Virus record (IMG/VR): IMGVR_UViG_3300033463_000007
Location: 159,865-223,864 of that record
Origin: a virus
Taxonomy: Duplodnaviria; Heunggongvirae; Uroviricota; Caudoviricetes
Length of the DNA: 64,000 bases
Strand: one strand, 5' to 3'
Numbering within the stretch: the stretch's first letter is position 1; the number at the start of each line of letters is the position of its first letter. Positions 1 through 64,000 of this stretch are shown here, piece by piece. The notes under the pieces are model-generated. The model ran no database searches, was not told the origin of the DNA, and worked only from the letters and a program-made list of their open reading frames with translations. A program made the position numbers and the translations under genes.

Positions 1-134
1 CAGAAAGTGATTCTTGCCATATTGCAAAGACTAACCAAAAAACAATAATTAGACTTTCATTATACAAAGAAAATAAATTTATTACAGATACTGTAATTGA
101 ATTAGCTGTAAGCTTATTAATTTAGGAGGAGACT

Positions 135-1187
135 ATGGTAACTAATAATATACAAATGGCATTTGGTGCTTTAAAGCCAAAAAAAGATATTCGAGAATTT
201 AAGGCTATTACAAACAAAGCTGCGCAAGTTGTTGATATTCCAGATGAATTTGAATTAACTATGCCTCCTGTTAAATCACAAGGACAAGTAGGTAGTTGTG
301 TAGCTCATTCAATTTCTCTTGCTATAGAATATTATAATAAGTTGCAAGAGGAAACTGACATAACTTTTAGTACTGGATATATATATGGTAACAGACGAAA
401 TCAACGTGGGCATAACGGAAGCGGTATGTATGTTGATGCAGCACTTAGTGCTGTTGTTAAATGGGGAGATGTAGCTAAAGATAAATTTTCTGAAAATATA
501 GAAGTTCCAGAAGCTATTACATTGTTTGAAGAGCGTGCTTTTGATTTAGCTCCAGAAGCCTACCCGAATAGATTTACGGAATATTTTGCGCTTAAATCTG
601 ATGAACAAATTAAGTTAAATCTTATGCAAAATGGACCAGTTGTTTTTAGTATTCCATGATATAAGGATTATGCTGTAGAGGCAAAAACATATATATTAAA
701 ACATACTAATAATGCAACATCTGGCGGTCATTGTATGGTTATTTATGGCTGAAATAAGGATGGTTGAAAATTTCAAAATTCTTGGGGCACCTCTTGGGGA
801 AATAGGGGTCGTGCCATTTTGCCATATGGAACCAAAATGTCCACTTGTTATGGCATTAAAGATACAATTATGGCAAGAGCACATGAGAAACAATTAGCAG
901 AATTAAAAGAAAAGTTAGAGAAATTAACAGAAAATTTAGAAAATAAAGAAAAAGAATTACAAAAAACTATAGAAAAATTAAAAGTTCTTGATAAGAATAA
1001 TGCAGAACAAGCAGAAGAGCTTCAAGAACTTAAAGAATCTAAAACAGCTCTTACTAAAGAAATTAATAGTTTACAAAAACAGATTAAAGAATTGCAGATA
1101 CAAAATGAACAACTTGAAAGCCTAAGAGCAGAATTATTTGCAATTAAGAAACCATTTGAAAAAATGCCAAAATGATTAGTAAAAATA
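135..1187 (+). CDS. Papain-like (C1 family) cysteine peptidase with C-terminal coiled-coil; contains in-frame TGA codons read as Trp
   Basis: QGQVGSCVAHS Cys motif, GGHCMVIYG-W-NKDG-W-KFQNS-W-G His/Asn region where the three W are TGA; ORFs 135..659 and 819..1175 are in same frame and joined only if TGA is sense; coiled-coil KEKLEKLTENLENKEKELQK tail. Confidence 0.65.
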
Positions 1188-1240
1188 ATTAATGCTATTC
1201 TTAATTTATTTAATTAATTTATAAATGGAAGGTTAGTTAT

Positions 1241-2413
1241 ATGAGTATTGTTATTAATAATAGATCATATAATAATATAGATGCACTGAGAGTAAAATCT
1301 TTAGAAGATGGGGGATCTATTTCAGAAAAATGATTTTATTCTGCTGATAAGTCTCAGGCAAAAATAGGTGAACCATCTTCTTCTGAAATTAAAATAATTA
1401 CTCCGGATGTTAATTACGTATCATTGAGTCAAGTCACCATTCCGCAAATTAACTCTGTTAATTTAGACCCTTCTAAAATTCAGGCTGGCCAAACGATTAC
1501 AATTGGCTGAGCAGGGAATCCGGCTGCTTTATATTCTATCACTGGTACATATACTAATGATGCCACAGCAACAGAATATGATATTCGTAAGGGTAAAATT
1601 GCCTATGTAAAAGGGCAGCGATTAGTTGGTGTATTAACAAGTAGTGGCAGCGCCGGAGAAGAAACTTTAAAAATATCTTCTCTTGCACAATACCCGACAC
1701 GAAACGGTGAGGGTTATTATGACTATGCACAAATTCTGGATGATTCAGATGTAACTGGTTTAAAAGCAGAAAATATTGTTTGTGGAAAAACAATATTAAC
1801 TGATCTTTATGGCACTTTTGGTTCTTTAGCAATTCCATCACAAGCAGCAGATGAGGCTAGTATTCTAGAGGGTAAAGTAGCAAACGTCTATGTTTATAAT
1901 GAGGAAACAGGTGAAGAATCTCTGAGAACAGCTGTAGGTACTATTAGGACTTGGCCTGAAACAGTTTATAATCCTGATAAAAATAATGATAGAACAATTC
2001 CAGCCCAAAGATATATTGCTGAAGACTTAGTAATAAAAAAAGTTAATATAGGTCCCGTGGATTCACAAACACAACAGGTGACTGCTAATCAAATGTTAGC
2101 AGGTACTTCTTTGGCAGTCGGCTATGATGGCACGCCAGAGGGTCTTCTTAGTATAACTGGCACCATTCCCACAAATCCAAACTCTGGTTATACTATTACC
2201 CCGGGTACTTCATCAATAACACTTTCTGGCCCATCTTATATTAGTTCTGATATTACAATTATAGGTGATACCGATTTAGTTACTAATAATATACTGGAGG
2301 GTATTACTATTTTTGGTGTTACCGGAACTCTAAAATCAGAGGAGACTATTTATACAGAATTATGAACAAGAATATATGGTACTCCAGAGCCTGTGGCTGA
2401 AGCTATATTTTAA
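1241..2413 (+). CDS. Tail fibre-like repeat protein (TGTYT module family)
   Basis: RBS GGAAGG upstream of ATG; continuous frame through 4 TGA codons; repeated motif ITGTYTNDATATEYDIRKGKIAYVKGQRLVG shared with neighbouring genes. Confidence 0.5.
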
Positions 2414-2460
2414 ACTAAAAATAGTTTTCTAATAGATAATATTAAAAGGATATTAAAAAT

Positions 2461-5400
2461 ATGCCAACAAATAAAGAAAACTTTATAAATAAATTAAATA
2501 CCCTAGCTGATGCTGTTAAGACCAAGAGACCACTAGCTGAGGGTACGGATTATACTATTAATAATATTGTTGATGCAATTAGTAGTTGGGAGCTTAGACG
2601 AGCAGAAGAAAGCCCAACAGTTGATTTAGATTTATCTAATGGCAATCAGGTAATTATACCTACTGTAAGTGGTAATGTCTTATCTCAGGTCACTATTCGG
2701 CAACCGGTAGATCAGGAAGGCCATAATATATTTATTTCTGATAATATTAGGTCTGGAATAACTCTTGGAAATGTAACCGGAACTTATACAGCTGTAAATG
2801 AGAATGCTGTAACAGCTGCAGATATAAGATTTAATAAAAAAGCCTTTGTAAATGGTAGCGATGTAATAACTGGTTCCATGTCAGATTATAGTGGAACTAC
2901 TTTAATTGTTCCAACTTTTACAAATGGTACACCCTCACAGTCATCAACATCCCATATAGCTACACAAAATACTTTTGTAACAAGTAATATTAATTATGCA
3001 AATATTTGGTATTCAAATTTAGACCCCACAAAGATTCTTAATGGTGAAACAGTCAATATTGGCACTACTGATGATATTAGTACACCAAAAGTTACTGTTA
3101 CTGGTACTTACACTCCAGCAGTTGAAACTCTAATTCTTGACCAACCAAATGAACCCGGTGGTTTAAAACTTAATTATCAAAATACAGTTGGTTATGATTT
3201 ACCAGTACAAATTTTAACACACAGCCAAGGTAAATTAATAGAACAAGTTATATTATATCGTCCTGAAAATCTTATACCGGAAAATATTAAATATAATATA
3301 CCTATTGCAGGTACTGCTGGTACCTTTACAAGTAGTTCTACTGTTTCCAGTGGACAAATTGCGGCAACAGCTGATAAAATACGTTCTGGTTATTCCGCAT
3401 GGGTAAATGGTACTGAAATACAAGGTTCAATACCTAATAAAAGTGCAGAGGTTTATAATCCAACTATTGCATCGTCAAGTTCCGGCACAGCCACTTTAAA
3501 TCCTATAACAATTAGTTCTGGTCAATACTTAACTGGAAATCAAACGATTACAGCGACAGAGGTAAGAGGGTTAAATCCTGAATATATTGTTTCTGGGCAT
3601 AGCATTCAAATTGGCTATACACAAAATGATACTTTTAGACCAATTCATACAACACAAGGCTCTTACACAGGTATTGCTTCAGAATATATTGAGCCAACAG
3701 CTATAGAGTTTAATGAATTAATTTTCCGCACTACTACAAGTGGAATTACGATAGATTCAGATGTTGTAGTAAATCCAGAACCTGGGCATGCTTTTAGTCA
3801 GGTTAAAATTAAAAGGCCAACTGATATGTCTGCAGTTGCTGCAAAAATTGCTTATAATCAAACTATACACGGTATTTCTGGTACATTTTCTTATGAAGCA
3901 AATAATTCTATAACTGCCAGTTCAATTAGAAATGGCAAAGTTGGTTTTGTTAATGGTAATAAAATTATCGGTACAATGCTTGAGCGTGATGTCGGTAATA
4001 TTGGACTTTCTACTACAGATTATACAATAGCAGCAAATCAATATTTAGCAGGTGCTCAGACAATTTATGGTGCCAGAATAACAACCACGGATACTGGCGG
4101 TACAATAGCTGTTAATGATTTTAATGCTTTAGCCGGATTACTTGTTAAAGATGTAACTTTAGATATTGGTGATACTGGTGATACTGATAGACTTGCTCAT
4201 ATTGTTGGTACATATGATAACCAAAAACCGGAAGAAGTTGGAAATGTAACATTAAATTTCTGAGATTCAACACATTCAACTTATTATGATCAATTAGACA
4301 TTAATCCAAGCACACAAAATACAGTTTTTTCTCATGTTTTAATAAATAAACCAGCGACTTTAATTAAAGGAAATATTGCATCTGGAGTTTCTATCGCTGG
4401 TGTTACAGGTACTTATACAAATGATGCAAATGCAACATCAAGTGACATTTATCCTGGCAAAACTGCTTATGTACAGGGCACTAAAGTTTCTGGCAGCATG
4501 CAAACACGTGCCGCTGCAACAATTTATCCGAGTGCTTCAGACCAAACAATTGCTTCAGGTCGTTATTTAACTGGTACTCAAACAATAAAAGCAACGACTG
4601 TTAAAGCATATGACCCAGTATTACAAGAAACTGTTCCGTTAGATCCTGATTATATTATTAAGGGTGTTGTTGTAAAAGTTGGTGATGAAGTTAATAATGC
4701 TCGTGTTGCTAGTATAACTGGTACTTTCGATTATACTGAATTTATTGAAGGTCCAAGAGAAGTTGATTTATCATTAGCTTCTGGCAATCAAACTATAAAT
4801 CCAGAGGCCACTGGATATTCAATGAGCCAAATAATAATTAAGAAGCCCGTAAATTTATTAGCTAGTAATATTAAAAAAGATGTTGAAATTGCAGGTATTA
4901 CTGGAACATTTGAAGAAATAAAAGTATTAGAAATAGATGCAAATTACAATTCAGCATCAACTATTAATCTCACTACTGCACAAAAGAATGTTTTTACTTC
5001 TTTGGCTTTAGGTAGTACTATTAAATTAAAATTTACACAATCTAATAGTATTAAATATTTTACTAAAACCTATTCAAGCACCTCCGGTAGTGAAACATTT
5101 ATTGTTCTTACTGCACCAATTTCAAATGATTTTGAATGAAGTAATACTAAATATATTAGAACAAAAACTGAATTATGTTATATTGCTATTGCTAATAATA
5201 CAGCAGAATTACATTTGGTATATAAACAAGGCTCGTCTGCTGCTTTATTAGGTGAAATTAGGCCTAATACTGATCTTGTATTAGACCCAAGCACTGAAAC
5301 ACGTATTTATGATTATACAGATGCTACAATAGGTATTCCTACATCATTAACGGTTACAGGTCTTGCTTATACAGCTGTTCAACCAGAGCAGCTTTTACAG

Positions 5401-5688
5401 GGGACAACATTAAATATTGGAACCGCAGCGGATCCAGATGCGGTTTATACTGTAACAGGTACTGCTATATCAGAATATGACTTATATTCATTATTAAATA
5501 ATGCTAAATGGGGTAATTCTGGTGATCTTGCAGGTACAACTGTATTATTCTCTAATACACCTGAGCTCACAAATATTGGTACTAAAGCAGTTACATTTAC
5601 AGCTGGCTCTGATAACTATACAAGTTTAACAATTAATAATAATGAAATTAAATATAATGATACTCGTGTATATGGCGAAGCTGAGTAA
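2461..5688 (+). CDS. Large tail fibre / receptor-binding repeat protein (~1075 aa) formed by ORFs 2461..4263, 4498..5139 and 5215..5688 joined through TGA=Trp
   Basis: All three standard-code ORFs are in the same frame and separated only by TGA codons (4261, 5137); repeated x-I/V-TGT-Y/F-T beta-strand motifs; ends with TAA. Confidence 0.55.
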
Positions 5689-5703
5689 AGGAGAAATATA
5701 AAT

Positions 5704-7116
5704 ATGGCAAAAAGTTGACTTGCTGGAGCTTCAAAAAAAATTACGATAACTGGCGGAAATGACAGTACAAATACAGATATATTAAAATATATGCAATTAA
5801 ATGCAGGCTGAATACAAACACTAGCTACACCAGTATTATCATTAACAGACTTAGCTATTACTTGGCCAAGTGTAACTAATAGGACCTCTTATACTGTTTA
5901 TGTTAATAATCAGTCCTATCAAGATCAAGTAATGATAAATTCTTTTGATATATCAGACTTTACACCCGGGACTTATTCAATTACAGTAAAAGCTATTGGA
6001 AGTACTTATTATCAAGACAGTTCATTAAGTACACCTTTTGTATATACATACTTAACTGCTCCAACAAATCTTGCAATAACAAATGATACAACATTATCTT
6101 TTACAGGTTCTTCTGGTGCAACTCATTATAGAGTTATTGTAGATTCTGAGACAATTCTTGGTATTTGTAATAGTTCTCCAGTTGACTTAGCTAGTTTTCA
6201 AGGCTGGGGTAATCTGACAGCAGGTGGTCATACAGTACAGTTACAAGCATTTGCTGATAATGCACGAGATAGTCAAGTTTCAACGGGTGTATTAGTTAGA
6301 ACTGGTGGTTATAATTTAACAGTTTCTACTTGACAAGAATCTGGTGAAGATAGTGGTCAATTTCAAGTTTTATATTCAGATAACTCCTCTGCTTGAGTTG
6401 GCTCTGGTACAACTAAGCATGTTTTACAAGTACTAGACTATAGATATACTTGAGATTATCAACAATCTTGAGAAATTAATGATGCCCAGCCATCATTACC
6501 TTATACACTTGCTGCAAATGCCTCTGCCTCAGTTTATTCTGAATCAAGTGGTGGCGGTGGGACCTGCTTTATTGCTGGTACACAAATAACTCTTGCTGAT
6601 GGTACCACAAAAGCTGCTGAGGATATTACTTATGATGATTCTTTGTTAGTTTGAAATTTCTATACTGGTACTTTTGATACAGCTAAACCCTTATGAATTA
6701 AGAAAGAAGAATTATCACCCTGTTATAATTTAGTCACTTTTGACAATGGTAAAACAATTGGTTTTGTTGGACCTGGACAAGAGATCGGTTATCATAGAAT
6801 TTATAATAATGAAGCTAAACAATTTACACATACTGGTGTAGCTGATACACCGGTAGGTACAACTTCTTTTGATGTTTTTGGACAGCAACCAAAAATAGTA
6901 AGTCAAGAAGTTAAATGAGAAAGAGTAAAATATTATAATATAATAACAGATAAATACTATAATTTATTTACAAATAATATTTTAACTTCTTGTATGCTAT
7001 CTAATGAATATGAAATATTAGATAATATGACTTATAATATAAATAATAGATATTTAACAGATAAACAAATTACTGATTATCTACAAAAAATTGAGGATTT
7101 AAGACGTCCAAATTAG
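5704..7116 (+). CDS. Structural protein with fibronectin-III-like repeats and C-terminal Hint (intein/hedgehog-like) domain
   Basis: ATG with RBS AGGAGAAATATAAAT upstream; many in-frame TGA; motif GGGGTCFIAGTQITLADGTTKAAEDITYDD is a classic Hint block A; ends TAG at 7114. Confidence 0.45.
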
Positions 7117-7129
7117 AAAGGATATTATA

Positions 7130-7579
7130 ATGGTTTATATTTTAGAAGGTACACATGGAGTTGGTAAAACCGAACGAAGTACAACTTTTGGAGTTCCTGT
7201 TGCAAATATTAGAAATGATACTCGTGCAAGAAATATTACACAAGTAACCTCATTACTTAATAGTTATATTAATATAGATGCTGTATTTGATAGATTTTTT
7301 ATGCTATCTTTTCCAGGAGAAGATCATGATAAAAGGGTCTCCCAATGTATTGCAATTAATAATTATTTAAAAACTAGATCTGATGTAACTTGTATTTTAT
7401 ATATCTGTGACCGCGAAGTTGCTTGACAAAGGTATCAAAATACAGAACATCCAATTGAGCGACGCGTTGATAGAGCTGGTTTTGATGCAGCTTATAATTG
7501 ATATCAAGAAATTATTCCATATATGGATGCTTTTCAAATAATAGATACCACCAATGCCAGCAGTCATCATTCTGGCTAA
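7130..7579 (+). CDS. P-loop nucleoside/nucleotide kinase-like protein
   Basis: Walker A GTHGVGKT near N-terminus; two in-frame TGA (W) extend ORF 7130..7426 to TAA at 7577. Confidence 0.4.
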
Positions 7580-7602
7580 TAAGATATAGGAGATATTATT
7601 AA

Positions 7603-8382
7603 ATGCTAATAAGTGATTTAACAGGGACAACGTGGACGATAAACTCATCTGTAACGGCAACGTCGGGGCAATTCCGTTCCTCAAATATTGCTTTCACCGT
7701 TAACTACGGCGATGAGTGGAATGAAATCCGGATAGGCTATTATGCCTACCACCATGACCTCGTTGCTTCGGCAGACAGGGCGTGCGGTTTTAATGTTACG
7801 GTGGGCTTTTATTTTAACCTCGAAAACACGACGATAACCTTTACAGGCGGCACAGACGCCACCAACTCAACCCTCATCTCTTGGCTTGAAGCAAATGCTA
7901 CTAATGTTACGCCTGAACCAACACCAACAGAGAATATTTTGACACCCAAAGAGCAATTTTTTAAGAATATGAATGACCTTGCTCAAAGTATTATTGACAA
8001 AGCGGGTCTTGCAGCTGGCTTAAAAACGTTACAGGAGTTAAAAGAAGCTGTTGATGATATTGTTGTAGCCCAGGAAAGTGAAAGAAGGACATTATCATTA
8101 AATATGGCTAGCGGAGATCAAGTAGTTAACCCAACAGATGCTGATAAAGTAATGACACAGGTAACAATTACTAAACCAAGTACGTTTCTTGCAAGTAATA
8201 TTAAAGATGATATAGAAATAGGCGGAATTACTGGTACTTTTACTGACAGTACAACTGTTTCTACCGGACAAACGGCTGCAGCTGCAGGCCAGCTGTTAAT
8301 AGGATATTCAGCTTGGGTAAATGGTGTAGAAATACAAGGAACAATTCCAGTATATACTGGTGGAATTGTTACTACTGAATAA
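7603..8382 (+). CDS. Tail fibre-like protein, chimeric: GC-rich N-terminal module fused to conserved NIKDDIEIGGITGTFT C-terminal module
   Basis: C-terminal 90 aa nearly identical in pattern to 3300-3440 region of the large fibre gene; N-terminal 330 nt has strikingly higher GC and uses TGG for Trp. Confidence 0.5.
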   Translation: MLISDLTGTTWTINSSVTATSGQFRSSNIAFTVNYGDEWNEIRIGYYAYHHDLVASADRACGFNVTVGFYFNLENTTITFTGGTDATNSTLISWLEANATNVTPEPTPTENILTPKEQFFKNMNDLAQSIIDKAGLAAGLKTLQELKEAVDDIVVAQESERRTLSLNMASGDQVVNPTDADKVMTQVTITKPSTFLASNIKDDIEIGGITGTFTDSTTVSTGQTAAAAGQLLIGYSAWVNGVEIQGTIPVYTGGIVTTE

Positions 8383-8399
8383 TTTAGGAGTATAATAGA

Positions 8400-9200
8400 A
8401 TGGGAAAAAATATTTCTGTTAATGGCAGACAGTATAATTCAATAACAAAATTAAAAGTACAAAAAAATATATCTACAGAGAGCTATCATGTTTATGATTC
8501 TTATTACTCTGATGATTTATTTGAAAATACTAAATTAGTAGCGCCTTCTTTAGAGGTGCAGACAATTAACCCATCTGGTGATAATGTTGCTCTTAGTCAA
8601 GTAGTAGTACAAAGTATCGGAGCCGAAAATTTAATTCCAGAATATATTCAGGCGGGAAAAACAATTTCAATAAAAAGTAATGGTTTAGATGATAATCCTG
8701 ATTCATATCTTATGTCGGTTACAGGTACTTATACAAATGATGCAACAGCTACTGCTAATGATATCTTAGTAGGAAAAACTGCTTATATTAAAGGTGAAAA
8801 AGTTGTAGGTGCTAGATTAACTTCTGGTGGTATTATCCCAGAAGGTATTGCCTATATTACAACCACAGCACCAACTAATGTTTATAATTTTGCAGTTGCA
8901 AAAGTTGATAGCGAATTTCTTAGACCCGAAAATATTAAACAGGGTATAGAAATTTTAGGTAAAGTTGGTACTTATGGTGGTATCGATACAACAACTGCAA
9001 TAGATTTTTCAGCAGTTCATTTAGGCTATTTTTATAATGATGCTTTTTATACTGATAAAGCACATGTACATTTAATAGAGCCAGTTGATGGCAATACTTA
9101 TATGGATAAAGTATCTGCCAATGCTTATGATTATATAAATAATAGATATACTATTACCACGTCCTGGGTGGTAAATGTTGATCCAGCACAATTAGACTAA
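8400..9200 (+). CDS. Tail fibre-like protein (TGTYTNDATATANDILVGKTAYIKG module)
   Basis: Shares repeat modules with genes at 1241, 2461, 4376 region. Confidence 0.5.
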   Translation: MGKNISVNGRQYNSITKLKVQKNISTESYHVYDSYYSDDLFENTKLVAPSLEVQTINPSGDNVALSQVVVQSIGAENLIPEYIQAGKTISIKSNGLDDNPDSYLMSVTGTYTNDATATANDILVGKTAYIKGEKVVGARLTSGGIIPEGIAYITTTAPTNVYNFAVAKVDSEFLRPENIKQGIEILGKVGTYGGIDTTTAIDFSAVHLGYFYNDAFYTDKAHVHLIEPVDGNTYMDKVSANAYDYINNRYTITTSWVVNVDPAQLD

Positions 9201-9345
9201 ATGAATACAATTATTTTATGTTTAAAATAAAGTATTCAGTTTTATTGAATGCTTTATTTTATTCTTTTATTGTATAATATAATTGTATTTATAGGATCAA
9301 TAGAATCTGATAGATTCTTGATGATAATAAAGGAGTTTAATTTAA

Positions 9346-9951
9346 ATGGGTTTTTGTAAGACTTGTTATAAAGAAAAAATAAACCCTCAAGTTAAAGATG
9401 AAGATTTATCATATGAATTAGATGAAGCAATTTGTGAGTGTTGTGGAGAATTAAAGCATTTGGTAAAAATACCAGAAATTAAAGATCCAAACATAATGAC
9501 TGTTGCTGAATGTAATTTAGAAACACAAAAACATATAGAAAATGTTCGTAAATATATTAGATTTATTACAGATAAGTTGACACAGAGAGGTGTAGATCAT
9601 GATGCAAGTAAGATGGAATCACCGGAAGTTGAATTATTTGCACAATATACAAAAAAACTAGCCTCTTTAGTTTATGGTAGTGATGAATATAAAGCAAATT
9701 TAGAAGCTTTACAACCTGCACTAGAACATCATTATGCTACCAACAGACATCACCCAGAGCATTTTCCTAATGGAATAAATGATATGAATTTAATTGATAT
9801 TATTGAAATGTTTTGTGATTGGAAAGCTTCTTCTTTACGACAGAATGATGGAAATTTATTAAAAAGTATTGAGTTAAACACTGAGCGATTTAATATTGAT
9901 CCTCAGCTAAAACAGATTTTTATTAATACTGCTAATTTATTAGATGATTAA
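9346..9951 (+). CDS. Hypothetical protein, H-H...N-R-H-H...DM motif family (paralog of 34561..35124)
   Basis: LEHHYATNRHHPEHF...DMNLIDIIEMFCDWKASS resembles SWNHHYHHNKHHFQFWW...ESVCDMLGASKAY in the paralog; possible metal-dependent hydrolase. Confidence 0.35.
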   Translation: MGFCKTCYKEKINPQVKDEDLSYELDEAICECCGELKHLVKIPEIKDPNIMTVAECNLETQKHIENVRKYIRFITDKLTQRGVDHDASKMESPEVELFAQYTKKLASLVYGSDEYKANLEALQPALEHHYATNRHHPEHFPNGINDMNLIDIIEMFCDWKASSLRQNDGNLLKSIELNTERFNIDPQLKQIFINTANLLDD

Positions 9952-10005
9952 ATACTTTAAAGAGAATAAAGATAATTAAAAGAGTATTGGATATTCAATA
10001 CTCTT

Positions 10006-10020
10006 TTATTGTATAATATA
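10006..10020 (+). promoter_or_regulatory. Terminator-promoter cassette: hairpin 9980-10005 then TTATTGTATAATATA
   Basis: AAGAGTATTGGATATTCAATACTCTT hairpin immediately followed by extended -10. Confidence 0.5.
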
Positions 10021-10048
10021 ATACTATAGTAATAAAAGGAGATTTATT

Positions 10049-10270
10049 ATGTCAAATTTTGAAGAGCCTTCTGTAAAAGCACATATAGGAACTGGTGGAA
10101 TTAGCTTTACTGGGCTTTTAACTATTGTTTTTATAGTTCTAAAACTTTGTGGTGTTATTGATTGGAGTTGGTTTTGGGTATTAAGTCCAACTATTTTTGG
10201 TATAATTTTATTAATATTGATTATATTTATAGTAGCTATTATTATTGCAGCTAAAGAGAGACATAATTAA
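10049..10270 (+). CDS. Small two-TM membrane protein
   Basis: Highly hydrophobic 73-aa ORF with good RBS AAAGGAG. Confidence 0.35.
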   Translation: MSNFEEPSVKAHIGTGGISFTGLLTIVFIVLKLCGVIDWSWFWVLSPTIFGIILLILIIFIVAIIIAAKERHN

Positions 10271-10836
10271 TGGGTAAATTAGTATTTTATTATGGTGTAA
10301 TGGGTTGTTCAAAAACAGCTAATGCTTTAATTACGCGTTTTCAATATTTAGAAAAGGGTAAAAAGGTTTTGTTAATAAAACCGGCACTTGATACGAGAGA
10401 TAATATAGATAATAAGAGTATTATAGCTTCTAGAATAGGTATTCAAGCAGAAGCTTATGCAGTAAGAATTGATGAATCTATTGCTTCACTTTTAAGTAGA
10501 GATACTTATGATATAATTATTTGTGATGAAGCACAATTTTTAACAACAGCACAGGTTAATGAATTAAGAAATTTAAGTAAATATATAGATATTATTTGCT
10601 ATGGCTTAAGAACAGATTTTCAATCTCATTTATTTGAAGGTAGTAAGCGTTTATTTGAATTGGCTGATAATATTTATGAAATAGAAGGTGTATGTACTTG
10701 TGGTAAAAAAGCTGTAATTAATGCTCGTCTGACTGCAGATAAAAAAATTATCTATCATGGTGATCAATTAGAACTTGGTGGCAATGATAAATATGTTGGT
10801 ATGTGTTGGGATTGTTGGCAACGGGGTAATATTTAA
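10270..10836 (+). CDS. tdk: Thymidine kinase
   Basis: MGKLVFYYGVMGCSKTANALITRFQYLEKGKKVLLIKPALDTRD and C-terminal CxxC..CxxC zinc ribbon typical of type II TK; no TGA. Confidence 0.85.
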   Translation: MGKLVFYYGVMGCSKTANALITRFQYLEKGKKVLLIKPALDTRDNIDNKSIIASRIGIQAEAYAVRIDESIASLLSRDTYDIIICDEAQFLTTAQVNELRNLSKYIDIICYGLRTDFQSHLFEGSKRLFELADNIYEIEGVCTCGKKAVINARLTADKKIIYHGDQLELGGNDKYVGMCWDCWQRGNI

Positions 10837-10838
10837 TT

Positions 10839-11111
10839 ATGGATGAAGAATTTAATGCTTGTGATTTATTTTTAATGTGAAATAGAGATACTAAAGTAGA
10901 ATGTATTGGTACAAATGCACTATGGAATTATATTAATTCTTTTGTTCAGCAATATAAAACAAATATAGTTCTTACAAAAATAAATCAGAATTATAGATCT
11001 AATTTGGATAAATATTGCATTGAAGTGTGGTATAATTTTGATTCTGGTTGTAGGTTAATTAATGCCTATACACTAGAATATAATGAACCAGATAGACAAA
11101 TTTTTTATTAA
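10839..11111 (+). CDS. Hypothetical protein
   Basis: ORF continuous through one TGA (W). Confidence 0.3.
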
Positions 11112-11130
11112 TAGAAAGGAGAAAATATTT

Positions 11131-12024
11131 ATGAAATGGTTTTGTTGTAGTGATATTCACGGATTTTATGATGAATTAATTCAAGCATTAACTGATGCTG
11201 GTTTTGAATCAACTAATCAAGATCATGGTATTATTGTTTGTGGAGATATTTTTGATCGCGGAAAGCAACCATTAAAAGTATATGAATTTTTAAAAAGTCT
11301 TCCTAAGGAACGCCGTATTCTTATTAGAGGAAATCATGAATTTCTTTTACGTGATTTAGTAAAACGTGGTTATGCTTTAAGTCATGATGTTCATAATGGA
11401 ACAGAAGATACATTATGTTATATTGCAAATATTATAACAGATTCTGAATATAATCAAAAACAGATAATTGAATTAACTAAAAATAAAAATATAGATGAAT
11501 TATTACGAACAGATACTAATTATGATAAGCTAGAAAAGCGTCGTCGTAAAAAATATAATAATAGAAAAATTAAAGAAATATTAAAATGGATAGCTTCAGA
11601 TGAGTGGATAAACTACTATGAAACAAATAACTATATTTTTGTACATTCGTTTATTCCGCTTCGACCGCGGCAGAATCTAAAATTTTCTGAATTATTTTCA
11701 ACACCAAATGAGTATGATCCAGATTGGCGAAATGTACCACAATTTATTTGGGAAGAAGCAACCTGGGGATGCCCTTGGCAGCTCTATTTAAATTATTTTG
11801 AGCCAGAAATTAGAAATGGAAAAATTTTAGTATGTGGACACTGGCATGCCTCTGATTTTTGGAATCATTTAGATTTTAAAGATACTCCAGAGCTGCAGTT
11901 AGATACAGCTGGAGAAAATCCATTATATAAATCTGAAAAGTATCCAAATATTATTGGTCTTGATGCCTGCACTGTACGAAGTCATAGAATTAATGTTTTA
12001 GTTTTAGATGATGAGGATATGTAA
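11131..12024 (+). CDS. Calcineurin-like metallophosphoesterase (Ser/Thr phosphatase-like)
   Basis: DIHG...GDIFDRG...GNHE motifs; RBS AAAGGAGAAAA. Confidence 0.6.
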   Translation: MKWFCCSDIHGFYDELIQALTDAGFESTNQDHGIIVCGDIFDRGKQPLKVYEFLKSLPKERRILIRGNHEFLLRDLVKRGYALSHDVHNGTEDTLCYIANIITDSEYNQKQIIELTKNKNIDELLRTDTNYDKLEKRRRKKYNNRKIKEILKWIASDEWINYYETNNYIFVHSFIPLRPRQNLKFSELFSTPNEYDPDWRNVPQFIWEEATWGCPWQLYLNYFEPEIRNGKILVCGHWHASDFWNHLDFKDTPELQLDTAGENPLYKSEKYPNIIGLDACTVRSHRINVLVLDDEDM

Positions 12025-12025
12025 T

Positions 12026-12349
12026 ATGATTTCGAAAGAACAATTTATAGAAATAATTAATTTTACTAAGAAGAAAAATGAACAGGAAACTTCATTTTGT
12101 GATGTACTAGAAACACTAAGCCCACATGCCTATTGTGATTGTTTTTTATACAGCGAATATGAAGAAAAAGTTTTATTTCTTTTAGGTTTACTTTTAAATG
12201 ATACTTCTGACCTAATTGGTTATAAAATGTATGAATTTGATCAGTGGTCTGCAGAAGAAGCTAAACAAAGGCAGCTTCATGAAACACCAGAAGTAGCATC
12301 TTGGGAAACAGTTTATGATTATTTAATTGAACATTTACCTAAATCATAA
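12026..12349 (+). CDS. Hypothetical protein
   Basis: ORF with RBS GAGGAT. Confidence 0.3.
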   Translation: MISKEQFIEIINFTKKKNEQETSFCDVLETLSPHAYCDCFLYSEYEEKVLFLLGLLLNDTSDLIGYKMYEFDQWSAEEAKQRQLHETPEVASWETVYDYLIEHLPKS

Positions 12350-12428
12350 ATTTTAAAGAGCTCAAATAATTGCTAAATTAATAAAGAGAATAATTTTTAA
12401 TTATTCTCTTAAATTATTATTAAAGGAG

Positions 12429-13370
12429 ATGTATAGTAAATTGGCAATTACCACAGACACCTATACAGGCTGAAAAAAGTGGTCACCCACACAGGAAGAA
12501 CTTGGAAAATTCTATGAAACTTCAGAGCTTCCTTTTCAGTTATTTGAAAATGAGTATTTAATAATTTATGATGATGAAAATTTACCAACTTATTATTGTT
12601 ATGAAAAAGGTAGATTGCGGCCATTTAAAGGAGGTTCAATTAAAACAATTCATGATACCCCACCAGAAGACGAGCTTAATATTGAAACTGGTGGCTCAAA
12701 AAAACGCAAGACAAAAAAATATTCAAAAGGAAAACAGACTATAATATATCCACGTAATGATGAACAAGTATGCGCTTTTGACTTATTAAGGGATAATACA
12801 AAAACAATAAAATTATTATTAGGTGTATGAGGATCTGGTAAAGATTTGCTGATGGCAAATTCAGCACTAGAGGCCTTACGGCTTGGAAAATACGAAAAAA
12901 TTATTTGGTTAAGGAATAATGTAAGAACAAAAGATACACCGGATTTGGGTGCCCTTCCTGGTGAAGTTTGAGATAAATTGTGTGCTTATGTAGGTCCATT
13001 TATTGACTCAGTTGGGGAAGATTCTGTAAAGACTATGTTACAAAAAGGTACATTAAAAGTTGAACCTTTACAGTCTATCAGAGGACGTAATTTCAGTGAT
13101 AGTATAATTATTTGTTCTGAAGCTGAAAATTTAACTTATGATCATTTAAAATTAATTGTTGCTAGAGCAGCTGAAAATAGCTGCATTATGATAAACGGTG
13201 ATCTTCGCCAACGTGATTTATCTATTTTTGAAAGGTCACAAGGCTTAGAAAAATTTATAGAGTGCTTAAAAGGCGAGCCTTTATTTGGTTATGTTTATTT
13301 ACCGAAAACAGAACGTAGCGCAACAGCAAGATTAGCCGATAAATTAGATGCCTTTGAATTTAAAGATTAA
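12429..13370 (+). CDS. phoH: PhoH-like ATPase
   Basis: RBS AAAGGAG + ATG 12429; ORFs 12615..12830 and 12978..13370 same frame joined by two TGA (GV-W-GSGKD Walker A, GEV-W-DKL); C-terminal MINGDLRQRDL PhoH motif. Confidence 0.6.
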
Positions 13371-13383
13371 GGGGGAATTGTAG

Positions 13384-14091
13384 ATGAGTTTAGTAATCGC
13401 AATTCGAGATAAGGATAGAATCGTATTAGGGTCAGATAAACAAAGTTCATATGGTGTTAACAAACAGCATGATGCAACTAAAATTTGGGAGTCTGTAGAC
13501 ATTCCAGGTGCTCTTATTGGTGGAGTTGGAATGATGCGTGCTAGTCAAATTATTCAATATAATAAAATTGTTGATTTAAATGAATTATCTGATACTGGTT
13601 TAACTACTGAATTCATTATTAATTCTGTTGTTCCTGGCATTGTTTCCCAACTACAATCACATGGTGTATTTTGTGGCCAAATTGAAGAAAAAGATGTTGG
13701 TAGTAGTATTATGATCCCAAACACTTTTATATTTGCTTTTGAGGACCGGGCTTGGATAATTTCACCAGATTTAAGTGTGTCAGAACTTGGTGATTATTTA
13801 GCTATTGGCTCAGGGTCGGACGTAGCTAATGGCGCTTTATATGCTACTCCAGATAAAAATCCGTTCGAACGGATAGTAACAAGTATAAAAGCCGCCGCGG
13901 AAACAACTTTATTTGTTGATGATGAAATTGATTTTCTAGTTACAAAACCATATGCAAAAGATGAACAAGCACTTAAAAAAGCTATGGGAGTATTTGAGCA
14001 AGCTGAATTAACTATAGAAAATTCAGAGCCTGAAAAGCCAAAAGAAGAAGCAAAGACAAAGAAAAAATCAAAAGCTAAAAAGAAAAAATAA
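13384..14091 (+). CDS. HslV / proteasome beta-subunit-like Ntn hydrolase with lysine-rich C-terminal tail
   Basis: MSLVIAIRDKDRIVLGSDKQSS and YLAIGSGSDVANGALYA align with HslV TTIVSVRR...GDGQ and LIAIGSGGPYAQAAARA; Ser2 as putative nucleophile. Confidence 0.55.
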   Translation: MSLVIAIRDKDRIVLGSDKQSSYGVNKQHDATKIWESVDIPGALIGGVGMMRASQIIQYNKIVDLNELSDTGLTTEFIINSVVPGIVSQLQSHGVFCGQIEEKDVGSSIMIPNTFIFAFEDRAWIISPDLSVSELGDYLAIGSGSDVANGALYATPDKNPFERIVTSIKAAAETTLFVDDEIDFLVTKPYAKDEQALKKAMGVFEQAELTIENSEPEKPKEEAKTKKKSKAKKKK

Positions 14092-14101
14092 TAATTAATT
14101 A

Positions 14102-14144
14102 AAAGACCTAATTTTTAGGTCTTTTATTGTATTATATAATATAA
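14102..14144 (+). promoter_or_regulatory. Terminator-promoter cassette
   Basis: AAAGACCTAATTTTTAGGTCTTT hairpin then TTATTGTATTATATAATATA. Confidence 0.5.
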
Positions 14145-14166
14145 ATTTATTTTTAGGAGTTTATCT

Positions 14167-14691
14167 ATGAAATTTGTTATAAAAGAAAAAACACCAGCAG
14201 AAAATAAGGCTTTATGTGAAAAATATCCTTTTCTTACTTGGCGTGGAGATCCGTTATATGTTGGAAGTTATTCAAAAGATAGAGAGCCAGATTATAAATA
14301 TACATGGGAAGATGAAATGCCAGATGGCTGGCGAAAAGCTTTTTGTCCACGAATTTGGGATGAGCTTAAAGCTATTCTTGAAAAAGCTGACTTTGTAAAT
14401 GAGTTTGAATTTATGCAAATAAAGGAAAAGTTTGGTACTTTAAGACTCTATTATTGTGGTATACCTGCTGAAATAAGTAAAGAGCTTTCAGATTGGGAAG
14501 ATAAATATGATAAACTTTCTGAACAAACTTGTATTATTTGTGGAGAACCTGCCACACAAATGACTACAGGGTGGATTACATATGTTTGTGATGATTGTGC
14601 AAAAGAAATGGGTGGTAGAACAATTCCAATTAAAGATTTAGATGAGTATTATGATAATCCTAAAAAATACTGAGAAACACATACAAATTAA
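14167..14691 (+). CDS. Hypothetical Cys-rich protein
   Basis: ORF extended through terminal TGA to TAA at 14689. Confidence 0.35.
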
Positions 14692-14700
14692 TATAAAATT

Positions 14701-14717
14701 TATTGTATAATATATTG
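14701..14717 (+). promoter_or_regulatory. Extended -10 promoter (TTGTATAATATA) driving the intron-containing suppressor tRNA
   Basis: TGnTATAAT extended -10 consensus; same motif recurs upstream of >12 genes. Confidence 0.5.
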
Positions 14718-14811
14718 TCGGATAATTAATCCGACTATTGTCCTCCTTTCTATAGAAGTTCATATCGTCGCAGTTATGATTAAATAGTTTGCGCTAGACT
14801 AGCTTCATTTT

Positions 14812-15175
14812 GGAAGAATCGTTAAACGGTATGACCGCGGTCTTTAAAAGTAAATAGTAGCTAACTACTTATGGAGCACTTAATTAGAAATAATTAATGT
14901 GAATGTGGGCTAATTCGGTAAAGGTTAGAGAATGCCGAGCTAAATTGAATAAACAGGTGCTACGAGAACCGGATTAAGATCTTATGAAAGCTTATTAGGC
15001 ATCCTAGAGTGCTGTAGTTAAATGGTGTTAGATGAACAGCCTGTTATTTATAAATGTGTAGAGAACATATACCCACAACCTACGTCTTTATAAGATAAGG
15101 TTAAGACATGTTCCAATAAGATTAAATTCTTATGCAAAACCGCTTTTCTGGGTTCGAATCCTAGTTCTTCCGCCA
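14812..15175 (+). tRNA. Intron-containing suppressor tRNA-Trp(UCA): 5' exon 14812-14844, intron 14845-15134, 3' exon 15135-15172 plus encoded CCA
   Basis: Acceptor GGAAGAA/TTCTTCC perfectly paired across 360 nt; D-arm GTTA-AACGGTA-TGAC; anticodon stem GCGGT/ACCGC; splice positions fixed by U at exon end and G at intron end; spliced loop CUUCAAA (E. coli tRNA-Trp is CUCCAAA); T-arm CTGGG-TTCGAAT-CCTAG; discriminator G73 (Trp identity). Confidence 0.6.
14845..15134 (+). ncRNA. Group I-like intron (290 nt, no ORF) in anticodon loop of tRNA-Trp(UCA), inserted between nt 34 and 35
   Basis: Contains P-like GCTAATTCGGTAAAGG and Q-like AATGCCGAGC and S-like AAGATAAGGTT elements; insertion site identical to cyanobacterial tRNA-Leu(UAA) group I introns. 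Confidence 0.45.
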
Positions 15176-15212
15176 AAAGGAACTTTATTTAATATAAAGT
15201 TCCTTTTTATTT
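15176..15212 (+). terminator. Rho-independent terminator after tRNA
   Basis: AAAGGAACTTTATTTAATATAAAGTTCCTTTTT hairpin plus T-run. Confidence 0.6.
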
Positions 15213-15281
15213 ATCTTATTTTGTTTGCAATATAATTTGCTAAACTAATATGCAAGCAATTATTTAAAGGAGAAATTTATT

Positions 15282-15797
15282 ATGGAAATTTTATATTGTA
15301 AATATTGCGGTAAAGAATGTAAAAATAAAAATAGTTTAGCTCAGCATGAACTTAGATGCTCTTACAATCCAAATAGGCTAAAATATTCTACCTGGAATAA
15401 AGGAAAAACAAAAGAAGTTGATGCACGATTAGTTAGAAAAGTTACAGATGGTTTTAGTAAAGTTGGATGGCGTCATTATCAACAGTATCTTGCAGATAAT
15501 TCTATTGCTTGGGGGCAACAGAATATGCAGTGTTATAAAAAATATTTTTTAGAGGAACAACATCATTGTTGTGCTATTTGTGGCTGCTCCGATTTATGGC
15601 AAGATAAGCTATTAGTGTTTATTCTTGATCATATAGATGGTAATGCTGATAATAATAATCGTGAAAATTTACGTCTAATATGTCCTAACTGTGATTCTCA
15701 GTTAGATACTTTTAAATCTAAGAATAAAAAATCTGCACGAGCAAAACATAGAAATATAAAAGTAGTAACTGAGGAACAATATAAAGAATTATTTTAA
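15282..15797 (+). CDS. HNH homing endonuclease (zinc-finger + HNH)
   Basis: CKYCGKEC zinc finger; HHCCAICG...LDHIDGNADNNNRENLRLICPNCDSQL HNH motif; no TGA. Confidence 0.65.
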   Translation: MEILYCKYCGKECKNKNSLAQHELRCSYNPNRLKYSTWNKGKTKEVDARLVRKVTDGFSKVGWRHYQQYLADNSIAWGQQNMQCYKKYFLEEQHHCCAICGCSDLWQDKLLVFILDHIDGNADNNNRENLRLICPNCDSQLDTFKSKNKKSARAKHRNIKVVTEEQYKELF

Positions 15798-15861
15798 AAT
15801 TGTTCTAATATTACAGTAAATATTGTATAATAATATGTATAAAATTATTATGAGGTAAATT

Positions 15862-16443
15862 ATGGCAAAAGATCCATTAAAAACAGTTGGAGCAAGTAAT
15901 CTTTCTGACAAAGAACGAGCTAAAAATGATTATTATGCTACTGATCCTAAAACAACAAAGGCTTTTTTAGCTACATACCCATTAGATAAGACTAAGCTTA
16001 TCTGGGATCCAGGTAGTGGACATAATTTAATTATTAATGTTTTACAGGAGTATGGTTATAAAACATGGTCAACTGATTTATATAATTATGGTTATCAAGA
16101 TAATATTTTTGATTTTTTAACATATTCAAAAAAATTTGAAGGAATAATTTTTGGAAATCCCCCATATAAATTAGCTAATGAATTTGTAAAACACGCATTA
16201 GAAATAGTTACACCTGGAAGCCAAGTTATTTTTTTATTGCGTACGCTTTTTCTTGAGGGCCAGAAAAGATATAATGACATATTTAAACAAAAAAATTTAA
16301 AATTTGTTTTTGTATTTATAAATCGACAAGTATGTAGTACTAAAGATGATTTTACTGAAGGTAGTGCTATTTCATATAGTTTTTTTGTATTTGAAAAAGG
16401 TTTTATAGGAGAACCCACCATAAAATGGTTAGCTACAAATTAA
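15862..16443 (+). CDS. DNA N6-adenine (or N4-cytosine) methyltransferase
   Basis: IWDPGSGHN (motif I) and IIFGNPPY (motif IV NPPY). Confidence 0.6.
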   Translation: MAKDPLKTVGASNLSDKERAKNDYYATDPKTTKAFLATYPLDKTKLIWDPGSGHNLIINVLQEYGYKTWSTDLYNYGYQDNIFDFLTYSKKFEGIIFGNPPYKLANEFVKHALEIVTPGSQVIFLLRTLFLEGQKRYNDIFKQKNLKFVFVFINRQVCSTKDDFTEGSAISYSFFVFEKGFIGEPTIKWLATN

Positions 16444-16640
16444 AATATAGTGGTTATTGTATTATAAACTATACTACACAACAAATATTTTATGGTAAAA
16501 ACTTTGTAGAATTATCACAAACATCTGGTATTGCTGTTGCAGTAATTCAAAGAAATATAAAATTAAATAGAAAAGTAAAAAATATAGGTTATTATAAGTT
16601 GGATATTAATGGTATGCCAATAATAAAGGAGGTGATTTAA
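16425..16640 (+). CDS. Small hypothetical protein, possible HTH
   Basis: 71-aa ORF overlapping MTase 3' end; ELSQTSGIAVAVIQRNIKLNR helix-turn-helix-like. Confidence 0.25.
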   Translation: MVSYKLKYSGYCIINYTTQQIFYGKNFVELSQTSGIAVAVIQRNIKLNRKVKNIGYYKLDINGMPIIKEVI

Positions 16641-16641
16641 T

Positions 16642-17133
16642 ATGAAAGTGTTTATCATTAGTGATACACACTTTGGTTAAGGCCATACTAACATAATTAA
16701 ATATTGTAATAGGCCTTTTCAAACTACTCAAGAAATGGATGAAGTGATGATTAAAAATTGAAATGAAACAGTTTCTAATAAAGATACTATAATTCATCTT
16801 GGAGATGTTGGACTTAGTTCAAAAACATACATTTCTAGTATTGTTAAAAGATTACATGGTAATAAAATTCTTATTATGGGAAATCATGATAATTGGTCAG
16901 AGCAGGCCTATAGAGATATGGGATTTTCTACTGTAAGTAAATTTCCTATTTTATATAATAATTTTTATTTACTAAGTCATGAGCCCCTACAGTTAAGTGA
17001 AACGACTCCTTATTTTAATTGTTATGGACATGTTCATAATGATGAAAAATATCATGATATGGCTACAAGTAAATGTTTTTGTGTTGAAAGAACCGGCTAT
17101 AGGCCCGTACTATTATTTGAAAAAAATTAAGAG
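16642..17133 (+). pseudogene. Metallophosphoesterase (YfcE-like) interrupted by in-frame TAA at codon 13 (16678-16680), plus one TGA=Trp
   Basis: MKVFIISDTHFG-TAA-GHTNIIKYCNRPFQ...IHLGDVG...MGNHD...GHVH: all metal-binding motifs present and in one frame; the stop sits inside the conserved DTHFGH motif. Confidence 0.5.
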
Positions 17134-17141
17134 ATAAAATT

Positions 17142-18131
17142 ATGCAAAGAATGTTATCAGGAATAAAACCTACCGGAACTCCTACTTTAGGAACTTATTT
17201 AGGTGCAATTTTACCCTTTATAAGATACCAAAATGAATATGAGCTATTTATTTTTATTGCAGATTTACATGCCTTAACAACTTGTCAAAATGCTAAAGAA
17301 TTAAGAGATAATATTAATTTATTAGCTAAGATTTATCTAGCTGCTGGATTAGATTGTGGACAAAATAAAACTGTATTATTTAAGCAATCTGATGTATTAC
17401 AACATAGTCAGTTAAATTGGATTTTAAGTAATTATACACTAATGAGTGATCTTGAAATGATGACTCAATATAAACAAAAATGTCAGCAACTTGCAGCTAG
17501 ACAAGGAGTTAATGTATCTTTATTTACTTATCCTGTTTTAATGGCTGCAGATATTTTACTTTATAATACAGATTTAGTGCCTTGTGGTCAAGATCAAAAA
17601 CAACATATAGAATTAACACACGAGCTTGCCCGAAAATTTAACTCTATGTATGGTGAAACTTTTAAACTACCAAAGCCATATATAACCAAAACCGGCGCTA
17701 AAATAATGAGTTTATCTGACCCGACTAAAAAAATGAGTAAATCAGAGTCAGATAAAGGAACAATTTATTTAACTGATACTAAGGAAGTTATTTTTAATAA
17801 ATTTAAAAAAGCTGTCACTGATAGTGAAGGAAAAATTTATTATAATCCAGAAACTAAGCCTGGAATAAGCAATTTACTTACTATTTATGCTGCAATAAAA
17901 GATATTTCTATTCAAGAAGCTGAAAATATATTTAAAGATGAAAAAGATTACGGTAAATTTAAAAATGAAGTAGCTCAGATAGTTTGGCAATATTTAGATA
18001 CATTACAGTATAATATAAAACAAATTTCTGATAAACAAATATTTTTAACATTAGATGATGGTCAAAAACAGGCAGCTAAAATTGCATCAGAAACTCTATC
18101 CAAAGTATACAAAAAGGTGGGATTAAGATAA
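17142..18131 (+). CDS. trpS: Tryptophanyl-tRNA synthetase
   Basis: Class I aaRS: N-terminal MLSGIKPTGTPTLGTYLGAI, KMSKS motif KKMSKSESDKG; 329 aa; no TGA codons. Confidence 0.85.
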   Translation: MQRMLSGIKPTGTPTLGTYLGAILPFIRYQNEYELFIFIADLHALTTCQNAKELRDNINLLAKIYLAAGLDCGQNKTVLFKQSDVLQHSQLNWILSNYTLMSDLEMMTQYKQKCQQLAARQGVNVSLFTYPVLMAADILLYNTDLVPCGQDQKQHIELTHELARKFNSMYGETFKLPKPYITKTGAKIMSLSDPTKKMSKSESDKGTIYLTDTKEVIFNKFKKAVTDSEGKIYYNPETKPGISNLLTIYAAIKDISIQEAENIFKDEKDYGKFKNEVAQIVWQYLDTLQYNIKQISDKQIFLTLDDGQKQAAKIASETLSKVYKKVGLR

Positions 18132-18134
18132 AAT

Positions 18135-19196
18135 ATGTTTGATAGGCTTGAAAGTATATTAAATAAATATGATGAGCTTTCAATGAAATTAAGTTCTTCA
18201 GAAATTATTTCAAGTAATTTATATCAGCAATATAGTAAAGAGTTAGCAGATATTCAAGAAATTGTTGATACTTATTCTGCTTATAAAGACGCACAGGATT
18301 ATTTAGAACTACTTAAAGAAGATGAAGCTAAAAATACTGATTTGGAATTAAAAGTACTATATAATAGTGAAATTAAAGAAACTCAAAGTAAATTATCAGA
18401 GCTAGAAAATAATTTAAAATTATTATTATTGCCAGCTAACAAGGATGATTCCAAAAATATTATTATGGAAATTCGTGCAGGAGTTGGCGGAGATGAAGCA
18501 GCTATTTTTGCAGCAGATCTTTTTAATATGTATTTAAAATATACACAAAAACAAGGTTGGAATGTTTCAGTTAGTAGCTATACTGAAGGTGTTCTAGGTG
18601 GTTTTAAGGAAATTATCTTAAGTATTTCTGGTAAAAACGTTTATCAAAAATTAAAATATGAAGGTGGAGTACATCGGGTACAACGAGTACCAGAAACTGA
18701 GGCTAGAGGCAGAATTCATACATCAACAGCAACAGTTGCAGTACTTCCAGAAAGAACAGAAACAGAAGTTATAATTGATCCAAAAGATATTACTATTGGT
18801 TTATTTCATTCCGGTGGGGCTGGTGGTCAAAATGTAAACAAAGTTGAAACAGGTGTACGTATAACACATATTCCTACCGGAATGGTAGTTGCTTGTCAAG
18901 AAGAGCGGTCACAGCTACAAAACAAAGAACGTGCTTTTGAAATATTGCGCGCAAAGTTATGGGATTATTATAATACTCAAAATATTAATTCTGAAATAAA
19001 CCAACGAAATAGTATGATTGGTACTGGTGATAGATCAGAAAAAATTCGAACTTATAATTTTCCGCAGCATCGTATAACCGACCATAGAATTAATTATACT
19101 ACTTATAATATAGAAGAAGTATTACAAGGTAATTTAGATGATTTAATTGAACATTTACAAATTGCAGAAAATGCAAAATTGTTAATTAATCAATAA
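18135..19196 (+). CDS. prfA: Peptide chain release factor 1
   Basis: GGQ motif (SGGAGGQNVNKVETGVRITHIPTG), PxT-type tripeptide region RVPETEARGRIHTSTATVAVLPE, C-terminal HRINYT; 353 aa; no TGA codons. Confidence 0.85.
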   Translation: MFDRLESILNKYDELSMKLSSSEIISSNLYQQYSKELADIQEIVDTYSAYKDAQDYLELLKEDEAKNTDLELKVLYNSEIKETQSKLSELENNLKLLLLPANKDDSKNIIMEIRAGVGGDEAAIFAADLFNMYLKYTQKQGWNVSVSSYTEGVLGGFKEIILSISGKNVYQKLKYEGGVHRVQRVPETEARGRIHTSTATVAVLPERTETEVIIDPKDITIGLFHSGGAGGQNVNKVETGVRITHIPTGMVVACQEERSQLQNKERAFEILRAKLWDYYNTQNINSEINQRNSMIGTGDRSEKIRTYNFPQHRITDHRINYTTYNIEEVLQGNLDDLIEHLQIAENAKLLINQ

Positions 19197-19232
19197 GATT
19201 AAAAGAGCCTGTTTTAGCCAGGCTCTTTTTTA
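19197..19232 (+). terminator. Rho-independent terminator after prfA
   Basis: AAAAGAGCCTGTTTTAGCCAGGCTCTTTTTTAT hairpin, followed by TTTGCTAAATTATATAG motif. Confidence 0.6.
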
Positions 19233-19269
19233 TTTGCTAAATTATATAGTAAATATGGAGGATTTTATT

Positions 19270-20127
19270 ATGTTAAAATTTAAAGTACCAAAGCAACAAG
19301 ATTTAGATTTAGATCAGTTGATTTTTGATAGAATTACTTTTGGCAATACACAACCATCACCAAAAGATGATCGAGATTATATTGCGCAAGCTAAAGATTG
19401 ATCTAAAATAAAATTTCCAAAAGAATATAGAGCACCAAAAACAGAAGTTTTAAATCAAGAAAATTATGGGTCTTGCGTAGCTCATTCTTGCGCCACCGCT
19501 TTAGCCCAAGGAGAACAACTTATTTCAAATACCCACAATAATTATTCTCGCGGTTATATTTATGGTAATAGAAAATCAACTGACTTGCAAACTGAGGGTA
19601 TGATTGTTAGGCAGGCATTAAAGCAACTACATAATTGTGGAGATGTTCTATATGATGATTTTCCATATAATAAAACTTATCCTATGGTAAAAGCTTTAAT
19701 TGATATTGATAGAGAATATTTAGCAAATAAAGCAAAGCAGTATACTATTTTTGATTTTTATAGGTGTTGTGATGAAAATCAGTTAAAAGATGCTATTATA
19801 TCCTCCGGTGCAGTTATAATTGTAGTTCCTGTTTATAGTGATTTTGCCCGTGATTTACATAAAACTCAATCATGGGAACTCCGAGGCTATCATGCAATGG
19901 CTTTAGTTGGTTGAACTGCTGATAAATGAATTGTACAGAATTCTTGAGGCTTAGAATGGGGTTATGATGGTTGTTTATTAATGGATATGGATTATCCCAT
20001 AATTGAAAGCTGAGGCATAACCGTTAATAAGGAACTTAAAAAGTCACTTTGATATAGAATAAAAACAATTTTTAAACAATTTTGAAATTGAATTAAATAT
20101 ATCTGAAATAAAATATTTAAAAAATAA
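19270..20127 (+). CDS. Papain-like (C1) cysteine peptidase, paralog of 135..1187
   Basis: NYGSCVAHSCATALAQ Cys motif, GYHAMALVG-W-TADK-W-IVQNS-W-GLE-W-GYDG with W=TGA; ORF continuous only under TGA=Trp. Confidence 0.6.
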
Positions 20128-20216
20128 TTTGCTAAATTAATTAGTAATGCAGTAACTGTAAAAAATCTATTATTAGCTGCATTAGTTTAATAATTAGAGG
20201 AGAGATTTAGAAATAA

Positions 20217-20663
20217 ATGGATACTTGATTAGTAACTATAATTTCATTAATCGGGAGCACTGCATTATCAACAATAGTTGGCTTAATTATAAAAAACAGC
20301 GTCTCTAAAAAAATGGATGAACAAAAAGAATTACTTGAACTTCGTGAATCTAAAGGGCATCAAGAGCGTAAGCAAGAAATGACAGAAATTATAAAAGCTG
20401 AGTTATTACCCGTTACACAGCAGCTTGATTCATTATCAGAAGCAATAAAAAAGAATAATGCCGGTACTGTTACATTATTAAGAGAGAGCTTAAAGCAATC
20501 CAGAGATCATTTAATGGAAAAAGGAGTTGCCACTGCCTCTGAAGTTGCAAGTTGACATGAACTATATAATACTTATGCAAAGCTAGGCGGAAATAATTTT
20601 AAAGATTATGTTGATGCTTGAAAAGATGATGTAGATGGGCTACCAAGAGAAAAAAGTAAATAA
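20217..20663 (+). CDS. N-terminal transmembrane protein with charged coiled C-terminus (holin-like / lysis accessory)
   Basis: MDT-W-LVTIISLIGSTALSTIVGLII TM segment; three TGA=W; preceded by TTTGCTAAATTAATTAG motif. Confidence 0.35.
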
Positions 20664-20692
20664 AATTTTTAAATATGGTAAAGGAGTAATGT

Positions 20693-21073
20693 ATGGAAAA
20701 ATTTAGTTTAATTTGTGATTTAGTTATTGCTATTATTGGGGTAATTCCAACAATTATTTCATTAATTTATTTAGTTAGAAATATTATAAAAAATAAAAAT
20801 TGGAATATGATCATGAAAATGGCAATGGAAGCAATGACTGCTGTAGAAGCTTATGCTATTGCTAATCCTAACATGACATCTGAGGATAAACTTAATATGG
20901 CATTAGAGGCTATCAAGAAAGCCTGTGGATCTGCTGGAATTACAGTAGATGATATTCTTATTAAACAAATTATTGATTATATTTCTGAAATGTGCAGCTG
21001 GGCAAAAACTGTTAATACAAATGTAGAAGTAGTTGAAGTTAAAACTGTTATGCTTGCAGCAAAAACAAAGTAA
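20693..21073 (+). CDS. Holin-like protein (LL-H type architecture)
   Basis: N-terminal TM LICDLVIAIIGVIPTIISLIYLV followed by amphipathic helices. Confidence 0.4.
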   Translation: MEKFSLICDLVIAIIGVIPTIISLIYLVRNIIKNKNWNMIMKMAMEAMTAVEAYAIANPNMTSEDKLNMALEAIKKACGSAGITVDDILIKQIIDYISEMCSWAKTVNTNVEVVEVKTVMLAAKTK

Positions 21074-21095
21074 TTTAACAGGAGGATTTATTTAA

Positions 21096-21461
21096 GTGTT
21101 TTATATTGCAGATAATGGAATTATTAAGCTGCATGCTGGTGATTCTGGAAATTTTCATTTTCAAATCAATATTGGTTCCACAATAAATCCTCAACCTTAT
21201 GCATTACAAGCAAATGATAAAATTTATTTTTCAGTAATGGAACCAAACCAGCCTTTTGAGCTTGGTGTTTTAAGAAAAATTTTAACAGTTGATGATTTAA
21301 TTGATGAAACAACAATTAATATTCAATTTATAACAGAAGACACTGAAAGGTTAATTCCTGGAATTTATTATTATGAAATGAAATTAGTGCTTATAGATAA
21401 TGAAGAAAATACTCATTATTACACTATTTGCCCAAAAACTAAATTTTATATTCTTGATTAA
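21096..21461 (+). CDS. Hypothetical protein
   Basis: ORF with RBS AGGAGGA. Confidence 0.3.
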   Translation: MFYIADNGIIKLHAGDSGNFHFQINIGSTINPQPYALQANDKIYFSVMEPNQPFELGVLRKILTVDDLIDETTINIQFITEDTERLIPGIYYYEMKLVLIDNEENTHYYTICPKTKFYILD

Positions 21462-21529
21462 AAATAGTTTATTTAAAAATTAATAGCCCTCTCCACTTTA
21501 GGGGGCTTTTTTATTCGGAGAGATACTTT

Positions 21530-23023
21530 ATGAAGAAGACAGATAATTATCAACAAAATATAGATGAAAATAGTGATAAAAATTTTGAATCAATTGGGTA
21601 TGATGAACCAATTGATTTATTATATAGTGAATTAGTTGCCTCTAAGGAAACACCAGAACAAGTAATTATTTATACTGATTTTACACGTAGAACAGAATTA
21701 CCTACTGAAAATGATAAATATGTTAAATCATATATTCGTGAAGCTGATGGCGGATGAAATTTAGCTATTAAAGGTAAGCCTACTCATGAATTATGCACTG
21801 TATTAAGTAATTGTGTAGGCTGAGCCGCTGGTAGATATAATGAAATTTATGATGAAATTAAAAATATCACAGGTCATCATTATCCTTATTTAGTTTGTAA
21901 TGCAGAGGATTTTCCAGTTCGAGCCAAAAAATCATATCCTGATATTATAATGGATCAAACTCCTGAACCTGGCGCAATAATGGTCTGAGAAGGTATTGGT
22001 AGTCTCGCAGGACATGTTGCTATTGTAGAAGAAGTGATAGATAATAATACTGTATATACTTCTGAATCAGGTTATGGTAGTACTATTCCAATGAGATACC
22101 AAAAAAGAGTTAATGATAATGGTTGTTGAGGCATGAACACAACAAATTATAAATTTACTTGCTTTATGCACAATCCAGCAGTTGAAAAAACTATTATTAA
22201 TATAGTGCAACCAGTTGAAAGAGATGTACTAATAGATCAATTATATATTGATACACCTAATTATTCATATATTAGAATGGATCATAGTACAGCTTCTAAA
22301 GCCATAGGGCAGTTTAAACAGGGATATTTTAATTATACCGATAGTTTTATTGGCGATGATTATGTTTGATATAAGCTTGCTGAAAATCAATGAGTTGCTA
22401 AAACAGGCCATATCCAAGTATATCCTAAAGTAAATCCAAGTATAGAAAAAATTGAATTGAATGAAGACTATACTAATACATATTATGCAGGTGATTTTTT
22501 ACAGTTTAAAATGATAGGTTTAAATTGCAAAGAATATTGAAATACCGGGGAAGTAAAAGATGTTGTTTATAATAATTATAAAATAATACCAGCAAATGGC
22601 ACAGCTTTAACTGTTAATGATACAAAAATTATTATTAATTTTGAAAATAATTTAACTCTTGAATTACCTCTTGAGATAAAAGTTAAGGTTGAGCCAAAAG
22701 TTGTAAAAATACAGCTTTCTGGCACGTATAAAACTGAATATTGAGAAGGCGAAAAACTTGATTTAACTGGTCTTATTGTTGAAGCAGTTTATGATAATGG
22801 TGAAATTACTTCATCTATACCTTATATTGCTTCACCACAGGCAAATAGTTTGTTACCATTTATGGGGACTCAAAACGTTGTAATTGCTGCTTATCTTGAC
22901 AACAAAGGATTTTCAACTTCTTTTAAAATAAATGTAAAACATAAACAAACTGCAGCCGAAAAATTCAGTCAAATGATACAAGCACTAGCTAACTTTATTA
23001 GAAGTTTATTTAATAAAAAGTAA
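21530..23023 (+). CDS. CHAP-domain peptidoglycan hydrolase with C-terminal Ig-like repeats (lysin / tail-associated lysin)
   Basis: CTVLSNCVG-W-AAGRY (Cys) and GAIMV-W-EGIGSLAGHVAIVEEV (His) CHAP motifs; many TGA=W; C-terminal KVVKIQLSGTYKTEY-W-EGEKLDLTGLIVEAVYDNG Big-like domain. Confidence 0.6.
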
Positions 23024-23062
23024 AAAATAATCCCGGAATATTCTTCCGGGATTATTTTTATT
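23024..23062. terminator. Bidirectional terminator between converging + and - genes
   Basis: AAAAAATAATCCCGGAATATTCTTCCGGGATTATTTTT perfect hairpin. Confidence 0.65.
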
Positions 23063-25055
23063 TCAAACTTATTTTTTTATTATCTTTAACTTTAATAGCA
23101 CAAACACCACCAGATAATCGTTTCTTTAGATTAAATTTTTCAGAATCAATTATCTTTTCTTTATTATTATAAATAACTTTTATTTTGTCTTTATTAACTA
23201 AGCGGCAATCAATAATTAAATCGTCTAAATCCAATTTCATTATTGGTGTACCAACTTTTTTACTAATTTCGAAGACTTCCTTAGCCTCAATTTTTTTAAC
23301 TAGACCATTCTGTGTTATAAAAAACATATAAGGTAAATCTTCTTCACCATTATAAATTTGAATTATAACTTCATTTGGGTTAAGATGCAGTAAAGAAGTT
23401 AAATTAGTGCCGGTTGCATTTTGACTGCACTTAGGAATTTGTTTAGTATCAAATTTGTACATAATTCCTAAATTTGAAATTAAAATTACACGCTTATCTT
23501 CTGCAATTTTAATAACTGTTTTACTAGTACTTTTGTTGGCTTTATATTGTCTAAGATCAATTCGTTTAATATTATTATTATCTAGCATAATCATATAATC
23601 TTCAATAATTTTTGGTGCTTTTGTAATAATAGTTTTTTCTTCTTCTAAATTGATATCACAGACTTCGGTTCTTCGTTCCCAGCCATATTTTTTTGTAAAG
23701 TCAGTTAATCTTTTTAAAAATTCTTTTTGTTGTAATTTAGGATCATTTAAAATAGCAGTACAATCAAGAATAATTTTATTTAATTCTTTTTGTTCTTCCT
23801 GAAGTTCGAGGGTTTCTAAATTTGCTAATTTACCAAGTCGCATATCTACGATTGCCTTGGCCTGATTTTCTGTAAAACTAAATATATCGATTAAGTTCTT
23901 ACGAGCTTCTTCAGAAGATTTTGAAGATTTAATTGTCTTAATAATTTTATCAATAATACTAAGGGCTTTAATTAAACCATCTACAATTTCAAGTCTAGCG
24001 GTTGCTTTATTTAAAGTATACGTATACTCTCTTTGTAAACAATTAATATTATGTTCAACATAAATTTTAATATATTCTTGTAAATTAAGCATTTTAGGAA
24101 TACTATTTACAAGTGCCATTTGATTAGCTGAAAAAGTGGTTTGTAAATCTGTTAATTTATAAAGTTTATTTAAAACTATTTTGGGGTCAATAGAGCATTC
24201 TATTTCTATTAAAAGTCCATCATCACCAGATTTATTATAAATATCTTCTATACCAGTTAATGTATTAGCATTAACTAAATCTTTAATTTTTTGAATAAAA
24301 GGTTCAACATAAACTTGATATGGTAATTCTGTAATTTGAATAAAATTACCAAATATCTCAGCTTTTCCTCTTAGTATAATATTACCTCGACCAGTTTCAT
24401 AAATAGTATGTAAATCTTTTTTATTGATTATTATTCCACCTGTAGGATAATCAGGATAAATATTATCAATTGAAACTTTACCTTTTTTAAGATATTCTTT
24501 TATTTTTTCAACTAGCTCATTAAGATTATGTGGTTCCCATTCTTGAGCAATAGTATAGCCAATTCCTTGAGATCCATTAATATATAGACGAGGAAATAAT
24601 GCTGGTAATACCTGTGGCCATTTTTGATCTTCTGAATAATTTAAAATAAAATCTACAACATTTTTATCAATATTTTTAAATAAACCATCTTCAGAAATAG
24701 TTGATAATCTACATTCAGTATAACGAGGCGCTGCTGCCGTAGGGCCGCCCATCAATGAGCCATTAGCACCATGAAAGTCTATTTCAGAAAGATTATTTAT
24801 CCAATCTTGACTCATTCTAACAATAGTAGAATATTCAGAACCATGTGGATGCCAATTAGCAATAACACCACCATCAACTTTTGCAGACTTTACATGTGGC
24901 TTTGTAGAAGTATACTTTTTTTCAAACATTTCCCAGAGAATAGCTCGTTGAGAAATTTTTAAGCCATCTCGTACATCACAAAATGAACGATTATTATTGA
25001 CTTCTTGTGCATATATTAAAAAATCTTGTTTTAATTCATCCTCAATATTAATCAT
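23058..25055 (-). CDS. Type II DNA topoisomerase, GyrA/ParC-like subunit (T4 gp52-like)
   Basis: ISQRAIL-W-EM region, active-site Tyr region; 665 aa; no TGA. Confidence 0.7.
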   Translation of the reverse strand: MINIEDELKQDFLIYAQEVNNNRSFCDVRDGLKISQRAILWEMFEKKYTSTKPHVKSAKVDGGVIANWHPHGSEYSTIVRMSQDWINNLSEIDFHGANGSLMGGPTAAAPRYTECRLSTISEDGLFKNIDKNVVDFILNYSEDQKWPQVLPALFPRLYINGSQGIGYTIAQEWEPHNLNELVEKIKEYLKKGKVSIDNIYPDYPTGGIIINKKDLHTIYETGRGNIILRGKAEIFGNFIQITELPYQVYVEPFIQKIKDLVNANTLTGIEDIYNKSGDDGLLIEIECSIDPKIVLNKLYKLTDLQTTFSANQMALVNSIPKMLNLQEYIKIYVEHNINCLQREYTYTLNKATARLEIVDGLIKALSIIDKIIKTIKSSKSSEEARKNLIDIFSFTENQAKAIVDMRLGKLANLETLELQEEQKELNKIILDCTAILNDPKLQQKEFLKRLTDFTKKYGWERRTEVCDINLEEEKTIITKAPKIIEDYMIMLDNNNIKRIDLRQYKANKSTSKTVIKIAEDKRVILISNLGIMYKFDTKQIPKCSQNATGTNLTSLLHLNPNEVIIQIYNGEEDLPYMFFITQNGLVKKIEAKEVFEISKKVGTPIMKLDLDDLIIDCRLVNKDKIKVIYNNKEKIIDSEKFNLKKRLSGGVCAIKVKDNKKISLK

Positions 25056-26952
25056 TAGTCACCTCATTAATATGATTTAATAGGTAATCACGTCTTAAAT
25101 CTACTGAATTACTCATAAATATATCTAAAAGATTGGAAGCCAACTGGGTATCTTTGACAATAATTTGTTCAACATGACGTGTTTTTGGGTCTAAAAGACA
25201 ATATTTAGCCTCTTCCGGAGACATTTCACCCAATCCCTTCAGTCTTCCAACTATATAACTTTCATTTTTATGTTTTTTATTATATTGTTGAAGAGCTTCT
25301 TTATCCTTTAAATAAATATATTCATTCTTTTTTGTAGTAATTCTAAATAATGGCGGAATTACTGCCCATATTTTACCATTTATAAGTAATTCAGGACATA
25401 AGCACCAGAACATATTTATTAATAGAAGTCTGATTTGCATACCATCTTCATCAGCATCACTTGCAATAAAGATATTTCCATATCTTAATTTTTTTTCATC
25501 ATAAATAAGTTTACCGGTTACTTTATCAATGTCTAAACCAATAGCTTTAACAATATTAGAAATTTCTTGATTGGCATAAATTTTATCTGGTGATGCTTTT
25601 AAACAATTCAATATTTTACCACGAATTGGAAAGATTGCTTGTGTTTGACCATCTCTTTTTGCAACTAAACCATTCATAGCACTATCGCCCTCAACAATAA
25701 AAAGTGAAACATCTTCACGTTTTTTGGCTGAGCCATCAATAAGTTTAGTTGGTAGTGAAATAAACTTTTTACCTTTTAATGCTGTATTTCTGATGTTGTC
25801 TTTTGCTTTAGTGGCGGCTTCACGAGCTTTGCGAGCAATAAGAGCTTTATCAATAATAATTTTTGCATCTTTTGGATTGTTATTTAACCAATCTACAAAA
25901 TCATTATTAATAACTTGATTAATTAATGTCTTGTCTAAATCAACTACTTTAGATTTTACTTGACTATCATATTTAACATTGTTAGCTTTTACATTAAATA
26001 TTAATACTAGACCCTCATTTAATTCTGCTTGTGTTAATGGATCTGCATTTTTCTTTAATAATCCAGTATCATAGGCATATCTATTTATTTGTCTAGTAAG
26101 ACCAGCACGTACAGTTGAAATATGAACACCAGATTCAGTAAGTCCATAATTAACATAAGCGGTTATACTCTCAGAATAATCTGAAGTATAAGTCATACAT
26201 ATATCAAATAAATTAGTATTATTAATATATTTAATATAAAATCTATTATTTAGTATTTCTTTTTTAATATTTAATAATGATTGTAATCCATCATTAGATT
26301 TATATATAGTTTCTTTATTATTATATATAAATTTAATAGTTAATTCTGGGCATAAAGCACTTATATCTGTAAATAATTTTTCAAGGTCTTTTATATTTGC
26401 TTCAACATTTTGAAAAAATTGAGCATCTGGTTGCCACTGCACTAAAGTACCTGTAGTTTCTTTTATCCAATCGCCAGTTTCTCTCTTTTGGAAAAGACCA
26501 TCTTTAAACCAAATATGCTCATACTGCTGTCCATTATAGGAAATAACTTCTAGTTTTTTTGATAAAAAATTAGTTAATTTAGATCCAATTCCATTAAGCC
26601 CTATTACTGACCCTTGGTACACTCCATTATCATCATATTTACCAGAAGTATTAATAACATCAAAAGCTGCCTGTAAAACAGTTTCTCCGTCTTCTCTTAA
26701 TACATTAATAGGAAAGCCCTGTCCATTATCTTCAACACTATATAAATTTTTATTTGTATCTATATTAACAATAATAGTATTACCATGGCTAATTAAGAAT
26801 TCATCCAGTGAATTTGAAAATATTTCTCTAACAAGCTGTGTTGAATATTCATTAGACCCCAAATAAGTTGAAGGTCTAAGCCTTGTAAATTCTCGTGGAT
26901 TTAAAGATATAATACTATCATCATTATATAACGTTTTATCTTTTTTAGACAT
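25048..26952 (-). CDS. Type II DNA topoisomerase, GyrB-like ATPase + Toprim subunit (T4 gp39-like)
   Basis: GHKL ATPase motifs (DNGQGFP), Toprim EGDSA, PLRGKILN; 634 aa; overlaps downstream subunit by 8 nt. Confidence 0.75.
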   Translation of the reverse strand: MSKKDKTLYNDDSIISLNPREFTRLRPSTYLGSNEYSTQLVREIFSNSLDEFLISHGNTIIVNIDTNKNLYSVEDNGQGFPINVLREDGETVLQAAFDVINTSGKYDDNGVYQGSVIGLNGIGSKLTNFLSKKLEVISYNGQQYEHIWFKDGLFQKRETGDWIKETTGTLVQWQPDAQFFQNVEANIKDLEKLFTDISALCPELTIKFIYNNKETIYKSNDGLQSLLNIKKEILNNRFYIKYINNTNLFDICMTYTSDYSESITAYVNYGLTESGVHISTVRAGLTRQINRYAYDTGLLKKNADPLTQAELNEGLVLIFNVKANNVKYDSQVKSKVVDLDKTLINQVINNDFVDWLNNNPKDAKIIIDKALIARKAREAATKAKDNIRNTALKGKKFISLPTKLIDGSAKKREDVSLFIVEGDSAMNGLVAKRDGQTQAIFPIRGKILNCLKASPDKIYANQEISNIVKAIGLDIDKVTGKLIYDEKKLRYGNIFIASDADEDGMQIRLLLINMFWCLCPELLINGKIWAVIPPLFRITTKKNEYIYLKDKEALQQYNKKHKNESYIVGRLKGLGEMSPEEAKYCLLDPKTRHVEQIIVKDTQLASNLLDIFMSNSVDLRRDYLLNHINEVTND

Positions 26953-26954
26953 TA

Positions 26955-27113
26955 TTATATTTCCTTATTATTTATATATTGTTTCAAGATTGTTCTAATT
27001 AAACTAGACAAGCTTCTATCTTCTTTTTGAGCAATTTTATTTATTTTATTGTATAATTCATTATCAAGCTGTAATGCAATAGTTTTTTTAGAACTATTTT
27101 CTTTATTAACCAT
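26955..27113 (-). CDS. Ribbon-helix-helix (CopG/Arc-like) DNA-binding protein, 52 aa (not in ORF track)
   Basis: RBS GGAGTAACTACA-ATG; MVNKENSSKKTIALQLDNELYNKINKIAQKEDRSLSSLIRTILKQYINNKEI: beta-strand TIALQLDNEL then two helices; stop 3 nt upstream of topoisomerase ATG. Confidence 0.5.
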   Translation of the reverse strand: MVNKENSSKKTIALQLDNELYNKINKIAQKEDRSLSSLIRTILKQYINNKEI

Positions 27114-27280
27114 TGTAGTTACTCCTTAAACATAATATATTATGTATATACAATATATTTTATAATTTTTATAAATAATTATAAACAATTAATATAGCTT
27201 ATAGAAAATTATAAATAATTTATAATTTTTATTGTATATACTATATGTATATATTTATTTAGATTTGAGGTGTGTTATTA
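27114..27280. promoter_or_regulatory. Divergent AT-rich control region with direct repeats TTATAAATAATT(T)ATAA
   Basis: Repeats TTTTATAAATAATTATAAAC and AAATTATAAATAATTTATAATTTTT between RHH gene (-) and 27281 gene (+); candidate operators. Confidence 0.4.
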
Positions 27281-27598
27281 ATGACGCAAAAAAGATTTAA
27301 TCAAATTGTTGAAGAAACTGTAAAAAGAAGTACAGACCTTTTGGTTGTAAAGCAGGCAGAATATAATTTGTCTAATGACAGATTTGATTCTTTTAAGCGA
27401 GGAGCTGGAATTACAGGATGGAAGCCAGATCAGGTTCTTCTTGGTTATTTAACAAAACATTTAGCCTCTATTGTAGATATGATTAATAGTGATCAGCAAT
27501 TTACAGAAGAAAAAATTGAAGAAAAAATTGGAGATGCAATAAATTATTTTCTTCTTCTTAGAGGCCTTTGGGAAGATATTGGAAAGGTTAAAAAATAA
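27281..27598 (+). CDS. Hypothetical protein (possibly MazG-like NTP pyrophosphohydrolase fold)
   Basis: 105-aa helical ORF, RBS GAGG. Confidence 0.3.
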   Translation: MTQKRFNQIVEETVKRSTDLLVVKQAEYNLSNDRFDSFKRGAGITGWKPDQVLLGYLTKHLASIVDMINSDQQFTEEKIEEKIGDAINYFLLLRGLWEDIGKVKK

Positions 27599-28281
27599 TG
27601 GAAATAAGTATTTATCCTTGTTTTAAACATTGGTTATCTACAGATGGGACTAAAAATAATGCTATTTGGTTTTATAGTGATCCTCATTTTGCAGATGCTG
27701 AAATGCCTTATATACGAAAAAATTATATAGGTGATGAAGAACAGGTTAAAAGAATAAATAGTAAAATTGGTAAAAATGATACTATAATTTTTTTAGGTGA
27801 TATTGGTGATATATCATTTATACAAAAAATTAGAGGATATAAAGTTCTTATTAAGGGTAATCATGATTCAGGTCCTTCTAAGTATCAAAGAATAGAACAG
27901 ATTATTTCTGAACAGGAGGCTATAGAAAAAAAATTAGATATTACTCTTTATAAAAAAATGTTTCATTCTACAATTGGTTACTATTACTATTATGATAATA
28001 AATTATTTGATGAAGTTTATGACGGAACTTTACAAATTAATTCAAAAATTATACTAAGTCACGAGCCCGTTGAATATGAATATTGTTTTAATATTCATGG
28101 TCACGATCACTCAAATTGGTATAATAAAGAAAATCATTTAAATGTTTGTGCAGAACATATTAATTATACCCCAATTAGTTTTAAAAGTATTCTTGAAAAA
28201 GGGGTATTAAAAAATATTCCAGATATTCATAGGGTAACTATTGATACAGCAACAGAAAATAAAAAAGAAAAACAAATCTAA
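27598..28281 (+). CDS. Calcineurin-like metallophosphoesterase
   Basis: SDPHF...LGDIGD...GNHD...HGHDH motifs. Confidence 0.55.
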   Translation: MEISIYPCFKHWLSTDGTKNNAIWFYSDPHFADAEMPYIRKNYIGDEEQVKRINSKIGKNDTIIFLGDIGDISFIQKIRGYKVLIKGNHDSGPSKYQRIEQIISEQEAIEKKLDITLYKKMFHSTIGYYYYYDNKLFDEVYDGTLQINSKIILSHEPVEYEYCFNIHGHDHSNWYNKENHLNVCAEHINYTPISFKSILEKGVLKNIPDIHRVTIDTATENKKEKQI

Positions 28282-28389
28282 AAGCTTCAAAAGAGCAATT
28301 TGTAGTCTAAAAGACGAAAGGAGATTTTTAAATGATAATTAATTATAAATATTTTTATGAGTAACTATTGTGGAAAATGTGATAACTAA

Positions 28390-28406
28390 TTTGCTAAATT
28401 AATTAG
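28390..28406 (+). promoter_or_regulatory. TTTGCTAAATTAATTAG motif (second recurring intergenic motif)
   Basis: Near-identical copies at 20128, 28390, 53063; variants at 12370, 15236, 19233, 44565. Confidence 0.4.
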
Positions 28407-28430
28407 AATAATTTAGTAAAGGGGATTTTT

Positions 28431-29456
28431 ATGTCAGTAAAAGATGCGTTAATAGCTACTCATTTATTTTTAGAAAACGACTACTTTTTTCGGTATATTG
28501 ATTTAATTGAAAAAAATAAAAATAGAGTAAAACAAAAGTATAAAACTCAAAAACATCATATTATTCCAGCTATTGCTTTTAAATTATATAATTGAGAAGG
28601 TATTGATGCACCAGAAAATTTAGTTAATTTATTATATAAAGATCATATTTTAGCTCATTATTATTTAGCTTTAGCTACTAAAACTTCTGATTTTCAATAT
28701 AAAATGATTGCTGCTATAAATTTTATTTTAGGTAAAGCTAAACAAAGTAAAATAGATATACAAGAACTACAAACTTTTATCTTAAATTTGGAAAATTATC
28801 AAAATTTATATGAAAATTGAATTAAAGAAAGAAGTTTATTACTTCACTCCAAATTATTAGGTCATGAAACTTCTGAAGAAACAAGAAAAAAAATAAGTGA
28901 AGCAAATAAAAATAAAATTTATATTTATAAAGAAAATATAGTACGTGCTGTTCATAAAGAAGACTTACAATTATTTTTAGATAATGGTTGAACTTTAGGA
29001 AATCCTAACTGTCAAAAAAGAAAACAGACCACAGGACAGACTATTATACATAAAGAAGAAATTGAAAAATATATTTTTAAAGAAGACTTATCTTTATATT
29101 TAGCTAATGGTTGAATATTAGGACGAAGTGACCAACATAAAAAAGCAACACAGCAAGGAACACAAGCTTATTATGATAAATTAACAAAAGAAGAAAAAAT
29201 TAATAAATGTGCAACTAGACAAAATCAACACTGAGAAATGTCAGAAGAAACAAAGAAAAAAATAAGTAATGCAAAGTCTGGAAAAAAGCAATCTGAAGAA
29301 CAAAAACTTTTAAATAGTCAAAATAAAAAAGATACAATTTGAATGACTAATGGTCAACAAGATATTATGATTAAAAAAGATTTAGAACTTTATTATTTAG
29401 ACCAAGGTTTTATTCGAGGAAGAACTAATTATAAAAAAAATAAAAAAGGAGAATAA
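28431..29456 (+). CDS. Free-standing HNH homing endonuclease with NUMOD3-like repeats (341 aa, 9 in-frame TGA=Trp)
   Basis: KHHIIPAIAF HNH core; repeated SEETRKKISEANK / SEETKKKISNAKSG (NUMOD3) and LQLFLDNG-W-TLG / LSLYLANG-W-ILGR repeats; preceded by TTTGCTAAATTAATTAG motif; invisible in the standard-code ORF track. Confidence 0.55.
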
Positions 29457-29461
29457 ACTAG

Positions 29462-30358
29462 GTGAGTATATTTTCAGGTCGCGCAGACCTTTTTGATCAT
29501 ATGATGATGGAGAAGCTTAGAACTAAAGAGGGTTCTGATAAAAAAGAAGATACTGAAAAAGCAAAAGTACTTTATGGCGATATAATGGAATGCTTTCGTA
29601 TCTTTAAAAAGAAAACTGGTGGCATTTTACATCGGCATGTTCATATTGATGTAGATGAATGGAATCAGCGATTTGTAGCATCTAAATGTCCAGAATTTTC
29701 TTTTAAAGAAATTAAAACTAAAATTTCAGATAAAAGATTTAAAAAAGGCGAGAAAGAAGAAGTAAATTATATTTATACTTATTTCGGTAAAGAATATACT
29801 AAAAAAGAACTTCATAAACACGGTGGAGTTTATATTGATGATCCAATTTATTTTGATAATATTCTTGAATTAGTTCCGTATTTTCCTTATATTATTACAA
29901 TGGGTAGCTGTAATGATGAAAAAGAAACAATTTATATTTCTAAAGAATCGTTTGCAGAACAGGAACATGAAAAAATGCTTCAAAGCGGCTATGATTCAAA
30001 AACAATTCATTATTATCGCAAGAATTTAGCTGATATTTATTTTAAAATCTGTAAAGAATATTTAATGTATAATCTCGAGGCACGTACTAAAGTAATACAT
30101 ATTAAAGATTTAGTTAAGAATGATGATTCTGATTATTATATTAAAATTGATAAGGGTGTAGATGAAAATCATGCAGTAGAATATGTTTGGAATGATGGTA
30201 CAGTACATTCACATTGGACTTCGCCAAAGCTTATAGATAAAAATACTATTCTTCTTAGTCAAAAAGATGTAGATTGTTATTTATTTGCAGATATTAAGAC
30301 AGATAGTGTAAAAATTAAATATGTAGAATATTGTGAGTTTCCATTTTACTTAAATTAA
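29462..30358 (+). CDS. Hypothetical protein
   Basis: GTG start after AAGGAG RBS; 298 aa. Confidence 0.4.
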   Translation: MSIFSGRADLFDHMMMEKLRTKEGSDKKEDTEKAKVLYGDIMECFRIFKKKTGGILHRHVHIDVDEWNQRFVASKCPEFSFKEIKTKISDKRFKKGEKEEVNYIYTYFGKEYTKKELHKHGGVYIDDPIYFDNILELVPYFPYIITMGSCNDEKETIYISKESFAEQEHEKMLQSGYDSKTIHYYRKNLADIYFKICKEYLMYNLEARTKVIHIKDLVKNDDSDYYIKIDKGVDENHAVEYVWNDGTVHSHWTSPKLIDKNTILLSQKDVDCYLFADIKTDSVKIKYVEYCEFPFYLN

Positions 30359-30436
30359 ATAAATTTTAAATAGCAGATTAAATTCTGCTATTTTTTATTG
30401 TATTTTATATAGAAAAATTTAAATTGGAGATTTACT

Positions 30437-30976
30437 ATGCGGCGTATATATTTAGATAATATTGGACATATTAGTCGGTATGATAATTATTGGTATCCAG
30501 CCGAAATTTATTTTAAATATAAAATTGATAGTTTTTTAAGAATGCTTAAAGATAAGAGGCATAAGCATAAAACTGGTGTTGAAGCTGCAAGAACTTTTGT
30601 TCCTGAATTTTCAGTAATTGAATATATTTATGAAACTATATGTGAATATCTTGAGCAGGCTGGTAGAATAGTTGATTTAGATGATACAACAGAATGCTTA
30701 ATGCTTAACTTTGGAGGTCAAAAATATACAGAACGGCAGCTTTGCCAGATGCTTTTGCAAGTAGCGGAGTATATTTTATGTGATATTGATAATATTAAAG
30801 TTTATGGTAGATATAAAAAAGAAGCAAAAGAAAATATAAAATATACACTTTTAAATAATCCATATTATACTAAATATAATAAATGGTTTGATGAGTTAGA
30901 TTGGCAGCAAACAAATAAAGTTTTAAATAAATTTTGGGCAATTTGGAATGTGCTTAGAATTAGAATAGGATGGTAA
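30437..30976 (+). CDS. Hypothetical protein
   Basis: ORF with RBS TGGAGA. Confidence 0.35.
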   Translation: MRRIYLDNIGHISRYDNYWYPAEIYFKYKIDSFLRMLKDKRHKHKTGVEAARTFVPEFSVIEYIYETICEYLEQAGRIVDLDDTTECLMLNFGGQKYTERQLCQMLLQVAEYILCDIDNIKVYGRYKKEAKENIKYTLLNNPYYTKYNKWFDELDWQQTNKVLNKFWAIWNVLRIRIGW

Positions 30977-31431
30977 GAATGAAAATTATTGATTTCGAGC
31001 GAAAAGGCAATGTAATTAGATTTTATCTTGGTGAAAAAACTGATGATTGGGGTTGGACTCGTCCAGATTATAAAGATTATCGTGGAGAAACGCCTGAGTG
31101 GTTAAAACCAAGTGATATTTATTATGGCGATGACTGGGATGATCGCCCTTATGAACATAATGCAGGAGAGGTTTATTCTGAATTTGTTAAAGGTTATTGT
31201 GACATAGCTTTTAATTTTGATGATTTGGTATTAGAACCTTGTTGTGGTGAATATAATTCGGCTTGGTGTAAAGATGATATGCGGGATAGAAAAGTTCCTT
31301 GTATTATTGTAGTATCTAAAGAAGTTTATGGTGACTATTGTTGGGATGATTCATTTTCTCGTTGGTCTGGTGCTGATGGTATAAAAAAATATTATTTTGG
31401 TGATGACCTAGAACCTACTAAGGTTATTTAA
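30970..31431 (+). CDS. Hypothetical Trp/Asp-rich protein
   Basis: 153-aa ORF. Confidence 0.35.
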   Translation: MVRMKIIDFERKGNVIRFYLGEKTDDWGWTRPDYKDYRGETPEWLKPSDIYYGDDWDDRPYEHNAGEVYSEFVKGYCDIAFNFDDLVLEPCCGEYNSAWCKDDMRDRKVPCIIVVSKEVYGDYCWDDSFSRWSGADGIKKYYFGDDLEPTKVI

Positions 31432-31448
31432 ATGAAAGGAGATTTAAA

Positions 31449-32582
31449 ATGATCGGTTTTATTTTTGGAATTATTTTTTTGCTTGTTGGGATAACAGTCG
31501 GAATCATTTTGGCAGTTAAATCAGAAGAAGATTATCAGGAAGATGAGTATGGAAATACTATTCGCGATTCAAATGGCAAACGAATTCGTATAAAAGTATA
31601 TCCATATAAAAAATATGCTTGGATAGCTTTTGTTGGCGGTACAGTTTTGAGTATTATTTTAATATTCTGTGGTTGTACCGTAAGCGTTGAAACTGGAAAT
31701 ACCGGTGTAGTTACTACCTTTGGTAGAGTAGAAAATTATACTCTTGAGGCAGGTTTTCATCTTAAAGCACCTTGGAATTCCGTAATTTCTATGGATAATC
31801 GTGTTCAGAAAGCTACAGTTGAACTTAGCTGTTTTAGTTCTGATATTCAGGAAGTAGAAATGAAATATACATTGAATTATCAGATTGATAAAGCAAATGC
31901 CCAGGAAATTTATAAAACTATTGGTTCAGATTATTATAAAACAATTATTGAGCCCAATATTTCTGAGGCAGCAAAAGTTATTACTGCTAAATATACTGCA
32001 GAACAGCTTGTACAGACTAGAACAGAGCTAGCTGTTGGAATTGAATCAGTACTTACTGAGGCTCTTGCTTCTTATAATATTAAGGTTTCTTCCACAGCTA
32101 TTGAAGATCTTGATTTTACAGATTCTTTTACTAATGCTGTAGAAGCAAAGCAGGTTGCCGAGCAGAAGAAAAAGCAGGCTATTATTGAACAAGAGCAAGC
32201 AAGACTTGAAGCTGAAAATGCAAAAGCCATTGCTAAGACACAGGCAGAAGCAGCTGCAGAAGTAGCCAGAATTCAGGCCGAGGCAGACCTCGCAGTACAG
32301 CAGATTAATGCAGATGCCGCTGAATACACCGGCCGTAAGGAAGCTATGGCAACATTGTATGCTCTTGCAGGTGTAAATGGTTGGACAGTTGTAATTGATG
32401 AGAATGGCTCTGGTAAACTTTATAAAGCAGATGGTAGTAGTATTTCTGTAGATGAACTTAAAATTGGTACAGAAAATCTAATTAAATACTATTATACTCA
32501 GACTTGGAATGGTATTCTTCCAGAAACTTATGTTGGAAATGATAATGTAAGTTCAATTCTTGTTGGAAATACAGTTAAGTAA
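31449..32582 (+). CDS. SPFH (band-7 / prohibitin / HflK-like) domain membrane protein
   Basis: N-terminal TM; TGNTGVVTTFGRVENYTLEAGFHLKAPWNSV SPFH core; Ala/Glu/Gln-rich coiled-coil (AEAAAEVARIQAEADLAVQQ). Confidence 0.6.
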   Translation: MIGFIFGIIFLLVGITVGIILAVKSEEDYQEDEYGNTIRDSNGKRIRIKVYPYKKYAWIAFVGGTVLSIILIFCGCTVSVETGNTGVVTTFGRVENYTLEAGFHLKAPWNSVISMDNRVQKATVELSCFSSDIQEVEMKYTLNYQIDKANAQEIYKTIGSDYYKTIIEPNISEAAKVITAKYTAEQLVQTRTELAVGIESVLTEALASYNIKVSSTAIEDLDFTDSFTNAVEAKQVAEQKKKQAIIEQEQARLEAENAKAIAKTQAEAAAEVARIQAEADLAVQQINADAAEYTGRKEAMATLYALAGVNGWTVVIDENGSGKLYKADGSSISVDELKIGTENLIKYYYTQTWNGILPETYVGNDNVSSILVGNTVK

Positions 32583-32686
32583 GAATAAATTAATAAATAA
32601 TATTAAAAAGGATAGTATTTAATTAAATAAATATTATCCTTTTTATTGTATTATATTATTGAAAATTATTTTTGGAGATTTTTTAA

Positions 32687-33166
32687 ATGTATTGTATTTG
32701 TAAAAATTGTAAACAAAAAGCAGAAGTAGATACTGATCTTATTTATACTACTTTTCCACCACAATATAGATATCATTGTGATTTTTGTGATGAATATGGT
32801 TGGATTTCTATTGATGACCTACGTTCTGAACAAGCCAAAGAAACTTTGAAAGAAAAAATATCAGAAGCACAAGCTGATTTAAATCTAAAAGTATTAATTG
32901 AACAGGTAAAAGAACAAAAAGATGAAATTGAACAGCTAAAAAAAGAAATTGAACAGCTTAAATATATAAATAAACAGATTACTTATGTTCCAATTAATAT
33001 TCCTGAAATTAAAACTACTGAAACTAATCCTTGTGAATATTGTCCTTCTAACCCTAGATATAAAACTAATGGTATTTATGTTGGAGATTCACCTTGTCAA
33101 TGGTGTCCACATTCTCCCTATAGAACAACATGTTCATCAACTACAAATATAAAGGAGAGCAAATAA
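32687..33166 (+). CDS. Hypothetical Cys-rich coiled-coil protein
   Basis: CICKNCKQ...CDFCDEYG zinc-ribbon-like N-terminus, EQLKKEIEQLK coiled coil. Confidence 0.35.
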   Translation: MYCICKNCKQKAEVDTDLIYTTFPPQYRYHCDFCDEYGWISIDDLRSEQAKETLKEKISEAQADLNLKVLIEQVKEQKDEIEQLKKEIEQLKYINKQITYVPINIPEIKTTETNPCEYCPSNPRYKTNGIYVGDSPCQWCPHSPYRTTCSSTTNIKESK

Positions 33167-34009
33167 ATGAGTTTAGCAGATAAATATTTTAAAGACCAAA
33201 TGAAGATTATTAGAGAAACAGGTTTTAACGATAAAGATTATAAAGTAAGAGCCAAGTGGGAAGCCGATGATGTTCCTGCGCATACTATTAAAACTTTTGG
33301 GTATATAACTAGATATGATTTATCTAAAGAGTTTCCAATTTTAACTTTGCGTAGTCAGGGATTTAAAGGAGCTGTTAAAGAACTTCTTTGGATTTTTCAA
33401 AAGAAATCTACAAATATTAATGATTTAGGTTTACATATTTGGGATGCTTGGGCAGATGAAAATGGAGATTTAGGAAAAACTTATGCTTATCCTTTAAGAG
33501 AAAAAATAAAATATCCAGAAGGTGAGTTTGATCAAGTTGATTATTTACTTTATCAATTAAAAAATAATCCAATGGATAGGAGAATGATGTTACAGTTGTT
33601 TGATCCCCACAATGTAATAGCTACAAAATTACCTCCTTGTGTTATGACTTATCTATTTGATGTTTCTGATGGAAAATTAAATATGACAGTTATTCAAAGA
33701 AGTGGTGATTGTTTAGCTGCGGCTGCAGCAGGTGGCTGGGATGAAATTGGTGAAGCAGTTTTACAGCATATGTTAGCACAGGTTTCTGGTTTAAAAGTAG
33801 GCGAAATGGTGCATTTAACAAATAATCTTCATATTTATGATAGACATATGCAATATATAGATGAGATTTTAGCGAACCCAGAATATGAAGCACCAACATT
33901 TTGGATTAATCCTGAAATTACTAACTTTTATGATTTTAGACTAGAAGATTTTAAATTAGATAATTATCAAGCTACAAAACTCTCTACTAAGTTTGATGTT
34001 GCAGTATAA
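33167..34009 (+). CDS. thyA: Thymidylate synthase family enzyme (ThyA-like; atypical FDP...LPPCV motifs, possible dNMP hydroxymethylase)
   Basis: LPPCVMTYLF (Cys nucleophile), RSGD, folate-binding region; canonical WNP and PCH are replaced by FDP and PCV. Confidence 0.65.
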   Translation: MSLADKYFKDQMKIIRETGFNDKDYKVRAKWEADDVPAHTIKTFGYITRYDLSKEFPILTLRSQGFKGAVKELLWIFQKKSTNINDLGLHIWDAWADENGDLGKTYAYPLREKIKYPEGEFDQVDYLLYQLKNNPMDRRMMLQLFDPHNVIATKLPPCVMTYLFDVSDGKLNMTVIQRSGDCLAAAAAGGWDEIGEAVLQHMLAQVSGLKVGEMVHLTNNLHIYDRHMQYIDEILANPEYEAPTFWINPEITNFYDFRLEDFKLDNYQATKLSTKFDVAV

Positions 34010-34101
34010 TTAGTGTAATATATAATTTAAAAGGCAAAGTGCTTAAATATTAAGCACTTTTATTGTATATAATTATATATATTCAAAATTTGGAGGATTA
34101 T

Positions 34102-34554
34102 ATGCAAAAAATTTATTTAGCCAGTTCTTTTGCCTATGCAGATAGAGAAAAAACAGAAGAACGAAAAGCAATAATGCAGCAATTTGAATCTAATTTAATT
34201 GAACGAGGTTTTATAGTATATAATCCTTCAAAACTTAAAATTCCTAATGCTTGGGATTATTCTATGTGGGATTGGGGACAGCTTGTATTTGAGGCTGACT
34301 ATAAAGAATTAAATAATTGTGATTTAGTTGTTTTTATATCTTATGGAAAAGAAAATAATGCAGGATCAGCTTGGGAAGTAGGTTATGCATATGCAAAAAA
34401 TATTCCTATTATTATGGTAAGTATGGATAAAAATAGTCCAGAAAGTTTAATGTTATTACATTCTGCTCGAGCTTGTCTAGCTGGTTTTGAAGAATTTATT
34501 AATTATGACTTAAGTATCTTACCCAAGACTAAGATTGATGTTGTTGAAAGTTAA
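34102..34554 (+). CDS. Nucleoside 2-deoxyribosyltransferase-like protein
   Basis: KIYLASSFAY N-terminus and NAGSAWEVGYAYAKNIPII catalytic Glu region. Confidence 0.5.
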   Translation: MQKIYLASSFAYADREKTEERKAIMQQFESNLIERGFIVYNPSKLKIPNAWDYSMWDWGQLVFEADYKELNNCDLVVFISYGKENNAGSAWEVGYAYAKNIPIIMVSMDKNSPESLMLLHSARACLAGFEEFINYDLSILPKTKIDVVES

Positions 34555-34560
34555 CATAAA

Positions 34561-35124
34561 ATGAAATTATTACAACATTTAAAAACTATACATATACATA
34601 GGAAATACGTAAGAAAAGCTTGCTTTAAAGTTGGACTTTTTTGGCAAGGACTATTACATGATTTAAGTAAATATTCTATAATAGAATTAGGTATAGCAAA
34701 ATATTATACTGGTAAAAAATCTCCTCACCAAACCTGTCGAGAAATACTTGGATATAGTCCTTCTTGGAATCATCATTATCATCATAATAAACACCATTTT
34801 CAATTTTGGTGGGATGAGAATGAAGCAGGTCAAATTATTCCTATAAAGATGCCCTATAAATATATTGTAGAATCTGTTTGTGATATGCTTGGAGCGAGTA
34901 AAGCATATAACAGAGAAAATTGGAAGCCAGTAATACTTTGGAATTATTGGATATCTAAATGTAAAGGTAAGCGAATTATGCATGAATCATCGATTTATCT
35001 TACAGAAAAACTTCTTAATTATATTTATATGCATGGAGAACAAGAATTTTATATCTGGTATAAAAAATATAAAAATTATTTAAAAGAACATTATAATAAT
35101 GATAATAATAATTTAAATTATTAA
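34561..35124 (+). CDS. Hypothetical His-rich protein (paralog of 9346..9951)
   Basis: Shared HH..N.HH and DM..ASK motifs. Confidence 0.35.
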   Translation: MKLLQHLKTIHIHRKYVRKACFKVGLFWQGLLHDLSKYSIIELGIAKYYTGKKSPHQTCREILGYSPSWNHHYHHNKHHFQFWWDENEAGQIIPIKMPYKYIVESVCDMLGASKAYNRENWKPVILWNYWISKCKGKRIMHESSIYLTEKLLNYIYMHGEQEFYIWYKKYKNYLKEHYNNDNNNLNY

Positions 35125-35144
35125 TACGGAAAAAGGATTACGCT

Positions 35145-35201
35145 ATGAAAACATTATTACTTATGCGAGGTGCCCCTGTTTTATATGCCTATAAAAGATA
35201 G
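35145..35201 (+). CDS. 18-codon ORF duplicating the N-terminus of the downstream Pnkp-like gene (MKTLLLMRGAP...)
   Basis: MKTLLLMRGAP vs MRTLLLLRGAP at 35323; own RBS AAAAGGA. Confidence 0.3.
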   Translation: MKTLLLMRGAPVLYAYKR

Positions 35202-35322
35202 AGCTAATAAAATTTTAAAATTACGTCGTATTAAAAAATAGTTTAAAAACTTTTAAAAATAAAATAATTATTATAATATATATATAATCTATAGATTATA
35301 TAATGGAAGGTAGGTGATTATT

Positions 35323-37539
35323 ATGCGCACTCTCTTACTTTTAAGAGGTGCTCCTTAGCCAGGAGCAGGTAAGTCAACTTGGATACAGCAACACAATTTA
35401 CATGATTATACTATTTGTCCTGATGAGTTACGAGTTCTTTGTGCCTCAAAAGAGCTTATGGCTAACGGTGAGTATACAATTACTCAAGAAAGAAATAATG
35501 AAAATAAAGTATGGTCTTTATTATTTGATATTCTTGAATATAGAATGTCAAGAGGTGAATTTACTGTTATAGATGCTACTTGTTCTAAAACAAGAGATAT
35601 TCAACAGTATAAGGATCTTGCAGATCATTATAGATATAGAGTATATATTGTAGATTTTACAAAAGTGCCTCTTGAAACTTGTTTAGCACAAAATAAGCAG
35701 CGTCATCCCGATAAGTGGGTTCCGGATGATGCAATTAAAAATATTTATGCTAGATTTGCTACCCAGCCTATTCCTAAAGGTGTGTCTGTAATTCAGCCTG
35801 ATGAATTTGATACAATTTTAGAAACTCCTTTTGATGTATCTAACTATAGAAAATTAGTATTCATTGGAGATATTCATGGTTGTTATGATACTTTAATGCA
35901 GTATCCTGATTTCAAAGATGGATTAAAAGATGATACAGAATATATTTTTATTGGAGACTATATTGATAGGGGCAATCAAAATTATGAAGTCTTAAAGTTT
36001 CTTGGCGAAATAAAAGACCTTCCTAATGTTTGCTTACTTGTAGGAAATCATGAAAATCATATTCAAGATTTTGGAGACGGTATTACTGCAAAATCTAGGG
36101 AGTTTGAAGAAAAAACTAAAGTAGAGCTTCAGACAAAGGGATATACAGAAAAAGAAGCTAGAATGTTTTATAGAAAACTTAGACAGTTTTCTCACATCAC
36201 TTGGAATAGTTTTGAAATTCTAGCTTGTCACGGGGGAATTCCTAATCTTACAAAAAATCTACTCTATGTACCTTCTGAAAAACTTATTAAAGGATCAGGG
36301 TCTTATAGTGATTATTTAACGGTTACTGCTTCTTGGATGGCCCAGACAAATAGTAATCAATATTTAATTCATGGTCATAGAAATACTGAAGGTAGTGAAA
36401 CACAGATTGCTGATCGAGTTTTTAATCTTGAAGGCAAAGTAGAATTTGGTGGGCAGCTAAGAATTGTTGAATTAGATAAAGATGGTTTTCATACTATTGA
36501 GCTTGATGATTGTCAGCCAATTACTGAAGATCTTAATACCGAAACTCGACCGGTAGAGACAGTTGAAGACGCCATTTCTTATCTTAGAAATAATAAGTTT
36601 ATTCAAGAAAAGAAATTAAATGAACAAATATCTTCATTTAATTTTACCCGTGATGCTTTTTATAAAGGAAATTGGAATAGACAAACAATTCTAGCTCGTG
36701 GATTATTTATTGATACTGAAGCTAAAAAGATTATGGCTAGATCATACGAAAAATTCTTTAAAATTGGTGAAGTAAATTCTACTGAATTAGCTGTTTTAAA
36801 AAGTAAATTACAGTTTCCTGTAAGTGCATATGTTAAAGAAAACGGTTTTTTAGCTATTGTATCTTATGATTATAGAAATGATGATTTATTCATTGCATCT
36901 AAATCGACTAATCAAGGAGACTATGTTGAATATATCAAGACTGCTATCGAACCGTATAAAATAAATTTATTTAATTATTTAAAATATGCTAATGAAAATG
37001 GCAATAATATCTCTATGGTATTTGAATGTGAAGATCCTGAGCATGACCCACACATTATTAAATATAATAAGCTTAGAGTAGTTTTATTAGATATAATTTC
37101 TAACCAACTTGATTTTTTTGCTTGGCCTTATGAGCTAACTAAAAAAGTTGCAGAAGAAGTAATTTATTGTCCTGTAAAAGAAAAAGCATATGAATTTAAA
37201 GATTGGGACTCTTTTAGGGAATTTTATTCTGAAATCCAAGAAGATGATTATCAGTATAATGGAAAATATGTAGAAGGATTTGTATTTGTAGATTCTAACG
37301 GATTTCAAACAAAGTGTAAGACTCCTTATTATAATCAATGGAAAAAACTTAGAGGTGTTGCAGACCAGACTCTAAGACAGGGTTATATAGTAAAAACAGG
37401 AATGTTAATTAATTCTTTAGAAAATCTTTTTTATGGTTTTTGTAAAGATTTATATAAAACTTATAGAGATCCTGAAACAAAAACTTATCCATTTAAAACT
37501 GATATTATATCTTTAAGAGAAAGGTTTTTAGTTAATTAA
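35323..37539 (+). CDS. Polynucleotide kinase-phosphatase-ligase (Pnkp-like RNA repair enzyme) with in-frame TAG at codon 12 (35356-35358)
   Basis: P-loop LLRGAP-TAG-PGAGKSTW; metallophosphoesterase GDIHG...GDYIDRG...GNHE; C-terminal nucleotidyltransferase/ligase VKENGFLAIVSY (KxNG motif I); ORF 35458..37539 is the same frame. Confidence 0.5.
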
Positions 37540-37540
37540 T

Positions 37541-37981
37541 ATGACTAAAGATGAATATTATATTAAAATAGCTGAAGCAGTATGTCTTAAGTCAAAATGT
37601 TTTAAAAAACATTATGGATCTGTTATTGTAAAAAATGATACTGTAGTTAGCACAGGTTATAATGGCACAGCTCGCGGTGAAGCAGAATGTACTATTTGTA
37701 CAAAAATAGATTCAGATAAAGATTTAAAAGAATATTCTACTTGTCCTGCTATTCATTCTGAAATGAATGCAATTATTTCAGCATCAAGAGAAGAAATGTT
37801 AGGCTCAACTCTTTATCTAGCTGGCTGGGATGTGGCTAAAGAATGCTTCATAGAAGCTAAACCTTGTGAAATTTGTTTACGTCTTATCAAAAATGCTGGC
37901 ATAGATAGAGTTGTTAATTCTTCTGGTACACTCTATTTAAGAAATAATTTTGGTATTTTAAATAAAATAGAGGCTAATTAG
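37541..37981 (+). CDS. dCMP deaminase
   Basis: HSEMNAI and PCEICLRLI zinc-binding CDA motifs. Confidence 0.7.
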   Translation: MTKDEYYIKIAEAVCLKSKCFKKHYGSVIVKNDTVVSTGYNGTARGEAECTICTKIDSDKDLKEYSTCPAIHSEMNAIISASREEMLGSTLYLAGWDVAKECFIEAKPCEICLRLIKNAGIDRVVNSSGTLYLRNNFGILNKIEAN

Positions 37982-38029
37982 CCTCTATTTCTATATTTCA
38001 ATACTGTATAATATAAAGAAAATAATATT

Positions 38030-38563
38030 TTGAAGAGGCACTTAATGATTAAATGTATAGTATGTGCAGATAATAATTGGGCAATTGGTAAAAATAATGG
38101 TTTATTATATCAGCTTAAAGAGGATATGAAACATTTTCAGCAGAGTACTATTAAGTATGGTGAAAATTTTATAGTTATGGGTGAAAATACTTTTAAATCT
38201 TTGCCAAATAGCAAACCATTAAAAAATAGAATAAATATTGTACTTTGTAAACCAGAGTCTGAATATGAAGATTGTATTTGTATACATGATTTTTATAAGC
38301 TAGTTGATTTTATTAAAATTTTAGCTAAAACTTATACAGTTTGGATTATTGGTGGTGCAATGCTTTATCAGTCAATGTTACCTTTTTATGATGAGATAAT
38401 AGTTACAAAAGTAGATGCACAAGATTCAGAAGCAACAGCATATTTTCCAGATTTGGATGAATTAGTTGATGATTTTAAAATAGTAGAAGAATCAAAATCT
38501 TTTGAAGATAATGGCTATAATATTAGATTTGTTATTTATAAAAGAATGAAGGAGCAAAATTAA
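38030..38563 (+). CDS. folA: Dihydrofolate reductase
   Basis: MIKCIVCADNN-W-AIGKNNGLLYQLKEDMKHFQ N-terminal DHFR signature; GGAMLYQSMLP. Confidence 0.75.
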   Translation: MKRHLMIKCIVCADNNWAIGKNNGLLYQLKEDMKHFQQSTIKYGENFIVMGENTFKSLPNSKPLKNRINIVLCKPESEYEDCICIHDFYKLVDFIKILAKTYTVWIIGGAMLYQSMLPFYDEIIVTKVDAQDSEATAYFPDLDELVDDFKIVEESKSFEDNGYNIRFVIYKRMKEQN

Positions 38564-38564
38564 T

Positions 38565-39440
38565 ATGGCAAGAAAAAATGCAGACTATAGATCCCCTATT
38601 TTTTATAATATTTTAAATGAAGTAAATGATGAATTAAGAGAAAATTCTTGCCCTGAAATTTCAGCAGACATGGGAGCTATTTTTGAATCACAATTTGATA
38701 TAGGAAAATATGATACCACAGTAATATGGCGAGTAACAAGTAAAAATTGTCCGCAATTAAAAGATCCTAAAATTATATCTAAACTTAAAAAAAGATTAAC
38801 TTATAAATTTCCGAATTATATTCAAAATAAAATTATTAAATTAGCAGATCCTTCATGGCAAAAAGATAAGCAAGGTAATTTTATTGGTTCAATTGTTATA
38901 AAAATTACTGAATTAGAAGATAATATTATTACTCGTGAAGATTTAGACCTTTATAATAAAGGAGATTTTGATGCAATTCAGCATTGTTTTGAAATTGAAT
39001 CACGCATGTATAGGCGTCCTGGTGACACTAGAGATCAAGCTACACGACTTAATGATTTTACTGATGCATTAATCTATGAACCCCTGCTAGAAAAAACTCA
39101 ATTAAAAGGCATCACTAATTTAAAACTGCAGCATCAAGTAGAAGCTATAACATTAGAGACTGATAAAAAACCTGATTTTATTGGTACAATTAATAACAAT
39201 CAAGTTAAAATAGAAGGTAAATCAACACGTGTTGCTAAGCAATATTTAGATACTCCAATAGGACATCATGAATTTGCTGCTTATTTTAAGCATAGATTAG
39301 AATCAACTGGTTCTGAAAGTATAGGTAGTATTCATGAAACCGACTATGTGTTATTTGTACTTAAAAAAACAGGCGATGTAATTTGTATTAATGCAAATAA
39401 TTTTGAAGATAACTGGTTAGCTGGTAAAATTAATTTTTAA
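38565..39440 (+). CDS. Hypothetical protein
   Basis: 291-aa ORF. Confidence 0.4.
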   Translation: MARKNADYRSPIFYNILNEVNDELRENSCPEISADMGAIFESQFDIGKYDTTVIWRVTSKNCPQLKDPKIISKLKKRLTYKFPNYIQNKIIKLADPSWQKDKQGNFIGSIVIKITELEDNIITREDLDLYNKGDFDAIQHCFEIESRMYRRPGDTRDQATRLNDFTDALIYEPLLEKTQLKGITNLKLQHQVEAITLETDKKPDFIGTINNNQVKIEGKSTRVAKQYLDTPIGHHEFAAYFKHRLESTGSESIGSIHETDYVLFVLKKTGDVICINANNFEDNWLAGKINF

Positions 39441-39496
39441 TGATAATTTTAGTAATAATTATATTATTTATTTTATAGAGATTGGAGACACTATAA

Positions 39497-39778
39497 ATGA
39501 TACTTCATTTAAAAGATGGTAGATATATAGATGCTGAGGCATATGGACTTTCTACTTGGGGCTCTTTAAATCAAAAATATATTGAGAAAAAACAAAAATA
39601 TTGGTATATAGTTGAAAGCTGCTGTTTTGACCCAAGACATGACGAATGGTCAAAATATGAAACAAAATTAAATGTAGTAGAAGAACTTCATGAATTGCCA
39701 AAAAACTGTAAGCTAGAAAATCAGTCAGATGCTAACTATTTTAAATTAATGTATGAGGAGCATAAAAATGGAAATTAA
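39497..39778 (+). CDS. Hypothetical protein
   Basis: ORF with RBS GGAGACA. Confidence 0.3.
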   Translation: MILHLKDGRYIDAEAYGLSTWGSLNQKYIEKKQKYWYIVESCCFDPRHDEWSKYETKLNVVEELHELPKNCKLENQSDANYFKLMYEEHKNGN

Positions 39779-39956
39779 GAGAATTATTAATGTAAGTAAA
39801 GATGAATTAGAGACCCTAGTAAAAGCAGGTACTATTTTAGGTGAAATTAAAAATGAATATAAGCCAAATAGTACAGATTCTCTTGGAACTGAAACTATAG
39901 ATATTTTAAATGCACTTAAGACAGTTATTGACACACTTATATATCGAGGAGACTAA
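39768..39956 (+). CDS. Hypothetical small protein
   Basis: ATG after GAGGAGCATAAAA. Confidence 0.3.
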   Translation: MEIKRIINVSKDELETLVKAGTILGEIKNEYKPNSTDSLGTETIDILNALKTVIDTLIYRGD

Positions 39957-39958
39957 CA

Positions 39959-40165
39959 ATGCAACTTTTTTATGATGTTCATTTTAGTAATAAAAAATCA
40001 AATCGTTTTTCATCTAAAGAAGAAGCTTATAAATTTGCGCATGAAAAACAGTTAAGACAGAAAAAACCAGTCATTATAAAAACAATAATGTTTAGTGATG
40101 ATTTTCTTGATTGGTCAATTATAGATGAAAGAAATTTTGTGGAGCCTGAGAGAGTAAATGATTAG
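39959..40165 (+). CDS. Hypothetical small protein
   Basis: 68-aa ORF. Confidence 0.3.
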   Translation: MQLFYDVHFSNKKSNRFSSKEEAYKFAHEKQLRQKKPVIIKTIMFSDDFLDWSIIDERNFVEPERVND

Positions 40166-40958
40166 TATAAAAGATTATGTAGAGAATAGAAAAGCACAAA
40201 TTAAAGATGAAGTTAGTAAATTAACAATAAAACCAAAACTTGTTATAGTTCAGGTTGGAAATGTAGAGGCTTCGAATCGTTATGTAAAAAATAAAATGAA
40301 AGATTGTGCAGAATGTGGTATTCCTTGTGAATTAATTCATTTAGATGAAACAATTACAGAGGCAGAACTTTTATCTACTATTATTGATTTAAATAATAAT
40401 CCAACTGTAACAGGTTTTATTGTACAGCTTCCTCTTCCAAAACATATTAGAGAATCTATAGTTATTGAAGCTATTGATCCTAAAAAAGATGTAGATGGTT
40501 TTTCTAAATTAGCTTTAGTGTCTCCAGGTACTCCGCAAGGTGTTATTGATTTTCTTGATTTTAATAATATAGATTATACTGATAAAAACGCGGTAGTTAT
40601 TGGTAGATCAAATATTGTAGGTAAACCAATGGCTAAATTACTTTTAGAAAAGAATTGTAATGTTGTACAACTTCATTCTAAAACATCAGAAGAAAATAAA
40701 CGTAAGTTTTTAAAAGAAGCAGATCTTATTGTAGTTGCAGTTGGTCATAGAAATATTATAGATACATCTTATGAATTAAAACCCTCTTGTATTATTATGG
40801 ATATTGGAATGAATATTAATGATGAAGGTAAACTTTGTGGTGATGTTGAACAAGACTTACCTGTATATTTTAAATCCCCAACACCTGGAGGTTCAGGACT
40901 TCTTACAAGATTAGCTTTAATAACTAATTTAATTAAATTATATAAATTGCAAAATTAA
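40158..40958 (+). CDS. folD: Bifunctional methylenetetrahydrofolate dehydrogenase/cyclohydrolase
   Basis: KLVIVQVGNVEASNRYVKNKMK, GFIVQLPLP, VVIGRSNIVGKPMA FolD motifs. Confidence 0.75.
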   Translation: MISIKDYVENRKAQIKDEVSKLTIKPKLVIVQVGNVEASNRYVKNKMKDCAECGIPCELIHLDETITEAELLSTIIDLNNNPTVTGFIVQLPLPKHIRESIVIEAIDPKKDVDGFSKLALVSPGTPQGVIDFLDFNNIDYTDKNAVVIGRSNIVGKPMAKLLLEKNCNVVQLHSKTSEENKRKFLKEADLIVVAVGHRNIIDTSYELKPSCIIMDIGMNINDEGKLCGDVEQDLPVYFKSPTPGGSGLLTRLALITNLIKLYKLQN

Positions 40959-41042
40959 ACAAAATTTTTCTTAAAGATCCTAAATATTTAGGGTCTTTAA
41001 TTGTATATTATAGTAATTCCAATTTATGATTAGGAGATTTTT

Positions 41043-41609
41043 ATGATACAGTTTATTAAAACAATGTTGGTAAAGAATCCAGTTAGAAATGTAGCTGAAA
41101 ATGCAGGTATTGACTTTTTTATCCCCGAAAATACTGCAGATTTTATTGTAGCTTTAAAAGATAAGAATCCAACGCTTAATATAATTAACGATATTAATGC
41201 CGCTGGCAAAATTAATTTATTATTTTTAAATAAGCAGTCATATATAACGCTTTATGATGGTAAGATTCATATTGCACCCCACCATGATATTATTATTCCG
41301 CTTGGTATTAAGAGTAAGTTTAGTCATGGTTTAGCACTTATTGCAAATAATAAATCTGGTATTGCAACAAAAAAGAAGCTTATTTTTGGTGCTTCTGTAA
41401 TTGACGAAAGTTACCAAGGTGTTTGGCATGGCCATATGATTAATTGGTCTGATGAATTTCAAGAAATTGATTGTGGACAGAAAATTATTCAGTTTATTCC
41501 ACATTTTATTTCAACAGATGAACTTGAAGTATTAGATATGTCAGAAGAAGAATTTTTTACAGAAAAAACATCAAGAGCCGAAGGTTGGGCAGGTAGTACT
41601 GGAGTATAA
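41043..41609 (+). CDS. dUTPase / dCTP deaminase-like protein
   Basis: GASVIDESYQGV-WH resembles dUTPase motif 3 (G.IDxDYRG). Confidence 0.45.
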   Translation: MIQFIKTMLVKNPVRNVAENAGIDFFIPENTADFIVALKDKNPTLNIINDINAAGKINLLFLNKQSYITLYDGKIHIAPHHDIIIPLGIKSKFSHGLALIANNKSGIATKKKLIFGASVIDESYQGVWHGHMINWSDEFQEIDCGQKIIQFIPHFISTDELEVLDMSEEEFFTEKTSRAEGWAGSTGV

Positions 41610-41628
41610 TTTTAAAGGGGCGCATTAA

Positions 41629-42303
41629 ATGGAGTGTTGGCTTTATAATAGTTGTAATCACAAAGACTGTGATAAAGATTTTTGCTTAAGAAGATATAAA
41701 TTAGATTATTTATATAATAATTCTTTATTATCTGACGTTCAGCGAAATCATACAAATATTTTTACAGATGAAGATGGGACTGATCTAGAAGAATTTAAAA
41801 AGCTGGCAGATATTCAAACAAATATTGAATCTTTTGTACTTACTGGAAAAAATCTCTATATTTATTCTTCAAATGCTGGAAACGGTAAGACTACTTGGGC
41901 AGTTAGGTTGATTCAAGCTTATTTTAATAAAATTTGGCCAAAAACGCCGCTTATGTGTAAAGCTTTATTTATTAGTGTACCAAGATTTTTGGTGGCCTTA
42001 AAAGATAATATTTCAGCTAAAAGTGATTATATTGAGTTTATAAAAAATAATATTATGATTGCTGACTTAGTAGTTTGGGATGATCTTGGCGCAAAGGTTG
42101 CAACAAATTATGAAGTAGATCAGTTATTAAGTTTAATTGATGGTAGAATAGCTCTTGGTAAATCAAATATCTATACCTCTAATCTAAATTCAAAAGAAAT
42201 GTATGATAACTTCGGAGAGAGGCTAGCCAGTAGAGTTTGTAATTTTAGTATTAATATTGAATTTAAAGGTGCAGACAAAAGACAAATTGGAGGTGCTAAT
42301 TAA
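41629..42303 (+). CDS. DnaC/IstB-like helicase loader ATPase
   Basis: Walker A SSNAGNGKTTWA; Walker B LVVWDDLG. Confidence 0.55.
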   Translation: MECWLYNSCNHKDCDKDFCLRRYKLDYLYNNSLLSDVQRNHTNIFTDEDGTDLEEFKKLADIQTNIESFVLTGKNLYIYSSNAGNGKTTWAVRLIQAYFNKIWPKTPLMCKALFISVPRFLVALKDNISAKSDYIEFIKNNIMIADLVVWDDLGAKVATNYEVDQLLSLIDGRIALGKSNIYTSNLNSKEMYDNFGERLASRVCNFSINIEFKGADKRQIGGAN

Positions 42304-43601
42304 TGTTATCACAGAATGTTATAATAAATAAAATTTTAGCTACCAAAGATATGTCATTAATAACTCTTAATGCTTTAACTGAAGATTATTTTTTTAATTA
42401 TAAAGCAGAGTTTTTATTTATAGTTAATCATTATAAAACATATGGTACAGTACCAGATAAAGTAACTTTTATTAATGCTTTTCCTGATTTTGATTTACAA
42501 GATGTAAATGAACCGGATACTTATTTATTGGATCAGCTTTATAAAGATTATAATACAAGCTATTTAGCTAATTGTTTTAATCATATTAAAAAATTACTTG
42601 AAGCGGGTAAAACTGAAGAAGCATATGAATATCATATTAATTCTATAAATAAATTACATCATGGTTCAGTTTTGCAGCCAGTAGATATTATTACAGATAC
42701 AAGTCGATATGATCATTATCTTGAACGTACAGCCAATTGGAATCAATATTATATCTCTACAGGTTTTCCGGAACTTGATAAAATTATAGGCGGTATTGAC
42801 TGTAAAAATGAAAATATGGTAATTGCAGCTCGAACTGGTCAAGGTAAAACTATGTGTATGGTAAAAATGGCTGTAGCTGCTTATCTTCAGGGTAAACGAG
42901 TTGGTATTTATGAAGGCGAAATGACTGAAGATAAACTTGGTTATCGCATTGATACATTTCTTGGTCATATTAAAAATACTGCTATTAATCGTGGTGATCT
43001 TTATATTCAGCAAGAATATCAAAAATATATTAATAGCTTATCTTTAAGTAATAATAAAGGCTGTATAAAGGTTTTAACACCAAATAGTGCAGGTGGAAGA
43101 GTAACTGTAGACACTTTACAAGCTTTTATTGAGAAAGAAAAACTTGATATTTTATATGTTGACCAATATTCTTTGCTTGAGGATACAAGTCATGCTAAGA
43201 CAAGTTTTGAGCGAGTTGGTAATATTGCAAAAGCAATTAAACAATTACAAGTAAAATTTCAGATCCCAATTATTGCTGTATCCCAAATGAATAGAACAAA
43301 AAATGAAGATGGCTCACAGGATACTACCCAAATTGGTTTATCTGACATGATTCCACAGTATGCAACAATTCTTCTTATGCTAGATAGAGATAAGAATGAT
43401 CGTACAAAACTTACAATTAATGTTGTAAAAGCAAGAGATGGTGGCGATGGCAATAAACTTGAATATGTTGTTAATTGGGATCTTGGTACTTTTCAATATA
43501 TCCCATCTGAGAATGATTTAGTATCTTCTGATGAAGATATTAATAATATTGCTCAGAGCTATGAAAATACATTTCCGATAGATGATGATTTAGTTTATTA
43601 A
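42303..43601 (+). CDS. dnaB: Replicative DNA helicase (DnaB-like)
   Basis: GFPELDKIIGG, IAARTGQGKTMCMV Walker A, ILYVDQYSLL, RecA-fold C-terminal domain. Confidence 0.75.
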   Translation: MLSQNVIINKILATKDMSLITLNALTEDYFFNYKAEFLFIVNHYKTYGTVPDKVTFINAFPDFDLQDVNEPDTYLLDQLYKDYNTSYLANCFNHIKKLLEAGKTEEAYEYHINSINKLHHGSVLQPVDIITDTSRYDHYLERTANWNQYYISTGFPELDKIIGGIDCKNENMVIAARTGQGKTMCMVKMAVAAYLQGKRVGIYEGEMTEDKLGYRIDTFLGHIKNTAINRGDLYIQQEYQKYINSLSLSNNKGCIKVLTPNSAGGRVTVDTLQAFIEKEKLDILYVDQYSLLEDTSHAKTSFERVGNIAKAIKQLQVKFQIPIIAVSQMNRTKNEDGSQDTTQIGLSDMIPQYATILLMLDRDKNDRTKLTINVVKARDGGDGNKLEYVVNWDLGTFQYIPSENDLVSSDEDINNIAQSYENTFPIDDDLVY

Positions 43602-43607
43602 TAAATT

Positions 43608-44564
43608 ATGAGATATTTAAGAATAGATAATTATATTATTGATAAACCAATAATTGATATTTTATATGAAATAAAACGCAATTTAACAAATGGCAAGCTA
43701 AAAAGTATTAGGCCAAATGGTGATAATATTTTGGTAACGTGCCCGCATCATGCTAATGGATTAGAACAAAAGCCAGCTTTAAATATTTATATTGGTGAAA
43801 ATTCTAGTATTCCATATGGTTTTGTACATTGTTTTGTTTGTGATTTTAAAGGCTCTTTTGAATATTTTGTTTCAGAATGCTTTAATAGTACACTTGATTA
43901 TGCAAAACAATGGTTAATTACAAAATTTGGTATATTAGTAGAAGAGACTATTTTAGTAGATTCACCAATTAATTTAAATAAACCAAAATCGCTATTTTTA
44001 AATGAAAAATTATTAGAGCAGTATCAAACTTGGACACCTTATTTTGCCAAAAGAAAATTATCAAGACAAACTTGTGAAAATTTTAAATTAAGATATGATC
44101 CAATTCATAGGCAAGCTATTTTTCCAGTTTATGATATATCAGGTCATTTAAAAATGTTAGCAAAACGTAATATTGATACCAAAGTTTTTTATTTAGATAA
44201 GAAACAGGAAAAAGAAGTTTATGCACTCAATATTATTCAAAAAAATAATATTAAAAAGGCATTAATAACAGAGGGTCCATTCGATTGTTTGTCCGGTTGG
44301 GAACATGAAATTCCCACAATTGCAACTTTAGGTAATATTTCAAATTATCAAATTGAACAGCTTAATAAGTCTTGTTTAAATATTTTATATTTAGCTTTTG
44401 ATAATGATGAGGCCGGTAAGCGATTTAGCGATATTATTAAACGTAGATTAACTAATAGAATTATTACTTTTGATATAGAACTTCCTAAAAATAGAAAAGA
44501 TTTAAATGATTTATCCGAAGAAGATTGGCAAAATTTAATAAAAAATTATAATTTAGCTGTTTAA
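43608..44564 (+). CDS. DNA primase (zinc-finger + Toprim)
   Basis: CPHHANG...CFVCDF zinc finger; Toprim ITEGPFDCLS and DNDEAGKRF. Confidence 0.65.
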   Translation: MRYLRIDNYIIDKPIIDILYEIKRNLTNGKLKSIRPNGDNILVTCPHHANGLEQKPALNIYIGENSSIPYGFVHCFVCDFKGSFEYFVSECFNSTLDYAKQWLITKFGILVEETILVDSPINLNKPKSLFLNEKLLEQYQTWTPYFAKRKLSRQTCENFKLRYDPIHRQAIFPVYDISGHLKMLAKRNIDTKVFYLDKKQEKEVYALNIIQKNNIKKALITEGPFDCLSGWEHEIPTIATLGNISNYQIEQLNKSCLNILYLAFDNDEAGKRFSDIIKRRLTNRIITFDIELPKNRKDLNDLSEEDWQNLIKNYNLAV

Positions 44565-44677
44565 ATTCGCTAAATTATATTGTATAATAATTATACAAGT
44601 GTGCAAATATATGTAAATATAAAACATACTTGATAAAATAGATTAATAAAAAAGAATTATAAAATAAGGAGATTTTT

Positions 44678-45493
44678 ATGGCAAATTTTAGTTTTTCAGA
44701 TTATCAGAACGTAGTTAATGCAGCACAGAATAAAAATAATGCTGCTCGTATTGGTTACTTTAAACTTGCCAATGATGGTGATGAAGCGCTCATTAGAATT
44801 AATTGTGCAAATGTAAATGATCTTTTGTTTGCATCAGTTCATACTATTAGTGCTGCAGGTAAGTGGCTTAAAGTAAATTGTCTTAATCCTCTTGGAACCT
44901 ATAATGACGGCTGTGAACTGTGTACGGCGGCTGCCAATGGAAATAGTGCAATTTCTAAGGCAGGCAAAAAAGTATATATTCAAATGATGGTATCATATAA
45001 GGATAAGACGACGGGTGCTTGGGCAGAAGCTATTCCAGTTATTTGGGAAAGACCTGCATCATTCTCACGTGAAATTGCAAATAAACTTAGAGATTATGGA
45101 GATCTTAGACAGGTTCTTTTAAAGGTTACCCGTAATGGCGTGGCAGGCGATATGAAGACAACTTATTCAATGGATTATGCTGTGCCAACAATTTTTAAGC
45201 CCGAGATGATTCCCATGGATTTTAGTGCTTTTAATAATTTTAATATTGCAAAGCATTCTTATTGGGAAAAGACAGCTTCTGAAATTCACACTTTCCTTAC
45301 AACTGGTGCATTTCCAGAAGTTATTACAGCAGCTCCTGCTGAAACACAGACAATGACAGCCCCTGTACAGCCAGTAAATAATATTCCTGTACAGAATACC
45401 ATTCCTGTTGCTGAAGCTCCGGTAGTTCAGGCAATGCCTGTCACTGAGACACCACCGGCGAGAAATTTTTCAGGTAGTAAATTCTCGTTCTAA
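44678..45493 (+). CDS. Probable single-stranded DNA-binding protein (zinc-containing, gp32-like) with Pro/Val-rich C-terminal tail
   Basis: Cys cluster NCLNPLGTYNDGCELC; position between primase and further replication genes; low-complexity acidic/proline tail. Confidence 0.35.
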   Translation: MANFSFSDYQNVVNAAQNKNNAARIGYFKLANDGDEALIRINCANVNDLLFASVHTISAAGKWLKVNCLNPLGTYNDGCELCTAAANGNSAISKAGKKVYIQMMVSYKDKTTGAWAEAIPVIWERPASFSREIANKLRDYGDLRQVLLKVTRNGVAGDMKTTYSMDYAVPTIFKPEMIPMDFSAFNNFNIAKHSYWEKTASEIHTFLTTGAFPEVITAAPAETQTMTAPVQPVNNIPVQNTIPVAEAPVVQAMPVTETPPARNFSGSKFSF

Positions 45494-45791
45494 GTTTTTT
45501 AATTTAATATTTGGTTAATTTTAAAATATTGCAACTAAAATATTTTGATAGGTGATTATAAAAAAATAATTTTAATTAGGCCTAATAATTATCATTTATA
45601 CTCATTGAAGTTTTCTGAAAAGATCAGTGAAGTTGCTACCTCTCGATATATAGGTGAAAGAAATCGGACCGCTATAAGGTGGGGTGCGGTTTAGACCCCT
45701 AAAGACAGCCGTCATTGAATGGTGATCACCCTATTCCATTCATTTTTTTATCTACTGCTGGTGTGGCTCAATGGCAGAGCAGCTGATTTGT

Positions 45792-46369
45792 AAAATAAAT
45801 TGCAACCTTGTAAGGAAACTTATAAGTGAAAATCTCGCTAATTCGGGGAAACCTACAATGAGTAGAATCTATCTTAATTGTGGTAGAAAAATTACCGGAC
45901 GAGGGCTTAAGTATTGTAACAATGTTTGCCAGAAAGAATATGAATATAAATCATATATTGAAAGATGGAAACAAGGTTTAGAAACTGGGCTTCGTGGGGA
46001 GTATCAAATATCTGATTTTATTAAAAGATATTTGTTTGAAACTCGTGGTAAGAAATGTGAACTGTGTGGTTGGGATAAAGTAAATCCTTTAACAAAAAAT
46101 GTTCCTGTAGAAATCCATCATATAGATGGAGATTACAAGAATAATTCAGAAGAAAATTTACAAATTTTATGTCCAAACTGCCATTCACTTACAAATACCT
46201 ACAAAAACTCTAATACTAATAATGGTAGAAAAGAGAGAAATAAATACTCGTCATGACAATCCCGAGCTAGGTTAATACCGAGTGTAGAGACTTTACACGA
46301 GAAACCTAAACCTATATAGGCATGGTTAAGAGAAAGTCCAGACTACAATGTGAAAACGATGTAGCACTG
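45792..46369 (+). ncRNA. Group I intron (td-like, subgroup IA) in tRNA-Thr anticodon loop
   Basis: P element CTAATTCGGGGAAACC (45836-45851), Q element GACAATCCCGAGCTA (46262-46276, near-identical to T4 td intron GACAATCCCGTGCTA), R element GTCCAGACTACAATG (46336-46350). Confidence 0.55.
45858..46256 (+). CDS. Intron-encoded HNH homing endonuclease
   Basis: MSRIYLNCGRK zinc finger; CELCG...VEIHHIDGDYKNNSEENLQILCPNCHSL HNH motif; ORF track extension to 45771 overlaps the tRNA 5' exon and is probably not translated. Confidence 0.6.
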   Translation: MSRIYLNCGRKITGRGLKYCNNVCQKEYEYKSYIERWKQGLETGLRGEYQISDFIKRYLFETRGKKCELCGWDKVNPLTKNVPVEIHHIDGDYKNNSEENLQILCPNCHSLTNTYKNSNTNNGRKERNKYSS

Positions 46370-46422
46370 AATCAGCAGGTTGATGGTTCGACTCCGTTCA
46401 CCAGCTCCAATAAATTATAAGA

Positions 46423-47019
46423 GTGGGCTATATGTTTAAAAATTGTTTTACTATATGTATAGACATGGATGATACAATTGAAGATCTTTTACCTGCCTGG
46501 CTTATTTGGCTTAATAATAAATATGGTTATAATAAACAGGTTGAAGATGTAAAAGAATGGGGTATGGATAAAGTCTACCCAGAATTAACAAATGATCAAC
46601 TTTATGAACCCTTAACCATCAGAGATTTTTGGAAAACAGTAAAACCAAAACAAGATGCTATTGAATATATTGGAAAATTAGTTAGTGAGCACCAAGATAT
46701 AAGAATTGTTACTTCTGCAAGATATGATACTTTTCAATATAAGGTAGAAGAGGTAATTTTAAAATATTTTCCAATGATTGACTATCATAATATTATTTTA
46801 AGCTATGATAAAGCAAGAATAAATTGCGATATTATGATTGATGATAATATTAATAATTTACTTGGTGGAAATTATTATAAATTATTATATAATACAACTC
46901 ATAATCAATTGGAAGATTTAAAAGACTGTAAACGTGTATCTTCTTGGAAAGAGATTTATAATATTATTAGCACCTTAGATTGGTATTATACTTGTAATCA
47001 TAAACAAACAGTTAATTAA
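46423..47019 (+). CDS. HAD-family 5'(3')-deoxyribonucleotidase
   Basis: ICIDMDDT DxD motif, IVTSAR, MIDDN motif III/IV. Confidence 0.55.
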   Translation: MGYMFKNCFTICIDMDDTIEDLLPAWLIWLNNKYGYNKQVEDVKEWGMDKVYPELTNDQLYEPLTIRDFWKTVKPKQDAIEYIGKLVSEHQDIRIVTSARYDTFQYKVEEVILKYFPMIDYHNIILSYDKARINCDIMIDDNINNLLGGNYYKLLYNTTHNQLEDLKDCKRVSSWKEIYNIISTLDWYYTCNHKQTVN

Positions 47020-47020
47020 T

Positions 47021-47080
47021 GCCCAGGTAACTCAGCTGGTTAGAGGAAATTGTGTCGTGGGTTCAAGTCCCACCCTGGGT
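47021..47080 (+). pseudogene. tRNA remnant lacking the anticodon stem-loop (acceptor + D-arm fused to T-arm + acceptor)
   Basis: GCCCAGG-TA-ACTCAGCTGGTTAGAGG ... GTGGG-TTCAAGT-CCCAC-CCTGGGT: only 10 nt where ~22 nt of anticodon arm plus variable loop should be. Confidence 0.35.
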
Positions 47081-47285
47081 TTTTTATAAAAGTTACAGTA
47101 AAATTATTAGCTAAATTAAAAGAATAAAATAGCTAAGATAGAAAAAATAGCACAACCAAAGAAATTTGGTGTCGCAAAGCTAAAGGGCCCTTTCCGGGCA
47201 GCCAGTTGCTTCTAGGAGACATTACTCATGGAAGCTTTTATTTTATTTATATTTTATTAAAAATTTATATAAAGGGGAAAAATTT

Positions 47286-47927
47286 ATGAAATTAAGAAAC
47301 ACATTAGCACTTATTATGGTAGCAGCTATGCTTTGCTTTGTTGGTGTTGGCTTTGCAGCATGAACATTTATGAATATTGAAGATGCTGAAGTTAGTACAA
47401 TTCAGGATAAAGTTGCTGTCGGTATTGAATTAAATAATGGTTTTAAACTCTATAATGCAGCAGATGATGCTGAAATTACCGCACTTTATCTTATTTGTGA
47501 TGCTCCTGCTGGTGAAACAGATATTCTTAATGGCCAGGGTGTTTATTGGTCAACTTCTGCAACAGGTAAAGATGGTTCTGGTAATAAGTTAGCTGTTACT
47601 AATGTATATATTAAAGGTACATTAGCAAAAGCTGATGAAGACGGTGTCTGGGATAAAGCTACTGTTGATGTTGCATTTACAGCCGACTATACTGATTTAA
47701 GTTCAACTTATATTACTTTTGGTGTAGCTCCAACTATTGCTAATACTACTGGTATTACTGTTGCAAATAATGCAGTAGTTCAAAGTGCATCTTTTGTATT
47801 ACCTTCAGTTGCATATGTTGCAGCAAATCTTCCTCACAGTATTTCAGAGTTAACAGATATGAATACTGCCCTTGGAACAGACTTAAGCGGTACTGCTTTA
47901 AGATTTACAGCTCAAATTGTTGCTTAA
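47286..47927 (+). CDS. Secreted protein with signal peptide
   Basis: MKLRNTLALIMVAAMLCFVGVGFAA-W signal peptide; TGA=W joins to ORF 47370..47927. Confidence 0.4.
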
Positions 47928-47942
47928 TTTAAGGGGTGTTTT

Positions 47943-48710
47943 ATGAATTCAATTACGATTATTACAATAGTCGTAGTTGCACTCTTAACCGTAGTTATCT
48001 TTGGGTTAGCCTGGTTAGGCTGGAGTTCTTGCCTAAAATTTTATAGAATTGAAATAAATTTAGGTAAGCATGATACTGAAATACTTAAAGAATATTGTTC
48101 TAAGAAGAAAAATAAAGGGGGACTGATTGGACTTATTAGTTCATACTTAGTCCTCCTTATCCTATTAGGACTATTTATAACCGGGATAGTTTATAAAATT
48201 AACGGTGAAAATTTTATTATCAACAATAAGACTGCCCTTGTAATCAAATCTGATTCAATGTCTGAATTTTTTGATGATGAAATAGCTAAACAATATCAAT
48301 TGTTAGATTATGATTCAGCATTACAATTTAGTATGGGAGATATTTGTATTTTTGAAAGGGTAACTGATAATACAAAATTAGTTAAGGGTGAAGTCTATGG
48401 CTATAAATATAAAAATATTATTATTACACATAGATTAGTAGATGAACCTATGAATGAAATTTATAGGTTTAGAGGCGATAATAATCCAGTTGCAGATCAA
48501 GTACTTATAAAAAAAGAAAATATTATTTATCATTATACCGGATATAAGATTCCAGGCTTTGGTGTTTTTATTTTATATGCTCAGTCATATTTTGGTATTT
48601 GGTCCTTGGTTAGTATCATTGGTGTAGCTATTAGTGCAGAAATTGTTTATCATAAATTAGATAATATAAATAAAAAGCATTATAGATATCTTGTAGAAAA
48701 TCGAGGCTAA
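47943..48710 (+). CDS. Signal peptidase I (S26)-like membrane protein
   Basis: N-terminal TM; KSDSMSE (SM catalytic Ser region) and RGDNNPVADQ (GDN box). Confidence 0.4.
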   Translation: MNSITIITIVVVALLTVVIFGLAWLGWSSCLKFYRIEINLGKHDTEILKEYCSKKKNKGGLIGLISSYLVLLILLGLFITGIVYKINGENFIINNKTALVIKSDSMSEFFDDEIAKQYQLLDYDSALQFSMGDICIFERVTDNTKLVKGEVYGYKYKNIIITHRLVDEPMNEIYRFRGDNNPVADQVLIKKENIIYHYTGYKIPGFGVFILYAQSYFGIWSLVSIIGVAISAEIVYHKLDNINKKHYRYLVENRG

Positions 48711-48714
48711 ATAT

Positions 48715-49695
48715 ATGAAAAATAAATTTTTAATTTGTATAATTAGTCTATTTACTATAGCTGCTTTATTTGGAACAACTTATTCTGCTTGATTATTCAC
48801 TGATGTCGCTATCGCCTCAAATCAATTTCAGGTTGAGGTACTTTCTTGAGTTTTTGGTGATAATGGTTTTGCTAAAATTGAAAATGTTCGAAATGGTACC
48901 AATGTAATTATTACAAAAGAAGAAAATATTACACAAAATAGTTCTGAAGCTATTAGAATGACTAGCACTACTGGAACATCTACAAAAGATCATATAATAA
49001 ATATTAATTTTGATCGTGATTATTATCTTTCAGAAATTCAGTTTTATAAATTTGAATTTGATTATTATCATAGATATAAAAGAGAACAGTATGATAAAGG
49101 GTTTCCTAAGATACAATTTACTATAAACAATTCAACTTTAGGAAGTGATCAGGGTGGAACTGACTATTGTACTGAAACCTCCGCCTTTGTAGTAACAGAA
49201 ATTGATGAAAATTGGTGACATTTAGAATATTATGTATTTGCTAATATGCCAACAATTGCTCGACATAGTGATACTCCAATTGCTTTAACTAAAAAAGTAA
49301 ATGGCGTTAGAATTACAGATCGAACTATGTATGATTATGCTGGTACTACAGCTTTTGTTATTATTGATAATATGCAATTTAGTGCGGAGCCCACCTCCAG
49401 ATTGGGCATATTTAACAGATGGACCGGAGATACTGCTGGAAATTATTTTTGGGTTAAAGTTGCATTTTCTGGGCAGCCACATTCAGTTAAGCTTTATTCA
49501 AGTGATACAAGCATAGCTGTTCCTGAATTTGATCCTAGCGATATAGTATCTACTTCATATCCGTTTCCTAATGGAAGTCCATTTTATGTACAATTTTTAA
49601 AAGCTGGTACAGTGACTATCACAGCTGTTTTGGAACTTGGTGATAATCATGAAATACAAACTATTAGTTATACTTATATAGTTACAGATCCTTAA
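48715..49695 (+). CDS. Secreted protein (signal peptide; ORFs 48958..49218 and 49246..49695 joined via TGA=Trp)
   Basis: MKNKFLICIISLFTIAALFGTTYSA-W signal; frame continuous through 4 TGA. Confidence 0.4.
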
Positions 49696-49736
49696 AAAAA
49701 TCTGCTCCTTGTGAGCAGATTTTTTATTTTTTATTG
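49696..49736 (+). terminator. Rho-independent terminator followed by TTATTGTATAATATA promoter
   Basis: AAAAAAATCTGCTCCTTGTGAGCAGATTTTTTATTTTTT. Confidence 0.6.
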
Positions 49737-49775
49737 TATAATATATTGCACATAAAAAAATGTGCAATATTATAT

Positions 49776-50181
49776 GGGGGTGTAAAGGTTTCGACAGGGT
49801 TAAGAAAGTGATAGTATACGCAGGAGTTATTCACCTTACGAATCGGTAATTTAAAATAAACGACAATACAATTGTTACTTTTAGTCCTTTCTTAATTAAT
49901 GCACTCTCTTCTATGAGGGCTGCTGCTTAAGATATTATAGGCGCCAAAACAATACGCTGGTGATCAAGCAAGTATTTGAGGTCAAAGAACGGGTCACATA
50001 AAGTTGTCCAACTTTAAAATGGACTGGTGGAGACGGATAAAACCGGCGCAACTCATTTAATATATTGAATTTGCTTATTTTACATTATATTAAATTATTT
50101 TATTAAATAAGCTAGTGCGTAAGTATTATACTATTTTAGTATTAATTTTGGACAGGGGTTCGATTCCCCTCACTTCCACCA
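49776..50181 (+). ncRNA. ssrA: tmRNA (ssrA) with long tag ending -AAA
   Basis: 5' GGGGGTGTAAAGGTTTCGACAGGG (cf. E. coli GGGGCUGAUUCUGGAUUCGACGGG), 3' GGACAGGGGTTCGATTCCCCTCACTTCCACCA; acceptor with G3:U70; tag ORF ...GAC AAT ACA ATT GTT ACT TTT AGT CCT TTC TTA ATT AAT GCA CTC TCT TCT ATG AGG GCT GCT GCT TAA = (N)DNTIVTFSPFLINALSSMRAAA. Confidence 0.75.
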
Positions 50182-50185
50182 ATGT

Positions 50186-50261
50186 CTGGGTGTAATTCAG
50201 TTGGTAGAATGCGTGATTTGGGATCACGATGCCGGATGTTCAAGTCATCTCACTCAGACCA
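50186..50261 (+). tRNA. tRNA-Pro(UGG)
   Basis: CTGGGTG-TA-ATTC-AGTTGGTA-GAAT-G-CGTGA-TTTGGGA-TCACG-ATGCC-GGATG-TTCAAGT-CATCT-CACTCAG-A-CCA. Confidence 0.7.
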
Positions 50262-50271
50262 TAGGCTCATT

Positions 50272-50347
50272 GGAGCTCGTCCTCGACGATATTGAGGGCA
50301 CGCCTTATAAGCGTGTACATAAGGTTTGACTCCTTAGGGCTCTACCA
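50272..50347 (+). tRNA. tRNA-Ile(UAU)-like
   Basis: GGAGCTC-GT-CCTC-GACGATATT-GAGG-G-CACGC-CTTATAA-GCGTG-TACA-TAAGG-TTTGACT-CCTTA-GGGCTCT-A-CCA; D-loop lacks GG and pos 8 is G, so lower confidence. Confidence 0.4.
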
Positions 50348-50403
50348 GGAAAAAGTTAATAGCAATATTAACTTTTATTTTTTATAAAGGAAGGTTTTAT
50401 AGC

Positions 50404-51191
50404 ATGAATTTATTTAAATGCTACCTATCCGACAGTAAGTGATATAAAGAAGCCGTAAGAAATGGTCAACCCATTGGAATTCTTTGACATGACACTGCTG
50501 CTGGAAACCCAAACTTAAAACGTTATGTCCAACCAAATGAATCAGATCCAGATTATGATAAGCTTATGGCAATGCTTGGAAAGAATCAATATAATAATTC
50601 TTGACAGCATTCTACCATGAATAAAGGTGTAAATGCTTTTATTGGTAAACTAGAAGATGGCTCGGTTGCAACAGCTCAATTAGGTGAATGAGATATTCAT
50701 GCTTGAGGTTGTGGGGGCGGAAATAAAGGCTCCTGTAATGGTTATACTATTGTAAATGGTAAAACAACTTGAGTTGAACCTTTTTGGATTCAATTTGAAA
50801 CTTGCGACGACTTTTATACTGATAAAAGCTACTTTGAAGCGGTCTATAAAGAAGCTTGTGAGTTTACAGCTTATATTTGTAAGCAATTTAATATTGATCC
50901 AAATGGTACCGTAGAGTTTAATGGTGTTCAGGTACCTACTATTTTATGTCATGCAGATAGCTATAAGCTTGGACTTGGAAATGATCATGGTGACGTTTTA
51001 GTATGATTTAAAAAGTTTGGTAAAACTATGGATGATGTAAGAAGAGATGTGGCTGCTATCTTACAAGAAGAAAAAGAAAAAGATGATAAAGATAAAGACG
51101 ATGAAGAAATAGATGAAAATACATTTCTCAAATGCTTTAAAATAGTCATCAAATTTATTAAACAGCTCTGGTATAGCACAAATAAAAAGTA
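50404..51191 (+). CDS. N-acetylmuramoyl-L-alanine amidase (Amidase_2/PGRP-like endolysin); 9 in-frame TGA=Trp
   Basis: GIL-W-HDTAAGNP, HA-W-GCGGGNKGSCNGY, PTILCHADS zinc-ligand pattern; completely fragmented in the standard-code ORF track. Confidence 0.65.
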
Positions 51192-51198
51192 AAACTTT

Positions 51199-51240
51199 AA
51201 AAGACCCCAGAATTCTGAGGTCTTTTTATTGTATAATATA
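51199..51240 (+). promoter_or_regulatory. Terminator-promoter cassette upstream of polA
   Basis: AAAGACCCCAGAATTCTGAGGTCTTT hairpin then TTATTGTATAATATA. Confidence 0.5.
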
Positions 51241-51267
51241 AAGAATAAATTTATAGTAGAGGTTGTT

Positions 51268-53037
51268 ATGTCTAGTTTATTTGGTGATGAATTTGAAATT
51301 AAAATTAAAGAACCAGTAGTTAAAGATTTAATTAATAAAACAAAAGCTAAGAAAGAAGCAGAGATTGATCCTGAAAAGCTTTTAAAATCAAAGAAGACCT
51401 CTTTACTCGATAGATTAGCTCTTATTAATGAAAATGTATCTAAAATTTTGGGTAAGCAAAAACATAATGTTTTAGTAATTAAAGATAAACAAACATTTGA
51501 AAATTATATTACTGAAGCCATTAAATCCGGTCGAATCGCAATAGATACAGAAACTAATAATTCAACAGACCCCGTAACTTGTAAATTAATGGGTCCTTGT
51601 TTCTATTATCCTGGTGGTAAACAGGCTTATGTACCTATTAATCATAGAAATCCGGAAACAAAAGAACGGCTTTCATGGCAATTAACAGAACAGGACTGTC
51701 AGGAGCAGTTTAAAAGACTTGTTGATAGCCATAATGAAATTATAATGCATAATGGCAAATTTGACTATGAAGTTATTAAATGTACATGTGGAATCGAAGT
51801 TGTTCCAGATTGGGATACTCTAATTGCTGCAAGATTAATAGATGAAAATACATTTAAAGATGCTGCTATTGGCCTTAAATCACTATATACTAAATATATT
51901 GATCCGGAGCAAGAAAAATACTCAATAGATCATTTATTTGCAAATGTTACATATGCTGATGTAGATCCAGATATTTTTGCTTTATATGCTGCCACAGACT
52001 CAATGATGACTGATAAAGTATATATTTGGGAGCATAAAACTTTTTATGATTTACCAGAAAATCAACCTGTATTAAATTTGCTTAGAACTATTGAAATGCC
52101 GATTATTCAGGTTACAGCTGAAATAGAATTACGCGGTGTTTTTATTGATCAGGAGCTTGGTGAAAGACTTAAGATAAAATATAATAATCAACTTAATGAA
52201 TTAGATAATAAAATTAATCAAATTCTAGTAGATATAAAACCGATTATTTCAACTTGGCGGCTTACAAAAGATGCAGTAGATCAAGCTAAACAATATGTTT
52301 CCGCAAAATCTAAAATGACAGCTGAAAAAATTGAAACAACATATCCTTTTATTGATAAGGATGGCAGACGTTATAAAATTGGTAAATCAAAGTCAGAACA
52401 GCTACCTGAAGATGTAAATCTTGCATCTCCTACACAACTTGCTATTTTATTGTATGATATTTTAGGTTGCCCAGTAATTGATAAAAAGAATCCAAGGGCT
52501 ACAGGTGAAGAAGAAATTGGTAAAATTGTTGAGAAATTAGAGTCAAAGGAGACAAATGATATTAAAGTAGCCGCGGCTAAACAGCTTTGTAGTAGCATTT
52601 TGCAGCGTAGAGGCTTAGCTAAGTTAATTACTACTTATATTGATGTTATTCCTGACTTGGCAAAGCATTGGCCAGACGGTAGAATTAGATATAGATTAAA
52701 TTCAACCGGCACAGACACAGGTCGTTTTGCCTCTGGTGGCAAGTTTAAATTCCTAGATGAAAATGAAAACCCAGTAGAATTAAACTCAATTAATAGCCAA
52801 AATTTACCTTCTCATAATGCAGAAATTAGACTTTTATTTAAAGCCAGTGAAATTTATAATAAATGTTATTGTAATGATGATGTTTATAAGATTCAAGTCG
52901 GTGATGAAGTTGAAACTATTGATGGCTGGAAAAATGTTAAAGAATTAAAAGTTGGTGATGTTATTATTGGTGATGAAAGTCAGGATACTATTATTAATAT
53001 AGTTCAAAAAGAGCAAACTTATTTAATTTATATTTAA
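51268..53037 (+). CDS. polA: DNA polymerase I (family A), 3'-5' exo + N-terminal part of polymerase domain (exon 1 to ~52857; remaining 60 codons are in-frame read-through into the insertion)
   Basis: IAIDTETN (Exo I), HNGKFDYEV (Exo II), RIRYRLNSTGTDTGRFASGG and NLPSHNAEIRLLFKASEIY align to Klenow RIHTSFNQTGTATGRLSS and NLQNIP...IRQAFIAPEDY. Confidence 0.7.
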   Translation: MSSLFGDEFEIKIKEPVVKDLINKTKAKKEAEIDPEKLLKSKKTSLLDRLALINENVSKILGKQKHNVLVIKDKQTFENYITEAIKSGRIAIDTETNNSTDPVTCKLMGPCFYYPGGKQAYVPINHRNPETKERLSWQLTEQDCQEQFKRLVDSHNEIIMHNGKFDYEVIKCTCGIEVVPDWDTLIAARLIDENTFKDAAIGLKSLYTKYIDPEQEKYSIDHLFANVTYADVDPDIFALYAATDSMMTDKVYIWEHKTFYDLPENQPVLNLLRTIEMPIIQVTAEIELRGVFIDQELGERLKIKYNNQLNELDNKINQILVDIKPIISTWRLTKDAVDQAKQYVSAKSKMTAEKIETTYPFIDKDGRRYKIGKSKSEQLPEDVNLASPTQLAILLYDILGCPVIDKKNPRATGEEEIGKIVEKLESKETNDIKVAAAKQLCSSILQRRGLAKLITTYIDVIPDLAKHWPDGRIRYRLNSTGTDTGRFASGGKFKFLDENENPVELNSINSQNLPSHNAEIRLLFKASEIYNKCYCNDDVYKIQVGDEVETIDGWKNVKELKVGDVIIGDESQDTIINIVQKEQTYLIYI

Positions 53038-53101
53038 TTTTTTATCTTGACCGGTAAAATCAGTGCTAAATTAATTAGATTAATATTTTGGAGGTTTAAT
53101 T

Positions 53102-53896
53102 ATGGCATATGGTTTTATTTATAAAATAATAACTACAGCTTCTAATAAAGTTTATATTGGACAAACAACTAGAACTATTGAAGAACGTTACCAAGAGCAT
53201 TTGAAAGCAAGAAATAGTAAAGATAAAAATACTTTACATTTATATCTTGCTATGAATAGGTATGGCGTTGATACTTTTAGTGTTGAAAAAATTGATGAAG
53301 CTAATACACAAGAAGAACTAAATCAAAAAGAAATATATTGAATTAATTTTTATGATTCAATGAATAATGGATATAATATGGCACCTGGTGGTAGCATAAA
53401 TATTTTTGAATCTGAAAAAGTTAGAAAAAAACATGCAGCAAGCATGCGTGATCCAAAAACACGAGAAAAAATTTCTAAAACAATGCATGAGCTTAGAACT
53501 ACTTTTGGCTTTTCTGAGGAACATAAAAAAAAGATACGTGAATCAAGTCGAAAGCGAAAAGAAGAACGGGCAAAGTTAGGTTTAAAATATTATGATGATT
53601 GTTCACATTGTGCAACTAGATCAAAAGCAGTTTATTGTATATTAGATACCGGTGAAAAATTTGAATTTGATTCTATTTTACACGCTGGTAAATGATGATA
53701 TGAAACATACAAACCCTTTGGTGAAACTTATTCTACTGCTACCTATCAAAGAAAAATTGAAGCCTCTATTGCGGGTAAAGAAATTATTTTCCAATCCGGA
53801 CATGACAGTAGAAGTCAAGGTAAAAAAAATATTATTATTAAAATAACTAATATAAAATGATTTTATAAAGATAATTGAAATGGAGGTGATGCCTAA
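53102..53896 (+). CDS. GIY-YIG homing endonuclease inserted within polA (intron-encoded)
   Basis: GFIYKIITTASNKVYIGQTTRTIEERYQEHL GIY-YIG motif; ORFs 53102..53341 and 53360..53695 same frame joined by TGA; preceded by GTGCTAAATTAATTAG motif and RBS GGAGG. Confidence 0.7.
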
Positions 53897-55066
53897 TGAA
53901 AAAGTCTGTCAATATTCGCACAAAATATCGAATTGTTGGTTCAGACTATTCTTAAGTCCGGTCAGGAATTACGACTAGCTGCTTTTATTAGTCAAGATAA
54001 AAAATTACTTGATGCTTATGCAAATAATCAAGATGCTTATGCTATTATTGCAAGCACAATTTTTAATGTACCATATGAAGAATGCCTAGAATTTTATCCA
54101 GCTGGTACTGAGCTAGAAATTGGTGGCCAAAAGGTTATTGCCGGTAATAAAACTCATTTAAATCCAGATGGTAAGGCAAGAAGATCTGTTGGTAAAACAA
54201 TGGTGCTTGCTGGAAACTATGGAATGTCAGGTGCTGGTGCTGGTTCTCTTATGAAGAAAACAGCTAAAGAAGGCAAAGAACTCCTCGAAAAATATTTTCA
54301 GATGTTTACCGGACTTGGTAGTGCTATAGAAAAAGCAAAGGCAGATTTAAAAAAGACTGGTTACGTTGAAGGTCTTTGTGGGCGTAGACGTAGGCTGCCA
54401 GATATTTTTCTTTCTCCCTATGAAGTAAAATATAAAGATCCTGCTAAATTAGAGCAGCAGAATTTTAATCCATTTATAAATTGTCAAAATAGAAATTATA
54501 TTGATCCAACACTTCAGAAATATATTACAAAAACTAATTTTTGTAAAAATAATACTGACTATGAAGCTTTGGTACAGGAAGCTGCTAAAGATGGTGTAAT
54601 TGTACAGGCTAATACAGGTAGAATTGCGCAGGCAGAGAGACAGTGTTTTAATGCTTTAATTCAGGGCGCCGCTGGTACACTTACTAAAAAAGCTATGATT
54701 GATATTTTCAACGATGAACAATTAAGAGCTTGGGATACACATTTAATTGTTACAGTACATGATGAAGTATTAGTTGAATGTAAAGAAGAATATGCAGACT
54801 TGGTTGAGCAAAGATTACCGGAAATTATGATTAATGCAGCTAAAGAACTTGGCATTGAAGCGCCCAGTATGAAATGTGATCCGTATAATGTTACTAGATG
54901 GTATGCAGATAATGCAGCAGCAGCAATTTTAAAAGAATATAATAAAGCTGTTGAAAAAGGAAAGTCAAATGAAGAGGCTCTTGAAAAAGTTATTCAAGAG
55001 CATGAGGAAATTCCAGGAGAAGCCATTATTAAAACAGTTGAAACTGGTTGTGATTTAAATTTTTAA
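53897..55066 (+). CDS. polA: DNA polymerase I C-terminal part (motifs A, B, C); contains a 7-nt frame discontinuity inside motif A at 53947-53953
   Basis: Frame a: MKKSVNIRTKYRIVGSDYS-TAA (motif A Asp); frame b from 53954: GQELRLAAFISQD..., RRSVGKTMVLAGNYG (motif B), VHDEVLVE (motif C). Confidence 0.6.
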
Positions 55067-55082
55067 ATAGAGGGTGATAAAT

Positions 55083-56213
55083 ATGGTATTAAAGACTCAA
55101 TTATTTCAAGAAACTTGTAAAACGATTTTAATGGCTGTAGATAGTTCTAATTATGCAGCTAACCTTGAGTTAATAACAGATCAAAATATTTTATATTTAA
55201 ATGTTACAAATAGAGAATATTATGTAAGTATTAAGTACCAATTAGACCAAGAAGAAAATTTTCATGCAGTATTAAATGCACAATTATTTTTAAATTTAAT
55301 TACTACAATTACTGCTGATACTTTTATATTAGAATCAAAAGATAATATAGTAATTATTAAAACAGGAAAAAGTACTTATAAACTGCCTTTAATTTTTGAA
55401 AATGATACATTATTAAAATTACCTACAATTTCAATAGATAATATAACGGTATCAATGCCAATTAAGCTAGAAATTTTAAATAGTATTGTAAATGTTAATC
55501 GTAAAGAGTTTTTAAAGCTTAAAAATCGTGACACTGCGACCATAAATTTACTTAATAAGTTTTATTATATTGATGAAGATGGTTGTTTTAATTATACAGA
55601 TGGTGGAACACTTAATACTTTTAAACTTGATAAACCTGTAAAGTTAGCATTAACTGATAATATTGTAAAATTATTTAAACTCTTTAAAACAGATGTATTT
55701 TTTGATTTTGGGCATAATTTACTTTCAAATGGAGTGGTTCAAACAGTAGCTATTTTTAAATCAGATACTACATATTTAGCAATTAATGCAATATCAGATT
55801 CTACTATACTTAGTAAACTTCAAACTTGTTGTGGTATATTAAAAAGATATGTTTCAGATTTGTATGAAACCACTATAACGGTTGATGCTAATACCTTATT
55901 AGCAGCACTTAATAGACTTTTACTTTTTACAAAAAATAGTTATGCTGATACTAAGCTGTTTGCAATTTATATGAAATTTACAATTACACCGACAGAACTT
56001 TTAATTTCAGATAATATGAATAATACAGAAAGTATTGTAATAGAAAATAGTATTTCGTCTAATTATGAAATGCAATTAAATTTGATGGATTTAAAACTTT
56101 TACTAGAGGCTTGTAAAAATGAGCATATTACTATAAATTGCGGAAATCATAAGGTAGTTATTATTAAACATGGACTTATAAGTCATATGCTACCTGAGAA
56201 AGTTGGAAATTAA
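55083..56213 (+). CDS. Probable DNA polymerase sliding clamp (beta/DnaN-like)
   Basis: Size (377 aa), position adjacent to polA and clamp loader genes; weak direct motif evidence. Confidence 0.35.
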   Translation: MVLKTQLFQETCKTILMAVDSSNYAANLELITDQNILYLNVTNREYYVSIKYQLDQEENFHAVLNAQLFLNLITTITADTFILESKDNIVIIKTGKSTYKLPLIFENDTLLKLPTISIDNITVSMPIKLEILNSIVNVNRKEFLKLKNRDTATINLLNKFYYIDEDGCFNYTDGGTLNTFKLDKPVKLALTDNIVKLFKLFKTDVFFDFGHNLLSNGVVQTVAIFKSDTTYLAINAISDSTILSKLQTCCGILKRYVSDLYETTITVDANTLLAALNRLLLFTKNSYADTKLFAIYMKFTITPTELLISDNMNNTESIVIENSISSNYEMQLNLMDLKLLLEACKNEHITINCGNHKVVIIKHGLISHMLPEKVGN

Positions 56214-56216
56214 TCT

Positions 56217-56687
56217 ATGAAACCAGACCTTGGAAAAAAATTTGAGGAGCTTTTTAAGTTAGACTGAAAAAGATGCTTTCCAGATACTTTTATTTTTAGA
56301 CTAAAAGATGATTTAGCTGGATTTAAAAATGCTAGTCAAAATCCTTGTGATTTTATGTGTTTTCCAGGAAACTACTTATTTTTAGTTGAAACCAAAGAAC
56401 ACCATGGCGCCTCGATCCCGTTTACAGCAATTCCTCAATATGAAAGATTATTAAAATATAAAGATTTACCAAATGTATATCCCGGTGTTATAATCTGATT
56501 TTCAGAAAAAGATCTAGTAATGTGAGTTAGCATCAATGATATGGAAAAAATGGTTTTAAATGGTGAAAAATCAATTGGAATAAGAATGCTAAAAAATAAA
56601 TTGTATAATATAATAGTTTTACCGTCAGTTAAAAAACGGGTATATTTAGAAGTTGATTATACACCTTTAATACCCAAGGAGGATTAA
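56217..56687 (+). CDS. PD-(D/E)xK nuclease (RecU-like Holliday junction resolvase candidate)
   Basis: PCDFMCFPGNYLFLVETKE D...E-x-K motif; 3 TGA=W. Confidence 0.35.
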
Positions 56688-56688
56688 T

Positions 56689-57210
56689 ATGACTGAAAAA
56701 TTGGAAAAAGCTAAACGTGAGGTTGATGAAACTTATAATTTATTATTAGAAGCCGTTAGAGATGTCACTGCACAATATACAGCTGAGCTTGATGGAATTG
56801 TTAAGGAATTATCAAAAGGAATTAATTTATTTTCTAATACAGAACTTTGGGATTTTCAAGTTAGACTAAGTATTGCTGCTTATGTTCTTGGTAATGCAAA
56901 AGAACAGAGCTCATTAAAAGAGGCTTGTGCAGAAGCTCTTTATAAAGAAAATTTAGCTCGTGCTTTTAATACTTCTGTAGGTACACAGGAAGCTAAAAAG
57001 CAAGCTTCAATTCTTGATTCTACAGATAAGCAAGCAATTTCTATGCTATATGCCTCTGTAGCAAGTCTATTAAAAACTAAATGTGATGAGGCTCATAGAC
57101 TGGTAAATGTATTACAAGGCATTCAAATTTCACGGGCTGCAGAAGCAAAAATTTCAGCAAGTCCAAGAAGTGAATCAGAACGACAAATTTTATTAGAAGA
57201 TATTAGATAA
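56689..57210 (+). CDS. Hypothetical helical protein
   Basis: 173-aa ORF. Confidence 0.35.
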   Translation: MTEKLEKAKREVDETYNLLLEAVRDVTAQYTAELDGIVKELSKGINLFSNTELWDFQVRLSIAAYVLGNAKEQSSLKEACAEALYKENLARAFNTSVGTQEAKKQASILDSTDKQAISMLYASVASLLKTKCDEAHRLVNVLQGIQISRAAEAKISASPRSESERQILLEDIR

Positions 57211-57223
57211 AGGAGAATAAATA

Positions 57224-58450
57224 ATGGCAGAAGTAAAACAATTGTCATTTAAAGATGTAGTTAAAAAAATTAATAAAGCATGCAAGGATTGAGATATTTT
57301 GGGTTCTGGTAATTTTTCTCAGAACTTAAAAAAATTGTCTCTAGGTACACTTGGTTTTGATTGTCCTTTTAAAGGTGGTTTGCCATATGGGCAAATTGTT
57401 ACATTTAGTGGTGTTGAGCACTCAGGAAAATCTACTGCAGCGGTACTTGCTATGGCTCAATACCAAAAAGAAAACCCAGATAAAATTTGTATCTATGTTG
57501 ATGCCGAAAATACACTTTTAACACAGTCTGATTATTTTCAATCAATTTCATCAATTAGTTATGATGAAAATCATTTTGTTAGATATGATTGTACAGGTAG
57601 ATCTGCAGAAGAAATTTTTCAGGATTTAATTATGCTTCAAGAAACTGAAGAAGTTGGTATGATTGTGATTGATTCTTCCAGAGCACTTATTTCACAAGCA
57701 GATCTTGATAATGAATTTGTAAAAGATAATGGACAACGAGCAAGTGTCGCAAAACCTATTGGTAAATTTATTAAACAAATGATGATGTATTTACCAAAAA
57801 GAAATAATATTCTGTTAATTATTAATCAGGTTACAGTTGAAAAAAGTTTATATGCCACTACTTATACTGAACCAGGTGGATATGCTTTAAAATATTTTCC
57901 ATCTCTAAAGGTTAGATTTGGTACCCGTACTTATACAGCTGGCGATAAAACTGATATTACACAGTCAAAGGTTGATGAAAAAGTTGATGGTATTAGGTTG
58001 CATTTTGCGATTGTTAAAAGCCGTTTGGGTGCAATTGGAAAAGACGGTGGTTTTATTACTATCCGTTATAATAGCGGAGTAGATACTGTTTTTGATCTAC
58101 TAGAAGTTGCATTAAAGGCTGGATTTATCAAAACACCCACTAATAAGTCTTATGTTCTAACTAATCTGTTAACCGGTGAAACTTATAGAGATGGCGAAAA
58201 TGAGCTTGTCTTTGAAGCAAGTCGTGGTGCTGATGCTTATGCTGCATTAGTAAATTATTTATGTAGTAATCCTGTTTTTGTTAATGAATATTCAAAAATG
58301 ATTAATGAATATTTATCACAAAACAAAGTTAAAGTTGATTTAATTGATGAACAGATTATTAATGATTTAATGAAACAAGAGAGTGAAATTATGGGTGACG
58401 TTGAAATGACTGATACTCAGGCGCTTGCTGCAGATGGAGTAGATGAATAA
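57224..58450 (+). CDS. RecA/UvsX-like recombinase
   Basis: GGLPYGQIVTFSGVEHSGKST Walker A, IVIDSSRAL Walker B region; one N-terminal TGA (CKD-W-DIL). Confidence 0.65.
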
Positions 58451-58454
58451 TAAA

Positions 58455-58847
58455 ATGAGTAATAGCTTTAGAATTCATAATACTGAAGATACAAAAAATC
58501 ATAGTACTCGTTGATATTCATCAAGACAGGAAGCAGTTGTTGCAAAAACTGTAGATGGCAAACAAATGCCGAATAGCGGAGCTACAACATTTCTTCCAGG
58601 AGATGTTAGTATTGATAATTTATTTTCACTTGAATGTAAAACAAAAACAACTAATTCAGAGTCTATTTCTGTTAAACGTGAATGGTTTGAAAAACAAATT
58701 AAAGAAACTATACAATCCGGAAAAAAATATAGTGCTGTAGTTATTAATTTTGGTCCAGATAATCCATATAACAAAAATTATTATATTATTGATGAGTATC
58801 TTTTTCAAGAGCTACTTGACTATTTAAAGGAAAAACCTAATGATTAG
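58455..58847 (+). CDS. Small PD-(D/E)xK-like nuclease candidate
   Basis: PGDVSIDNLFSLECKTK pattern; one TGA=W. Confidence 0.3.
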
Positions 58848-59205
58848 ACCCTATATTCAAAAACAGCTAAATAAATGTAGTTTTGCTAAACTTGATAATT
58901 TTGATACAAAAACAAATACTTATCATATTGCAAAGTATACAAAACCAAGATATGAAGTAGGTAAAGGTTATTTAATTAAAATTCCTAAATATCTAATTAA
59001 TAATAATACATCTATTTTAGCAACTAATTGAAATAGTGGTAGATCACCACAAAATGAATATTATAAAGCATATGTTAATAAATTTATGGGATCATATATT
59101 TATGTAGATTGTTTGGCTTATGATTACCAAAATCAGCAAGATTTATCAAGTATGTGGTTTGGTTGGCTTGATGTTAATGAACTACAGCAATTAAGTATTT
59201 TATAA
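58840..59205 (+). CDS. Hypothetical protein
   Basis: ORF 58840..59031 extended through TGA to TAA at 59203. Confidence 0.3.
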
Positions 59206-59272
59206 TTAAAAGGGCCAATTTTTAAGGCCCTTTATTGTATATTATATTAAGAAATTTATAAATCGAGGTGAA

Positions 59273-60328
59273 ATGATAGTGTCAAACACCTATGGCTCTT
59301 TAGCTGCAAAATGCAGACCTGATACTTTAGATAAAATTTTAGGTCAGCCAATTACAATTAAAATTTTATCTGAACAGCTAAAACGGCGGCTATTTAAAAA
59401 TGTTTATTTATTTACAGGACAAACCGGTATTGGCAAAACAACGGTTGCTAGGTGCTTTGCCAATGCAATTAATAATAATATTGGTTATCCTATTGAAATA
59501 GATGCTGCATCAAATAATTCTGTTGAAGATGCACGAGCATTAGTCGCAGCTGCACATGAAAGGGCTCTTGTTGGAGAATATAAAATTTATATTATTGATG
59601 AATGTCATATGTTAAGTACAGCTGCTTGGAATGTTCTTTTAAAATGCTTAGAAGAATGTCCTAAATATACAATTTTTATGCTGTGTACAACTGAAAAATA
59701 TAAAGTACCAAAGACTATCCAAAATAGGGCGCAATGTTTTAATTTAGTTCCAATTGCACCAGAAATTATTAAAAAAAGATTAGAAGAAGTTTGTAATTTA
59801 CAAGGTTTTTTAAACTATAATGAAACTTGTGATTTTATAAGTAAAATAGTTGATGGAAGTCTTCGTACAGCTTTAAATTATCTAGAACAGTGTGCCGATT
59901 ATTCAATTGATTTAAGTTTAACAAATGCTAAGCAAGTATTAAATCATTTATCTTATGAAGTTTTGTTTAAACTTACCTGGGCTATTTTTGAACAAAATGA
60001 ACCAGAAATAATTAATACTATTGATACATTATTTAATACTGGATATGATTTAAAAACTTTTATTGATTGGTATTTAAATTTTATATTAGATCTTTTGAAA
60101 TATACTTTATTTAACCAAAATATAAAAGTAACAAGTATCCCAGAATATTTGGCAACTGAAAATAATGCAGTAGTTCAGTATACTGTAAATCAGCCGGCTA
60201 GCGTAGCAAAATTTAATTTTATTTTAGATCAATTATTGGATCTTAAACAACTTATTAAGTATGACTTAAATTATAAAAATACAATTCTTATTAAATTTTT
60301 ACAAATAGCAAGAGAATTAAATGGCTAA
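59273..60328 (+). CDS. Clamp loader ATPase (DnaX/gp44-like AAA+)
   Basis: YLFTGQTGIGKTTVARCFA Walker A, IYIIDECHML Walker B, SRC-like region. Confidence 0.6.
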   Translation: MIVSNTYGSLAAKCRPDTLDKILGQPITIKILSEQLKRRLFKNVYLFTGQTGIGKTTVARCFANAINNNIGYPIEIDAASNNSVEDARALVAAAHERALVGEYKIYIIDECHMLSTAAWNVLLKCLEECPKYTIFMLCTTEKYKVPKTIQNRAQCFNLVPIAPEIIKKRLEEVCNLQGFLNYNETCDFISKIVDGSLRTALNYLEQCADYSIDLSLTNAKQVLNHLSYEVLFKLTWAIFEQNEPEIINTIDTLFNTGYDLKTFIDWYLNFILDLLKYTLFNQNIKVTSIPEYLATENNAVVQYTVNQPASVAKFNFILDQLLDLKQLIKYDLNYKNTILIKFLQIARELNG

Positions 60329-61115
60329 CTCAATTATTGGACAGGAAAAAATTTTAGATAAATTAAATAGTTATACACTACAAACATTACCTAGAACTTT
60401 ATTGTTTTTAGGTGAGGTTGGAAGTGGAAGACATACTTTAATTAATTATATTACTGAAAAATTTAATCTAGCAAGAATAGAATTAACAGAAGATTTTTTG
60501 ATTTCTAATTTTGATCTACCTGTAATACCAACAATGTATATAATTGATTTAGATTTATTTACCGAAAAACAGCAAAATCAATTTTTAAAATTTATTGAAG
60601 AGCCATCAAATTTTGCTTATATTGCACTTATTGCTAGATCAGATATTAATATTTTATCTACAGTACTAAATCGTTGTTTGAAATTGCCTCTTGCTATCTA
60701 TACAAAATCACAGTTAAAGGAAATTTGTCCAATAGCTTCTGATTTAGGTTTACAATTAAACTTGACACCCGGCAATTTAAAAACCGTTGATTTTAAACAG
60801 CTTGACCAATTATATTCTCTAGTTGAATCTTTTTTAAAAAATATTAAAAGTTATTCACTAGTGGAGTATTTAAAGCAAGCATTATTATTAAATTATAAAG
60901 AAAATTATAATAAATATGATTATACTTTATTTTTAAAATTAATTCTTTATATTTCATATAATATTTATAGTACTGAAAAAAATATATTATATTTAAGAAT
61001 TTATATATTTACAACTAAATGTTGTCAAGAATTATTGTATAAAAATATAGATAAAAATAATTTTATCTTAAATTATTTAATAAATTTAAAGGAGATTATA
61101 ACCCATGAATCTTAA
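60321..61115 (+). CDS. Clamp loader accessory subunit (delta-prime/gp62-like)
   Basis: LLFLGEVGSGRHTL degenerate P-loop; adjacent to AAA+ subunit. Confidence 0.4.
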   Translation: MANSIIGQEKILDKLNSYTLQTLPRTLLFLGEVGSGRHTLINYITEKFNLARIELTEDFLISNFDLPVIPTMYIIDLDLFTEKQQNQFLKFIEEPSNFAYIALIARSDINILSTVLNRCLKLPLAIYTKSQLKEICPIASDLGLQLNLTPGNLKTVDFKQLDQLYSLVESFLKNIKSYSLVEYLKQALLLNYKENYNKYDYTLFLKLILYISYNIYSTEKNILYLRIYIFTTKCCQELLYKNIDKNNFILNYLINLKEIITHES

Positions 61116-61440
61116 GGATATCACAGAAAAAGCTGCTTCCCTTGAAGATCTAAAAATTGAAATCATTGCAAGAAATACTGCCATTTCTGTAATGGTTAAT
61201 GTCATTAATGCCTATCTACAGGTACACAGTCTTTCTCAAGTAGAGATTGAAGCAATTCAGAAGGCACTTGATAATGAAAATAATCAGGCCATTTCTCTTA
61301 TGACCGTGCTTGGTAATGCGCTCTCTATTACAGAGCCTCCTGCAGCACCTACAGAGACTGAAGCACCTGCAGATGGAACAGATACACCCGCAGTGGAAGC
61401 TGTAACGGAAACTACTACTGAAACAACAGAAGAGGCATAA
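61105..61440 (+). CDS. Hypothetical protein with acidic Thr/Glu-rich tail
   Basis: 111-aa ORF. Confidence 0.3.
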   Translation: MNLKDITEKAASLEDLKIEIIARNTAISVMVNVINAYLQVHSLSQVEIEAIQKALDNENNQAISLMTVLGNALSITEPPAAPTETEAPADGTDTPAVEAVTETTTETTEEA

Positions 61441-61442
61441 TA

Positions 61443-62342
61443 ATGGAATTACAAGAATTAAAAAATAAAATTTTGACGAATACTTTGTCTGATAGTTTTT
61501 TAATTCTGGTATATTCTGATACCGATTTTATTGTAAATCAGTATATAGATCAAATCTGTAATATAAAAAATTATAATAAAATTATAGTTCAAACACTTGC
61601 AGATGTAAATAACTTAAAGAATAAATTATTTGGTGCCGATCAAGATTTATATATAATATGTAATGATACTTTTTCAGAAGATTTTTTAGATTATAGTATT
61701 TTTACAAATTGTATTATTTCTTGTAAAAATATAGATAAAAATATATTTGATAAGGTTAAAAATTATATAGTTACTGTACCTGCTCCAGTTTCTTGGCAGG
61801 TACAGGATTATATGAAAGTTATCTGTCCGGGGTTAGATTTAAATAATTATAATTGGCTATATGAGACAGCAGAACATGATTTATATAAAATTACTAATGA
61901 GCTAGATAAATTAACTTTATTTGATATTACTGATAAACAACAAATTTATAATTTTATAAAATTTGATAAATTTGGTAGTATATATAATATAACACAAACA
62001 CAATTAGCAAATAGTATAGAAACTTTAGATAAAATTAAGTTAAATGATTATTTAATTTATCAACAAAATTGTGATATTGAAGCTATTGGACTCATAAAAA
62101 TTTTAATTTATTATTTTAAGTTAATTTTTTATATAAAATATGTAAAAGCAACAGCTAATGAGCTAGCAATTTCAGATAAACAATATTTTTATTTAAATAA
62201 AAATATAAATTTATCTAGCCAATTTTTAATATTAGCTCTTAAATTTTTATCTGAATTAGATTTAAAAATTAAAGAGGGTAGAATTGAATTACAAAATAAT
62301 ATTTTAGTAAGTTATATTATTTGTAGATTATTGAGCTTCTAG
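61443..62342 (+). CDS. Hypothetical protein (possible clamp-loader delta-like subunit)
   Basis: Position within clamp loader cluster only. Confidence 0.25.
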   Translation: MELQELKNKILTNTLSDSFLILVYSDTDFIVNQYIDQICNIKNYNKIIVQTLADVNNLKNKLFGADQDLYIICNDTFSEDFLDYSIFTNCIISCKNIDKNIFDKVKNYIVTVPAPVSWQVQDYMKVICPGLDLNNYNWLYETAEHDLYKITNELDKLTLFDITDKQQIYNFIKFDKFGSIYNITQTQLANSIETLDKIKLNDYLIYQQNCDIEAIGLIKILIYYFKLIFYIKYVKATANELAISDKQYFYLNKNINLSSQFLILALKFLSELDLKIKEGRIELQNNILVSYIICRLLSF

Positions 62343-62351
62343 GAGGCTATA

Positions 62352-63290
62352 ATGGATTTAGAAAATTTTTCTTATTCAAAATTAGATACCTATACTCAAT
62401 GCCCATTTAAATTTAAACTAAAATATATTGATGGATTTTATTTTTATGCAGATTCTATAAATACGGAAATAGGGACTGCCGTTCATAAATGTGAGGAACA
62501 AATTGCTAAAGATATTCAGGCTCAACGAAATATAGACTATATAAAATATAAAAATGAGCTTTTATTAGTTTTAGCAGAATTAAAATATAAGTATCCAACA
62601 GAATTTTTTAACTTAGATAAATCTGGGAGAACTTTTGAACAAAAAATATATGAGTATCTAAATTATGGTATTTATAAACTAGAACAATATATGAAAGATC
62701 ATCCAACATATAAAATTGTTGGTATTGAGCAACCTTTTAAAGTAGTTTATAAGTCAGGTCAAAATTTAAATGGCTTTATTGATAGAATTTTTTATGATGA
62801 GGTATCACATAAATATATTATTCAAGATATAAAAACTTATGCAGTACCAATTGAAACTGAAAAATTAACTACACCACTTCAATTTGTAGTTTATACTTAT
62901 GCTGTTCAGGATTTATATAAATGTAAGCTAAGTCAAATAATTTGTCAGTATTATTTACCATTTTGTTCTATAACACAAACAGCTTGTACGACTGGTTATC
63001 TTTCACGAGGCGAAGCTAAAATAGATAAAATTTTTATAAATATTGCTGAGCAGAATTTTGAACCAAAGCCGACGCCATTATGTAATTGGTGTGAATATGC
63101 AGCTACTAATCCAGATGCTGGAGAAGAAAGTAAATTTAAATGCCCATATTTTTGTTATTGGGATCGTAATACTCGCAATTCTAAAGATATTACAAAATTA
63201 GAAAATAAATGGCAAGGATTAGAACAGCACAATAAAATTATGGAAAACTATTTAACAAAACATAATTTAAATAAAAAGGAGGTGAATTAA
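62352..63290 (+). CDS. PD-(D/E)xK nuclease with C-terminal 4-Cys cluster (Cas4/RecB-like exonuclease)
   Basis: N-terminal C at QCPFKF; NGFIDRIFYDEVSHKYIIQDIKTY (D...QDIK motif); C-terminal CNWCEY...KFKCPYFC Fe-S-like cysteines. Confidence 0.5.
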   Translation: MDLENFSYSKLDTYTQCPFKFKLKYIDGFYFYADSINTEIGTAVHKCEEQIAKDIQAQRNIDYIKYKNELLLVLAELKYKYPTEFFNLDKSGRTFEQKIYEYLNYGIYKLEQYMKDHPTYKIVGIEQPFKVVYKSGQNLNGFIDRIFYDEVSHKYIIQDIKTYAVPIETEKLTTPLQFVVYTYAVQDLYKCKLSQIICQYYLPFCSITQTACTTGYLSRGEAKIDKIFINIAEQNFEPKPTPLCNWCEYAATNPDAGEESKFKCPYFCYWDRNTRNSKDITKLENKWQGLEQHNKIMENYLTKHNLNKKEVN

Positions 63291-63476
63291 ATGGCAAAAG
63301 TAATTGTAAATCCAGAAGATGGCCTTGAAGCTGCACTTCGTAAGTTTAAGAAGCAAGTTATAAAAGAAGGTATTCTTGATGATCTTAAAAAGAAAGAATA
63401 TTATAAATCAAAGTCTGTAAAAAGACGTGAGAAGTCAAAGGAAGCAAGACGTAGACTTGAATTAGGTAAAAATTAA
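63291..63476 (+). CDS. rpsU: Ribosomal protein bS21
   Basis: MAKVIVNPEDGLEAALRKFKKQVIKEGILDDLKKKEYYKSKSVKRREKSKEARRRL aligns with bacterial S21 ([42 protein letters not shown]...). Confidence 0.7.
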   Translation: MAKVIVNPEDGLEAALRKFKKQVIKEGILDDLKKKEYYKSKSVKRREKSKEARRRLELGKN

Positions 63477-63489
63477 ATTATATGAATAC

Positions 63490-64000
63490 AAATATTTGTT
63501 ATGACATTTTAATAATTGGTGCGGGACCTGCTGGAATGACTGCTGCTATTTATGCTGGAAGATCTAATAAACAAGTAGCTTTAATTGACAAAAATGGTTT
63601 TGGTGGAAATATTGCCAATTCACCTAAAGTAGAGAATATTCCAGGTTTTGTTAGCATTTCGGGTGCAGATTTTGCAGCCAATATGTATGAGCAAATAAGT
63701 AATTTTTCAACTGTAAATCATATTATTGCAGAAGCATTATTTATAGACTATCGATATGGCTTGTTTAGAATTACACTAGATGATAAATCTATAATTTGCG
63801 GTAAAACATTAATTTTTGCTACCGGTACAGAACACAGGCAATTAAAATTAGATACTAAGGATATTTATTATTGCGCTACTTGTGATGGACCATTTTTTAA
63901 AAATAAAAATGTTATTGTGGTGGGATCTGGAAATACTGGTGCCACGTATGCCTTAGAATTATCTACCTATTGTAAAAATGTATATTTATGTGATTTAACA
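63490..64000 (+). CDS. trxB: Thioredoxin reductase-like flavoprotein (5' part; continues beyond window)
   Basis: YDILIIGAGPAGMTAAIYAGRS FAD-binding GxGxxG; CATCDG redox-active CxxC. Confidence 0.65.

What the first reader, a model, noticed from the sequence alone, without database searches (positions are those of the whole stretch)
35323..37539. Tri-functional polynucleotide kinase / 2',3'-phosphatase / ligase-like RNA repair enzyme
Three domains occur in order: an N-terminal P-loop kinase, a central calcineurin-type phosphoesterase (GDIHG, GDYIDRG, GNHE), and a C-terminal nucleotidyltransferase-like domain with a KxNG motif (VKENGF). This is the Pnkp architecture used to heal and seal tRNA breaks. 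The phage carries its own intron-containing tRNAs, a tmRNA and a suppressor system, so tRNA repair against host anticodon nucleases would protect the recoding machinery.
Basis: partly seen in the sequence, partly recalled or inferred. Interest (0 to 1): 0.55.

Follow-up and report, generated by a model that had tools for sequence, protein, structure and literature searches.

The report
Candidate ribosome hop in RNA-repair gene

Summary
The gene at 35323-37539 does encode a P-loop kinase, a metallophosphoesterase and an RNA ligase. It belongs to a large, already annotated phage family (phrog_8238, more than 4,400 relatives). The ligase is of the Rnl1/Trl1 type, not the bacterial Pnkp type.

The reading frame is not continuous. 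Codon 12 is TAG (35356-35358), inside the Walker A motif: GAP*PGAGKST. Relatives read GAPGAGKST, so the window carries 6 extra bases (CCT TAG CCA).

The same insert occurs in 8 distinct genomes from 11 samples. Its leader peptide is conserved. A leader hairpin of about -12 kcal/mol is found only in these alleles. Homing-endonuclease genes of two types lie directly upstream. The window keeps a footprint of the acquisition: an 11-codon remnant of the old gene start (35145-35177) plus the endonuclease gene's last 16 codons (35191-35241).

In one lineage the insert is 7 bases (CCT TAGG CCA). There, stop-codon readthrough cannot restore the frame, but re-pairing of prolyl-tRNA from CCU to CCA can.

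The kinase domain stays under purifying selection (dN/dS about 0.06) in genomes carrying the stop.

Best reading (confidence about 0.6, untested): a mobile endonuclease-linked cassette whose 6-7-base insert is bypassed by a short translational hop. This resembles the T4 gene 60 cassette but arose independently and is far shorter.

The parts
35145..35177 (+). Remnant of the former intact gene start: ATG + 10 codons, MKTLLLMRGAP, ending exactly at the Pro codon of the P-loop. It lies 20 nt after the DUF5662 gene, as in intact alleles.
   Evidence: Aligns base for base with the gene start of intact alleles L009 and L126. It is in a different frame from the gene body.
35178..35190 (+). Junction or filler of unknown origin between the remnant and the imported cassette (GTTTTATATGCCT).
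   Evidence: No counterpart in L009 or in L120/L121.
35191..35241 (+). Last 16 codons plus stop of a GIY-YIG-type homing endonuclease gene (IKDRANKILKLRRIKK*). The rest of that gene is absent from the window.
   Evidence: Matches the 3' end of the intact 286-aa ORF in L120, L121 and L129. That ORF hits phrog_7168 and phrog_314 'homing endonuclease' at E about 1e-18.
35242..35322 (+). Cassette-borne upstream region with a TATAAT-like box and Shine-Dalgarno sequence (GGAAGGTAGGTGA, 35305-35317).
   Evidence: Conserved among stop-bearing alleles and different from the upstream region of intact alleles.
35323..35355 (+). Leader: ATG + 10 codons, MRTLLLLRGAP (strand beta-1 and the first half of the Walker A motif).
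   Evidence: The peptide is identical in 6 of 8 alleles despite synonymous changes.
35327..35351 (+). Leader hairpin GCAC-U-CUCUUA-[CUUU]-UAAGAG-GUGC. Its 3' arm ends 1 nt before the take-off codon.
   Evidence: Minimum free energy of the first 36 nt is -11.6 to -13.7 kcal/mol in all 8 stop-bearing alleles, against -2.0 to -6.2 in 9 other gene starts (8 intact alleles plus the window remnant). 96% of cells are paired, with 1 compensatory and 1 wobble change.
35345..35350 (+). Shine-Dalgarno-like GAGGTG, 2 nt 5' of the take-off codon and 8 nt 5' of the landing codon.
   Evidence: Read from the sequence. It is also present in intact alleles because it encodes Arg-Gly.
35353..35361 (+). Proposed stop-hop site: take-off CCT (35353-35355), stop TAG (35356-35358), landing CCA (35359-35361).
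   Evidence: GCT CCT TAG ... CCA GG is invariant in all 8 alleles. One lineage has an extra G (CCT TAG G CCA).
35362..37539 (+). Gene body: rest of the P-loop (GAGKST), kinase, phosphoesterase, ligase, and stop TAA.
35332..35757 (+). Polynucleotide-kinase-like P-loop domain (AAA_33), interrupted at 35356-35361.
   Evidence: Pfam E 1.6e-18. PDxxR and IDAT motifs at 35416-35433 and 35566-35580.
35851..36528 (+). Metallophosphoesterase domain of the lambda phosphatase / calcineurin type.
   Evidence: Pfam E 1.5e-14. Motifs GDIHG, GDYIDRG, GNHE, CHGG and HGHRN. Fold match to lambda phosphatase 1g5b.
36694..37332 (+). Rnl1/Trl1-type RNA ligase adenylyltransferase domain. Motif I lysine lies in KENG at 36835-36846.
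   Evidence: Pfam PF09511 E 1.9e-35. Sequence match to solved Trl1 ligase at E 1e-11. Fold E 1e-14.

Best explanation
The gene encodes a kinase / metallophosphoesterase / Trl1-Rnl1-type ligase enzyme that heals and seals broken RNA. Its 5' end has been replaced by a mobile cassette.

The cassette consists of a homing-endonuclease gene (only its last 16 codons survive in the window), a promoter and ribosome-binding region, a new 11-codon leader, and a 6-base insert (TAG CCA) placed exactly in the P-loop codons.

Inferred mechanism:
- The endonuclease cuts intact alleles at the conserved P-loop-coding DNA.
- Repair copies the cassette into the cut allele.
- The insert destroys the target site and so protects the carrier.
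- To keep the kinase, ribosomes carrying peptidyl-tRNA-Pro on CCU, with the slowly decoded UAG in the A site, release the codon, slide 6 nt (7 nt in one lineage) and re-pair on CCA. Decoding resumes at GGA, and the normal GAPGAGKST loop is made.
- Re-folding of the leader hairpin behind the ribosome, and the GAGGUG Shine-Dalgarno-like sequence, are proposed helpers.

What is shown: the anatomy, its conservation, its association with endonuclease genes, and selection on the kinase. What is inferred: the endonuclease target and the hop itself.
For: 1. The insert is real and recurrent. It occurs in 8 distinct alleles: window=L007, L008, L118=L119, L120, L121, L059, L122=L123 and L129=L130, from 11 samples. 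Close relatives read GAPGAGKST with no insert.

2. The flanking codons are matched Pro codons. CCT is the take-off and CCA the landing codon in all 8 alleles, although neighbouring synonymous sites vary (GGT/GGG, GGA/GGT/GGC).

3. In L129/L130 the insert is 7 nt. Frame 0 reads GAP*ARLR*. Only CCU-to-CCA re-pairing gives MRTLLITRGAP|GSGKSTW. Landing set by codon match rather than by frame is the hallmark of bypassing (PMC5009743).

4. The leader is translated and constrained. L059 and L122 differ from the window only by synonymous changes, and the peptide is 100% conserved where the next 32 residues are 62% identical.

5. A hairpin specific to stop-bearing alleles abuts the take-off codon. Stability is -11.6 to -13.7 kcal/mol against -2.0 to -6.2. 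Leu-codon changes fall in the loop. There is one A-U to G-C compensatory change that costs two amino-acid changes, and one A-U to G.U change.

6. The kinase is kept under selection while the stop is present. Between L120 and L121, the endonuclease gene (dS 0.30), the ribbon-helix-helix gene (0.27), thyA (0.34) and the kinase domain (0.41) have diverged to a similar extent. The kinase dN/dS is 0.063, and residues 12-41 show 7 synonymous and 0 non-synonymous changes. All catalytic motifs are retained in the window and in L122.

7. No conserved internal start exists. L122 has no Met at the position of window Met44, and its first in-frame ATG (codon 62) has no Shine-Dalgarno sequence.

8. Mobility. 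Endonuclease genes lie directly upstream in L120, L121 and L129 (phrog_7168/314, E about 1e-18) and in L059 and L122 (DUF7487, phrog_3339). The window shows a remnant of the old start ending exactly at CCT, followed by the endonuclease gene's 3' end and the cassette.

9. Precedent and plausibility from the literature:
- The T4 gene 60 bypass is part of a homing-endonuclease element and protects against self-nicking. There too the endonuclease is often lost or swapped for GIY-YIG or VSR types, and take-off and landing codons may differ at the wobble base (bioRxiv 10.1101/2022.08.31.505936).
- Synthetic stop-hops are known (PMC5009743).
- Decoding of a stop after Pro is especially slow (PMC3082878).
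- tRNA-Pro(UGG) pairs better with CCA than with CCU and is prone to shifting (PMC4519876).
- Pairing of mRNA as it exits the ribosome drives forward bypassing.
Against: - No protein or ribosome data exist. The hop is inferred from sequence alone.
- Synthetic stop-hops without stimulators are described as low-level.
- The nascent chain is only 11 residues long. It cannot provide a gene 60-type tunnel signal, and peptidyl-tRNA drop-off is a risk (my inference).
- Evidence for the hairpin is thin statistically. There are 5 distinct sequences and one double-sided change, and 104 of 500 shuffles do as well.
- The Shine-Dalgarno-like sequence is also present in intact alleles.
- The cassette is horizontally mobile. 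Gene bodies of stop-bearing alleles do not form a clade, and the window body is closest to intact L009. Part of the apparent purifying selection could therefore pre-date acquisition.
- Some relatives have lost or altered the P-loop (P0262 lacks it; P0253 reads GCSKST). A kinase-dead enzyme can evidently persist.
- The same DUF7487 endonuclease family also sits upstream of intact alleles (L124, L125).
Confidence: 0.6

Rival explanations
1. Selfish cassette with a dead kinase. The UAG simply terminates translation after 11 residues. The endonuclease cassette spreads despite knocking out the kinase, or the whole gene through polarity. Any product starts at an internal Met (Met44 in the window) and has only phosphoesterase and ligase activity.
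For: - The only uninterrupted ORF is 35458-37539, and gene callers everywhere start these alleles internally.
- The cassette is clearly mobile, and the window acquired it recently.
- Relatives with deleted or altered P-loops exist (P0262, P0253).
- RNA-repair genes are accessory genes.
Against: - The in-frame or codon-matched design is conserved in 8 alleles, including a 7-nt version.
- The leader peptide is conserved through synonymous changes, and the hairpin through a compensatory change.
- Kinase dN/dS is 0.06, and residues 12-41 show 7 synonymous and 0 non-synonymous changes, between two genomes that share the whole cassette.
- No conserved internal start or Shine-Dalgarno sequence exists (L122).
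- Stop-bearing alleles persist after the endonuclease gene is lost (L008, L118).
Confidence: 0.24
2. Recoding without a hop. Near-cognate or suppressor readthrough of UAG in the 6-nt alleles, and a +1 shift at the 'shifty stop' CCU_UAG_G in the 7-nt allele, give a P-loop with two extra residues (GAP-X-P-GAGKST or GAP-R-P-GSGKST).
For: - Both routes keep the downstream frame.
- Pro-stop contexts favour shifting (PMC3082878).
- tRNA-Pro(UGG) is prone to shifting (PMC4519876).
Against: - Two different mechanisms are needed in sister lineages, where one hop explains both.
- No amber suppressor tRNA is in the window, and TAG is an ordinary stop elsewhere (dCMP deaminase 37541-37981).
- The product would carry a 2-residue insertion in a motif whose length is fixed in 140 of 159 relatives.
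- It gives no reason for the invariant CCA or for a 5' hairpin.
Confidence: 0.1
3. The 184 nt at 35178-35361 are an intron. Splicing would join the remnant start (35145-35177) to GGA at 35362 and give MKTLLLMRGAP|GAGKSTW.
For: Removing exactly 35178-35361 restores a perfect intact-type ORF.
Against: - No group I or group II intron or other RNA family hit in 34900-35700.
- The segment is AT-rich and consists of an endonuclease-gene 3' end plus a promoter and ribosome-binding region.
- The other 7 stop-bearing alleles have no upstream 'exon 1'.
Confidence: 0.03
4. Sequencing or assembly artefact.
For: The window comes from a metagenomic assembly.
Against: The same site occurs in independent assemblies from 11 samples and three data sources, with flanking divergence.
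Confidence: 0.01

Closest known systems
T4 gene 60 translational bypass within the MobA homing-endonuclease element (bioRxiv 10.1101/2022.08.31.505936; PMC5009743)
   Same: - A stop (UAG) follows directly after the take-off codon.
- The landing codon is read by the same tRNA, and wobble differences are allowed.
- An mRNA stem-loop lies at or 5' of the take-off, with a Shine-Dalgarno-like sequence upstream of the landing site.
- The insert sits in highly conserved coding DNA next to a homing-endonuclease gene and, in T4, protects against self-cleavage.
- The endonuclease is often decayed, lost or swapped between families while the insert is kept.
   Different: - The gap is 3-4 nt (a 6-7 nt displacement) instead of 50 nt.
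- The codons are Pro, not Gly or Asp.
- The site lies 11 codons from the start, so no long nascent-peptide signal is possible.
- The host gene is different (an RNA-repair kinase, not topoisomerase).
- The two inserts differ in length and sequence, which points to an independent origin (no formal comparison was run).
- Nothing has been tested experimentally.
Synthetic 'stop-hops' in E. coli (Weiss et al. 1987, as reviewed in PMC5009743)
   Same: Matched codons flank a stop, so that 9 nt specify one amino acid. The event depends on a slowly decoded A-site stop.
   Different: Those were engineered and low-level. The review states that no natural occurrences are known. Here the site is natural, conserved, has a 10-nt variant and has a candidate stimulatory hairpin.
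prfB (RF2) +1 frameshift 'shifty stop'
   Same: A Shine-Dalgarno-like sequence lies a few nt 5' of a P-site codon that is followed by a stop. Forward re-pairing of the peptidyl-tRNA follows.
   Different: Re-pairing here is on a non-overlapping codon 6-7 nt downstream. It is not autoregulatory.
Phage kinase-phosphoesterase-ligase family phrog_8238 (for example Staphylococcus phage Twort ORF008, Bacillus phage Goe11 c00950)
   Same: Full-length homology (E 2.7e-195; 36-40% identity), with the same three domains and motifs.
   Different: The cultured-phage members inspected (Goe11, KKP_3916, Twort) have an uninterrupted P-loop region. I found no biochemical characterisation in the papers searched.
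Bacterial Pnkp (Clostridium thermocellum Pnkp/Hen1; TIGR04075)
   Same: An N-terminal P-loop 5'-kinase and a central binuclear metallophosphoesterase in the same order. The presumed role is healing 5'-OH and 2',3'-cyclic or 3'-phosphate RNA ends.
   Different: The C-terminal ligase domain belongs to another family (PF09511, Trl1/Rnl1-like). The score is far below the family cut-off (70.7 against 750 bits). There is no Hen1 partner.
Fungal Trl1 and the T4 Pnkp + Rnl1 tRNA repair pathway
   Same: The ligase domain is closest in sequence and fold to Trl1 ligase, then to T4 Rnl1. Kinase, end-healing phosphoesterase and ligase are combined for tRNA restriction-repair or splicing-type chemistry.
   Different: The domain order is reversed relative to Trl1 (ligase-kinase-CPD). 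The phosphoesterase is a metallophosphoesterase, not a 2H cyclic phosphodiesterase (Trl1) or a DxDxT phosphatase (T4 Pnkp).

Membership tests
Phage kinase-phosphoesterase-ligase family (phrog_8238) | Full-length match to the family profile | tested here: met
   E 2.7e-195, residues 1-733 against profile positions 1-729 of 737. 112 phage records cover at least 80% of the protein.
Phage kinase-phosphoesterase-ligase family (phrog_8238) | Uninterrupted N-terminal Walker A motif GxPGxGK[ST] | tested here: not met
   TAG CCA is inserted between GAP and GAGKST. 140 of 159 relatives held have the contiguous motif.
Phage kinase-phosphoesterase-ligase family (phrog_8238) | Metallophosphoesterase metal-binding motifs | tested here: met
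   GDIHG, GDYIDRG, GNHE, CHGG and HGHRN. Pfam E 1.5e-14.
Bacterial Pnkp (TIGR04075) | Score above the curated cut-off over the whole protein | tested here: not met
   70.7 bits against a cut-off of 750. Only residues 3-378 align, to profile positions 9-399 of 851.
Bacterial Pnkp (TIGR04075) | Pnkp-type C-terminal ligase domain | tested here: not met
   The C-terminal domain is PF09511, and the Pnkp profile does not extend into it.
Bacterial Pnkp (TIGR04075) | Adjacent Hen1 methyltransferase partner | tested here: not met
   The neighbours are DUF5662, dCMP deaminase, DHFR, FolD, dUTPase and others. No Hen1-like gene appears.
Rnl1/Trl1 RNA ligases (PF09511) | Pfam match above the gathering score | tested here: met
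   123.2 bits against 28.3.
Rnl1/Trl1 RNA ligases (PF09511) | Nucleotidyltransferase motifs I, III, IV and V | tested here: met
   KENG, VFECED/DPHII, EGFVFV and TKCK align to Trl1 motifs.
Rnl1/Trl1 RNA ligases (PF09511) | Adenylyltransferase fold | tested here: met
   Foldseek gives Trl1 ligase at E 1e-14 (TM 0.59-0.66) and T4 Rnl1 at 1e-10 (0.50). The domain's pLDDT is about 90.
Rnl1/Trl1 RNA ligases (PF09511) | ATP-dependent RNA sealing activity | not testable with these tools
   Needs biochemistry.
Programmed translational bypassing | Take-off and landing codons readable by one tRNA | tested here: met
   CCT and CCA in all 8 alleles.
Programmed translational bypassing | [quoted passage not shown] | tested here: met
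   UAG follows Pro in all 8 alleles. Pro-stop decoding is especially slow (PMC3082878).
Programmed translational bypassing | Coding resumption set by codon match, not by frame | tested here: met
   A 6-nt displacement in 7 alleles and a 7-nt displacement in L129/L130. Both restore the same P-loop.
Programmed translational bypassing | Conserved stimulatory mRNA structure | tested here: inconclusive
   The hairpin is present in all stop-bearing alleles and absent from intact ones. There is only 1 compensatory pair, and the shuffle control is not significant.
Programmed translational bypassing | Nascent-peptide signal | not testable with these tools
   The leader is only 11 residues long. Its peptide is conserved, but any role is unknown.
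Programmed translational bypassing | Joined protein product observed | not testable with these tools
   Needs mass spectrometry or a reporter assay.
Free-standing homing-endonuclease cassette | Endonuclease ORF adjacent to the insertion | tested here: met
   Intact in L120, L121 and L129 (phrog_7168/314) and in L059 and L122 (DUF7487, phrog_3339). The window holds only the last 16 codons. L008 and L118 have none.
Free-standing homing-endonuclease cassette | Presence/absence polymorphism with defined junctions among close relatives | tested here: met
   L009 and L126 (no cassette) compared with the window (remnant + cassette).
Free-standing homing-endonuclease cassette | Endonuclease cleaves the insert-free allele, and the insert confers immunity | not testable with these tools
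   Inferred from the junction lying exactly at CCT|GG and from the T4 precedent.

The most novel reading that the evidence does not exclude
This is a naturally selected, horizontally mobile 'stop-hop'. A 6-7-nt stop-containing insert is planted by homing-endonuclease cassettes in the P-loop codons of a phage RNA-repair kinase. It serves as the cassette's immunity scar. Ribosomes neutralise it by sliding peptidyl-tRNA-Pro from CCU to CCA, helped by a leader hairpin. That would make it an independent and much shorter counterpart of T4 gene 60, and the first natural case of a phenomenon known only from synthetic constructs.
Probability: 0.55. Interest if true: 0.9.

Novelty: new variant of a known kind. 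Interest (0 to 1): 0.8.

Why it matters
Programmed translational bypassing has essentially one well-studied bacterial or phage example (T4 gene 60 and its homologues) plus the yeast mitochondrial elements. A 2016 review notes that natural in-frame stop-hops are unknown (PMC5009743).

A second, unrelated, endonuclease-linked bypass would have several consequences:
- It would show that 'insert a target-breaking scar and let the ribosome skip it' is a general strategy of selfish DNA.
- It would offer a minimal experimental system: 9-10 nt, an 11-codon leader and one hairpin. With it, the requirements for take-off, sliding and landing could be dissected without a long nascent-peptide signal.
- It would warn annotators that N-terminally 'truncated' phage genes may be recoded. 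About 8% of the family members sampled here are called without their P-loop.

The enzyme itself adds little. It is a member of a widespread, unstudied phage RNA-repair family whose ligase is nearest to fungal tRNA ligase.

Tried and rejected
- Amber suppression or TAG reassignment. ARAGORN and Rfam find no tRNA(CUA). TAG ends ordinary genes. The recoded codon in this phage is TGA (code 4), and this gene contains no in-frame TGA.
- Intron. Rfam finds nothing in 34900-35700, and the other alleles lack an upstream exon.
- Take-off-style hairpin GCUCCU/AGGAGC around the stop. It is perfect in the window but not conserved: AGGUGC in L118-L121 and AGGAAG in L059. It is largely a by-product of the A-P-G-A codons.
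- Promoter and terminator scan of 34900-35700. No better than shuffled sequence.
- DNA pattern scans for the site. There were 0 hits in IMG/VR, 1 true hit of 53 in JGI metagenomes and 0 true hits of 55 in GTDB genomes. The rest were chance matches in GC-rich DNA.
- Window-wide scan for other stop sites with matched flanking codons. It was dominated by chance out-of-frame hits. The P-loop site is the only in-frame synonymous case.
- Near-identity search of the window against GenBank phages. No match.
- Pairwise dN/dS among stop-bearing alleles as proof of function. This was only partly usable because the cassette is mobile. I relied on the L120/L121 pair, whose whole region has diverged to a similar extent.
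They have no covariance-model support.
Full report
**1. The observation**

The ORF listing finds an uninterrupted ORF only from 35458 to 37539 (693 aa). The product reads MRTLLLLRGAP, then TAG (35356-35358), then PGAGKSTW... in the same frame. The stop lies inside the Walker A motif.

With the six bases TAGCCA left out, the 736-aa product hits three Pfam families:
- AAA_33, residues 4-143, E 1.6e-18
- Metallophos, residues 175-313, E 1.5e-14
- RNA_lig_T4_1, residues 456-668, E 1.9e-35

All quoted motifs are present. The domains are therefore real, but the interval is not one ORF.

**2. What the enzyme is**

It matches phrog_8238 ('RNA ligase') end to end at E 2.7e-195. Full-length homologues at 36-40% identity occur in 112 GenBank phage records, including Staphylococcus Twort-like, SPbeta-like Bacillus, Enterococcus and Lactobacillus phages. 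The metagenome protein collection holds more than 4,400 relatives.

The bacterial Pnkp model TIGR04075 aligns only to the kinase and phosphatase part: residues 3-378, 70.7 bits against a cut-off of 750.

The C-terminal domain is closest to fungal Trl1 ligase:
- By sequence, E 1e-11; T4 Rnl1 is not reached by phmmer.
- By predicted fold, TM 0.59-0.66 for Trl1, then 0.50 for T4 Rnl1. Lambda phosphatase matches the middle domain.

Ligase motifs I, III, IV and V are conserved across the family. The gene sits in a nucleotide-metabolism block with thyA, a deoxyribosyltransferase, DUF5662, dCMP deaminase, DHFR, FolD and dUTPase, and has no Hen1 neighbour. A role in healing and sealing cleaved tRNA is the reasonable inference from the domain chemistry (compare PMC7824862). 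It is untested, and I found no paper that characterises this family.

**3. The stop is an insertion, and it recurs**

Relatives read ...RGAPGAGKSTW with no gap:
- P0001 (89% identity) and P0002 (83%)
- the IMG/VR loci L004-L006
- Goe11 and KKP_3916

The window therefore has 6 extra bases, CCT TAG CCA.

P0003 (85% identity) was called from the same internal Met. Its contig L008 shows the identical 45 nt, ATGCGC...GCTCCTTAGCCAGGA. Cluster members and pattern scans added further examples:
- L118=L119, L120 and L121
- L059
- L122=L123
- L129=L130

In all, 8 distinct alleles come from 11 samples in ENA, Logan and JGI. Among the closest relatives (at least 83% identity), six called proteins are of the stop-bearing type and three are intact.

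**4. The genetic code does not explain it**

The phage reads TGA as Trp. In-frame TGA codons lie at conserved Trp positions, for example in a papain-like peptidase and a GIY-YIG protein. TAG, in contrast, is an ordinary terminator: dCMP deaminase ends in TAG at the same length as its homologues. No tRNA with a CUA anticodon is present. The window holds only a tmRNA, a tRNA-Pro(UGG) and a tRNA-like element with no anticodon arm.

**5. The insert belongs to a mobile cassette**

*Intact alleles.* In L009 and L126 the gene starts 20 nt after DUF5662.

*The window.* It keeps that old start, ATGAAAACATTATTACTTATGCGAGGTGCCCCT at 35145-35177, which ends exactly at the Pro codon. After it come, in order:
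- 13 nt of filler
- the last 16 codons of an ORF (IKDRANKILKLRRIKK*)
- an AT-rich region with a ribosome-binding site
- the new leader with TAGCCA

*The upstream ORF.* Read in code 4, that ORF is intact in L120, L121 and L129. It is 286 aa long and has a GIY-YIG-like N-terminus. It matches phrog_7168 and phrog_314 'homing endonuclease' at E about 1e-18. The Pfam GIY-YIG hit is only E 0.011.

*A second endonuclease type.* L059 and L122 carry a different ORF (DUF7487, phrog_3339 'homing endonuclease') in the same place. The two copies are 46% identical.

*Other arrangements.* L008 and L118 have only a small ribbon-helix-helix ORF upstream. That ORF also precedes an intact allele in L128, so it is not part of the cassette. 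DUF7487 homologues also lie directly upstream of intact alleles in L124 and L125.

*Mobility.* Gene bodies of stop-bearing alleles do not form a clade. The window body is closest to intact L009. In the window, the switch from cassette-like to L009-like sequence occurs within about 10 nt after TAGCCAGG.

*My inference.* A double-strand break occurred at CCT|GG in an intact allele. It was repaired by copying from a cassette donor, with premature end-joining on the left side. This places the nuclease's cut at the very point where the cassette carries its 6-nt insert, which fits a role for the insert in self-immunity.

*Precedent.* The T4 gene 60 bypass is described in the same terms. It belongs to a homing-endonuclease element and protects against self-nicking. 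The endonuclease is frequently pseudogenised, lost, or replaced by GIY-YIG or VSR-type enzymes while the bypass is retained (bioRxiv 10.1101/2022.08.31.505936).

**6. Evidence that the leader and the body are joined in translation**

(a) *The leader peptide is constrained.* L059 and L122 differ from the window in the leader only by synonymous changes (CGC to AGA, CTT to TTA or TTG, TTA to CTA, GGT to GGG). Between the window and L122 the leader peptide is 100% conserved, while residues 12-43 are 62% identical.

(b) *The kinase is under selection in stop-bearing genomes.* L120 and L121 share the whole cassette, and the region has diverged to a similar extent throughout:

| Region | dS | dN/dS |
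|---|---|---|
| Endonuclease gene | 0.30 | 0.09 |
| Ribbon-helix-helix ORF | 0.27 | – |
| thyA | 0.34 | – |
| Kinase domain | 0.41 | 0.063 |

Residues 12-41 of the kinase show 7 synonymous and 0 non-synonymous changes.

(c) *The kinase is as conserved as the other domains.* Identity between the deeply diverged stop-bearing lineages (window and L122) is 70% for the kinase domain, 74% for the phosphatase and 68% for the ligase. An intact-versus-stop comparison gives the same kinase value. All catalytic motifs are kept.

(d) *There is no conserved internal start.* L122 lacks the Met44 equivalent. Its first in-frame ATG is at codon 62 and has no Shine-Dalgarno sequence.

**7. Hop versus readthrough**

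GCT CCT TAG ... CCA GG is invariant in all eight alleles, while adjacent synonymous sites vary.

L129/L130 is decisive. Two samples give identical sequence, and proteins P0269 and P0272 are truncated at the same point. There the insert is 7 nt: CCT TAG G CCA GGC TCA GGT AAG. Frame 0 reads GAP*ARLR*, and the gene body is in the +1 frame. Readthrough therefore cannot join them. Re-pairing of tRNA-Pro from CCU to CCA gives MRTLLITRGAP|GSGKSTW.

The only alternative in that lineage is a +1 shift at CCU_UAG_G, which would give GAP-RP-GSGKST. That requires two different mechanisms in sister lineages, and in both cases a 2-residue insertion in a motif of fixed length (140 of 159 relatives).

Landing defined by codon match rather than by frame is what distinguishes bypassing (PMC5009743). 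Wobble-different take-off and landing pairs also occur in the gene 60 family.

**8. Candidate stimulators**

*Hairpin.* All eight stop-bearing alleles fold their first 36 nt into GCAC-U-CUCUUA-[CUUU]-UAAGAG-GUGC, at -11.6 to -13.7 kcal/mol. Nine other gene starts (eight intact alleles and the window remnant) give -2.0 to -6.2. The substitution pattern fits a conserved stem:
- The Leu-codon changes in L059 and L122 lie in the 4-nt loop.
- L120's only non-synonymous change turns an A-U pair into G.U.
- L129 has a compensatory A-U to G-C change, although this alters the peptide from LLL to LIT.
- L122 loses two outer pairs but extends the inner stem.

Formal covariation is weak. With 5 distinct sequences there is 1 double-sided change, and 104 of 500 shuffles do as well. 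I rate the structure as suggestive.

*Geometry (my inference).* The 3' arm of the hairpin ends 1 nt before CCU, so it lies inside the ribosome at take-off. A forward slide of about 6 nt would let the inner helix form behind the ribosome. Pairing of mRNA as it exits the ribosome is proposed to drive forward bypassing in gene 60.

*Other features.*
- GAGGUG lies 2 nt 5' of the take-off codon and 8 nt 5' of the landing codon. It is also present in intact alleles because it encodes Arg-Gly.
- Decoding of a stop after Pro is especially slow (PMC3082878).
- tRNA-Pro(UGG) pairs more stably with CCA than with CCU and is prone to shifting (PMC4519876).
- The phage encodes a tRNA-Pro(UGG) with a normal anticodon loop. 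Whether that tRNA matters here is unknown.

**9. Caveats**

- Everything about the hop is inference.
- Unstimulated stop-hops are described as low-level.
- An 11-residue nascent chain cannot act like the gene 60 peptide and may favour drop-off.
- The cassette is mobile, so some of the apparent selection may pre-date acquisition.
- Family members with deleted or altered P-loops exist (P0262, P0253 and others). They show that kinase loss can be tolerated. They also suggest that these codons are a target under pressure from endonucleases.
- I therefore keep a 0.24 probability for a selfish cassette with a dead kinase, and 0.10 for readthrough or a +1 shift.

**10. Novelty and verdict**

The enzyme is an ordinary new member of a known, annotated phage family.

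The interrupted P-loop is the real finding. It is a conserved stop-containing insert of 6-7 nt, carried by endonuclease cassettes, whose design, variation and selective context fit a short translational bypass. The literature I could search reports natural bypassing only for T4 gene 60 homologues, yeast mitochondria and a few candidates. It states that natural stop-hops are unknown (PMC5009743).

I rate it a new variant of a known kind, with interest 0.8. A junction-peptide experiment would decide it.

Noticed in passing
window 2446-5688, 19186-19914, 22541-23023, 28407-28820, 48850-49695, 50773-51192, 53084-53695: In-frame TGA codons lie at conserved Trp positions (for example papain-like 'KD*SKIKFP' and GIY-YIG 'EIY*INFYDSMNNGYN'). 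The phage reads TGA as Trp (code 4). The nucleotide-metabolism block around the finding has no in-frame TGA.
   Followed up: partly
window 49776-50181 and 50186-50261: A phage-encoded tmRNA (tag ...ALSSMRAAA) is followed 4 nt later by a tRNA-Pro(UGG) with a normal anticodon loop. This is the tRNA species that the proposed CCU-to-CCA hop would use.
   Followed up: partly
window 47021-47081 and 47139-47213: A tRNA-like element (Rfam tRNA, 40 bits) has acceptor, D and T arms but no anticodon arm, and is followed by a T-run. It lies 57 nt upstream of a c-di-GMP-I riboswitch.
   Followed up: partly
window 51193-53037 and 53084-53695: A DNA-polymerase-like ORF ends abruptly (...KEQTYLIYI*) and is followed by a GIY-YIG-like ORF containing an in-frame TGA. 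This may be a polymerase gene split by a homing endonuclease.
   Followed up: no
window 14812-15175 and 45757-46409: ARAGORN run with introns allowed predicts tRNA-Ala and tRNA-Thr with introns of 288 and 578 nt.
   Followed up: yes
proteins P0262, P0253, P0045, P0056, P0091, P0047 (family relatives): The P-loop of this protein family is unusually variable. P0262 lacks it (MRTLILT-KVRENGL). P0253 reads GAPGCSKST. Several read G[SC]PA[AS]GKS, and one reads GCCGAGKT. This may reflect escape from endonucleases that target these codons.
   Followed up: no
L124 4001-4948, L125 3924-4973, L009 7792-8703: DUF7487 homing-endonuclease homologues sit immediately upstream of the same gene in genomes with an intact P-loop. 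In L009 a homologue lies between dCMP deaminase and DHFR. Gene callers using code 11 fragment these ORFs at TGA.
   Followed up: partly
window 35145-35201: The remnant start, with its own ribosome-binding site, now opens an 18-codon ORF (MKTLLLMRGAPVLYAYKR*) just upstream of the cassette. It is probably a by-product of the insertion.
   Followed up: no
L122 7651-7821: A small ORF with a weak ArfA (alternative ribosome-rescue factor) Pfam hit lies directly downstream of the stop-bearing gene in L122/L123.
   Followed up: no

Follow-up and report, generated by a model that had tools for sequence, protein, structure and literature searches.

A tRNA-Thr(UGU) gene of a phage split at the anticodon by an IC3-type group I intron with a predicted HNH homing endonuclease gene in its P5 loop

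A phage tRNA gene whose anticodon loop is interrupted by several hundred nucleotides raises three questions: whether a tRNA can still be obtained from it, to which class the intervening element belongs, and whether this element is mobile. Such a gene is present in the window, that is, the whole 64,000-nt stretch of DNA analyzed here, which spans positions 159,865 to 223,864 of the Caudoviricetes record IMGVR_UViG_3300033463_000007. A preliminary description of this stretch proposed a tRNA-Thr(UGU) gene divided by a td-like group I intron that carries an endonuclease gene. From our analysis we conclude that this is very probably a phage tRNA-Thr(UGU) gene whose halves, ending in U36 and starting with A37, are separated by an IC3-type group I intron, in which a gene for a predicted HNH homing endonuclease occupies the P5 loop.

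A tRNA-Thr(UGU) gene in two exons

The gene is located on the + strand at positions 45757-46409 of the window, and a re-reading of this region gave the same sequence as the preliminary description. It is formed by exons of 35 nt and 40 nt separated by an intron of 578 nt, which is inserted directly 3' of the anticodon base U36, i.e. between U36 and A37. The 5' exon (45757-45791, GCTGGTG...GCTGATTTGT), delimited with ARAGORN with introns allowed and from the cloverleaf of the joined exons, includes the 5' strand of the acceptor stem, the D arm, the 5' strand of the anticodon stem and the loop bases U32-U36; its last base, U45791 (U36), is the U of the 5' splice site. The 3' exon (46370-46409, also +, AATCAGC...CACCAGCTCCA), delimited with ARAGORN and from the intron-less contigs described below, includes A37, A38, the 3' strand of the anticodon stem, the variable loop, the T arm, the 3' strand of the acceptor stem, the discriminator U and CCA.

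Neither ARAGORN with its default settings nor the Rfam tRNA model called this tRNA-Thr gene in the window; when introns were allowed, ARAGORN placed at 45757-46409 a tRNA-Thr(tgt) gene interrupted at position 36 by 578 nt. Once the exons are joined, they form a clean 75-nt cloverleaf with stems of 7 bp (acceptor), 4 bp (D), 5 bp (anticodon) and 5 bp (T), all of them perfect or wobble-paired, an anticodon loop with the sequence UUUGUAA and an encoded CCA, and the proposal of an intron-split tRNA-Thr(UGU) was thus sustained. The identity elements for threonine in the E. coli tRNA are G1-C72, C2-G71, G35 and U36, and all of them were found in the joined sequence. In addition, the joined exons are 76-84% identical, over 75 of 75 nt, to annotated and uninterrupted tRNA-Thr genes of many phages, and the two halves therefore belong to one and the same tRNA. 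A match of the D and T arms to E. coli tRNA-Thr had also been claimed; this was not reproduced, given that blastn gave no match in 5,426 E. coli genomes.

Structure and family of the intron

The intron (45792-46369, 578 nt, + strand like all the elements that follow) begins with AAAATAAATTGCAACC and ends with GCACTG, whose terminal G46369 represents omegaG. The P1 hairpin (45788-45805) is formed by the exon bases UUGU (45788-45791) and the intron bases AA, paired with UUGCAA (45800-45805); read from the sequence, the wobble pair U45791.G45802 within UUGUAA/UUGCAA marks the splice site. This hairpin was recovered in the minimum-free-energy fold, and the pairing UUGU/GCA is kept in the relatives of this intron found in other tRNA-Thr genes. 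A P10 helix would pair AAU of the 3' exon (46370-46372) with AUU (45799-45801). Folding also yielded P2 (45807-45826, CUUGUAAG/CUUAUAAG), which is closed by a GAAA tetraloop at 45815-45818.

The 5' strand of P3 (45833-45837, UCUCG) has its partner at 46298-46302, and that of P4 (45842-45847, UUCGGG), which lies inside the conserved 'P' element AAUUCGGGGAA, at 46261-46266. The P5 stem, observed in the folds, is formed by AUGAGUA (45858-45864) and UACUCGU (46245-46251), and it includes the start codon of the HNH gene. The 3' strand of P4 and P6 occupy positions 46261-46282, with CCCGAG as part of the 'Q' element AAUCCCGAGC, after which CUAGGU-UAAU-ACCGAG forms the P6 hairpin. The R element, the 5' strand of P7 and the 3' strand of P3 are contained in GUGUAGAGACU (46283-46302), as determined by motif search, covariation and covariance-model alignment; here the 5' strand of P7 (G46287 and G46289-U46292) is followed by UUACA (46293-46297) and by the 3' strand of P3, CGAGA (46298-46302). 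P8 (46304-46326, ACC...GGU; helices 13 and 14) has an internal loop CCUAAA/CAUGG and an inner stem CCU/AGG. The S element AAGAGAAAGUCC (46328-46339), placed with the alignments to Rfam RF00028 and to the model R1 described below, includes the 3' strand of P7 (46335-46339). Finally, the fold showed a P9 hairpin at 46343-46364, CUACAAUGU-GAAA-ACGAUGUAG (GAAA at 46352-46355), after which CACUG leads to the terminal G46369. Besides the GAAA loops of P2 and P9, the sequence shows receptor-like motifs in P8 (CCUAAA/CAUGG) and in P5 (CCUACA/CAUGA), which we take to be comparable to the 11-nt tetraloop receptor, here in a degenerate form (A.C instead of G.U).

The structure was evaluated in an alignment (A1) of the window intron with 56 ORF-less tRNA introns from viral contigs; the motif with which these relatives were gathered had been built in part from the window, and the columns of R, P8 and S are therefore invariant by design and uninformative. 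In this alignment 84.3% of the pair cells are standard, as compared with 63.5% in shuffled versions (0 of 500 shuffles reached the observed value), and with 33-45% when the 3' partners were slid by 1-3 columns. All the cells of P3 (helix 7) are paired, with compensatory changes in five of its five pairs; P7 (helix 12) is also paired in 100% of the cases, and its GACU/AGUC is swapped for GAAC/GUUC or GACC/GGUC in relatives; P2 (helix 6) shows changes on both sides in 8/8 pairs. Pairing is 97% for P4 (helix 8), which together with helix 11 supports P4/P6, and 98% for the three outer pairs of P9 (helix 15); it is weak for P5 (68% of cells), for inner P6 (52%), where the intron family aligns poorly, and for inner P9 (38%), which in the window is shorter than in the relatives. 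The window intron has every invariant core base of A1, including those outside the gathering motif, i.e. A84, A85, T87, C88 and G89 in the P element, A94, A130, A131, and C135, G136, A137, G138 and C139 in the Q region.

The P1 helix ending in a U.G pair, the terminal intron G, and the P3-P4-P6-P7-P8 core with its P3/P7 pseudoknot and covariation identify a group I intron, and its position is backed by the junction of the two intron-less contigs (L140 and L141); the claim of a group I intron that follows position 36, with a U at -1 and a G as its last base, was in consequence confirmed. An archaeal-type intron (bulge-helix-bulge) was discarded on account of the complete group I core.

A motif with 22 specified bases over R, P8 and S occurs twice in the window, as compared with 0.00 occurrences expected. 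The covariance model R1, built from 37 tRNA introns of viral contigs and free of window sequence, matched only the two tRNA introns of the window: the one described here at 46242-46343 (58.4 bits, E 1.9e-11) and the second one with 34 bits (E 6e-6). In the first of these alignments the 3' strand of P5 (CUCG) was used as a stand-in for the 5' strand of P3, an alternative pairing that could hinder the folding of the intron. At gathering thresholds, no group I match to Rfam was obtained in the whole window; with relaxed E-values, the search with RF00028 proposed in the preliminary description matched just the 3' core, at 14 bits (E 0.89), and missed the gathering score of 50, which five of the aligned relatives surpass (52.7-64.3 bits). 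The low score of the window intron is explained in large part by the 390-nt ORF inside P5, which divides the match to the model, and by the shortened P9. An exact search of IMG/VR for a 29-mer of the R/P3' region gave no match.

With regard to the subgroup, the same motif retrieved split genes for tRNA-Arg(CCU) from Rhizobiales (Bradyrhizobium, Bartonella, Neorhizobium), together with split Leu(UAA) and Met/Ile(CAU) genes. From its location in the anticodon loop and its homology to known tRNA introns, seen with R1 and with the motif search, the window intron appears to belong to IC3, the Azoarcus/Anabaena-type family of bacterial tRNA introns. The td-like character first attributed to it would make it instead a T4-type IA2 intron lodged by chance in a tRNA gene; its presence in a phage and its endonuclease gene recall the T4 introns, and since elements similar to P, Q, R and S occur in any group I intron, a local resemblance to td is to be expected. 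We consider this reading extremely improbable, given that the window intron aligns end to end with IC3 tRNA introns and is matched by R1, and that its ORF is in P5 rather than in P6. IA2 introns such as td are typified by the helices P7.1 and P7.2; only the five nucleotides UUACA separate the 5' strand of P7 from P3', leaving no room for them. Regarding kinship with T4, when the region was compared with 50,697 phage records by blastn at sensitive settings, there were only three weak matches, all of them inside the HNH ORF and none to T4, and megablast of positions 40000-64000 against the same records gave no match.

Several known systems can be compared with this IC3-type intron. Reinhold-Hurek and Shub are said to have described in 1992 the IC3 introns of tRNA-Ile(CAU) in Azoarcus sp. 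BH72 and of tRNA-Arg(CCU) in Agrobacterium. Like that of the window, these introns interrupt the gene immediately 3' of the last base of the anticodon, which is a U in both cases, and the two appear to have in common a compact core from P2 to P9, in which P2 and P9 are capped by GAAA and P8 and P5 contain receptor-like motifs; they also share the R element, GUGUAGAGACU, and an S element of the form AAG..A.AGUCC. In addition, the motif search yielded relatives located in genes for tRNA(CAU) and tRNA-Arg(CCU), and several of those in CAU genes pass RF00028. In contrast, the Azoarcus and Agrobacterium introns are ORF-less, of about 200-250 nt, and reside in chromosomes of Proteobacteria, whereas that of the window resides in a phage tRNA-Thr(UGU) gene, carries a 132-aa HNH ORF in the P5 loop and has degenerate receptor-like motifs and a shortened P9. 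The IC3 intron of the cyanobacterial and plastid tRNA-Leu(UAA) belongs to the same family, but it is placed between positions 34 and 35 instead of 36 and 37, and its classical examples are ORF-less; Leu(UAA) was the commonest host gene in our searches, with 48 of the 109 split-tRNA hits in bacterial contigs and most of the 107 in viral contigs. A tRNA intron with its own homing endonuclease, as in the window, is that of the tRNA-fMet of Synechocystis PCC 6803, which according to Bonocora and Shub in 2001 reportedly encodes I-Ssp6803I, an enzyme whose target is the anticodon region in the tRNA gene lacking the intron. This system differs in being located in a cyanobacterial chromosome, in another tRNA and at another insertion site, and its endonuclease family is PD-(D/E)XK whereas the window enzyme is HNH. 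The td, nrdB and sunY introns of T4, which are mobile, are likewise phage group I introns with endonucleases (I-TevI/II/III), and in them translation of the intron ORF competes with folding of the ribozyme; unlike that of the window, they are of the IA2 subgroup, interrupt protein-coding genes, and encode endonucleases that are GIY-YIG or differently built HNH enzymes. Free-standing homing endonucleases are present in phage tRNA clusters, e.g. SegB of T4 (PMC13096335), which is a GIY-YIG enzyme, in contrast to the HNH of the window.

The HNH gene, its relatives and the proposed splicing

The ORF that fills the P5 loop (45858-46256, +) encodes 132 aa, and its TGA stop codon is located 2 nt past the P5 stem. 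The product surpasses the cut-off of the Pfam family HNH PF01844 (24.4 bits against 21.4) and matches the PHROG HNH families (phrog_10822, 5.8e-17), in agreement with the endonuclease ORF that had been noticed in a peripheral loop; the invariant HNH and zinc residues C67, C70, H88, D90, G91, N95, N96, N100 and C105-P-N-C-H109 are all present. A GGGG that overlaps the 5' strand of P4, 9 nt before the AUG, is the likely ribosome-binding site. The gene callers started this ORF at a spurious upstream ATG (45771), extending it to 161 aa, and an exact look-up of the 132-aa protein found it not to be on record. Its nearest full-length relatives in viral contigs (loci L014, L016 and L017; 43-50% identity) are encoded by free-standing genes between tRNA genes, 7-55 nt from the adjoining tRNAs and with no ribozyme around them; two of them are directly 3' of a tRNA-Thr gene. 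The presence of these genes beside tRNA-Thr suggests how an intron consisting of the ribozyme alone could plausibly have gained its endonuclease.

For eight tRNA-Thr(UGU) genes in contigs of bacterial metagenome-assembled genomes (MAGs), an intron was called at the same 36|37 site; these split genes share 67-72% identity with the window element deprived of its ORF, and they were found in MAGs of Clostridia, Bacilli and Gammaproteobacteria. One of them is locus L254 (MAG 'Bacilli bacterium LOHA26_bin.017', JBJEEA010000052.1, 6126-6860), which has the same tRNA, insertion site and position of the ORF in the P5 loop. Its HNH protein is 58% identical to that of the window (72/124, E 4e-51), and once the ORFs are removed the tRNA and ribozyme are 72% identical. 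L254 differs in that its P5 receptor is canonical (CCUAAG/UAUGG), its P1 extension is longer and its P9 is complete, and also in its context, a small tRNA cluster within a contig of 87.6 kb that was binned as bacterial. No description of this intron was found in the literature.

These comparisons bear on whether the locus is a dead tRNA gene, in which a defective intron remnant had received an HNH gene of the free-standing type and from which no functional tRNA-Thr would be obtained. In favor of this, the nearest HNH relatives indicate that this lineage moves around tRNA clusters without an intron, and the window intron falls below the Rfam gathering score. Still, we regard a dead gene as very improbable: the stems of the cloverleaf are all perfect or wobble-paired, all the helices of the catalytic core are present with the invariant bases of the family, the U.G pair of the splice site is present and so is the terminal G, and the same combination of tRNA, site, loop and endonuclease is conserved in L254 at a protein identity of 58%, which points to selection.

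For an intact split gene we propose the following mechanism, in which self-splicing, the activity and target of the endonuclease, and homing are predicted from the sequence. The gene would give rise to a precursor transcript of 653 nt, in which UUGU of the anticodon loop would pair with the internal guide GCAA to form P1, the wobble U36.G45802 marking the splice site. The P3-P8 core would fold with its P3/P7 pseudoknot, presumably braced by the GAAA loops of P2 and P9 docked in the receptor-like motifs of P8 and P5. Free guanosine would attack 3' of U36, G46369 would move into the G site, and the 5' exon would attack the 3' splice site to yield a normal 75-nt tRNA with the loop UUUGUAA. The HNH protein would be made from the precursor or from the excised intron, and given that its ribosome-binding site and start codon are within P4/P5, translation and folding would compete. 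The protein would cut or nick the intron-less tRNA-Thr alleles of co-infecting relatives, and repair templated by the intron-bearing copy would spread the intron.

Intron-plus and intron-minus alleles, and tRNA introns in other phages

Both forms of the gene were found in public assemblies. Three intron-bearing contigs (L138, L139 and L143; ENA, JGI) are 100% identical to the window, with the junction GATTTGT|AAAATAAA, whereas two Logan contigs (L140 and L141), assembled independently from the runs SRR10393136 and SRR8543131, carry the intron-free junction 45791|46370. The latter read AGAGCAGCTGATTTGT|AATCAGC, i.e. the precise junction GATTTGT|AATCAGC within the intron-less sequence GGCAGAGCAGCTGATTTGTAATCAGCAGGTTGATGG, in flanks whose identity to the window is 100%, extending over 4.1 kb and 1.6 kb. 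They begin just 8-16 nt 5' of the junction, and in both runs the matching upstream contigs (L142 and L144) end inside the 5' exon. In the sibling run SRR10393135, a 33.5-kb contig still holds the other tRNA intron of this phage unspliced, which suggests that the libraries are DNA. A literature search for the run and sample accessions found nothing, and for this reason the assignment of the intron-less contigs to DNA or RNA is indirect. IMG/VR relatives of the upstream SSB gene (48-55% identity, in contigs of 220-233 kb) have no tRNA within 6 kb, and hence they provided no intron-less orthologue.

The existence of intron-less copies of the same phage makes the intron look recently mobile. It could be argued instead that the intron splices but is no longer mobile, its HNH gene being in decay or domesticated, and that the intron-less reads are spliced RNA. 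The indirect assignment of the two libraries and the few nucleotides that the intron-less contigs hold upstream of the junction would be compatible with this, as would the predominance of ORF-less introns among the relatives (seven of the eight Thr introns), which indicates that such introns often lose their endonuclease gene or never acquire one. We consider an immobile intron unlikely, because the ORF is intact and keeps all the invariant HNH and zinc residues, the unspliced intron in the 33.5-kb contig fits DNA and not RNA, the breaks of the contigs in the 5' exon in both runs are those expected from the assembly graph of two coexisting DNA alleles, and the 100% identical flanks indicate a recent gain or loss. 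A mobile intron with both alleles in identical backgrounds would represent a natural homing system ready for study.

Concerning other phages, a 2014 review of bacterial group I introns stated that the phage introns then known were all in protein-coding genes, and that the many phage tRNA genes included none with an intron (PMC3984707); no later report to the contrary was found in the searchable literature. Nonetheless, the same intron core motif is present in at least 118 viral contigs of IMG/VR. In viral contigs, most of the motif hits, 107, fall in split tRNAs, and several of these tRNAs received a suppressor call; 27 of these 107 are long, ORF-bearing introns, and those of their ORFs that were scanned against Pfam match HNH endonucleases. 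Two such introns are present in one locus (L112), and an unannotated example was found in the cultured jumbo phage Atu_ph07. These sequences show that phage tRNA genes commonly contain introns of the tRNA type (IC3). The early remark that two tRNA introns in one phage region are unusual is thus fair with respect to the 2014 review, but it does not hold for the sequence data. Since the standard finders miss intron-split tRNAs, the tRNA inventories of phages, including the suppressors of recoded phages, are probably undercounted.

A bolder idea, which we consider unlikely, is that group I introns are a general and overlooked feature of phage tRNAs, code-switching suppressors included, and not purely selfish elements. 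If this were true, the need for splicing could delay or gate the mature tRNA and act as a timer for the read-through of TGA in lysis genes, or it could shield the anticodon loop from anticodon nucleases of the host up to the time at which the tRNA is required. Intron-split tRNAs would then also explain part of the shortfall reported by Borges et al., who detected suppressor tRNAs in only 35-40% of recoded genomes.

Other features of the window were also considered. A c-di-GMP riboswitch at 47139-47213 was evaluated as a possible control of the intron, by comparison with Clostridioides difficile, and was discarded since the two are about 770 nt apart, with a full NT5C gene between them. In the interval that separates the halves of PolA (52850-54050), no Rfam match was obtained at E<=1, and a third ribozyme is not claimed. 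The second intron-split tRNA announced for this window is indeed present, at 14812-15175; it is also missed by ARAGORN with default settings and by the Rfam tRNA model, and the Ala(tgc) identity that ARAGORN gave to it was dropped in favor of UCA. The phage shows TGA recoding, and its opal suppressor tRNA(UCA) is intron-split, like its tRNA-Thr(UGU).

The interrupted tRNA-Thr(UGU) gene and its probable intron-less allele

The sequence, ARAGORN and public junctions confirm overall that a tRNA-Thr gene split by an intron occupies positions 45757-46409. ARAGORN with introns allowed returned tRNA-Thr(tgt) with a 578-nt intron at position 36 (45792-46369), and neither default ARAGORN nor the Rfam tRNA model found a tRNA in this interval. 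The sequence of the whole interval is as claimed in the preliminary description; joined, the exons 45757-45791 and 46370-46409 form a 75-nt cloverleaf in which ARAGORN pairs the acceptor, D and anticodon stems perfectly, the T stem includes two G.U pairs, the anticodon loop is UUUGUAA, and the CCA end is encoded. The spliced sequence is 76-84% identical over its full length to uninterrupted, annotated tRNA-Thr genes of many phages, therefore the halves are parts of one gene and their reading as unrelated fragments is ruled out. A likeness to E. coli tRNA-Thr had also been claimed; the spliced sequence gave no blastn match in E. coli genomes.

Matching public contigs were located through exact-protein look-ups of the neighbouring genes. 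The intron-bearing ones, ENA ERZ27256849 (L138) and JGI 3300028832 (L139 and L143), are 100% identical to the window. Comparison with probable intron-less alleles was also possible: the predicted exon-exon junction is present in the Logan assemblies of SRR10393136 and SRR8543131, whose downstream contigs open with AGAGCAGCTGATTTGT joined to AATCAGCAGG and with TGATTTGT joined to AATCAG, and then follow the window with perfect identity for 1.4-1.6 kb. The upstream contigs of the same two runs are perfectly identical to the window over 4.1 kb and 1.2 kb, and end at 45785 in the 5' exon. A 33.5-kb contig of the sibling run SRR10393135, identical to the window over 12782-18297, retains the intron of a second split tRNA; therefore the runs were taken as DNA libraries, which suggests that the intron-less junction stems from a DNA allele. 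Had RNA been sequenced instead, the junction would attest splicing directly; with either kind of library, it confirms the predicted splice point with single-base precision. The evidence that this intron was mobile recently is good and indirect.

Architecture and relatives of the intron

The helices P1 to P9 were assigned by reading the sequence, and minimum-free-energy folding recovered part of them. P1 pairs UUGU and AA, on either side of the splice site, with UUGCAA, and includes the wobble U45791.G45802; P2 is CUUGUAAG-GAAA-CUUAUAAG, P3 is UCUCG (45833-45837) with CGAGA (46298-46302), P4 is UUCGGG with CCCGAG, and P5, formed by AUGAGUA (45858-45864) and UACUCGU (46245-46251), closes the ORF. 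P6 is CUAGGU-UAAU-ACCGAG, P7 is G-GACU with AGUCC and is separated from P3' by UUACA only, P8 is ACC...GGU with the internal loop CCUAAA/CAUGG, P9 is CUACAAUGU-GAAA-ACGAUGUAG, and the last intron base is G46369. GAAA loops on P2 and P9 with receptor-like motifs in P8 and P5 would match the arrangement in the IC3-subgroup intron of Azoarcus tRNA-Ile, which likewise lies directly 3' of the third anticodon base; the T4 td intron (IA2) differs in layout. The earlier interpretation was right in outline and wrong in subgroup; the layout appears to be of the IC3 type and is not td-like.

Two further features concern these helices. The 3' strand of P5 includes CUCG, bases shared with the 5' strand of P3, and a covariance model (R1, see below) paired it with CGAG of P3', an alternative that could compete with P3 while the intron folds. 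A sub-threshold match to the Rfam LOOT RNA (46303-46376, spanning P8 and P9) scored 25.6 bits, below the gathering score of 46.4; both have a receptor-like loop, CCUAAAC/GCAUGG, and a hairpin with GAAA, and the resemblance is probably at motif level only.

The family was searched with a motif over R, P3', P8 and S, GTGTAGAGANNNNANNNNNNNNACCTAN{10,40}AAGNNANNKTCC, which had two matches in the window, one at each intron, where 0.00 were expected, and occurred in at least 118 IMG/VR viral contigs. Among the viral matches listed, 107 lie inside intron-split tRNAs called by ARAGORN, most commonly Leu(UAA), but also Phe, Arg, Met/Ile(CAU), Pro, Ser and one Thr; several have stop-codon anticodons (tta, cta, tca), and many lie within tRNA arrays. 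An alignment (A1) was made of 56 non-redundant ORF-less introns, the Thr intron with its ORF removed, and the second window intron. Every invariant base of A1 is present in the Thr intron, including the P and Q elements that lie outside the search motif. Standard pairs over P1-P9 and the cloverleaf reached 84.3%, against 63.5% in shuffles, none of 500 of which attained the observed value, and 33-45% when pairing partners were slid. P3 and P7 are 100% paired, P3 with compensatory changes in five of five pairs and P7 with GACU/AGUC replaced in relatives by GAAC/GUUC or GACC/GGUC; covariation was also seen in P2, inner P8, the acceptor and T stems, and the intron-spanning anticodon stem (92.7%), while P5, inner P6 and inner P9 aligned poorly. 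The Rfam group I model (RF00028), proposed earlier as a check, gave the Thr intron only 14 bits; five A1 relatives passed its curated threshold (52.7-64.3 bits). The model R1, built on the P3-P8 core of 37 viral-contig introns with no window sequence, matched the window exactly twice, at 46242-46343 (58.4 bits, E 1.9e-11) and 15010-15118 (34 bits, E 6e-6).

In bacterial contigs, taken as one genome per species, the motif occurred in at least 120 places; among the matches listed, 109 were in split tRNAs, including the genes in which IC3 tRNA introns classically reside, namely Arg(CCU) of Rhizobiales, Leu(UAA) and Met/Ile(CAU). Eight of the bacterial matches listed are in tRNA-Thr(UGU), from Clostridia MAGs (5), Gammaproteobacteria (2) and a Bacilli MAG (1, locus L254), with the intron called between positions 36 and 37; the junctions that were read have TTGT before the intron and AATCAG after it, as in the window. 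These homologs are 67-72% identical to the window element without its ORF. The two Gammaproteobacteria genes have an anticodon arm, GCAGCTGATTTGT, identical to that of the window, and the tRNAs downstream of them are similar in length to those of the E. coli thrU-tyrU-glyT-thrT operon.

In mechanism, the element would be a typical mobile group I intron of the kind seen in bacterial tRNA genes; what is new relative to the searchable literature is the tRNA-Thr(UGU) host gene, the phage setting, and the HNH gene in the P5 loop. According to the review of Hausner, Hafez and Edgell (2014; PMC3984707), every phage intron on record at that time interrupted a protein-coding gene, and the later papers that were consulted, on introns of phages, on jumbo phages and on recoded phages, make no mention of tRNA introns. 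By sequence data, introns in phage tRNA genes are common. Thus the claim that two tRNA introns in one phage region are unusual holds against the 2014 review and fails against the sequence data, given the viral contigs carrying the motif and a locus (L112) whose tRNA array includes two group I introns that pass the Rfam threshold. In the cultured 490-kb jumbo Agrobacterium phage Atu_ph07 (MF403008.1), a tRNA-Leu(UAA) with a 278-nt intron of the same family lies unannotated at about 113,000 (L269, 1494-1855), in a stretch without annotated features. The element itself is of moderate interest; its bearing on phage tRNA genes generally is of greater interest.

The HNH endonuclease

The ORF at 45858-46256 matched Pfam HNH above the cut-off and several PHROG HNH families, in agreement with its earlier identification, and its motif CxxC...HH.DG..NN...N...CPNCH is intact and invariant across relatives. 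The 161-aa ORF that gene callers start at ATG 45771, a position inside the tRNA D loop, is spurious. A likely ribosome-binding site, GGGG (45845-45848), lies within P4 and the HNH AUG opens P5, therefore intron folding and HNH translation should compete.

Introns of 650-880 nt occur in 27 of the 107 viral split tRNAs among the matches listed. Their ORFs that were scanned against Pfam (147-200 aa) match HNH enzymes, are 39-50% identical to the window protein over the nuclease domain, and are located before P4 or in the P6 loop, some of them antisense; among the matches listed, the only other long intron with a P5 insert is that of locus L132. In the bacterial L254 the HNH ORF (140 aa, 58% identical, E 4e-51) also lies between P4 and Q, in a P5 loop that is closed by the canonical CCUAAG/UAUGG receptor. 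In viral contigs, the relatives that match best over the full length (43-50% identity) are free-standing genes in the narrow spaces between tRNA genes, two of them directly 3' of a tRNA-Thr gene. By a known idea, a free-standing endonuclease that targets a gene can enter an intron of the same gene, and the position of these relatives would fit such a route.

The second split tRNA, TGA recoding and the neighbourhood

The presence of a second intron-split tRNA, at 14812-15175, was supported by ARAGORN with introns allowed. Its assignment there as Ala(tgc) was rejected, as it would leave a mismatch in the anticodon stem and an intron that does not end in G. Under the rules for group I introns, the 5' splice site falls after U14844 and the terminal G is G15134; the exons then form a perfect 74-nt cloverleaf (loop CUUCAAA, discriminator G, encoded CCA), and the intron is matched by R1. 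The anticodon is read as UCA, which predicts an opal (UGA) suppressor. Five frames (19186-20127, 21443-23023, 50338-51192, 28407-29456 and 5689-7116) are open only with TGA as sense, each with 6-9 in-frame TGAs and with neither TAA nor TAG. With TGA as Trp, they match Peptidase_C1, CHAP, Amidase_2 and a NUMOD3 endonuclease-like family in Pfam, except for 5689-7116, which has no Pfam match; in the Peptidase_C1 frame, the TGAs coincide with tryptophans in the conserved NSWG..WG stretch. From these matches, the phage recodes TGA in lysis-type and endonuclease genes and keeps the standard code in replication genes, resembling, in this use of TGA in a gene subset, the phages in which Borges et al. 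described TGA recoding. A class I Trp/Tyr-type aminoacyl-tRNA synthetase (17142-18131; PF00579, 242 bits) is encoded 2 kb downstream of the split tRNA(UCA).

ARAGORN also called viral split tRNAs with the stop anticodons tta (L025, L054, L098), cta (L053, L076, L128, L146-L148) and tca (L036, L055), few of them hand-checked. The IMG/VR intron cores closest to the Thr intron are all in CUA-type tRNAs. Suppressor tRNAs split by introns would escape standard tRNA annotation; in the work of Borges et al., suppressors were detected in just 35-40% of the genomes of recoded phages.

The window covers the replication region of a large phage, with genes for gyrase A/B, a Pnkp-RNA ligase fusion, DnaB, a Toprim primase, SSB, a split PolA, RecA, a clamp loader and an exonuclease, and the same genes are on a 231.8-kb JGI contig. 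The family A DNA polymerase is in two ORFs (51229-53037 and 53933-55066) with a GIY-YIG endonuclease ORF (53084-53896, five in-frame TGAs) between them; an intron is suspected there, and no Rfam RNA family matched this gap at E<=1. The fusion at 35458-37539 joins kinase (AAA_33), phosphoesterase and T4-type RNA ligase 1 domains; it is a putative Pnkp/Rnl-like tRNA-repair enzyme, and suggests that host anticodon nucleases exert pressure on the tRNAs of this phage. Directly after the NT5C stop codon, a tRNA-like element without anticodon arm (47021-47079) has the acceptor GCCCAGG/CCTGGG(T), a D arm and the T arm GTGGG-TTCAAGT-CCCAC, followed by a T-run; neither ARAGORN nor Rfam called it. A c-di-GMP-I riboswitch (49.5 bits; region 47139-47927) lies upstream of a gene that truly starts at ATG 47286, encodes a hydrophobic N-terminus, and continues through an in-frame TGA at 47361 into ORF 47370-47927, so a second-messenger riboswitch would precede a recoded phage gene. 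At 49776-50261, a phage tmRNA (85.5 bits, tag ...SSMRAAA) is followed 4 nt on by tRNA-Pro(UGG), and tmRNAs are also present in two related loci, L014 and L026.

Follow-up and report, generated by a model that had tools for sequence, protein, structure and literature searches.

Does a large phage whose late genes read UGA as tryptophan carry a working tmRNA of its own, and, if so, does that tmRNA have anything to do with the altered code? The gene itself is confirmed: nucleotides 49776-50181 on the plus strand of the window (the whole 64,000-nt stretch of viral DNA analysed here) are an intact, phage-borne, one-piece tmRNA (ssrA) gene. ARAGORN and Rfam RF00023 agree on a full-length molecule of 406 nt with an encoded CCA, at the very coordinates of the original prediction. 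The RF00023 match (85.5 bits against a gathering threshold of 47, E 9e-32) spans model positions 1-374 of 374; its score is the lowest among ten tmRNAs compared, the others falling between 92 and 144 bits. The parts of the molecule are laid out as follows.

49776..49818, plus strand: 5' half of the tRNA-like domain and 5' strand of helix 2 (RF00023 alignment, hand pairing)
49822..49851, plus strand: putative PK1 (Rfam alignment and hand pairing)
49862..49930, plus strand: tag reading frame (ARAGORN and sequence)
49901..49943, plus strand: two hairpins at the 3' end of the tag frame (minimum-free-energy fold)
50055..50112, plus strand: PK4-type H-pseudoknot (pseudoknot score against shuffles; first stem aligns to the PK4 hairpin of the model)
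50117..50181, plus strand: 3' strand of helix 2, T arm, acceptor strand CACUUCC, discriminator A and CCA (RF00023, posteriors near 1)

Both ends of the molecule read as predicted. The 5' end is GGGGGUG...GGUUUCGACAGGG, in which the acceptor strand GGGGGUG occupies nt 1-7 of the tmRNA and GGUUUCGAC is the D-loop analogue, and the 3' end joins a T arm (AGGGG-UUCGAUU-CCCCU, with a loop of the GUUCGAnUC type) to CACUUCC, A and CCA. The 7 bp acceptor stem, GGGGGUG/CACUUCC followed by ACCA, contains the alanine identity elements G3.U70 and A73, read directly from the sequence, together with an additional G4.U69 wobble that the prediction had not mentioned and that is atypical, G4-C69 being usual. 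The covariance model recognises the tRNA-like domain with alignment posterior probabilities near 1, and hand pairing places helix 2 at nt 20-28/367-375 and 36-43/352-359, the first member of each pair forming its 5' strand.

The pseudoknots PK1-PK4, whose folding had been proposed as a check, gave a mixed picture. A PK4-type pseudoknot is clear, its stems AUUUAAUAUA/UAUAUUAAAU (nt 280-289/311-320) and GCUUAUUU/AAAUAAGC (nt 298-305/330-337) scoring 38, where the best pseudoknot of each of 100 mononucleotide shuffles reached 27.8 +/- 3.0. PK1 matches the model layout upstream of the resume codon but is weak and AU/GU-rich, with one stem of just 3 bp (nt 47-49/59-61) and a second of 7 bp that includes three G.U pairs (nt 50-56/70-76), and the pseudoknot-scoring script with shuffles did not recover it. 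Candidates for PK2 and PK3 do not exceed their shuffles, and the RF00023 alignment is poor in that region. In the minimum-free-energy fold, an extra hairpin lies within the tag reading frame (nt 126-133/140-148), and a helix-5 equivalent (nt 149-154/163-168) contains the UAA stop.

The tag is DNTIVTFSPFLINALSSMRAAA*, 22 codons long, or 23 residues with the charging alanine, and runs from a GAC resume codon at 49862-49864 to a UAA stop at 49928-49930 without an in-frame UGA. The resume context, UAAAC followed by GAC, is canonical in having a G-starting codon with U at -5 and A at -4, and the RAAA-UAA end of the frame lies inside a hairpin; the peptides of the other two frames are short and end non-canonically. 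The prediction of some 22 residues ending in Ala-Ala-Ala was right in length and ending, but its leading N belongs to the AAC codon before the resume GAC. It was also right to call the tag long (rank 12 of 100 unique tags in the sample of tmRNAs compared), but a role in proteolysis had been assumed. The tag is atypical, being unusually hydrophobic and ending in AAA instead of LAA, and degradation of tagged proteins by ClpXP is therefore not assured. In its length it may resemble the tags of Mollicutes; the contigs whose tmRNAs are most like it are nevertheless standard-code contigs.

The tmRNA heads a self-contained operon of stable RNAs, followed there by tRNA-Pro(UGG) and a diverged tRNA-Ile(UAU), the whole lying between two terminators.

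49695..49735, plus strand: intrinsic terminator, 13 bp stem and T-run (terminator scan, sequence)
49737..49771, plus strand: putative promoter region (read from sequence)
50186..50261, plus strand: tRNA-Pro(UGG), CCA encoded, 4 nt past the tmRNA (ARAGORN, Rfam 60.5 bits)
50272..50347, plus strand: diverged tRNA-Ile(UAU) (ARAGORN -ps90, homology, cloverleaf)
50351..50385, plus strand: AU-rich 11 bp hairpin and T-run, probable operon terminator (read from sequence)
50404..51192, plus strand: endolysin/amidase, immediately downstream (phrog_15001 endolysin, E 1e-26)

The first terminator closes an upstream riboswitch-led operon and would shield the tmRNA operon from upstream transcription. In the putative promoter region a perfect TATAAT (49737-49742) is followed by an 11-nt perfect palindrome, ATATTGCACAT-A7-ATGTGCAATAT (49743-49771), shortly before G1 of the tmRNA; the palindrome could be a leader hairpin or an operator. 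The promoter scan did not list this region because it has no -35 match, and the terminator scan did not list the downstream hairpin because it needs at least three G-C pairs. The tRNA-Pro stands where it had been predicted. The tRNA-Ile(UAU) had been predicted as well, and its case is less simple: it was called neither by default ARAGORN nor by Rfam RF00005 at E<=5, and its elbow is non-canonical, with a D loop lacking G18G19 and a T loop of UUUGACU, but ARAGORN at a 90% threshold (-ps90) calls Ile(tat) here, on a 7/4/5/5 cloverleaf with A73 and CCA. Moreover, it agrees with the canonical tRNA-Ile(UAU) of L296, a 156 kb viral contig, at 53 of 76 positions, among them the D stem, nucleotide 26 and every position of the anticodon arm. 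The endolysin/amidase gene that follows is heavily recoded, with seven TGA and two TGG codons.

This recoding is unevenly spread over the window. Fourteen genes hold 67 TGA and 19 TGG codons and 45 genes hold no TGA and 142 TGG, a sharply bimodal TGA share of tryptophan codons (78% and 0%, respectively). All gene stops in the window are TAA or TAG, and in-frame TGA is concentrated in late, lysis and homing-endonuclease genes, the early and replication genes having none. The window belongs to a gut phage of ~232 kb with stage-specific TGA-to-Trp recoding in its late genes, and the phage encodes the machinery that such recoding would call for.

14812..15175, plus strand: split tRNA with a probable group I intron of ~289 nt at 14846-15134 (cloverleaf, RF00028, hand refolding)
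17142-18131, plus strand: tryptophanyl-tRNA synthetase, TrpRS (TIGR00233, 324 bits against a cut-off of 177)
18135-19196, plus strand: release factor 1, RF1 (NF001859, 472 bits against a cut-off of 400)

The split tRNA forms a clean cloverleaf, the canonical fold of which has the anticodon UCA, reading UGA, and a G73 that fits tryptophan identity; ARAGORN calls it Ala-tgc, with a C.A mismatch. UCA is the most likely anticodon, as judged by an intron placement that makes U the last nucleotide of the 5' exon and G that of the intron, and gives the anticodon stem five Watson-Crick pairs. RF00028 aligns full-length across the intron at a sub-threshold 17.7 bits (E 0.044). The TrpRS and RF1 genes are free of in-frame TGA and lie directly upstream of the TGA-rich lysis cassette (19234-23023). 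The whole module sits at 14.8-19.2 kb, and the idea that the tmRNA lies next to it was wrong: the two are ~30 kb apart.

That the tmRNA is borne by a phage, as originally claimed, is clear from its surroundings. Phage genes flank the operon on both sides and on the same strand, and the window includes a split PolA with a GIY-YIG endonuclease, endolysins, a holin, several homing endonucleases, UvsX and tail-fibre-like genes. A PolA identical to this one is found on a 232 kb contig and its relatives on contigs of 190-273 kb, one of them an IMG/VR viral genome. Neither SmpB nor an integrase was found among the 58 of 68 window ORFs scanned. The host is probably a standard-code member of the gut Bacillota, the Bacillota being suggested by the polymerase relatives, a SipW-type peptidase and a c-di-GMP-I riboswitch. 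Viral contigs contain no relative of the SipW-like protein, and exact look-ups of NT5C and PolA returned just 100%-identical fragments of the same phage.

The tmRNA lies within a ~5.7 kb accessory block that is absent at the equivalent position in the sampled relatives. Five sampled relatives have no tmRNA or tRNA there, and among the PolA relatives (55-82% identity) the equivalent locus has neither, apart from one positional tRNA-Thr; the tmRNA is therefore not fixed in the lineage core at this locus, and the lineage can dispense with it. We considered the tRNA-Thr of the relative as an 'empty site' for the intron and set it aside, the two tRNAs being different alleles and the comparison not clean. 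Searches beyond the immediate relatives found no diverged homologue, and support for the gene from conservation or covariation is absent. The exact 5' 24-mer of the tmRNA has no match in viral contigs, while a degenerate 5' motif found 120 loci and 106 tmRNAs there, none alike beyond the tRNA-like domain. A 20-mer from the resume region gave two chance matches, neither with a tmRNA, and an internal motif common to the nearest tmRNAs gave 40 chance matches in genome contigs, from unrelated taxa and without a tmRNA. In the metagenome scan, bacterial tmRNAs predominate among the matches listed, with no close homologue and without the source contig, and none of ~230 tmRNAs sampled is significantly similar to this one in its internal part. 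An attempt to place the nearest bacterial-type tmRNA (tag ANRQMLAVA) in a taxon by its neighbours led to an integrase and NAD-salvage island and was uninformative.

Overall, we believe with fair confidence that this is a working tmRNA, one that uses the SmpB, AlaRS and EF-Tu of the host and raises ribosome-rescue capacity during infection. For example, consider an infected cell in which the operon is transcribed. Host RNase P, with further enzymes of tRNA processing, would trim the tmRNA precursor, and host AlaRS would charge the product with alanine by way of G3.U70, A73 and the encoded CCA. The charged tmRNA would then bind SmpB, presumably that of the host, and EF-Tu, and enter ribosomes stalled without a usable A-site codon. 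Translation would restart at GAC, (A)DNTIVTFSPFLINALSSMRAAA would be appended to the nascent chain, and termination would follow at UAA; RF1, the factor that recognises this stop, is one that the phage itself supplies. The net result would be additional ribosome-rescue capacity, plausibly most useful once the UGA-reading tRNA drives read-through of host UGA stops to the 3' ends of mRNAs.

A coupling of the tmRNA to UGA-stop read-through, by way of the non-stop complexes that recoded stops would produce, is plausible, and a stronger version of it has to be weighed: that the tmRNA was recruited, and its tag reshaped, specifically for the consequences of UGA suppression. It could act by clearing ribosomes that have run past host UGA stops, or by competing with the host tmRNA at slow in-frame UGA codons, so that late phage proteins would be spared the host degradation tag. 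The tmRNA shares a genome with tRNA(UCA), TrpRS and RF1, TGA-containing late-type genes flank its operon (among them the endolysin with seven TGA), and its tag is atypical. There is experimental precedent too: tmRNA is known to act where a stop codon is unassigned or poorly decoded, and to limit the propagation of virus in a recoded host. The tag frame avoids UGA and ends in a UAA that RF1 reads, but UAA is the norm among tmRNAs generally. Location also argues against the idea: 30 kb separate the tmRNA from the recoding module, and the block in which it lies is another one, accessory and absent at this locus from relatives. In addition, tmRNA goes unmentioned in the study of recoded phages by Borges et al. 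(bioRxiv 10.1101/2021.08.26.457843), tmRNAs occur in phages not reported as recoded (mycobacteriophages and phage G), and a suppressor tRNA was seen in none of the 205 other tmRNA-bearing loci surveyed. On this balance we regard specific recruitment to the code change as rather unlikely. ORF coverage under codes 11, 4 and 15 was tried as a measure of recoding at tmRNA loci and abandoned as too noisy for short loci.

A related and, in our judgement, unlikely proposal makes the tmRNA an adaptive accessory to a conflict of codes brought on by the virus, with a non-host, hydrophobic AAA tag, a takeover of rescue and a phage-controlled fate for tagged proteins. After the switch to UGA as tryptophan, ribosomes on host messages, and on any others that end in UGA, would overrun the stop and collect at the 3' ends, or else stall briefly at UGA codons within genes, and rescue by the phage tmRNA would recycle them for translation of late genes.

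We consider it quite improbable that the gene has decayed or been repurposed and has lost its tagging function, being either an SmpB-titrating decoy that damps trans-translation in the host or a passenger of a mobile tRNA island. Several features fit this reading: the lowest RF00023 score of those compared, the weak PK1 and unsupported PK2/PK3, the G4.U69 wobble, an adjoining tRNA-Ile(UAU) that is itself degenerate, and residence in a block missing from relatives. The TLD-only RNA of mycobacteriophage DS6A, for which a decoy role has been suggested, offers a precedent, being likewise phage-borne and, like the tmRNA here, able in principle to compete for SmpB. Unlike that RNA, however, the tmRNA here is full length, and the parts needed for tagging are intact, namely the resume context, a 22-codon frame in the sole register that ends Ala-Ala-Ala-stop, a stop held in a hairpin, and the whole of the tRNA-like domain, G3.U70, A73 and CCA included. 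PK2-PK4 of the E. coli tmRNA, moreover, are known to tolerate replacement.

That the window is instead bacterial DNA with a cellular ssrA, from a code-4 organism (which would likewise have RF1, TrpRS, tRNA-Trp(UCA) and a tmRNA) or from the host flank of a prophage at ssrA (a common integration site, many 'viral' contigs in our survey carrying a host tmRNA at their ends, as in L171, where an integrase follows it), is scarcely credible given same-strand phage genes on both sides, the phage hallmarks without an integrase in the ORFs scanned, TGA usage too bimodal for a code-4 cell, and the recurrence of 190-273 kb contigs, one an IMG/VR viral genome, among relatives.

The molecule has the plan of the bacterial one-piece tmRNAs of RF00023, with a tRNA-like domain and helix 2, a putative PK1 followed by a G-starting resume codon, a frame that ends Ala-Ala-stop in a hairpin, and a pseudoknot preceding the 3' strand of helix 2; it differs in being carried by a phage, in its hydrophobic 22-codon RAAA tag, in the extra in-frame hairpin and G4.U69, and in lacking recognisable PK2 and PK3. 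The recoding module, in turn, resembles the 'code change operon' of the Jade phages (Borges et al., bioRxiv 10.1101/2021.08.26.457843), with TrpRS, RF1 and a UGA-reading tRNA in standard code directly upstream of a TGA-containing lysis cassette, a likeness of operon and lysis-cassette layout in a window that has no terminase. A homing endonuclease gene here also belongs to families that prefer TGA in the Agate phages of the same study (10.1101/2021.08.26.457843). That study makes no mention of a tmRNA, which this phage has, and a probable group I intron interrupts the UGA-reading tRNA here. For a time, an infecting recoded phage has to manage two genetic codes in one cell, and if the tmRNA does serve the code switch, trans-translation would join the suppressor tRNA, TrpRS and RF1 as part of the toolkit and as a testable weak point. 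A detectable suppressor tRNA has been reported for only ~35% of TGA-recoded phages (Borges et al., bioRxiv 10.1101/2021.08.26.457843). Standard finders miss the key recoding tRNA here because the intron splits it, and intron-split tRNAs may help to account for that low figure.

Phage tmRNAs are already known, having been documented in cluster C mycobacteriophages (Bxz1 and others), Bacillus phage G and metagenomic huge phages, and through the present one a gut Bacillota-type huge phage joins the few phages with a complete tmRNA. As in the known cases, a large phage encodes the tmRNA beside tRNAs and other translation genes; those phages have not been reported as recoded for stop codons, whereas this genome adds tRNA(UCA), TrpRS and RF1. 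Embedding in a tRNA array also recurs in viral contigs, being seen in 18 of the 205 tmRNA-bearing loci surveyed, and on a wider version of the code-conflict proposal, likewise unlikely, such array-embedded, phage-type tmRNAs would form a functional class marked by tags ending in -AAA. The tag of the phage G tmRNA has 13 residues (AKLNITNNELQVA), against the 22 codons found here.

Overall, we believe that a working tmRNA is probably the best explanation of the 406 nt element at 49776-50181, one that would boost ribosome-rescue capacity during infection. ARAGORN and the Rfam model RF00023 return identical coordinates, those of the original prediction, and the RF00023 match covers the whole model (1-374 of 374; 85.5 bits against a gathering score of 47, E 9e-32), a score that is nonetheless the lowest in a run where nine other viral and metagenomic tmRNAs reached 92-144 bits. 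The predicted ends are there to be read: a 5' end of GGGGGUG...GGUUUCGACAGGG, a T arm of AGGGG-UUCGAUU-CCCCU and a 3' end of CACUUCC-A-CCA, with the proposed G3.U70 pair and, as a correction, a second acceptor-stem wobble, G4.U69.

The tag, which ARAGORN reads as DNTIVTFSPFLINALSSMRAAA followed by a stop, has 22 encoded residues, where about 22 had been claimed, and keeps the claimed AAA end; its start moves from AAC to the GAC that follows (49862). Resume codons of tmRNAs almost always carry G at the first position; this GAC does, and the upstream UAAAC places U at -5 and A at -4, which bears out the expected resume context. With the tag beginning at GAC, the appended peptide would consist of the Ala of the charged tmRNA plus the 22 encoded residues. 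The frame closes at UAA and has zero in-frame UGA, and the two remaining frames of the resume region encode short peptides that lack an Ala-Ala end, which makes the 22-codon frame the meaningful one. The tag also exceeds 93 of the 99 sampled tags in hydrophobicity, and its end is AAA, not LAA. Everything that trans-translation requires of the RNA is intact: the tRNA-like domain has alanine identity, the resume context is in place, the frame is open and closes canonically with Ala-Ala, and the stop lies within a hairpin. No SmpB was found among the 58 of 68 ORFs of the window that were scanned; the host or the remaining ~170 kb of the genome would have to supply SmpB, AlaRS and EF-Tu.

Elements of the fold, placed with the RF00023 alignment, folding and a script enumerating H-type pseudoknots (positions within the tmRNA)
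nt 1-7/396-402, acceptor stem
nt 20-28/367-375 and 36-43/352-359, helix 2
nt 47-49/59-61 plus 50-56/70-76, PK1, weak
nt 87-152, tag frame, with stop UAA at 153-155
nt 126-133/140-148, 8 bp hairpin within the tag frame
nt 149-154/163-168, helix-5-like hairpin containing the UAA stop
nt 280-289/311-320 plus 298-305/330-337, PK4-type pseudoknot, strong

The PK4-type pseudoknot is convincing (score 38, against 27.8 +/- 3.0 for the best pseudoknot per shuffle in 100 shuffles) and PK1 can be placed, if weakly, but PK2 and PK3 candidates are at chance level in the enumeration, and the RF00023 alignment is poor in that region. In E. coli tmRNA replacement of PK2-PK4 is tolerated, and this weakness is therefore not disqualifying.

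The tmRNA lies in the interval before the split polymerase gene, and its surroundings are as follows.

The accessory block, in order, and the adjoining polymerase gene
45757-46409, + strand, split tRNA-Thr(UGU); 578 nt intron with HNH-type ORF
NT5C-type nucleotidase gene
47021-47081, + strand, tRNA-like element of 61 nt (RF00005, 40 bits), between the NT5C gene and the riboswitch
47139-49695, + strand, c-di-GMP-I riboswitch (49.5 bits, gathering score 35) and its operon
47286-47927 and 48715-49695, + strand, secreted proteins of that operon, with SipW/TasA-type signal peptides
47943-48710, + strand, SipW-like signal peptidase of that operon
strong terminator upstream of the tmRNA (terminator scan)
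49776-50181, + strand, tmRNA (ARAGORN; RF00023)
50186-50261, + strand, tRNA-Pro(UGG) (ARAGORN)
50272-50347, tRNA-Ile(UAU)-like gene
AU-rich hairpin plus T-run after the RNA genes
endolysin gene, 7 TGA codons
51229-55066, + strand, split family A DNA polymerase (PolA), two ORFs around a GIY-YIG homing endonuclease gene
53102-53896, + strand, the GIY-YIG endonuclease gene inside PolA, 5 TGA

In relatives of this phage a ~270-aa gene follows primase and PolA begins within about 100-330 bp; in the closest (80% nucleotide identity in polA) that interval is occupied by a 75-aa gene and a tRNA-Thr(UGU) that is uninterrupted, and none of these loci has a tmRNA at the equivalent position. The equivalent gap in the window is about 5.7 kb. 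Set against its relatives, the tmRNA belongs to a self-contained stable-RNA operon of an accessory block, outside the conserved core. A perfect 11-nt inverted repeat (ATATTGCACAT A7 ATGTGCAATAT; 49743-49771, + strand) sits between a TATAAT box and tmRNA base 1; it may serve as an operator or as a leader hairpin involved in processing.

The tRNA-Pro said to follow the tmRNA directly is confirmed, and the tRNA-Ile(UAU) said to come next survives with reservations. Default ARAGORN makes no call at 50272-50347, nor does Rfam at E<=5; without G18G19, and with U replacing C56, its elbow contact lacks both partners. Yet it forms a 7/4/5/5 cloverleaf whose anticodon loop (CUUAUAA) is 7 nt long and which ends in A73 and CCA, ARAGORN at a 90% threshold calls it tRNA-Ile(UAU), and a 19-mer of its anticodon arm matched one viral contig (156 kb), at a canonical tRNA-Ile(UAU) within a five-tRNA array. 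The two agree at 53 of 76 positions, with the D stem, the whole anticodon arm and nucleotide 26 identical, and judged by sequence this is a diverged tRNA-Ile(UAU). The predicted anticodons of the phage tRNAs (Pro-UGG, Thr-UGU, Ile-UAU, Trp-UCA) all serve A-ending codons, which are common in its genes (ATA 27% of Ile, CCA 48% of Pro, ACA 43% of Thr).

Elsewhere in the block, the 5' exon of the split tRNA-Thr(UGU) ends in U and its intron in G, with a group I model match of only 14 bits; in the closest relative the corresponding position (locus L290, 1123-1198) is taken by a different tRNA-Thr(UGU) that is uninterrupted. The tRNA-like element at 47021-47081 has acceptor, D and T arms, 2 nt in place of a 15 nt anticodon arm, and no CCA; its T arm plus U-run was flagged as terminator-like, and it could be a processing signal, a terminator or a deletion remnant. 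With the riboswitch at the head of this operon, a secreted or fibre-like product of the phage may be under the control of host c-di-GMP levels.

The source of the window is a huge phage with stage-specific TGA recoding. The window has 29.6% GC. Its long-ORF content rises from 46 kb to 59 kb when TGA is read as sense, with no such rise for TAG, and the 68 genes stop at TAA (64) or TAG (4). TGA use is bimodal: 14 genes hold 67 TGA and 19 TGG, 45 genes hold 0 TGA and 142 TGG. The TGA-rich genes encode two C1-type peptidases, two endolysins, homing endonucleases, PhoH and tail-fibre-like proteins; the TGA-free genes form the replication and nucleotide-metabolism block, including gyrase, DnaB, primase, clamp-loader subunits, thymidylate synthase, DHFR, FolD, dUTPase and thymidine kinase. 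The exact PolA protein occurs on a 232 kb contig and its relatives (55-82% identity) on 190-273 kb contigs, one of them an IMG/VR viral genome; the nearest cultured relatives of the polymerase are in phages of Streptococcus, Clostridium and Bacillus. The bimodal TGA use, the phage genes and the PolA relatives, that viral genome included, lead us to reject a code-4 cell as the source. The N-terminal PolA ORF ends in a short Hint-like tail, and among relatives PolA is split in loci L123 and L126 and fused in L124 (902 aa).

The recoding module is confirmed, at a distance of about 30 kb upstream of the tmRNA and not beside it as originally described.

14812-15175, + strand, intron-split tRNA (ARAGORN with introns allowed; clean cloverleaf, insert about 288-289 nt)
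15282-15797, + strand, HNH endonuclease gene, downstream of the split tRNA

Default ARAGORN and Rfam miss this tRNA entirely. The ARAGORN -i reading as Ala (anticodon UGC) entails a C.A mismatch and leaves two nucleotides separating the D stem from the anticodon stem, and A3-U70 is not alanine identity; we consider it the less likely reading. If the intron is placed one base over, the anticodon stem has five Watson-Crick pairs (GCGGU/ACCGC) and the loop reads CUU|intron|CAAA; the 5' exon then ends in U and the intron in G, as group I splice-site rules have it, and the anticodon becomes UCA, which reads UGA, with discriminator G73. As modelled, this fold is more canonical than Ala(UGC), G73 fits the identity rules of bacterial tRNA-Trp, and UCA is most likely the anticodon. 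The insert is probably a group I intron: the Rfam model aligns full-length on exactly this insert, sub-threshold (17.7 bits, E 0.044, in a 601-base stretch). Downstream of the split tRNA and the HNH gene, tryptophanyl-tRNA synthetase (TIGR00233, 324 bits against a cut-off of 177) and release factor 1 (NF001859, 472 bits against 400; the RF2 model, at 261, is under its cut-off) are both TGA-free, and after them comes a TGA-rich cassette that encodes a peptidase, an endolysin and membrane proteins, a holin-like one among them. A code-change operon has been described, and this same layout of module and lysis-type cassette drawn for two TGA-recoded 'Jade' phages, by Borges et al. (bioRxiv 10.1101/2021.08.26.457843). 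Intron-split suppressor tRNAs could account for some of the 'missing' suppressors in recoded phages.

In the original prediction, read-through and stalling at recoded stops would generate non-stop complexes. On this view UGA suppression would let host ribosomes run to mRNA ends and so create a demand for rescue, an idea that is mechanistically sensible and consistent with experiments showing tmRNA activity at stop codons that are poorly decoded, and a restriction of virus propagation by tmRNA when the host is recoded. As an integral part of the code switch, however, the tmRNA fits poorly: it is accessory, absent at this locus in relatives and far from the recoding module, a suppressor tRNA occurs in 0 of 205 other tmRNA-bearing loci, and phages not reported as recoded have tmRNAs too. 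Cluster C mycobacteriophages and phage G are catalogued carriers of tmRNAs, and in huge phages tmRNAs have been noted alongside SmpB and release factors; in the literature searched, whose coverage is incomplete, we found neither a tmRNA in a TGA-recoded phage, nor a link between tmRNA and phage recoding, nor an intron-split UGA-reading tRNA.

Two further proteins deserve mention. A 693-aa protein (35458-37536, + strand) fuses a P-loop kinase (AAA_33), a calcineurin-like phosphatase and a T4 Rnl1-type RNA ligase, which puts the domains of a tRNA/RNA repair system (Pnk plus Rnl1) in a single chain and is one more way in which the phage invests in continued translation. A 235-aa protein encoded shortly before the recoding module (13384-14088, + strand) shows weak similarity to proteasome beta/HslV-type N-terminal-nucleophile peptidases (Pfam PF00227, E 0.0015, below cut-off; PDB 6z46_H, E 0.025); to tie it to the fate of tagged proteins would be pure speculation.

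Fragments of this phage that are 100% identical occur in four other assemblies, and no diverged relatives of the tmRNA were found. None of about 230 tmRNAs gathered from viral and metagenome contigs resembles the window tmRNA significantly beyond the tRNA-like domain and helix 2; by a small margin the highest global identity, about 55%, is with an AT-rich gut lineage (loci L007, L146, L162, L171, L173) that has both chromosomal-looking and tRNA-array-embedded copies. In a small, biased sample of 128 one-piece tmRNAs picked by 5' motifs, the tag ends in -AAA in 5 of 6 array-embedded tmRNAs (a tRNA within 300 nt) and 1 of 122 others (Fisher p 1.4e-7; unique tags 1.5e-5), or 6 of 7 array-embedded once the window tmRNA is added. 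The carriers (L070, L083, L146, L162, L211) span several unrelated tmRNA sequence lineages, and the -AAA end is possibly a hallmark of phage tmRNAs, a lead from a small and biased sample. One of these carriers, the 49 kb viral contig L083, whose tmRNA has an -RAAA tag, also holds a HEARO RNA (RF02033, 134 bits) at 848-1055 on the minus strand.
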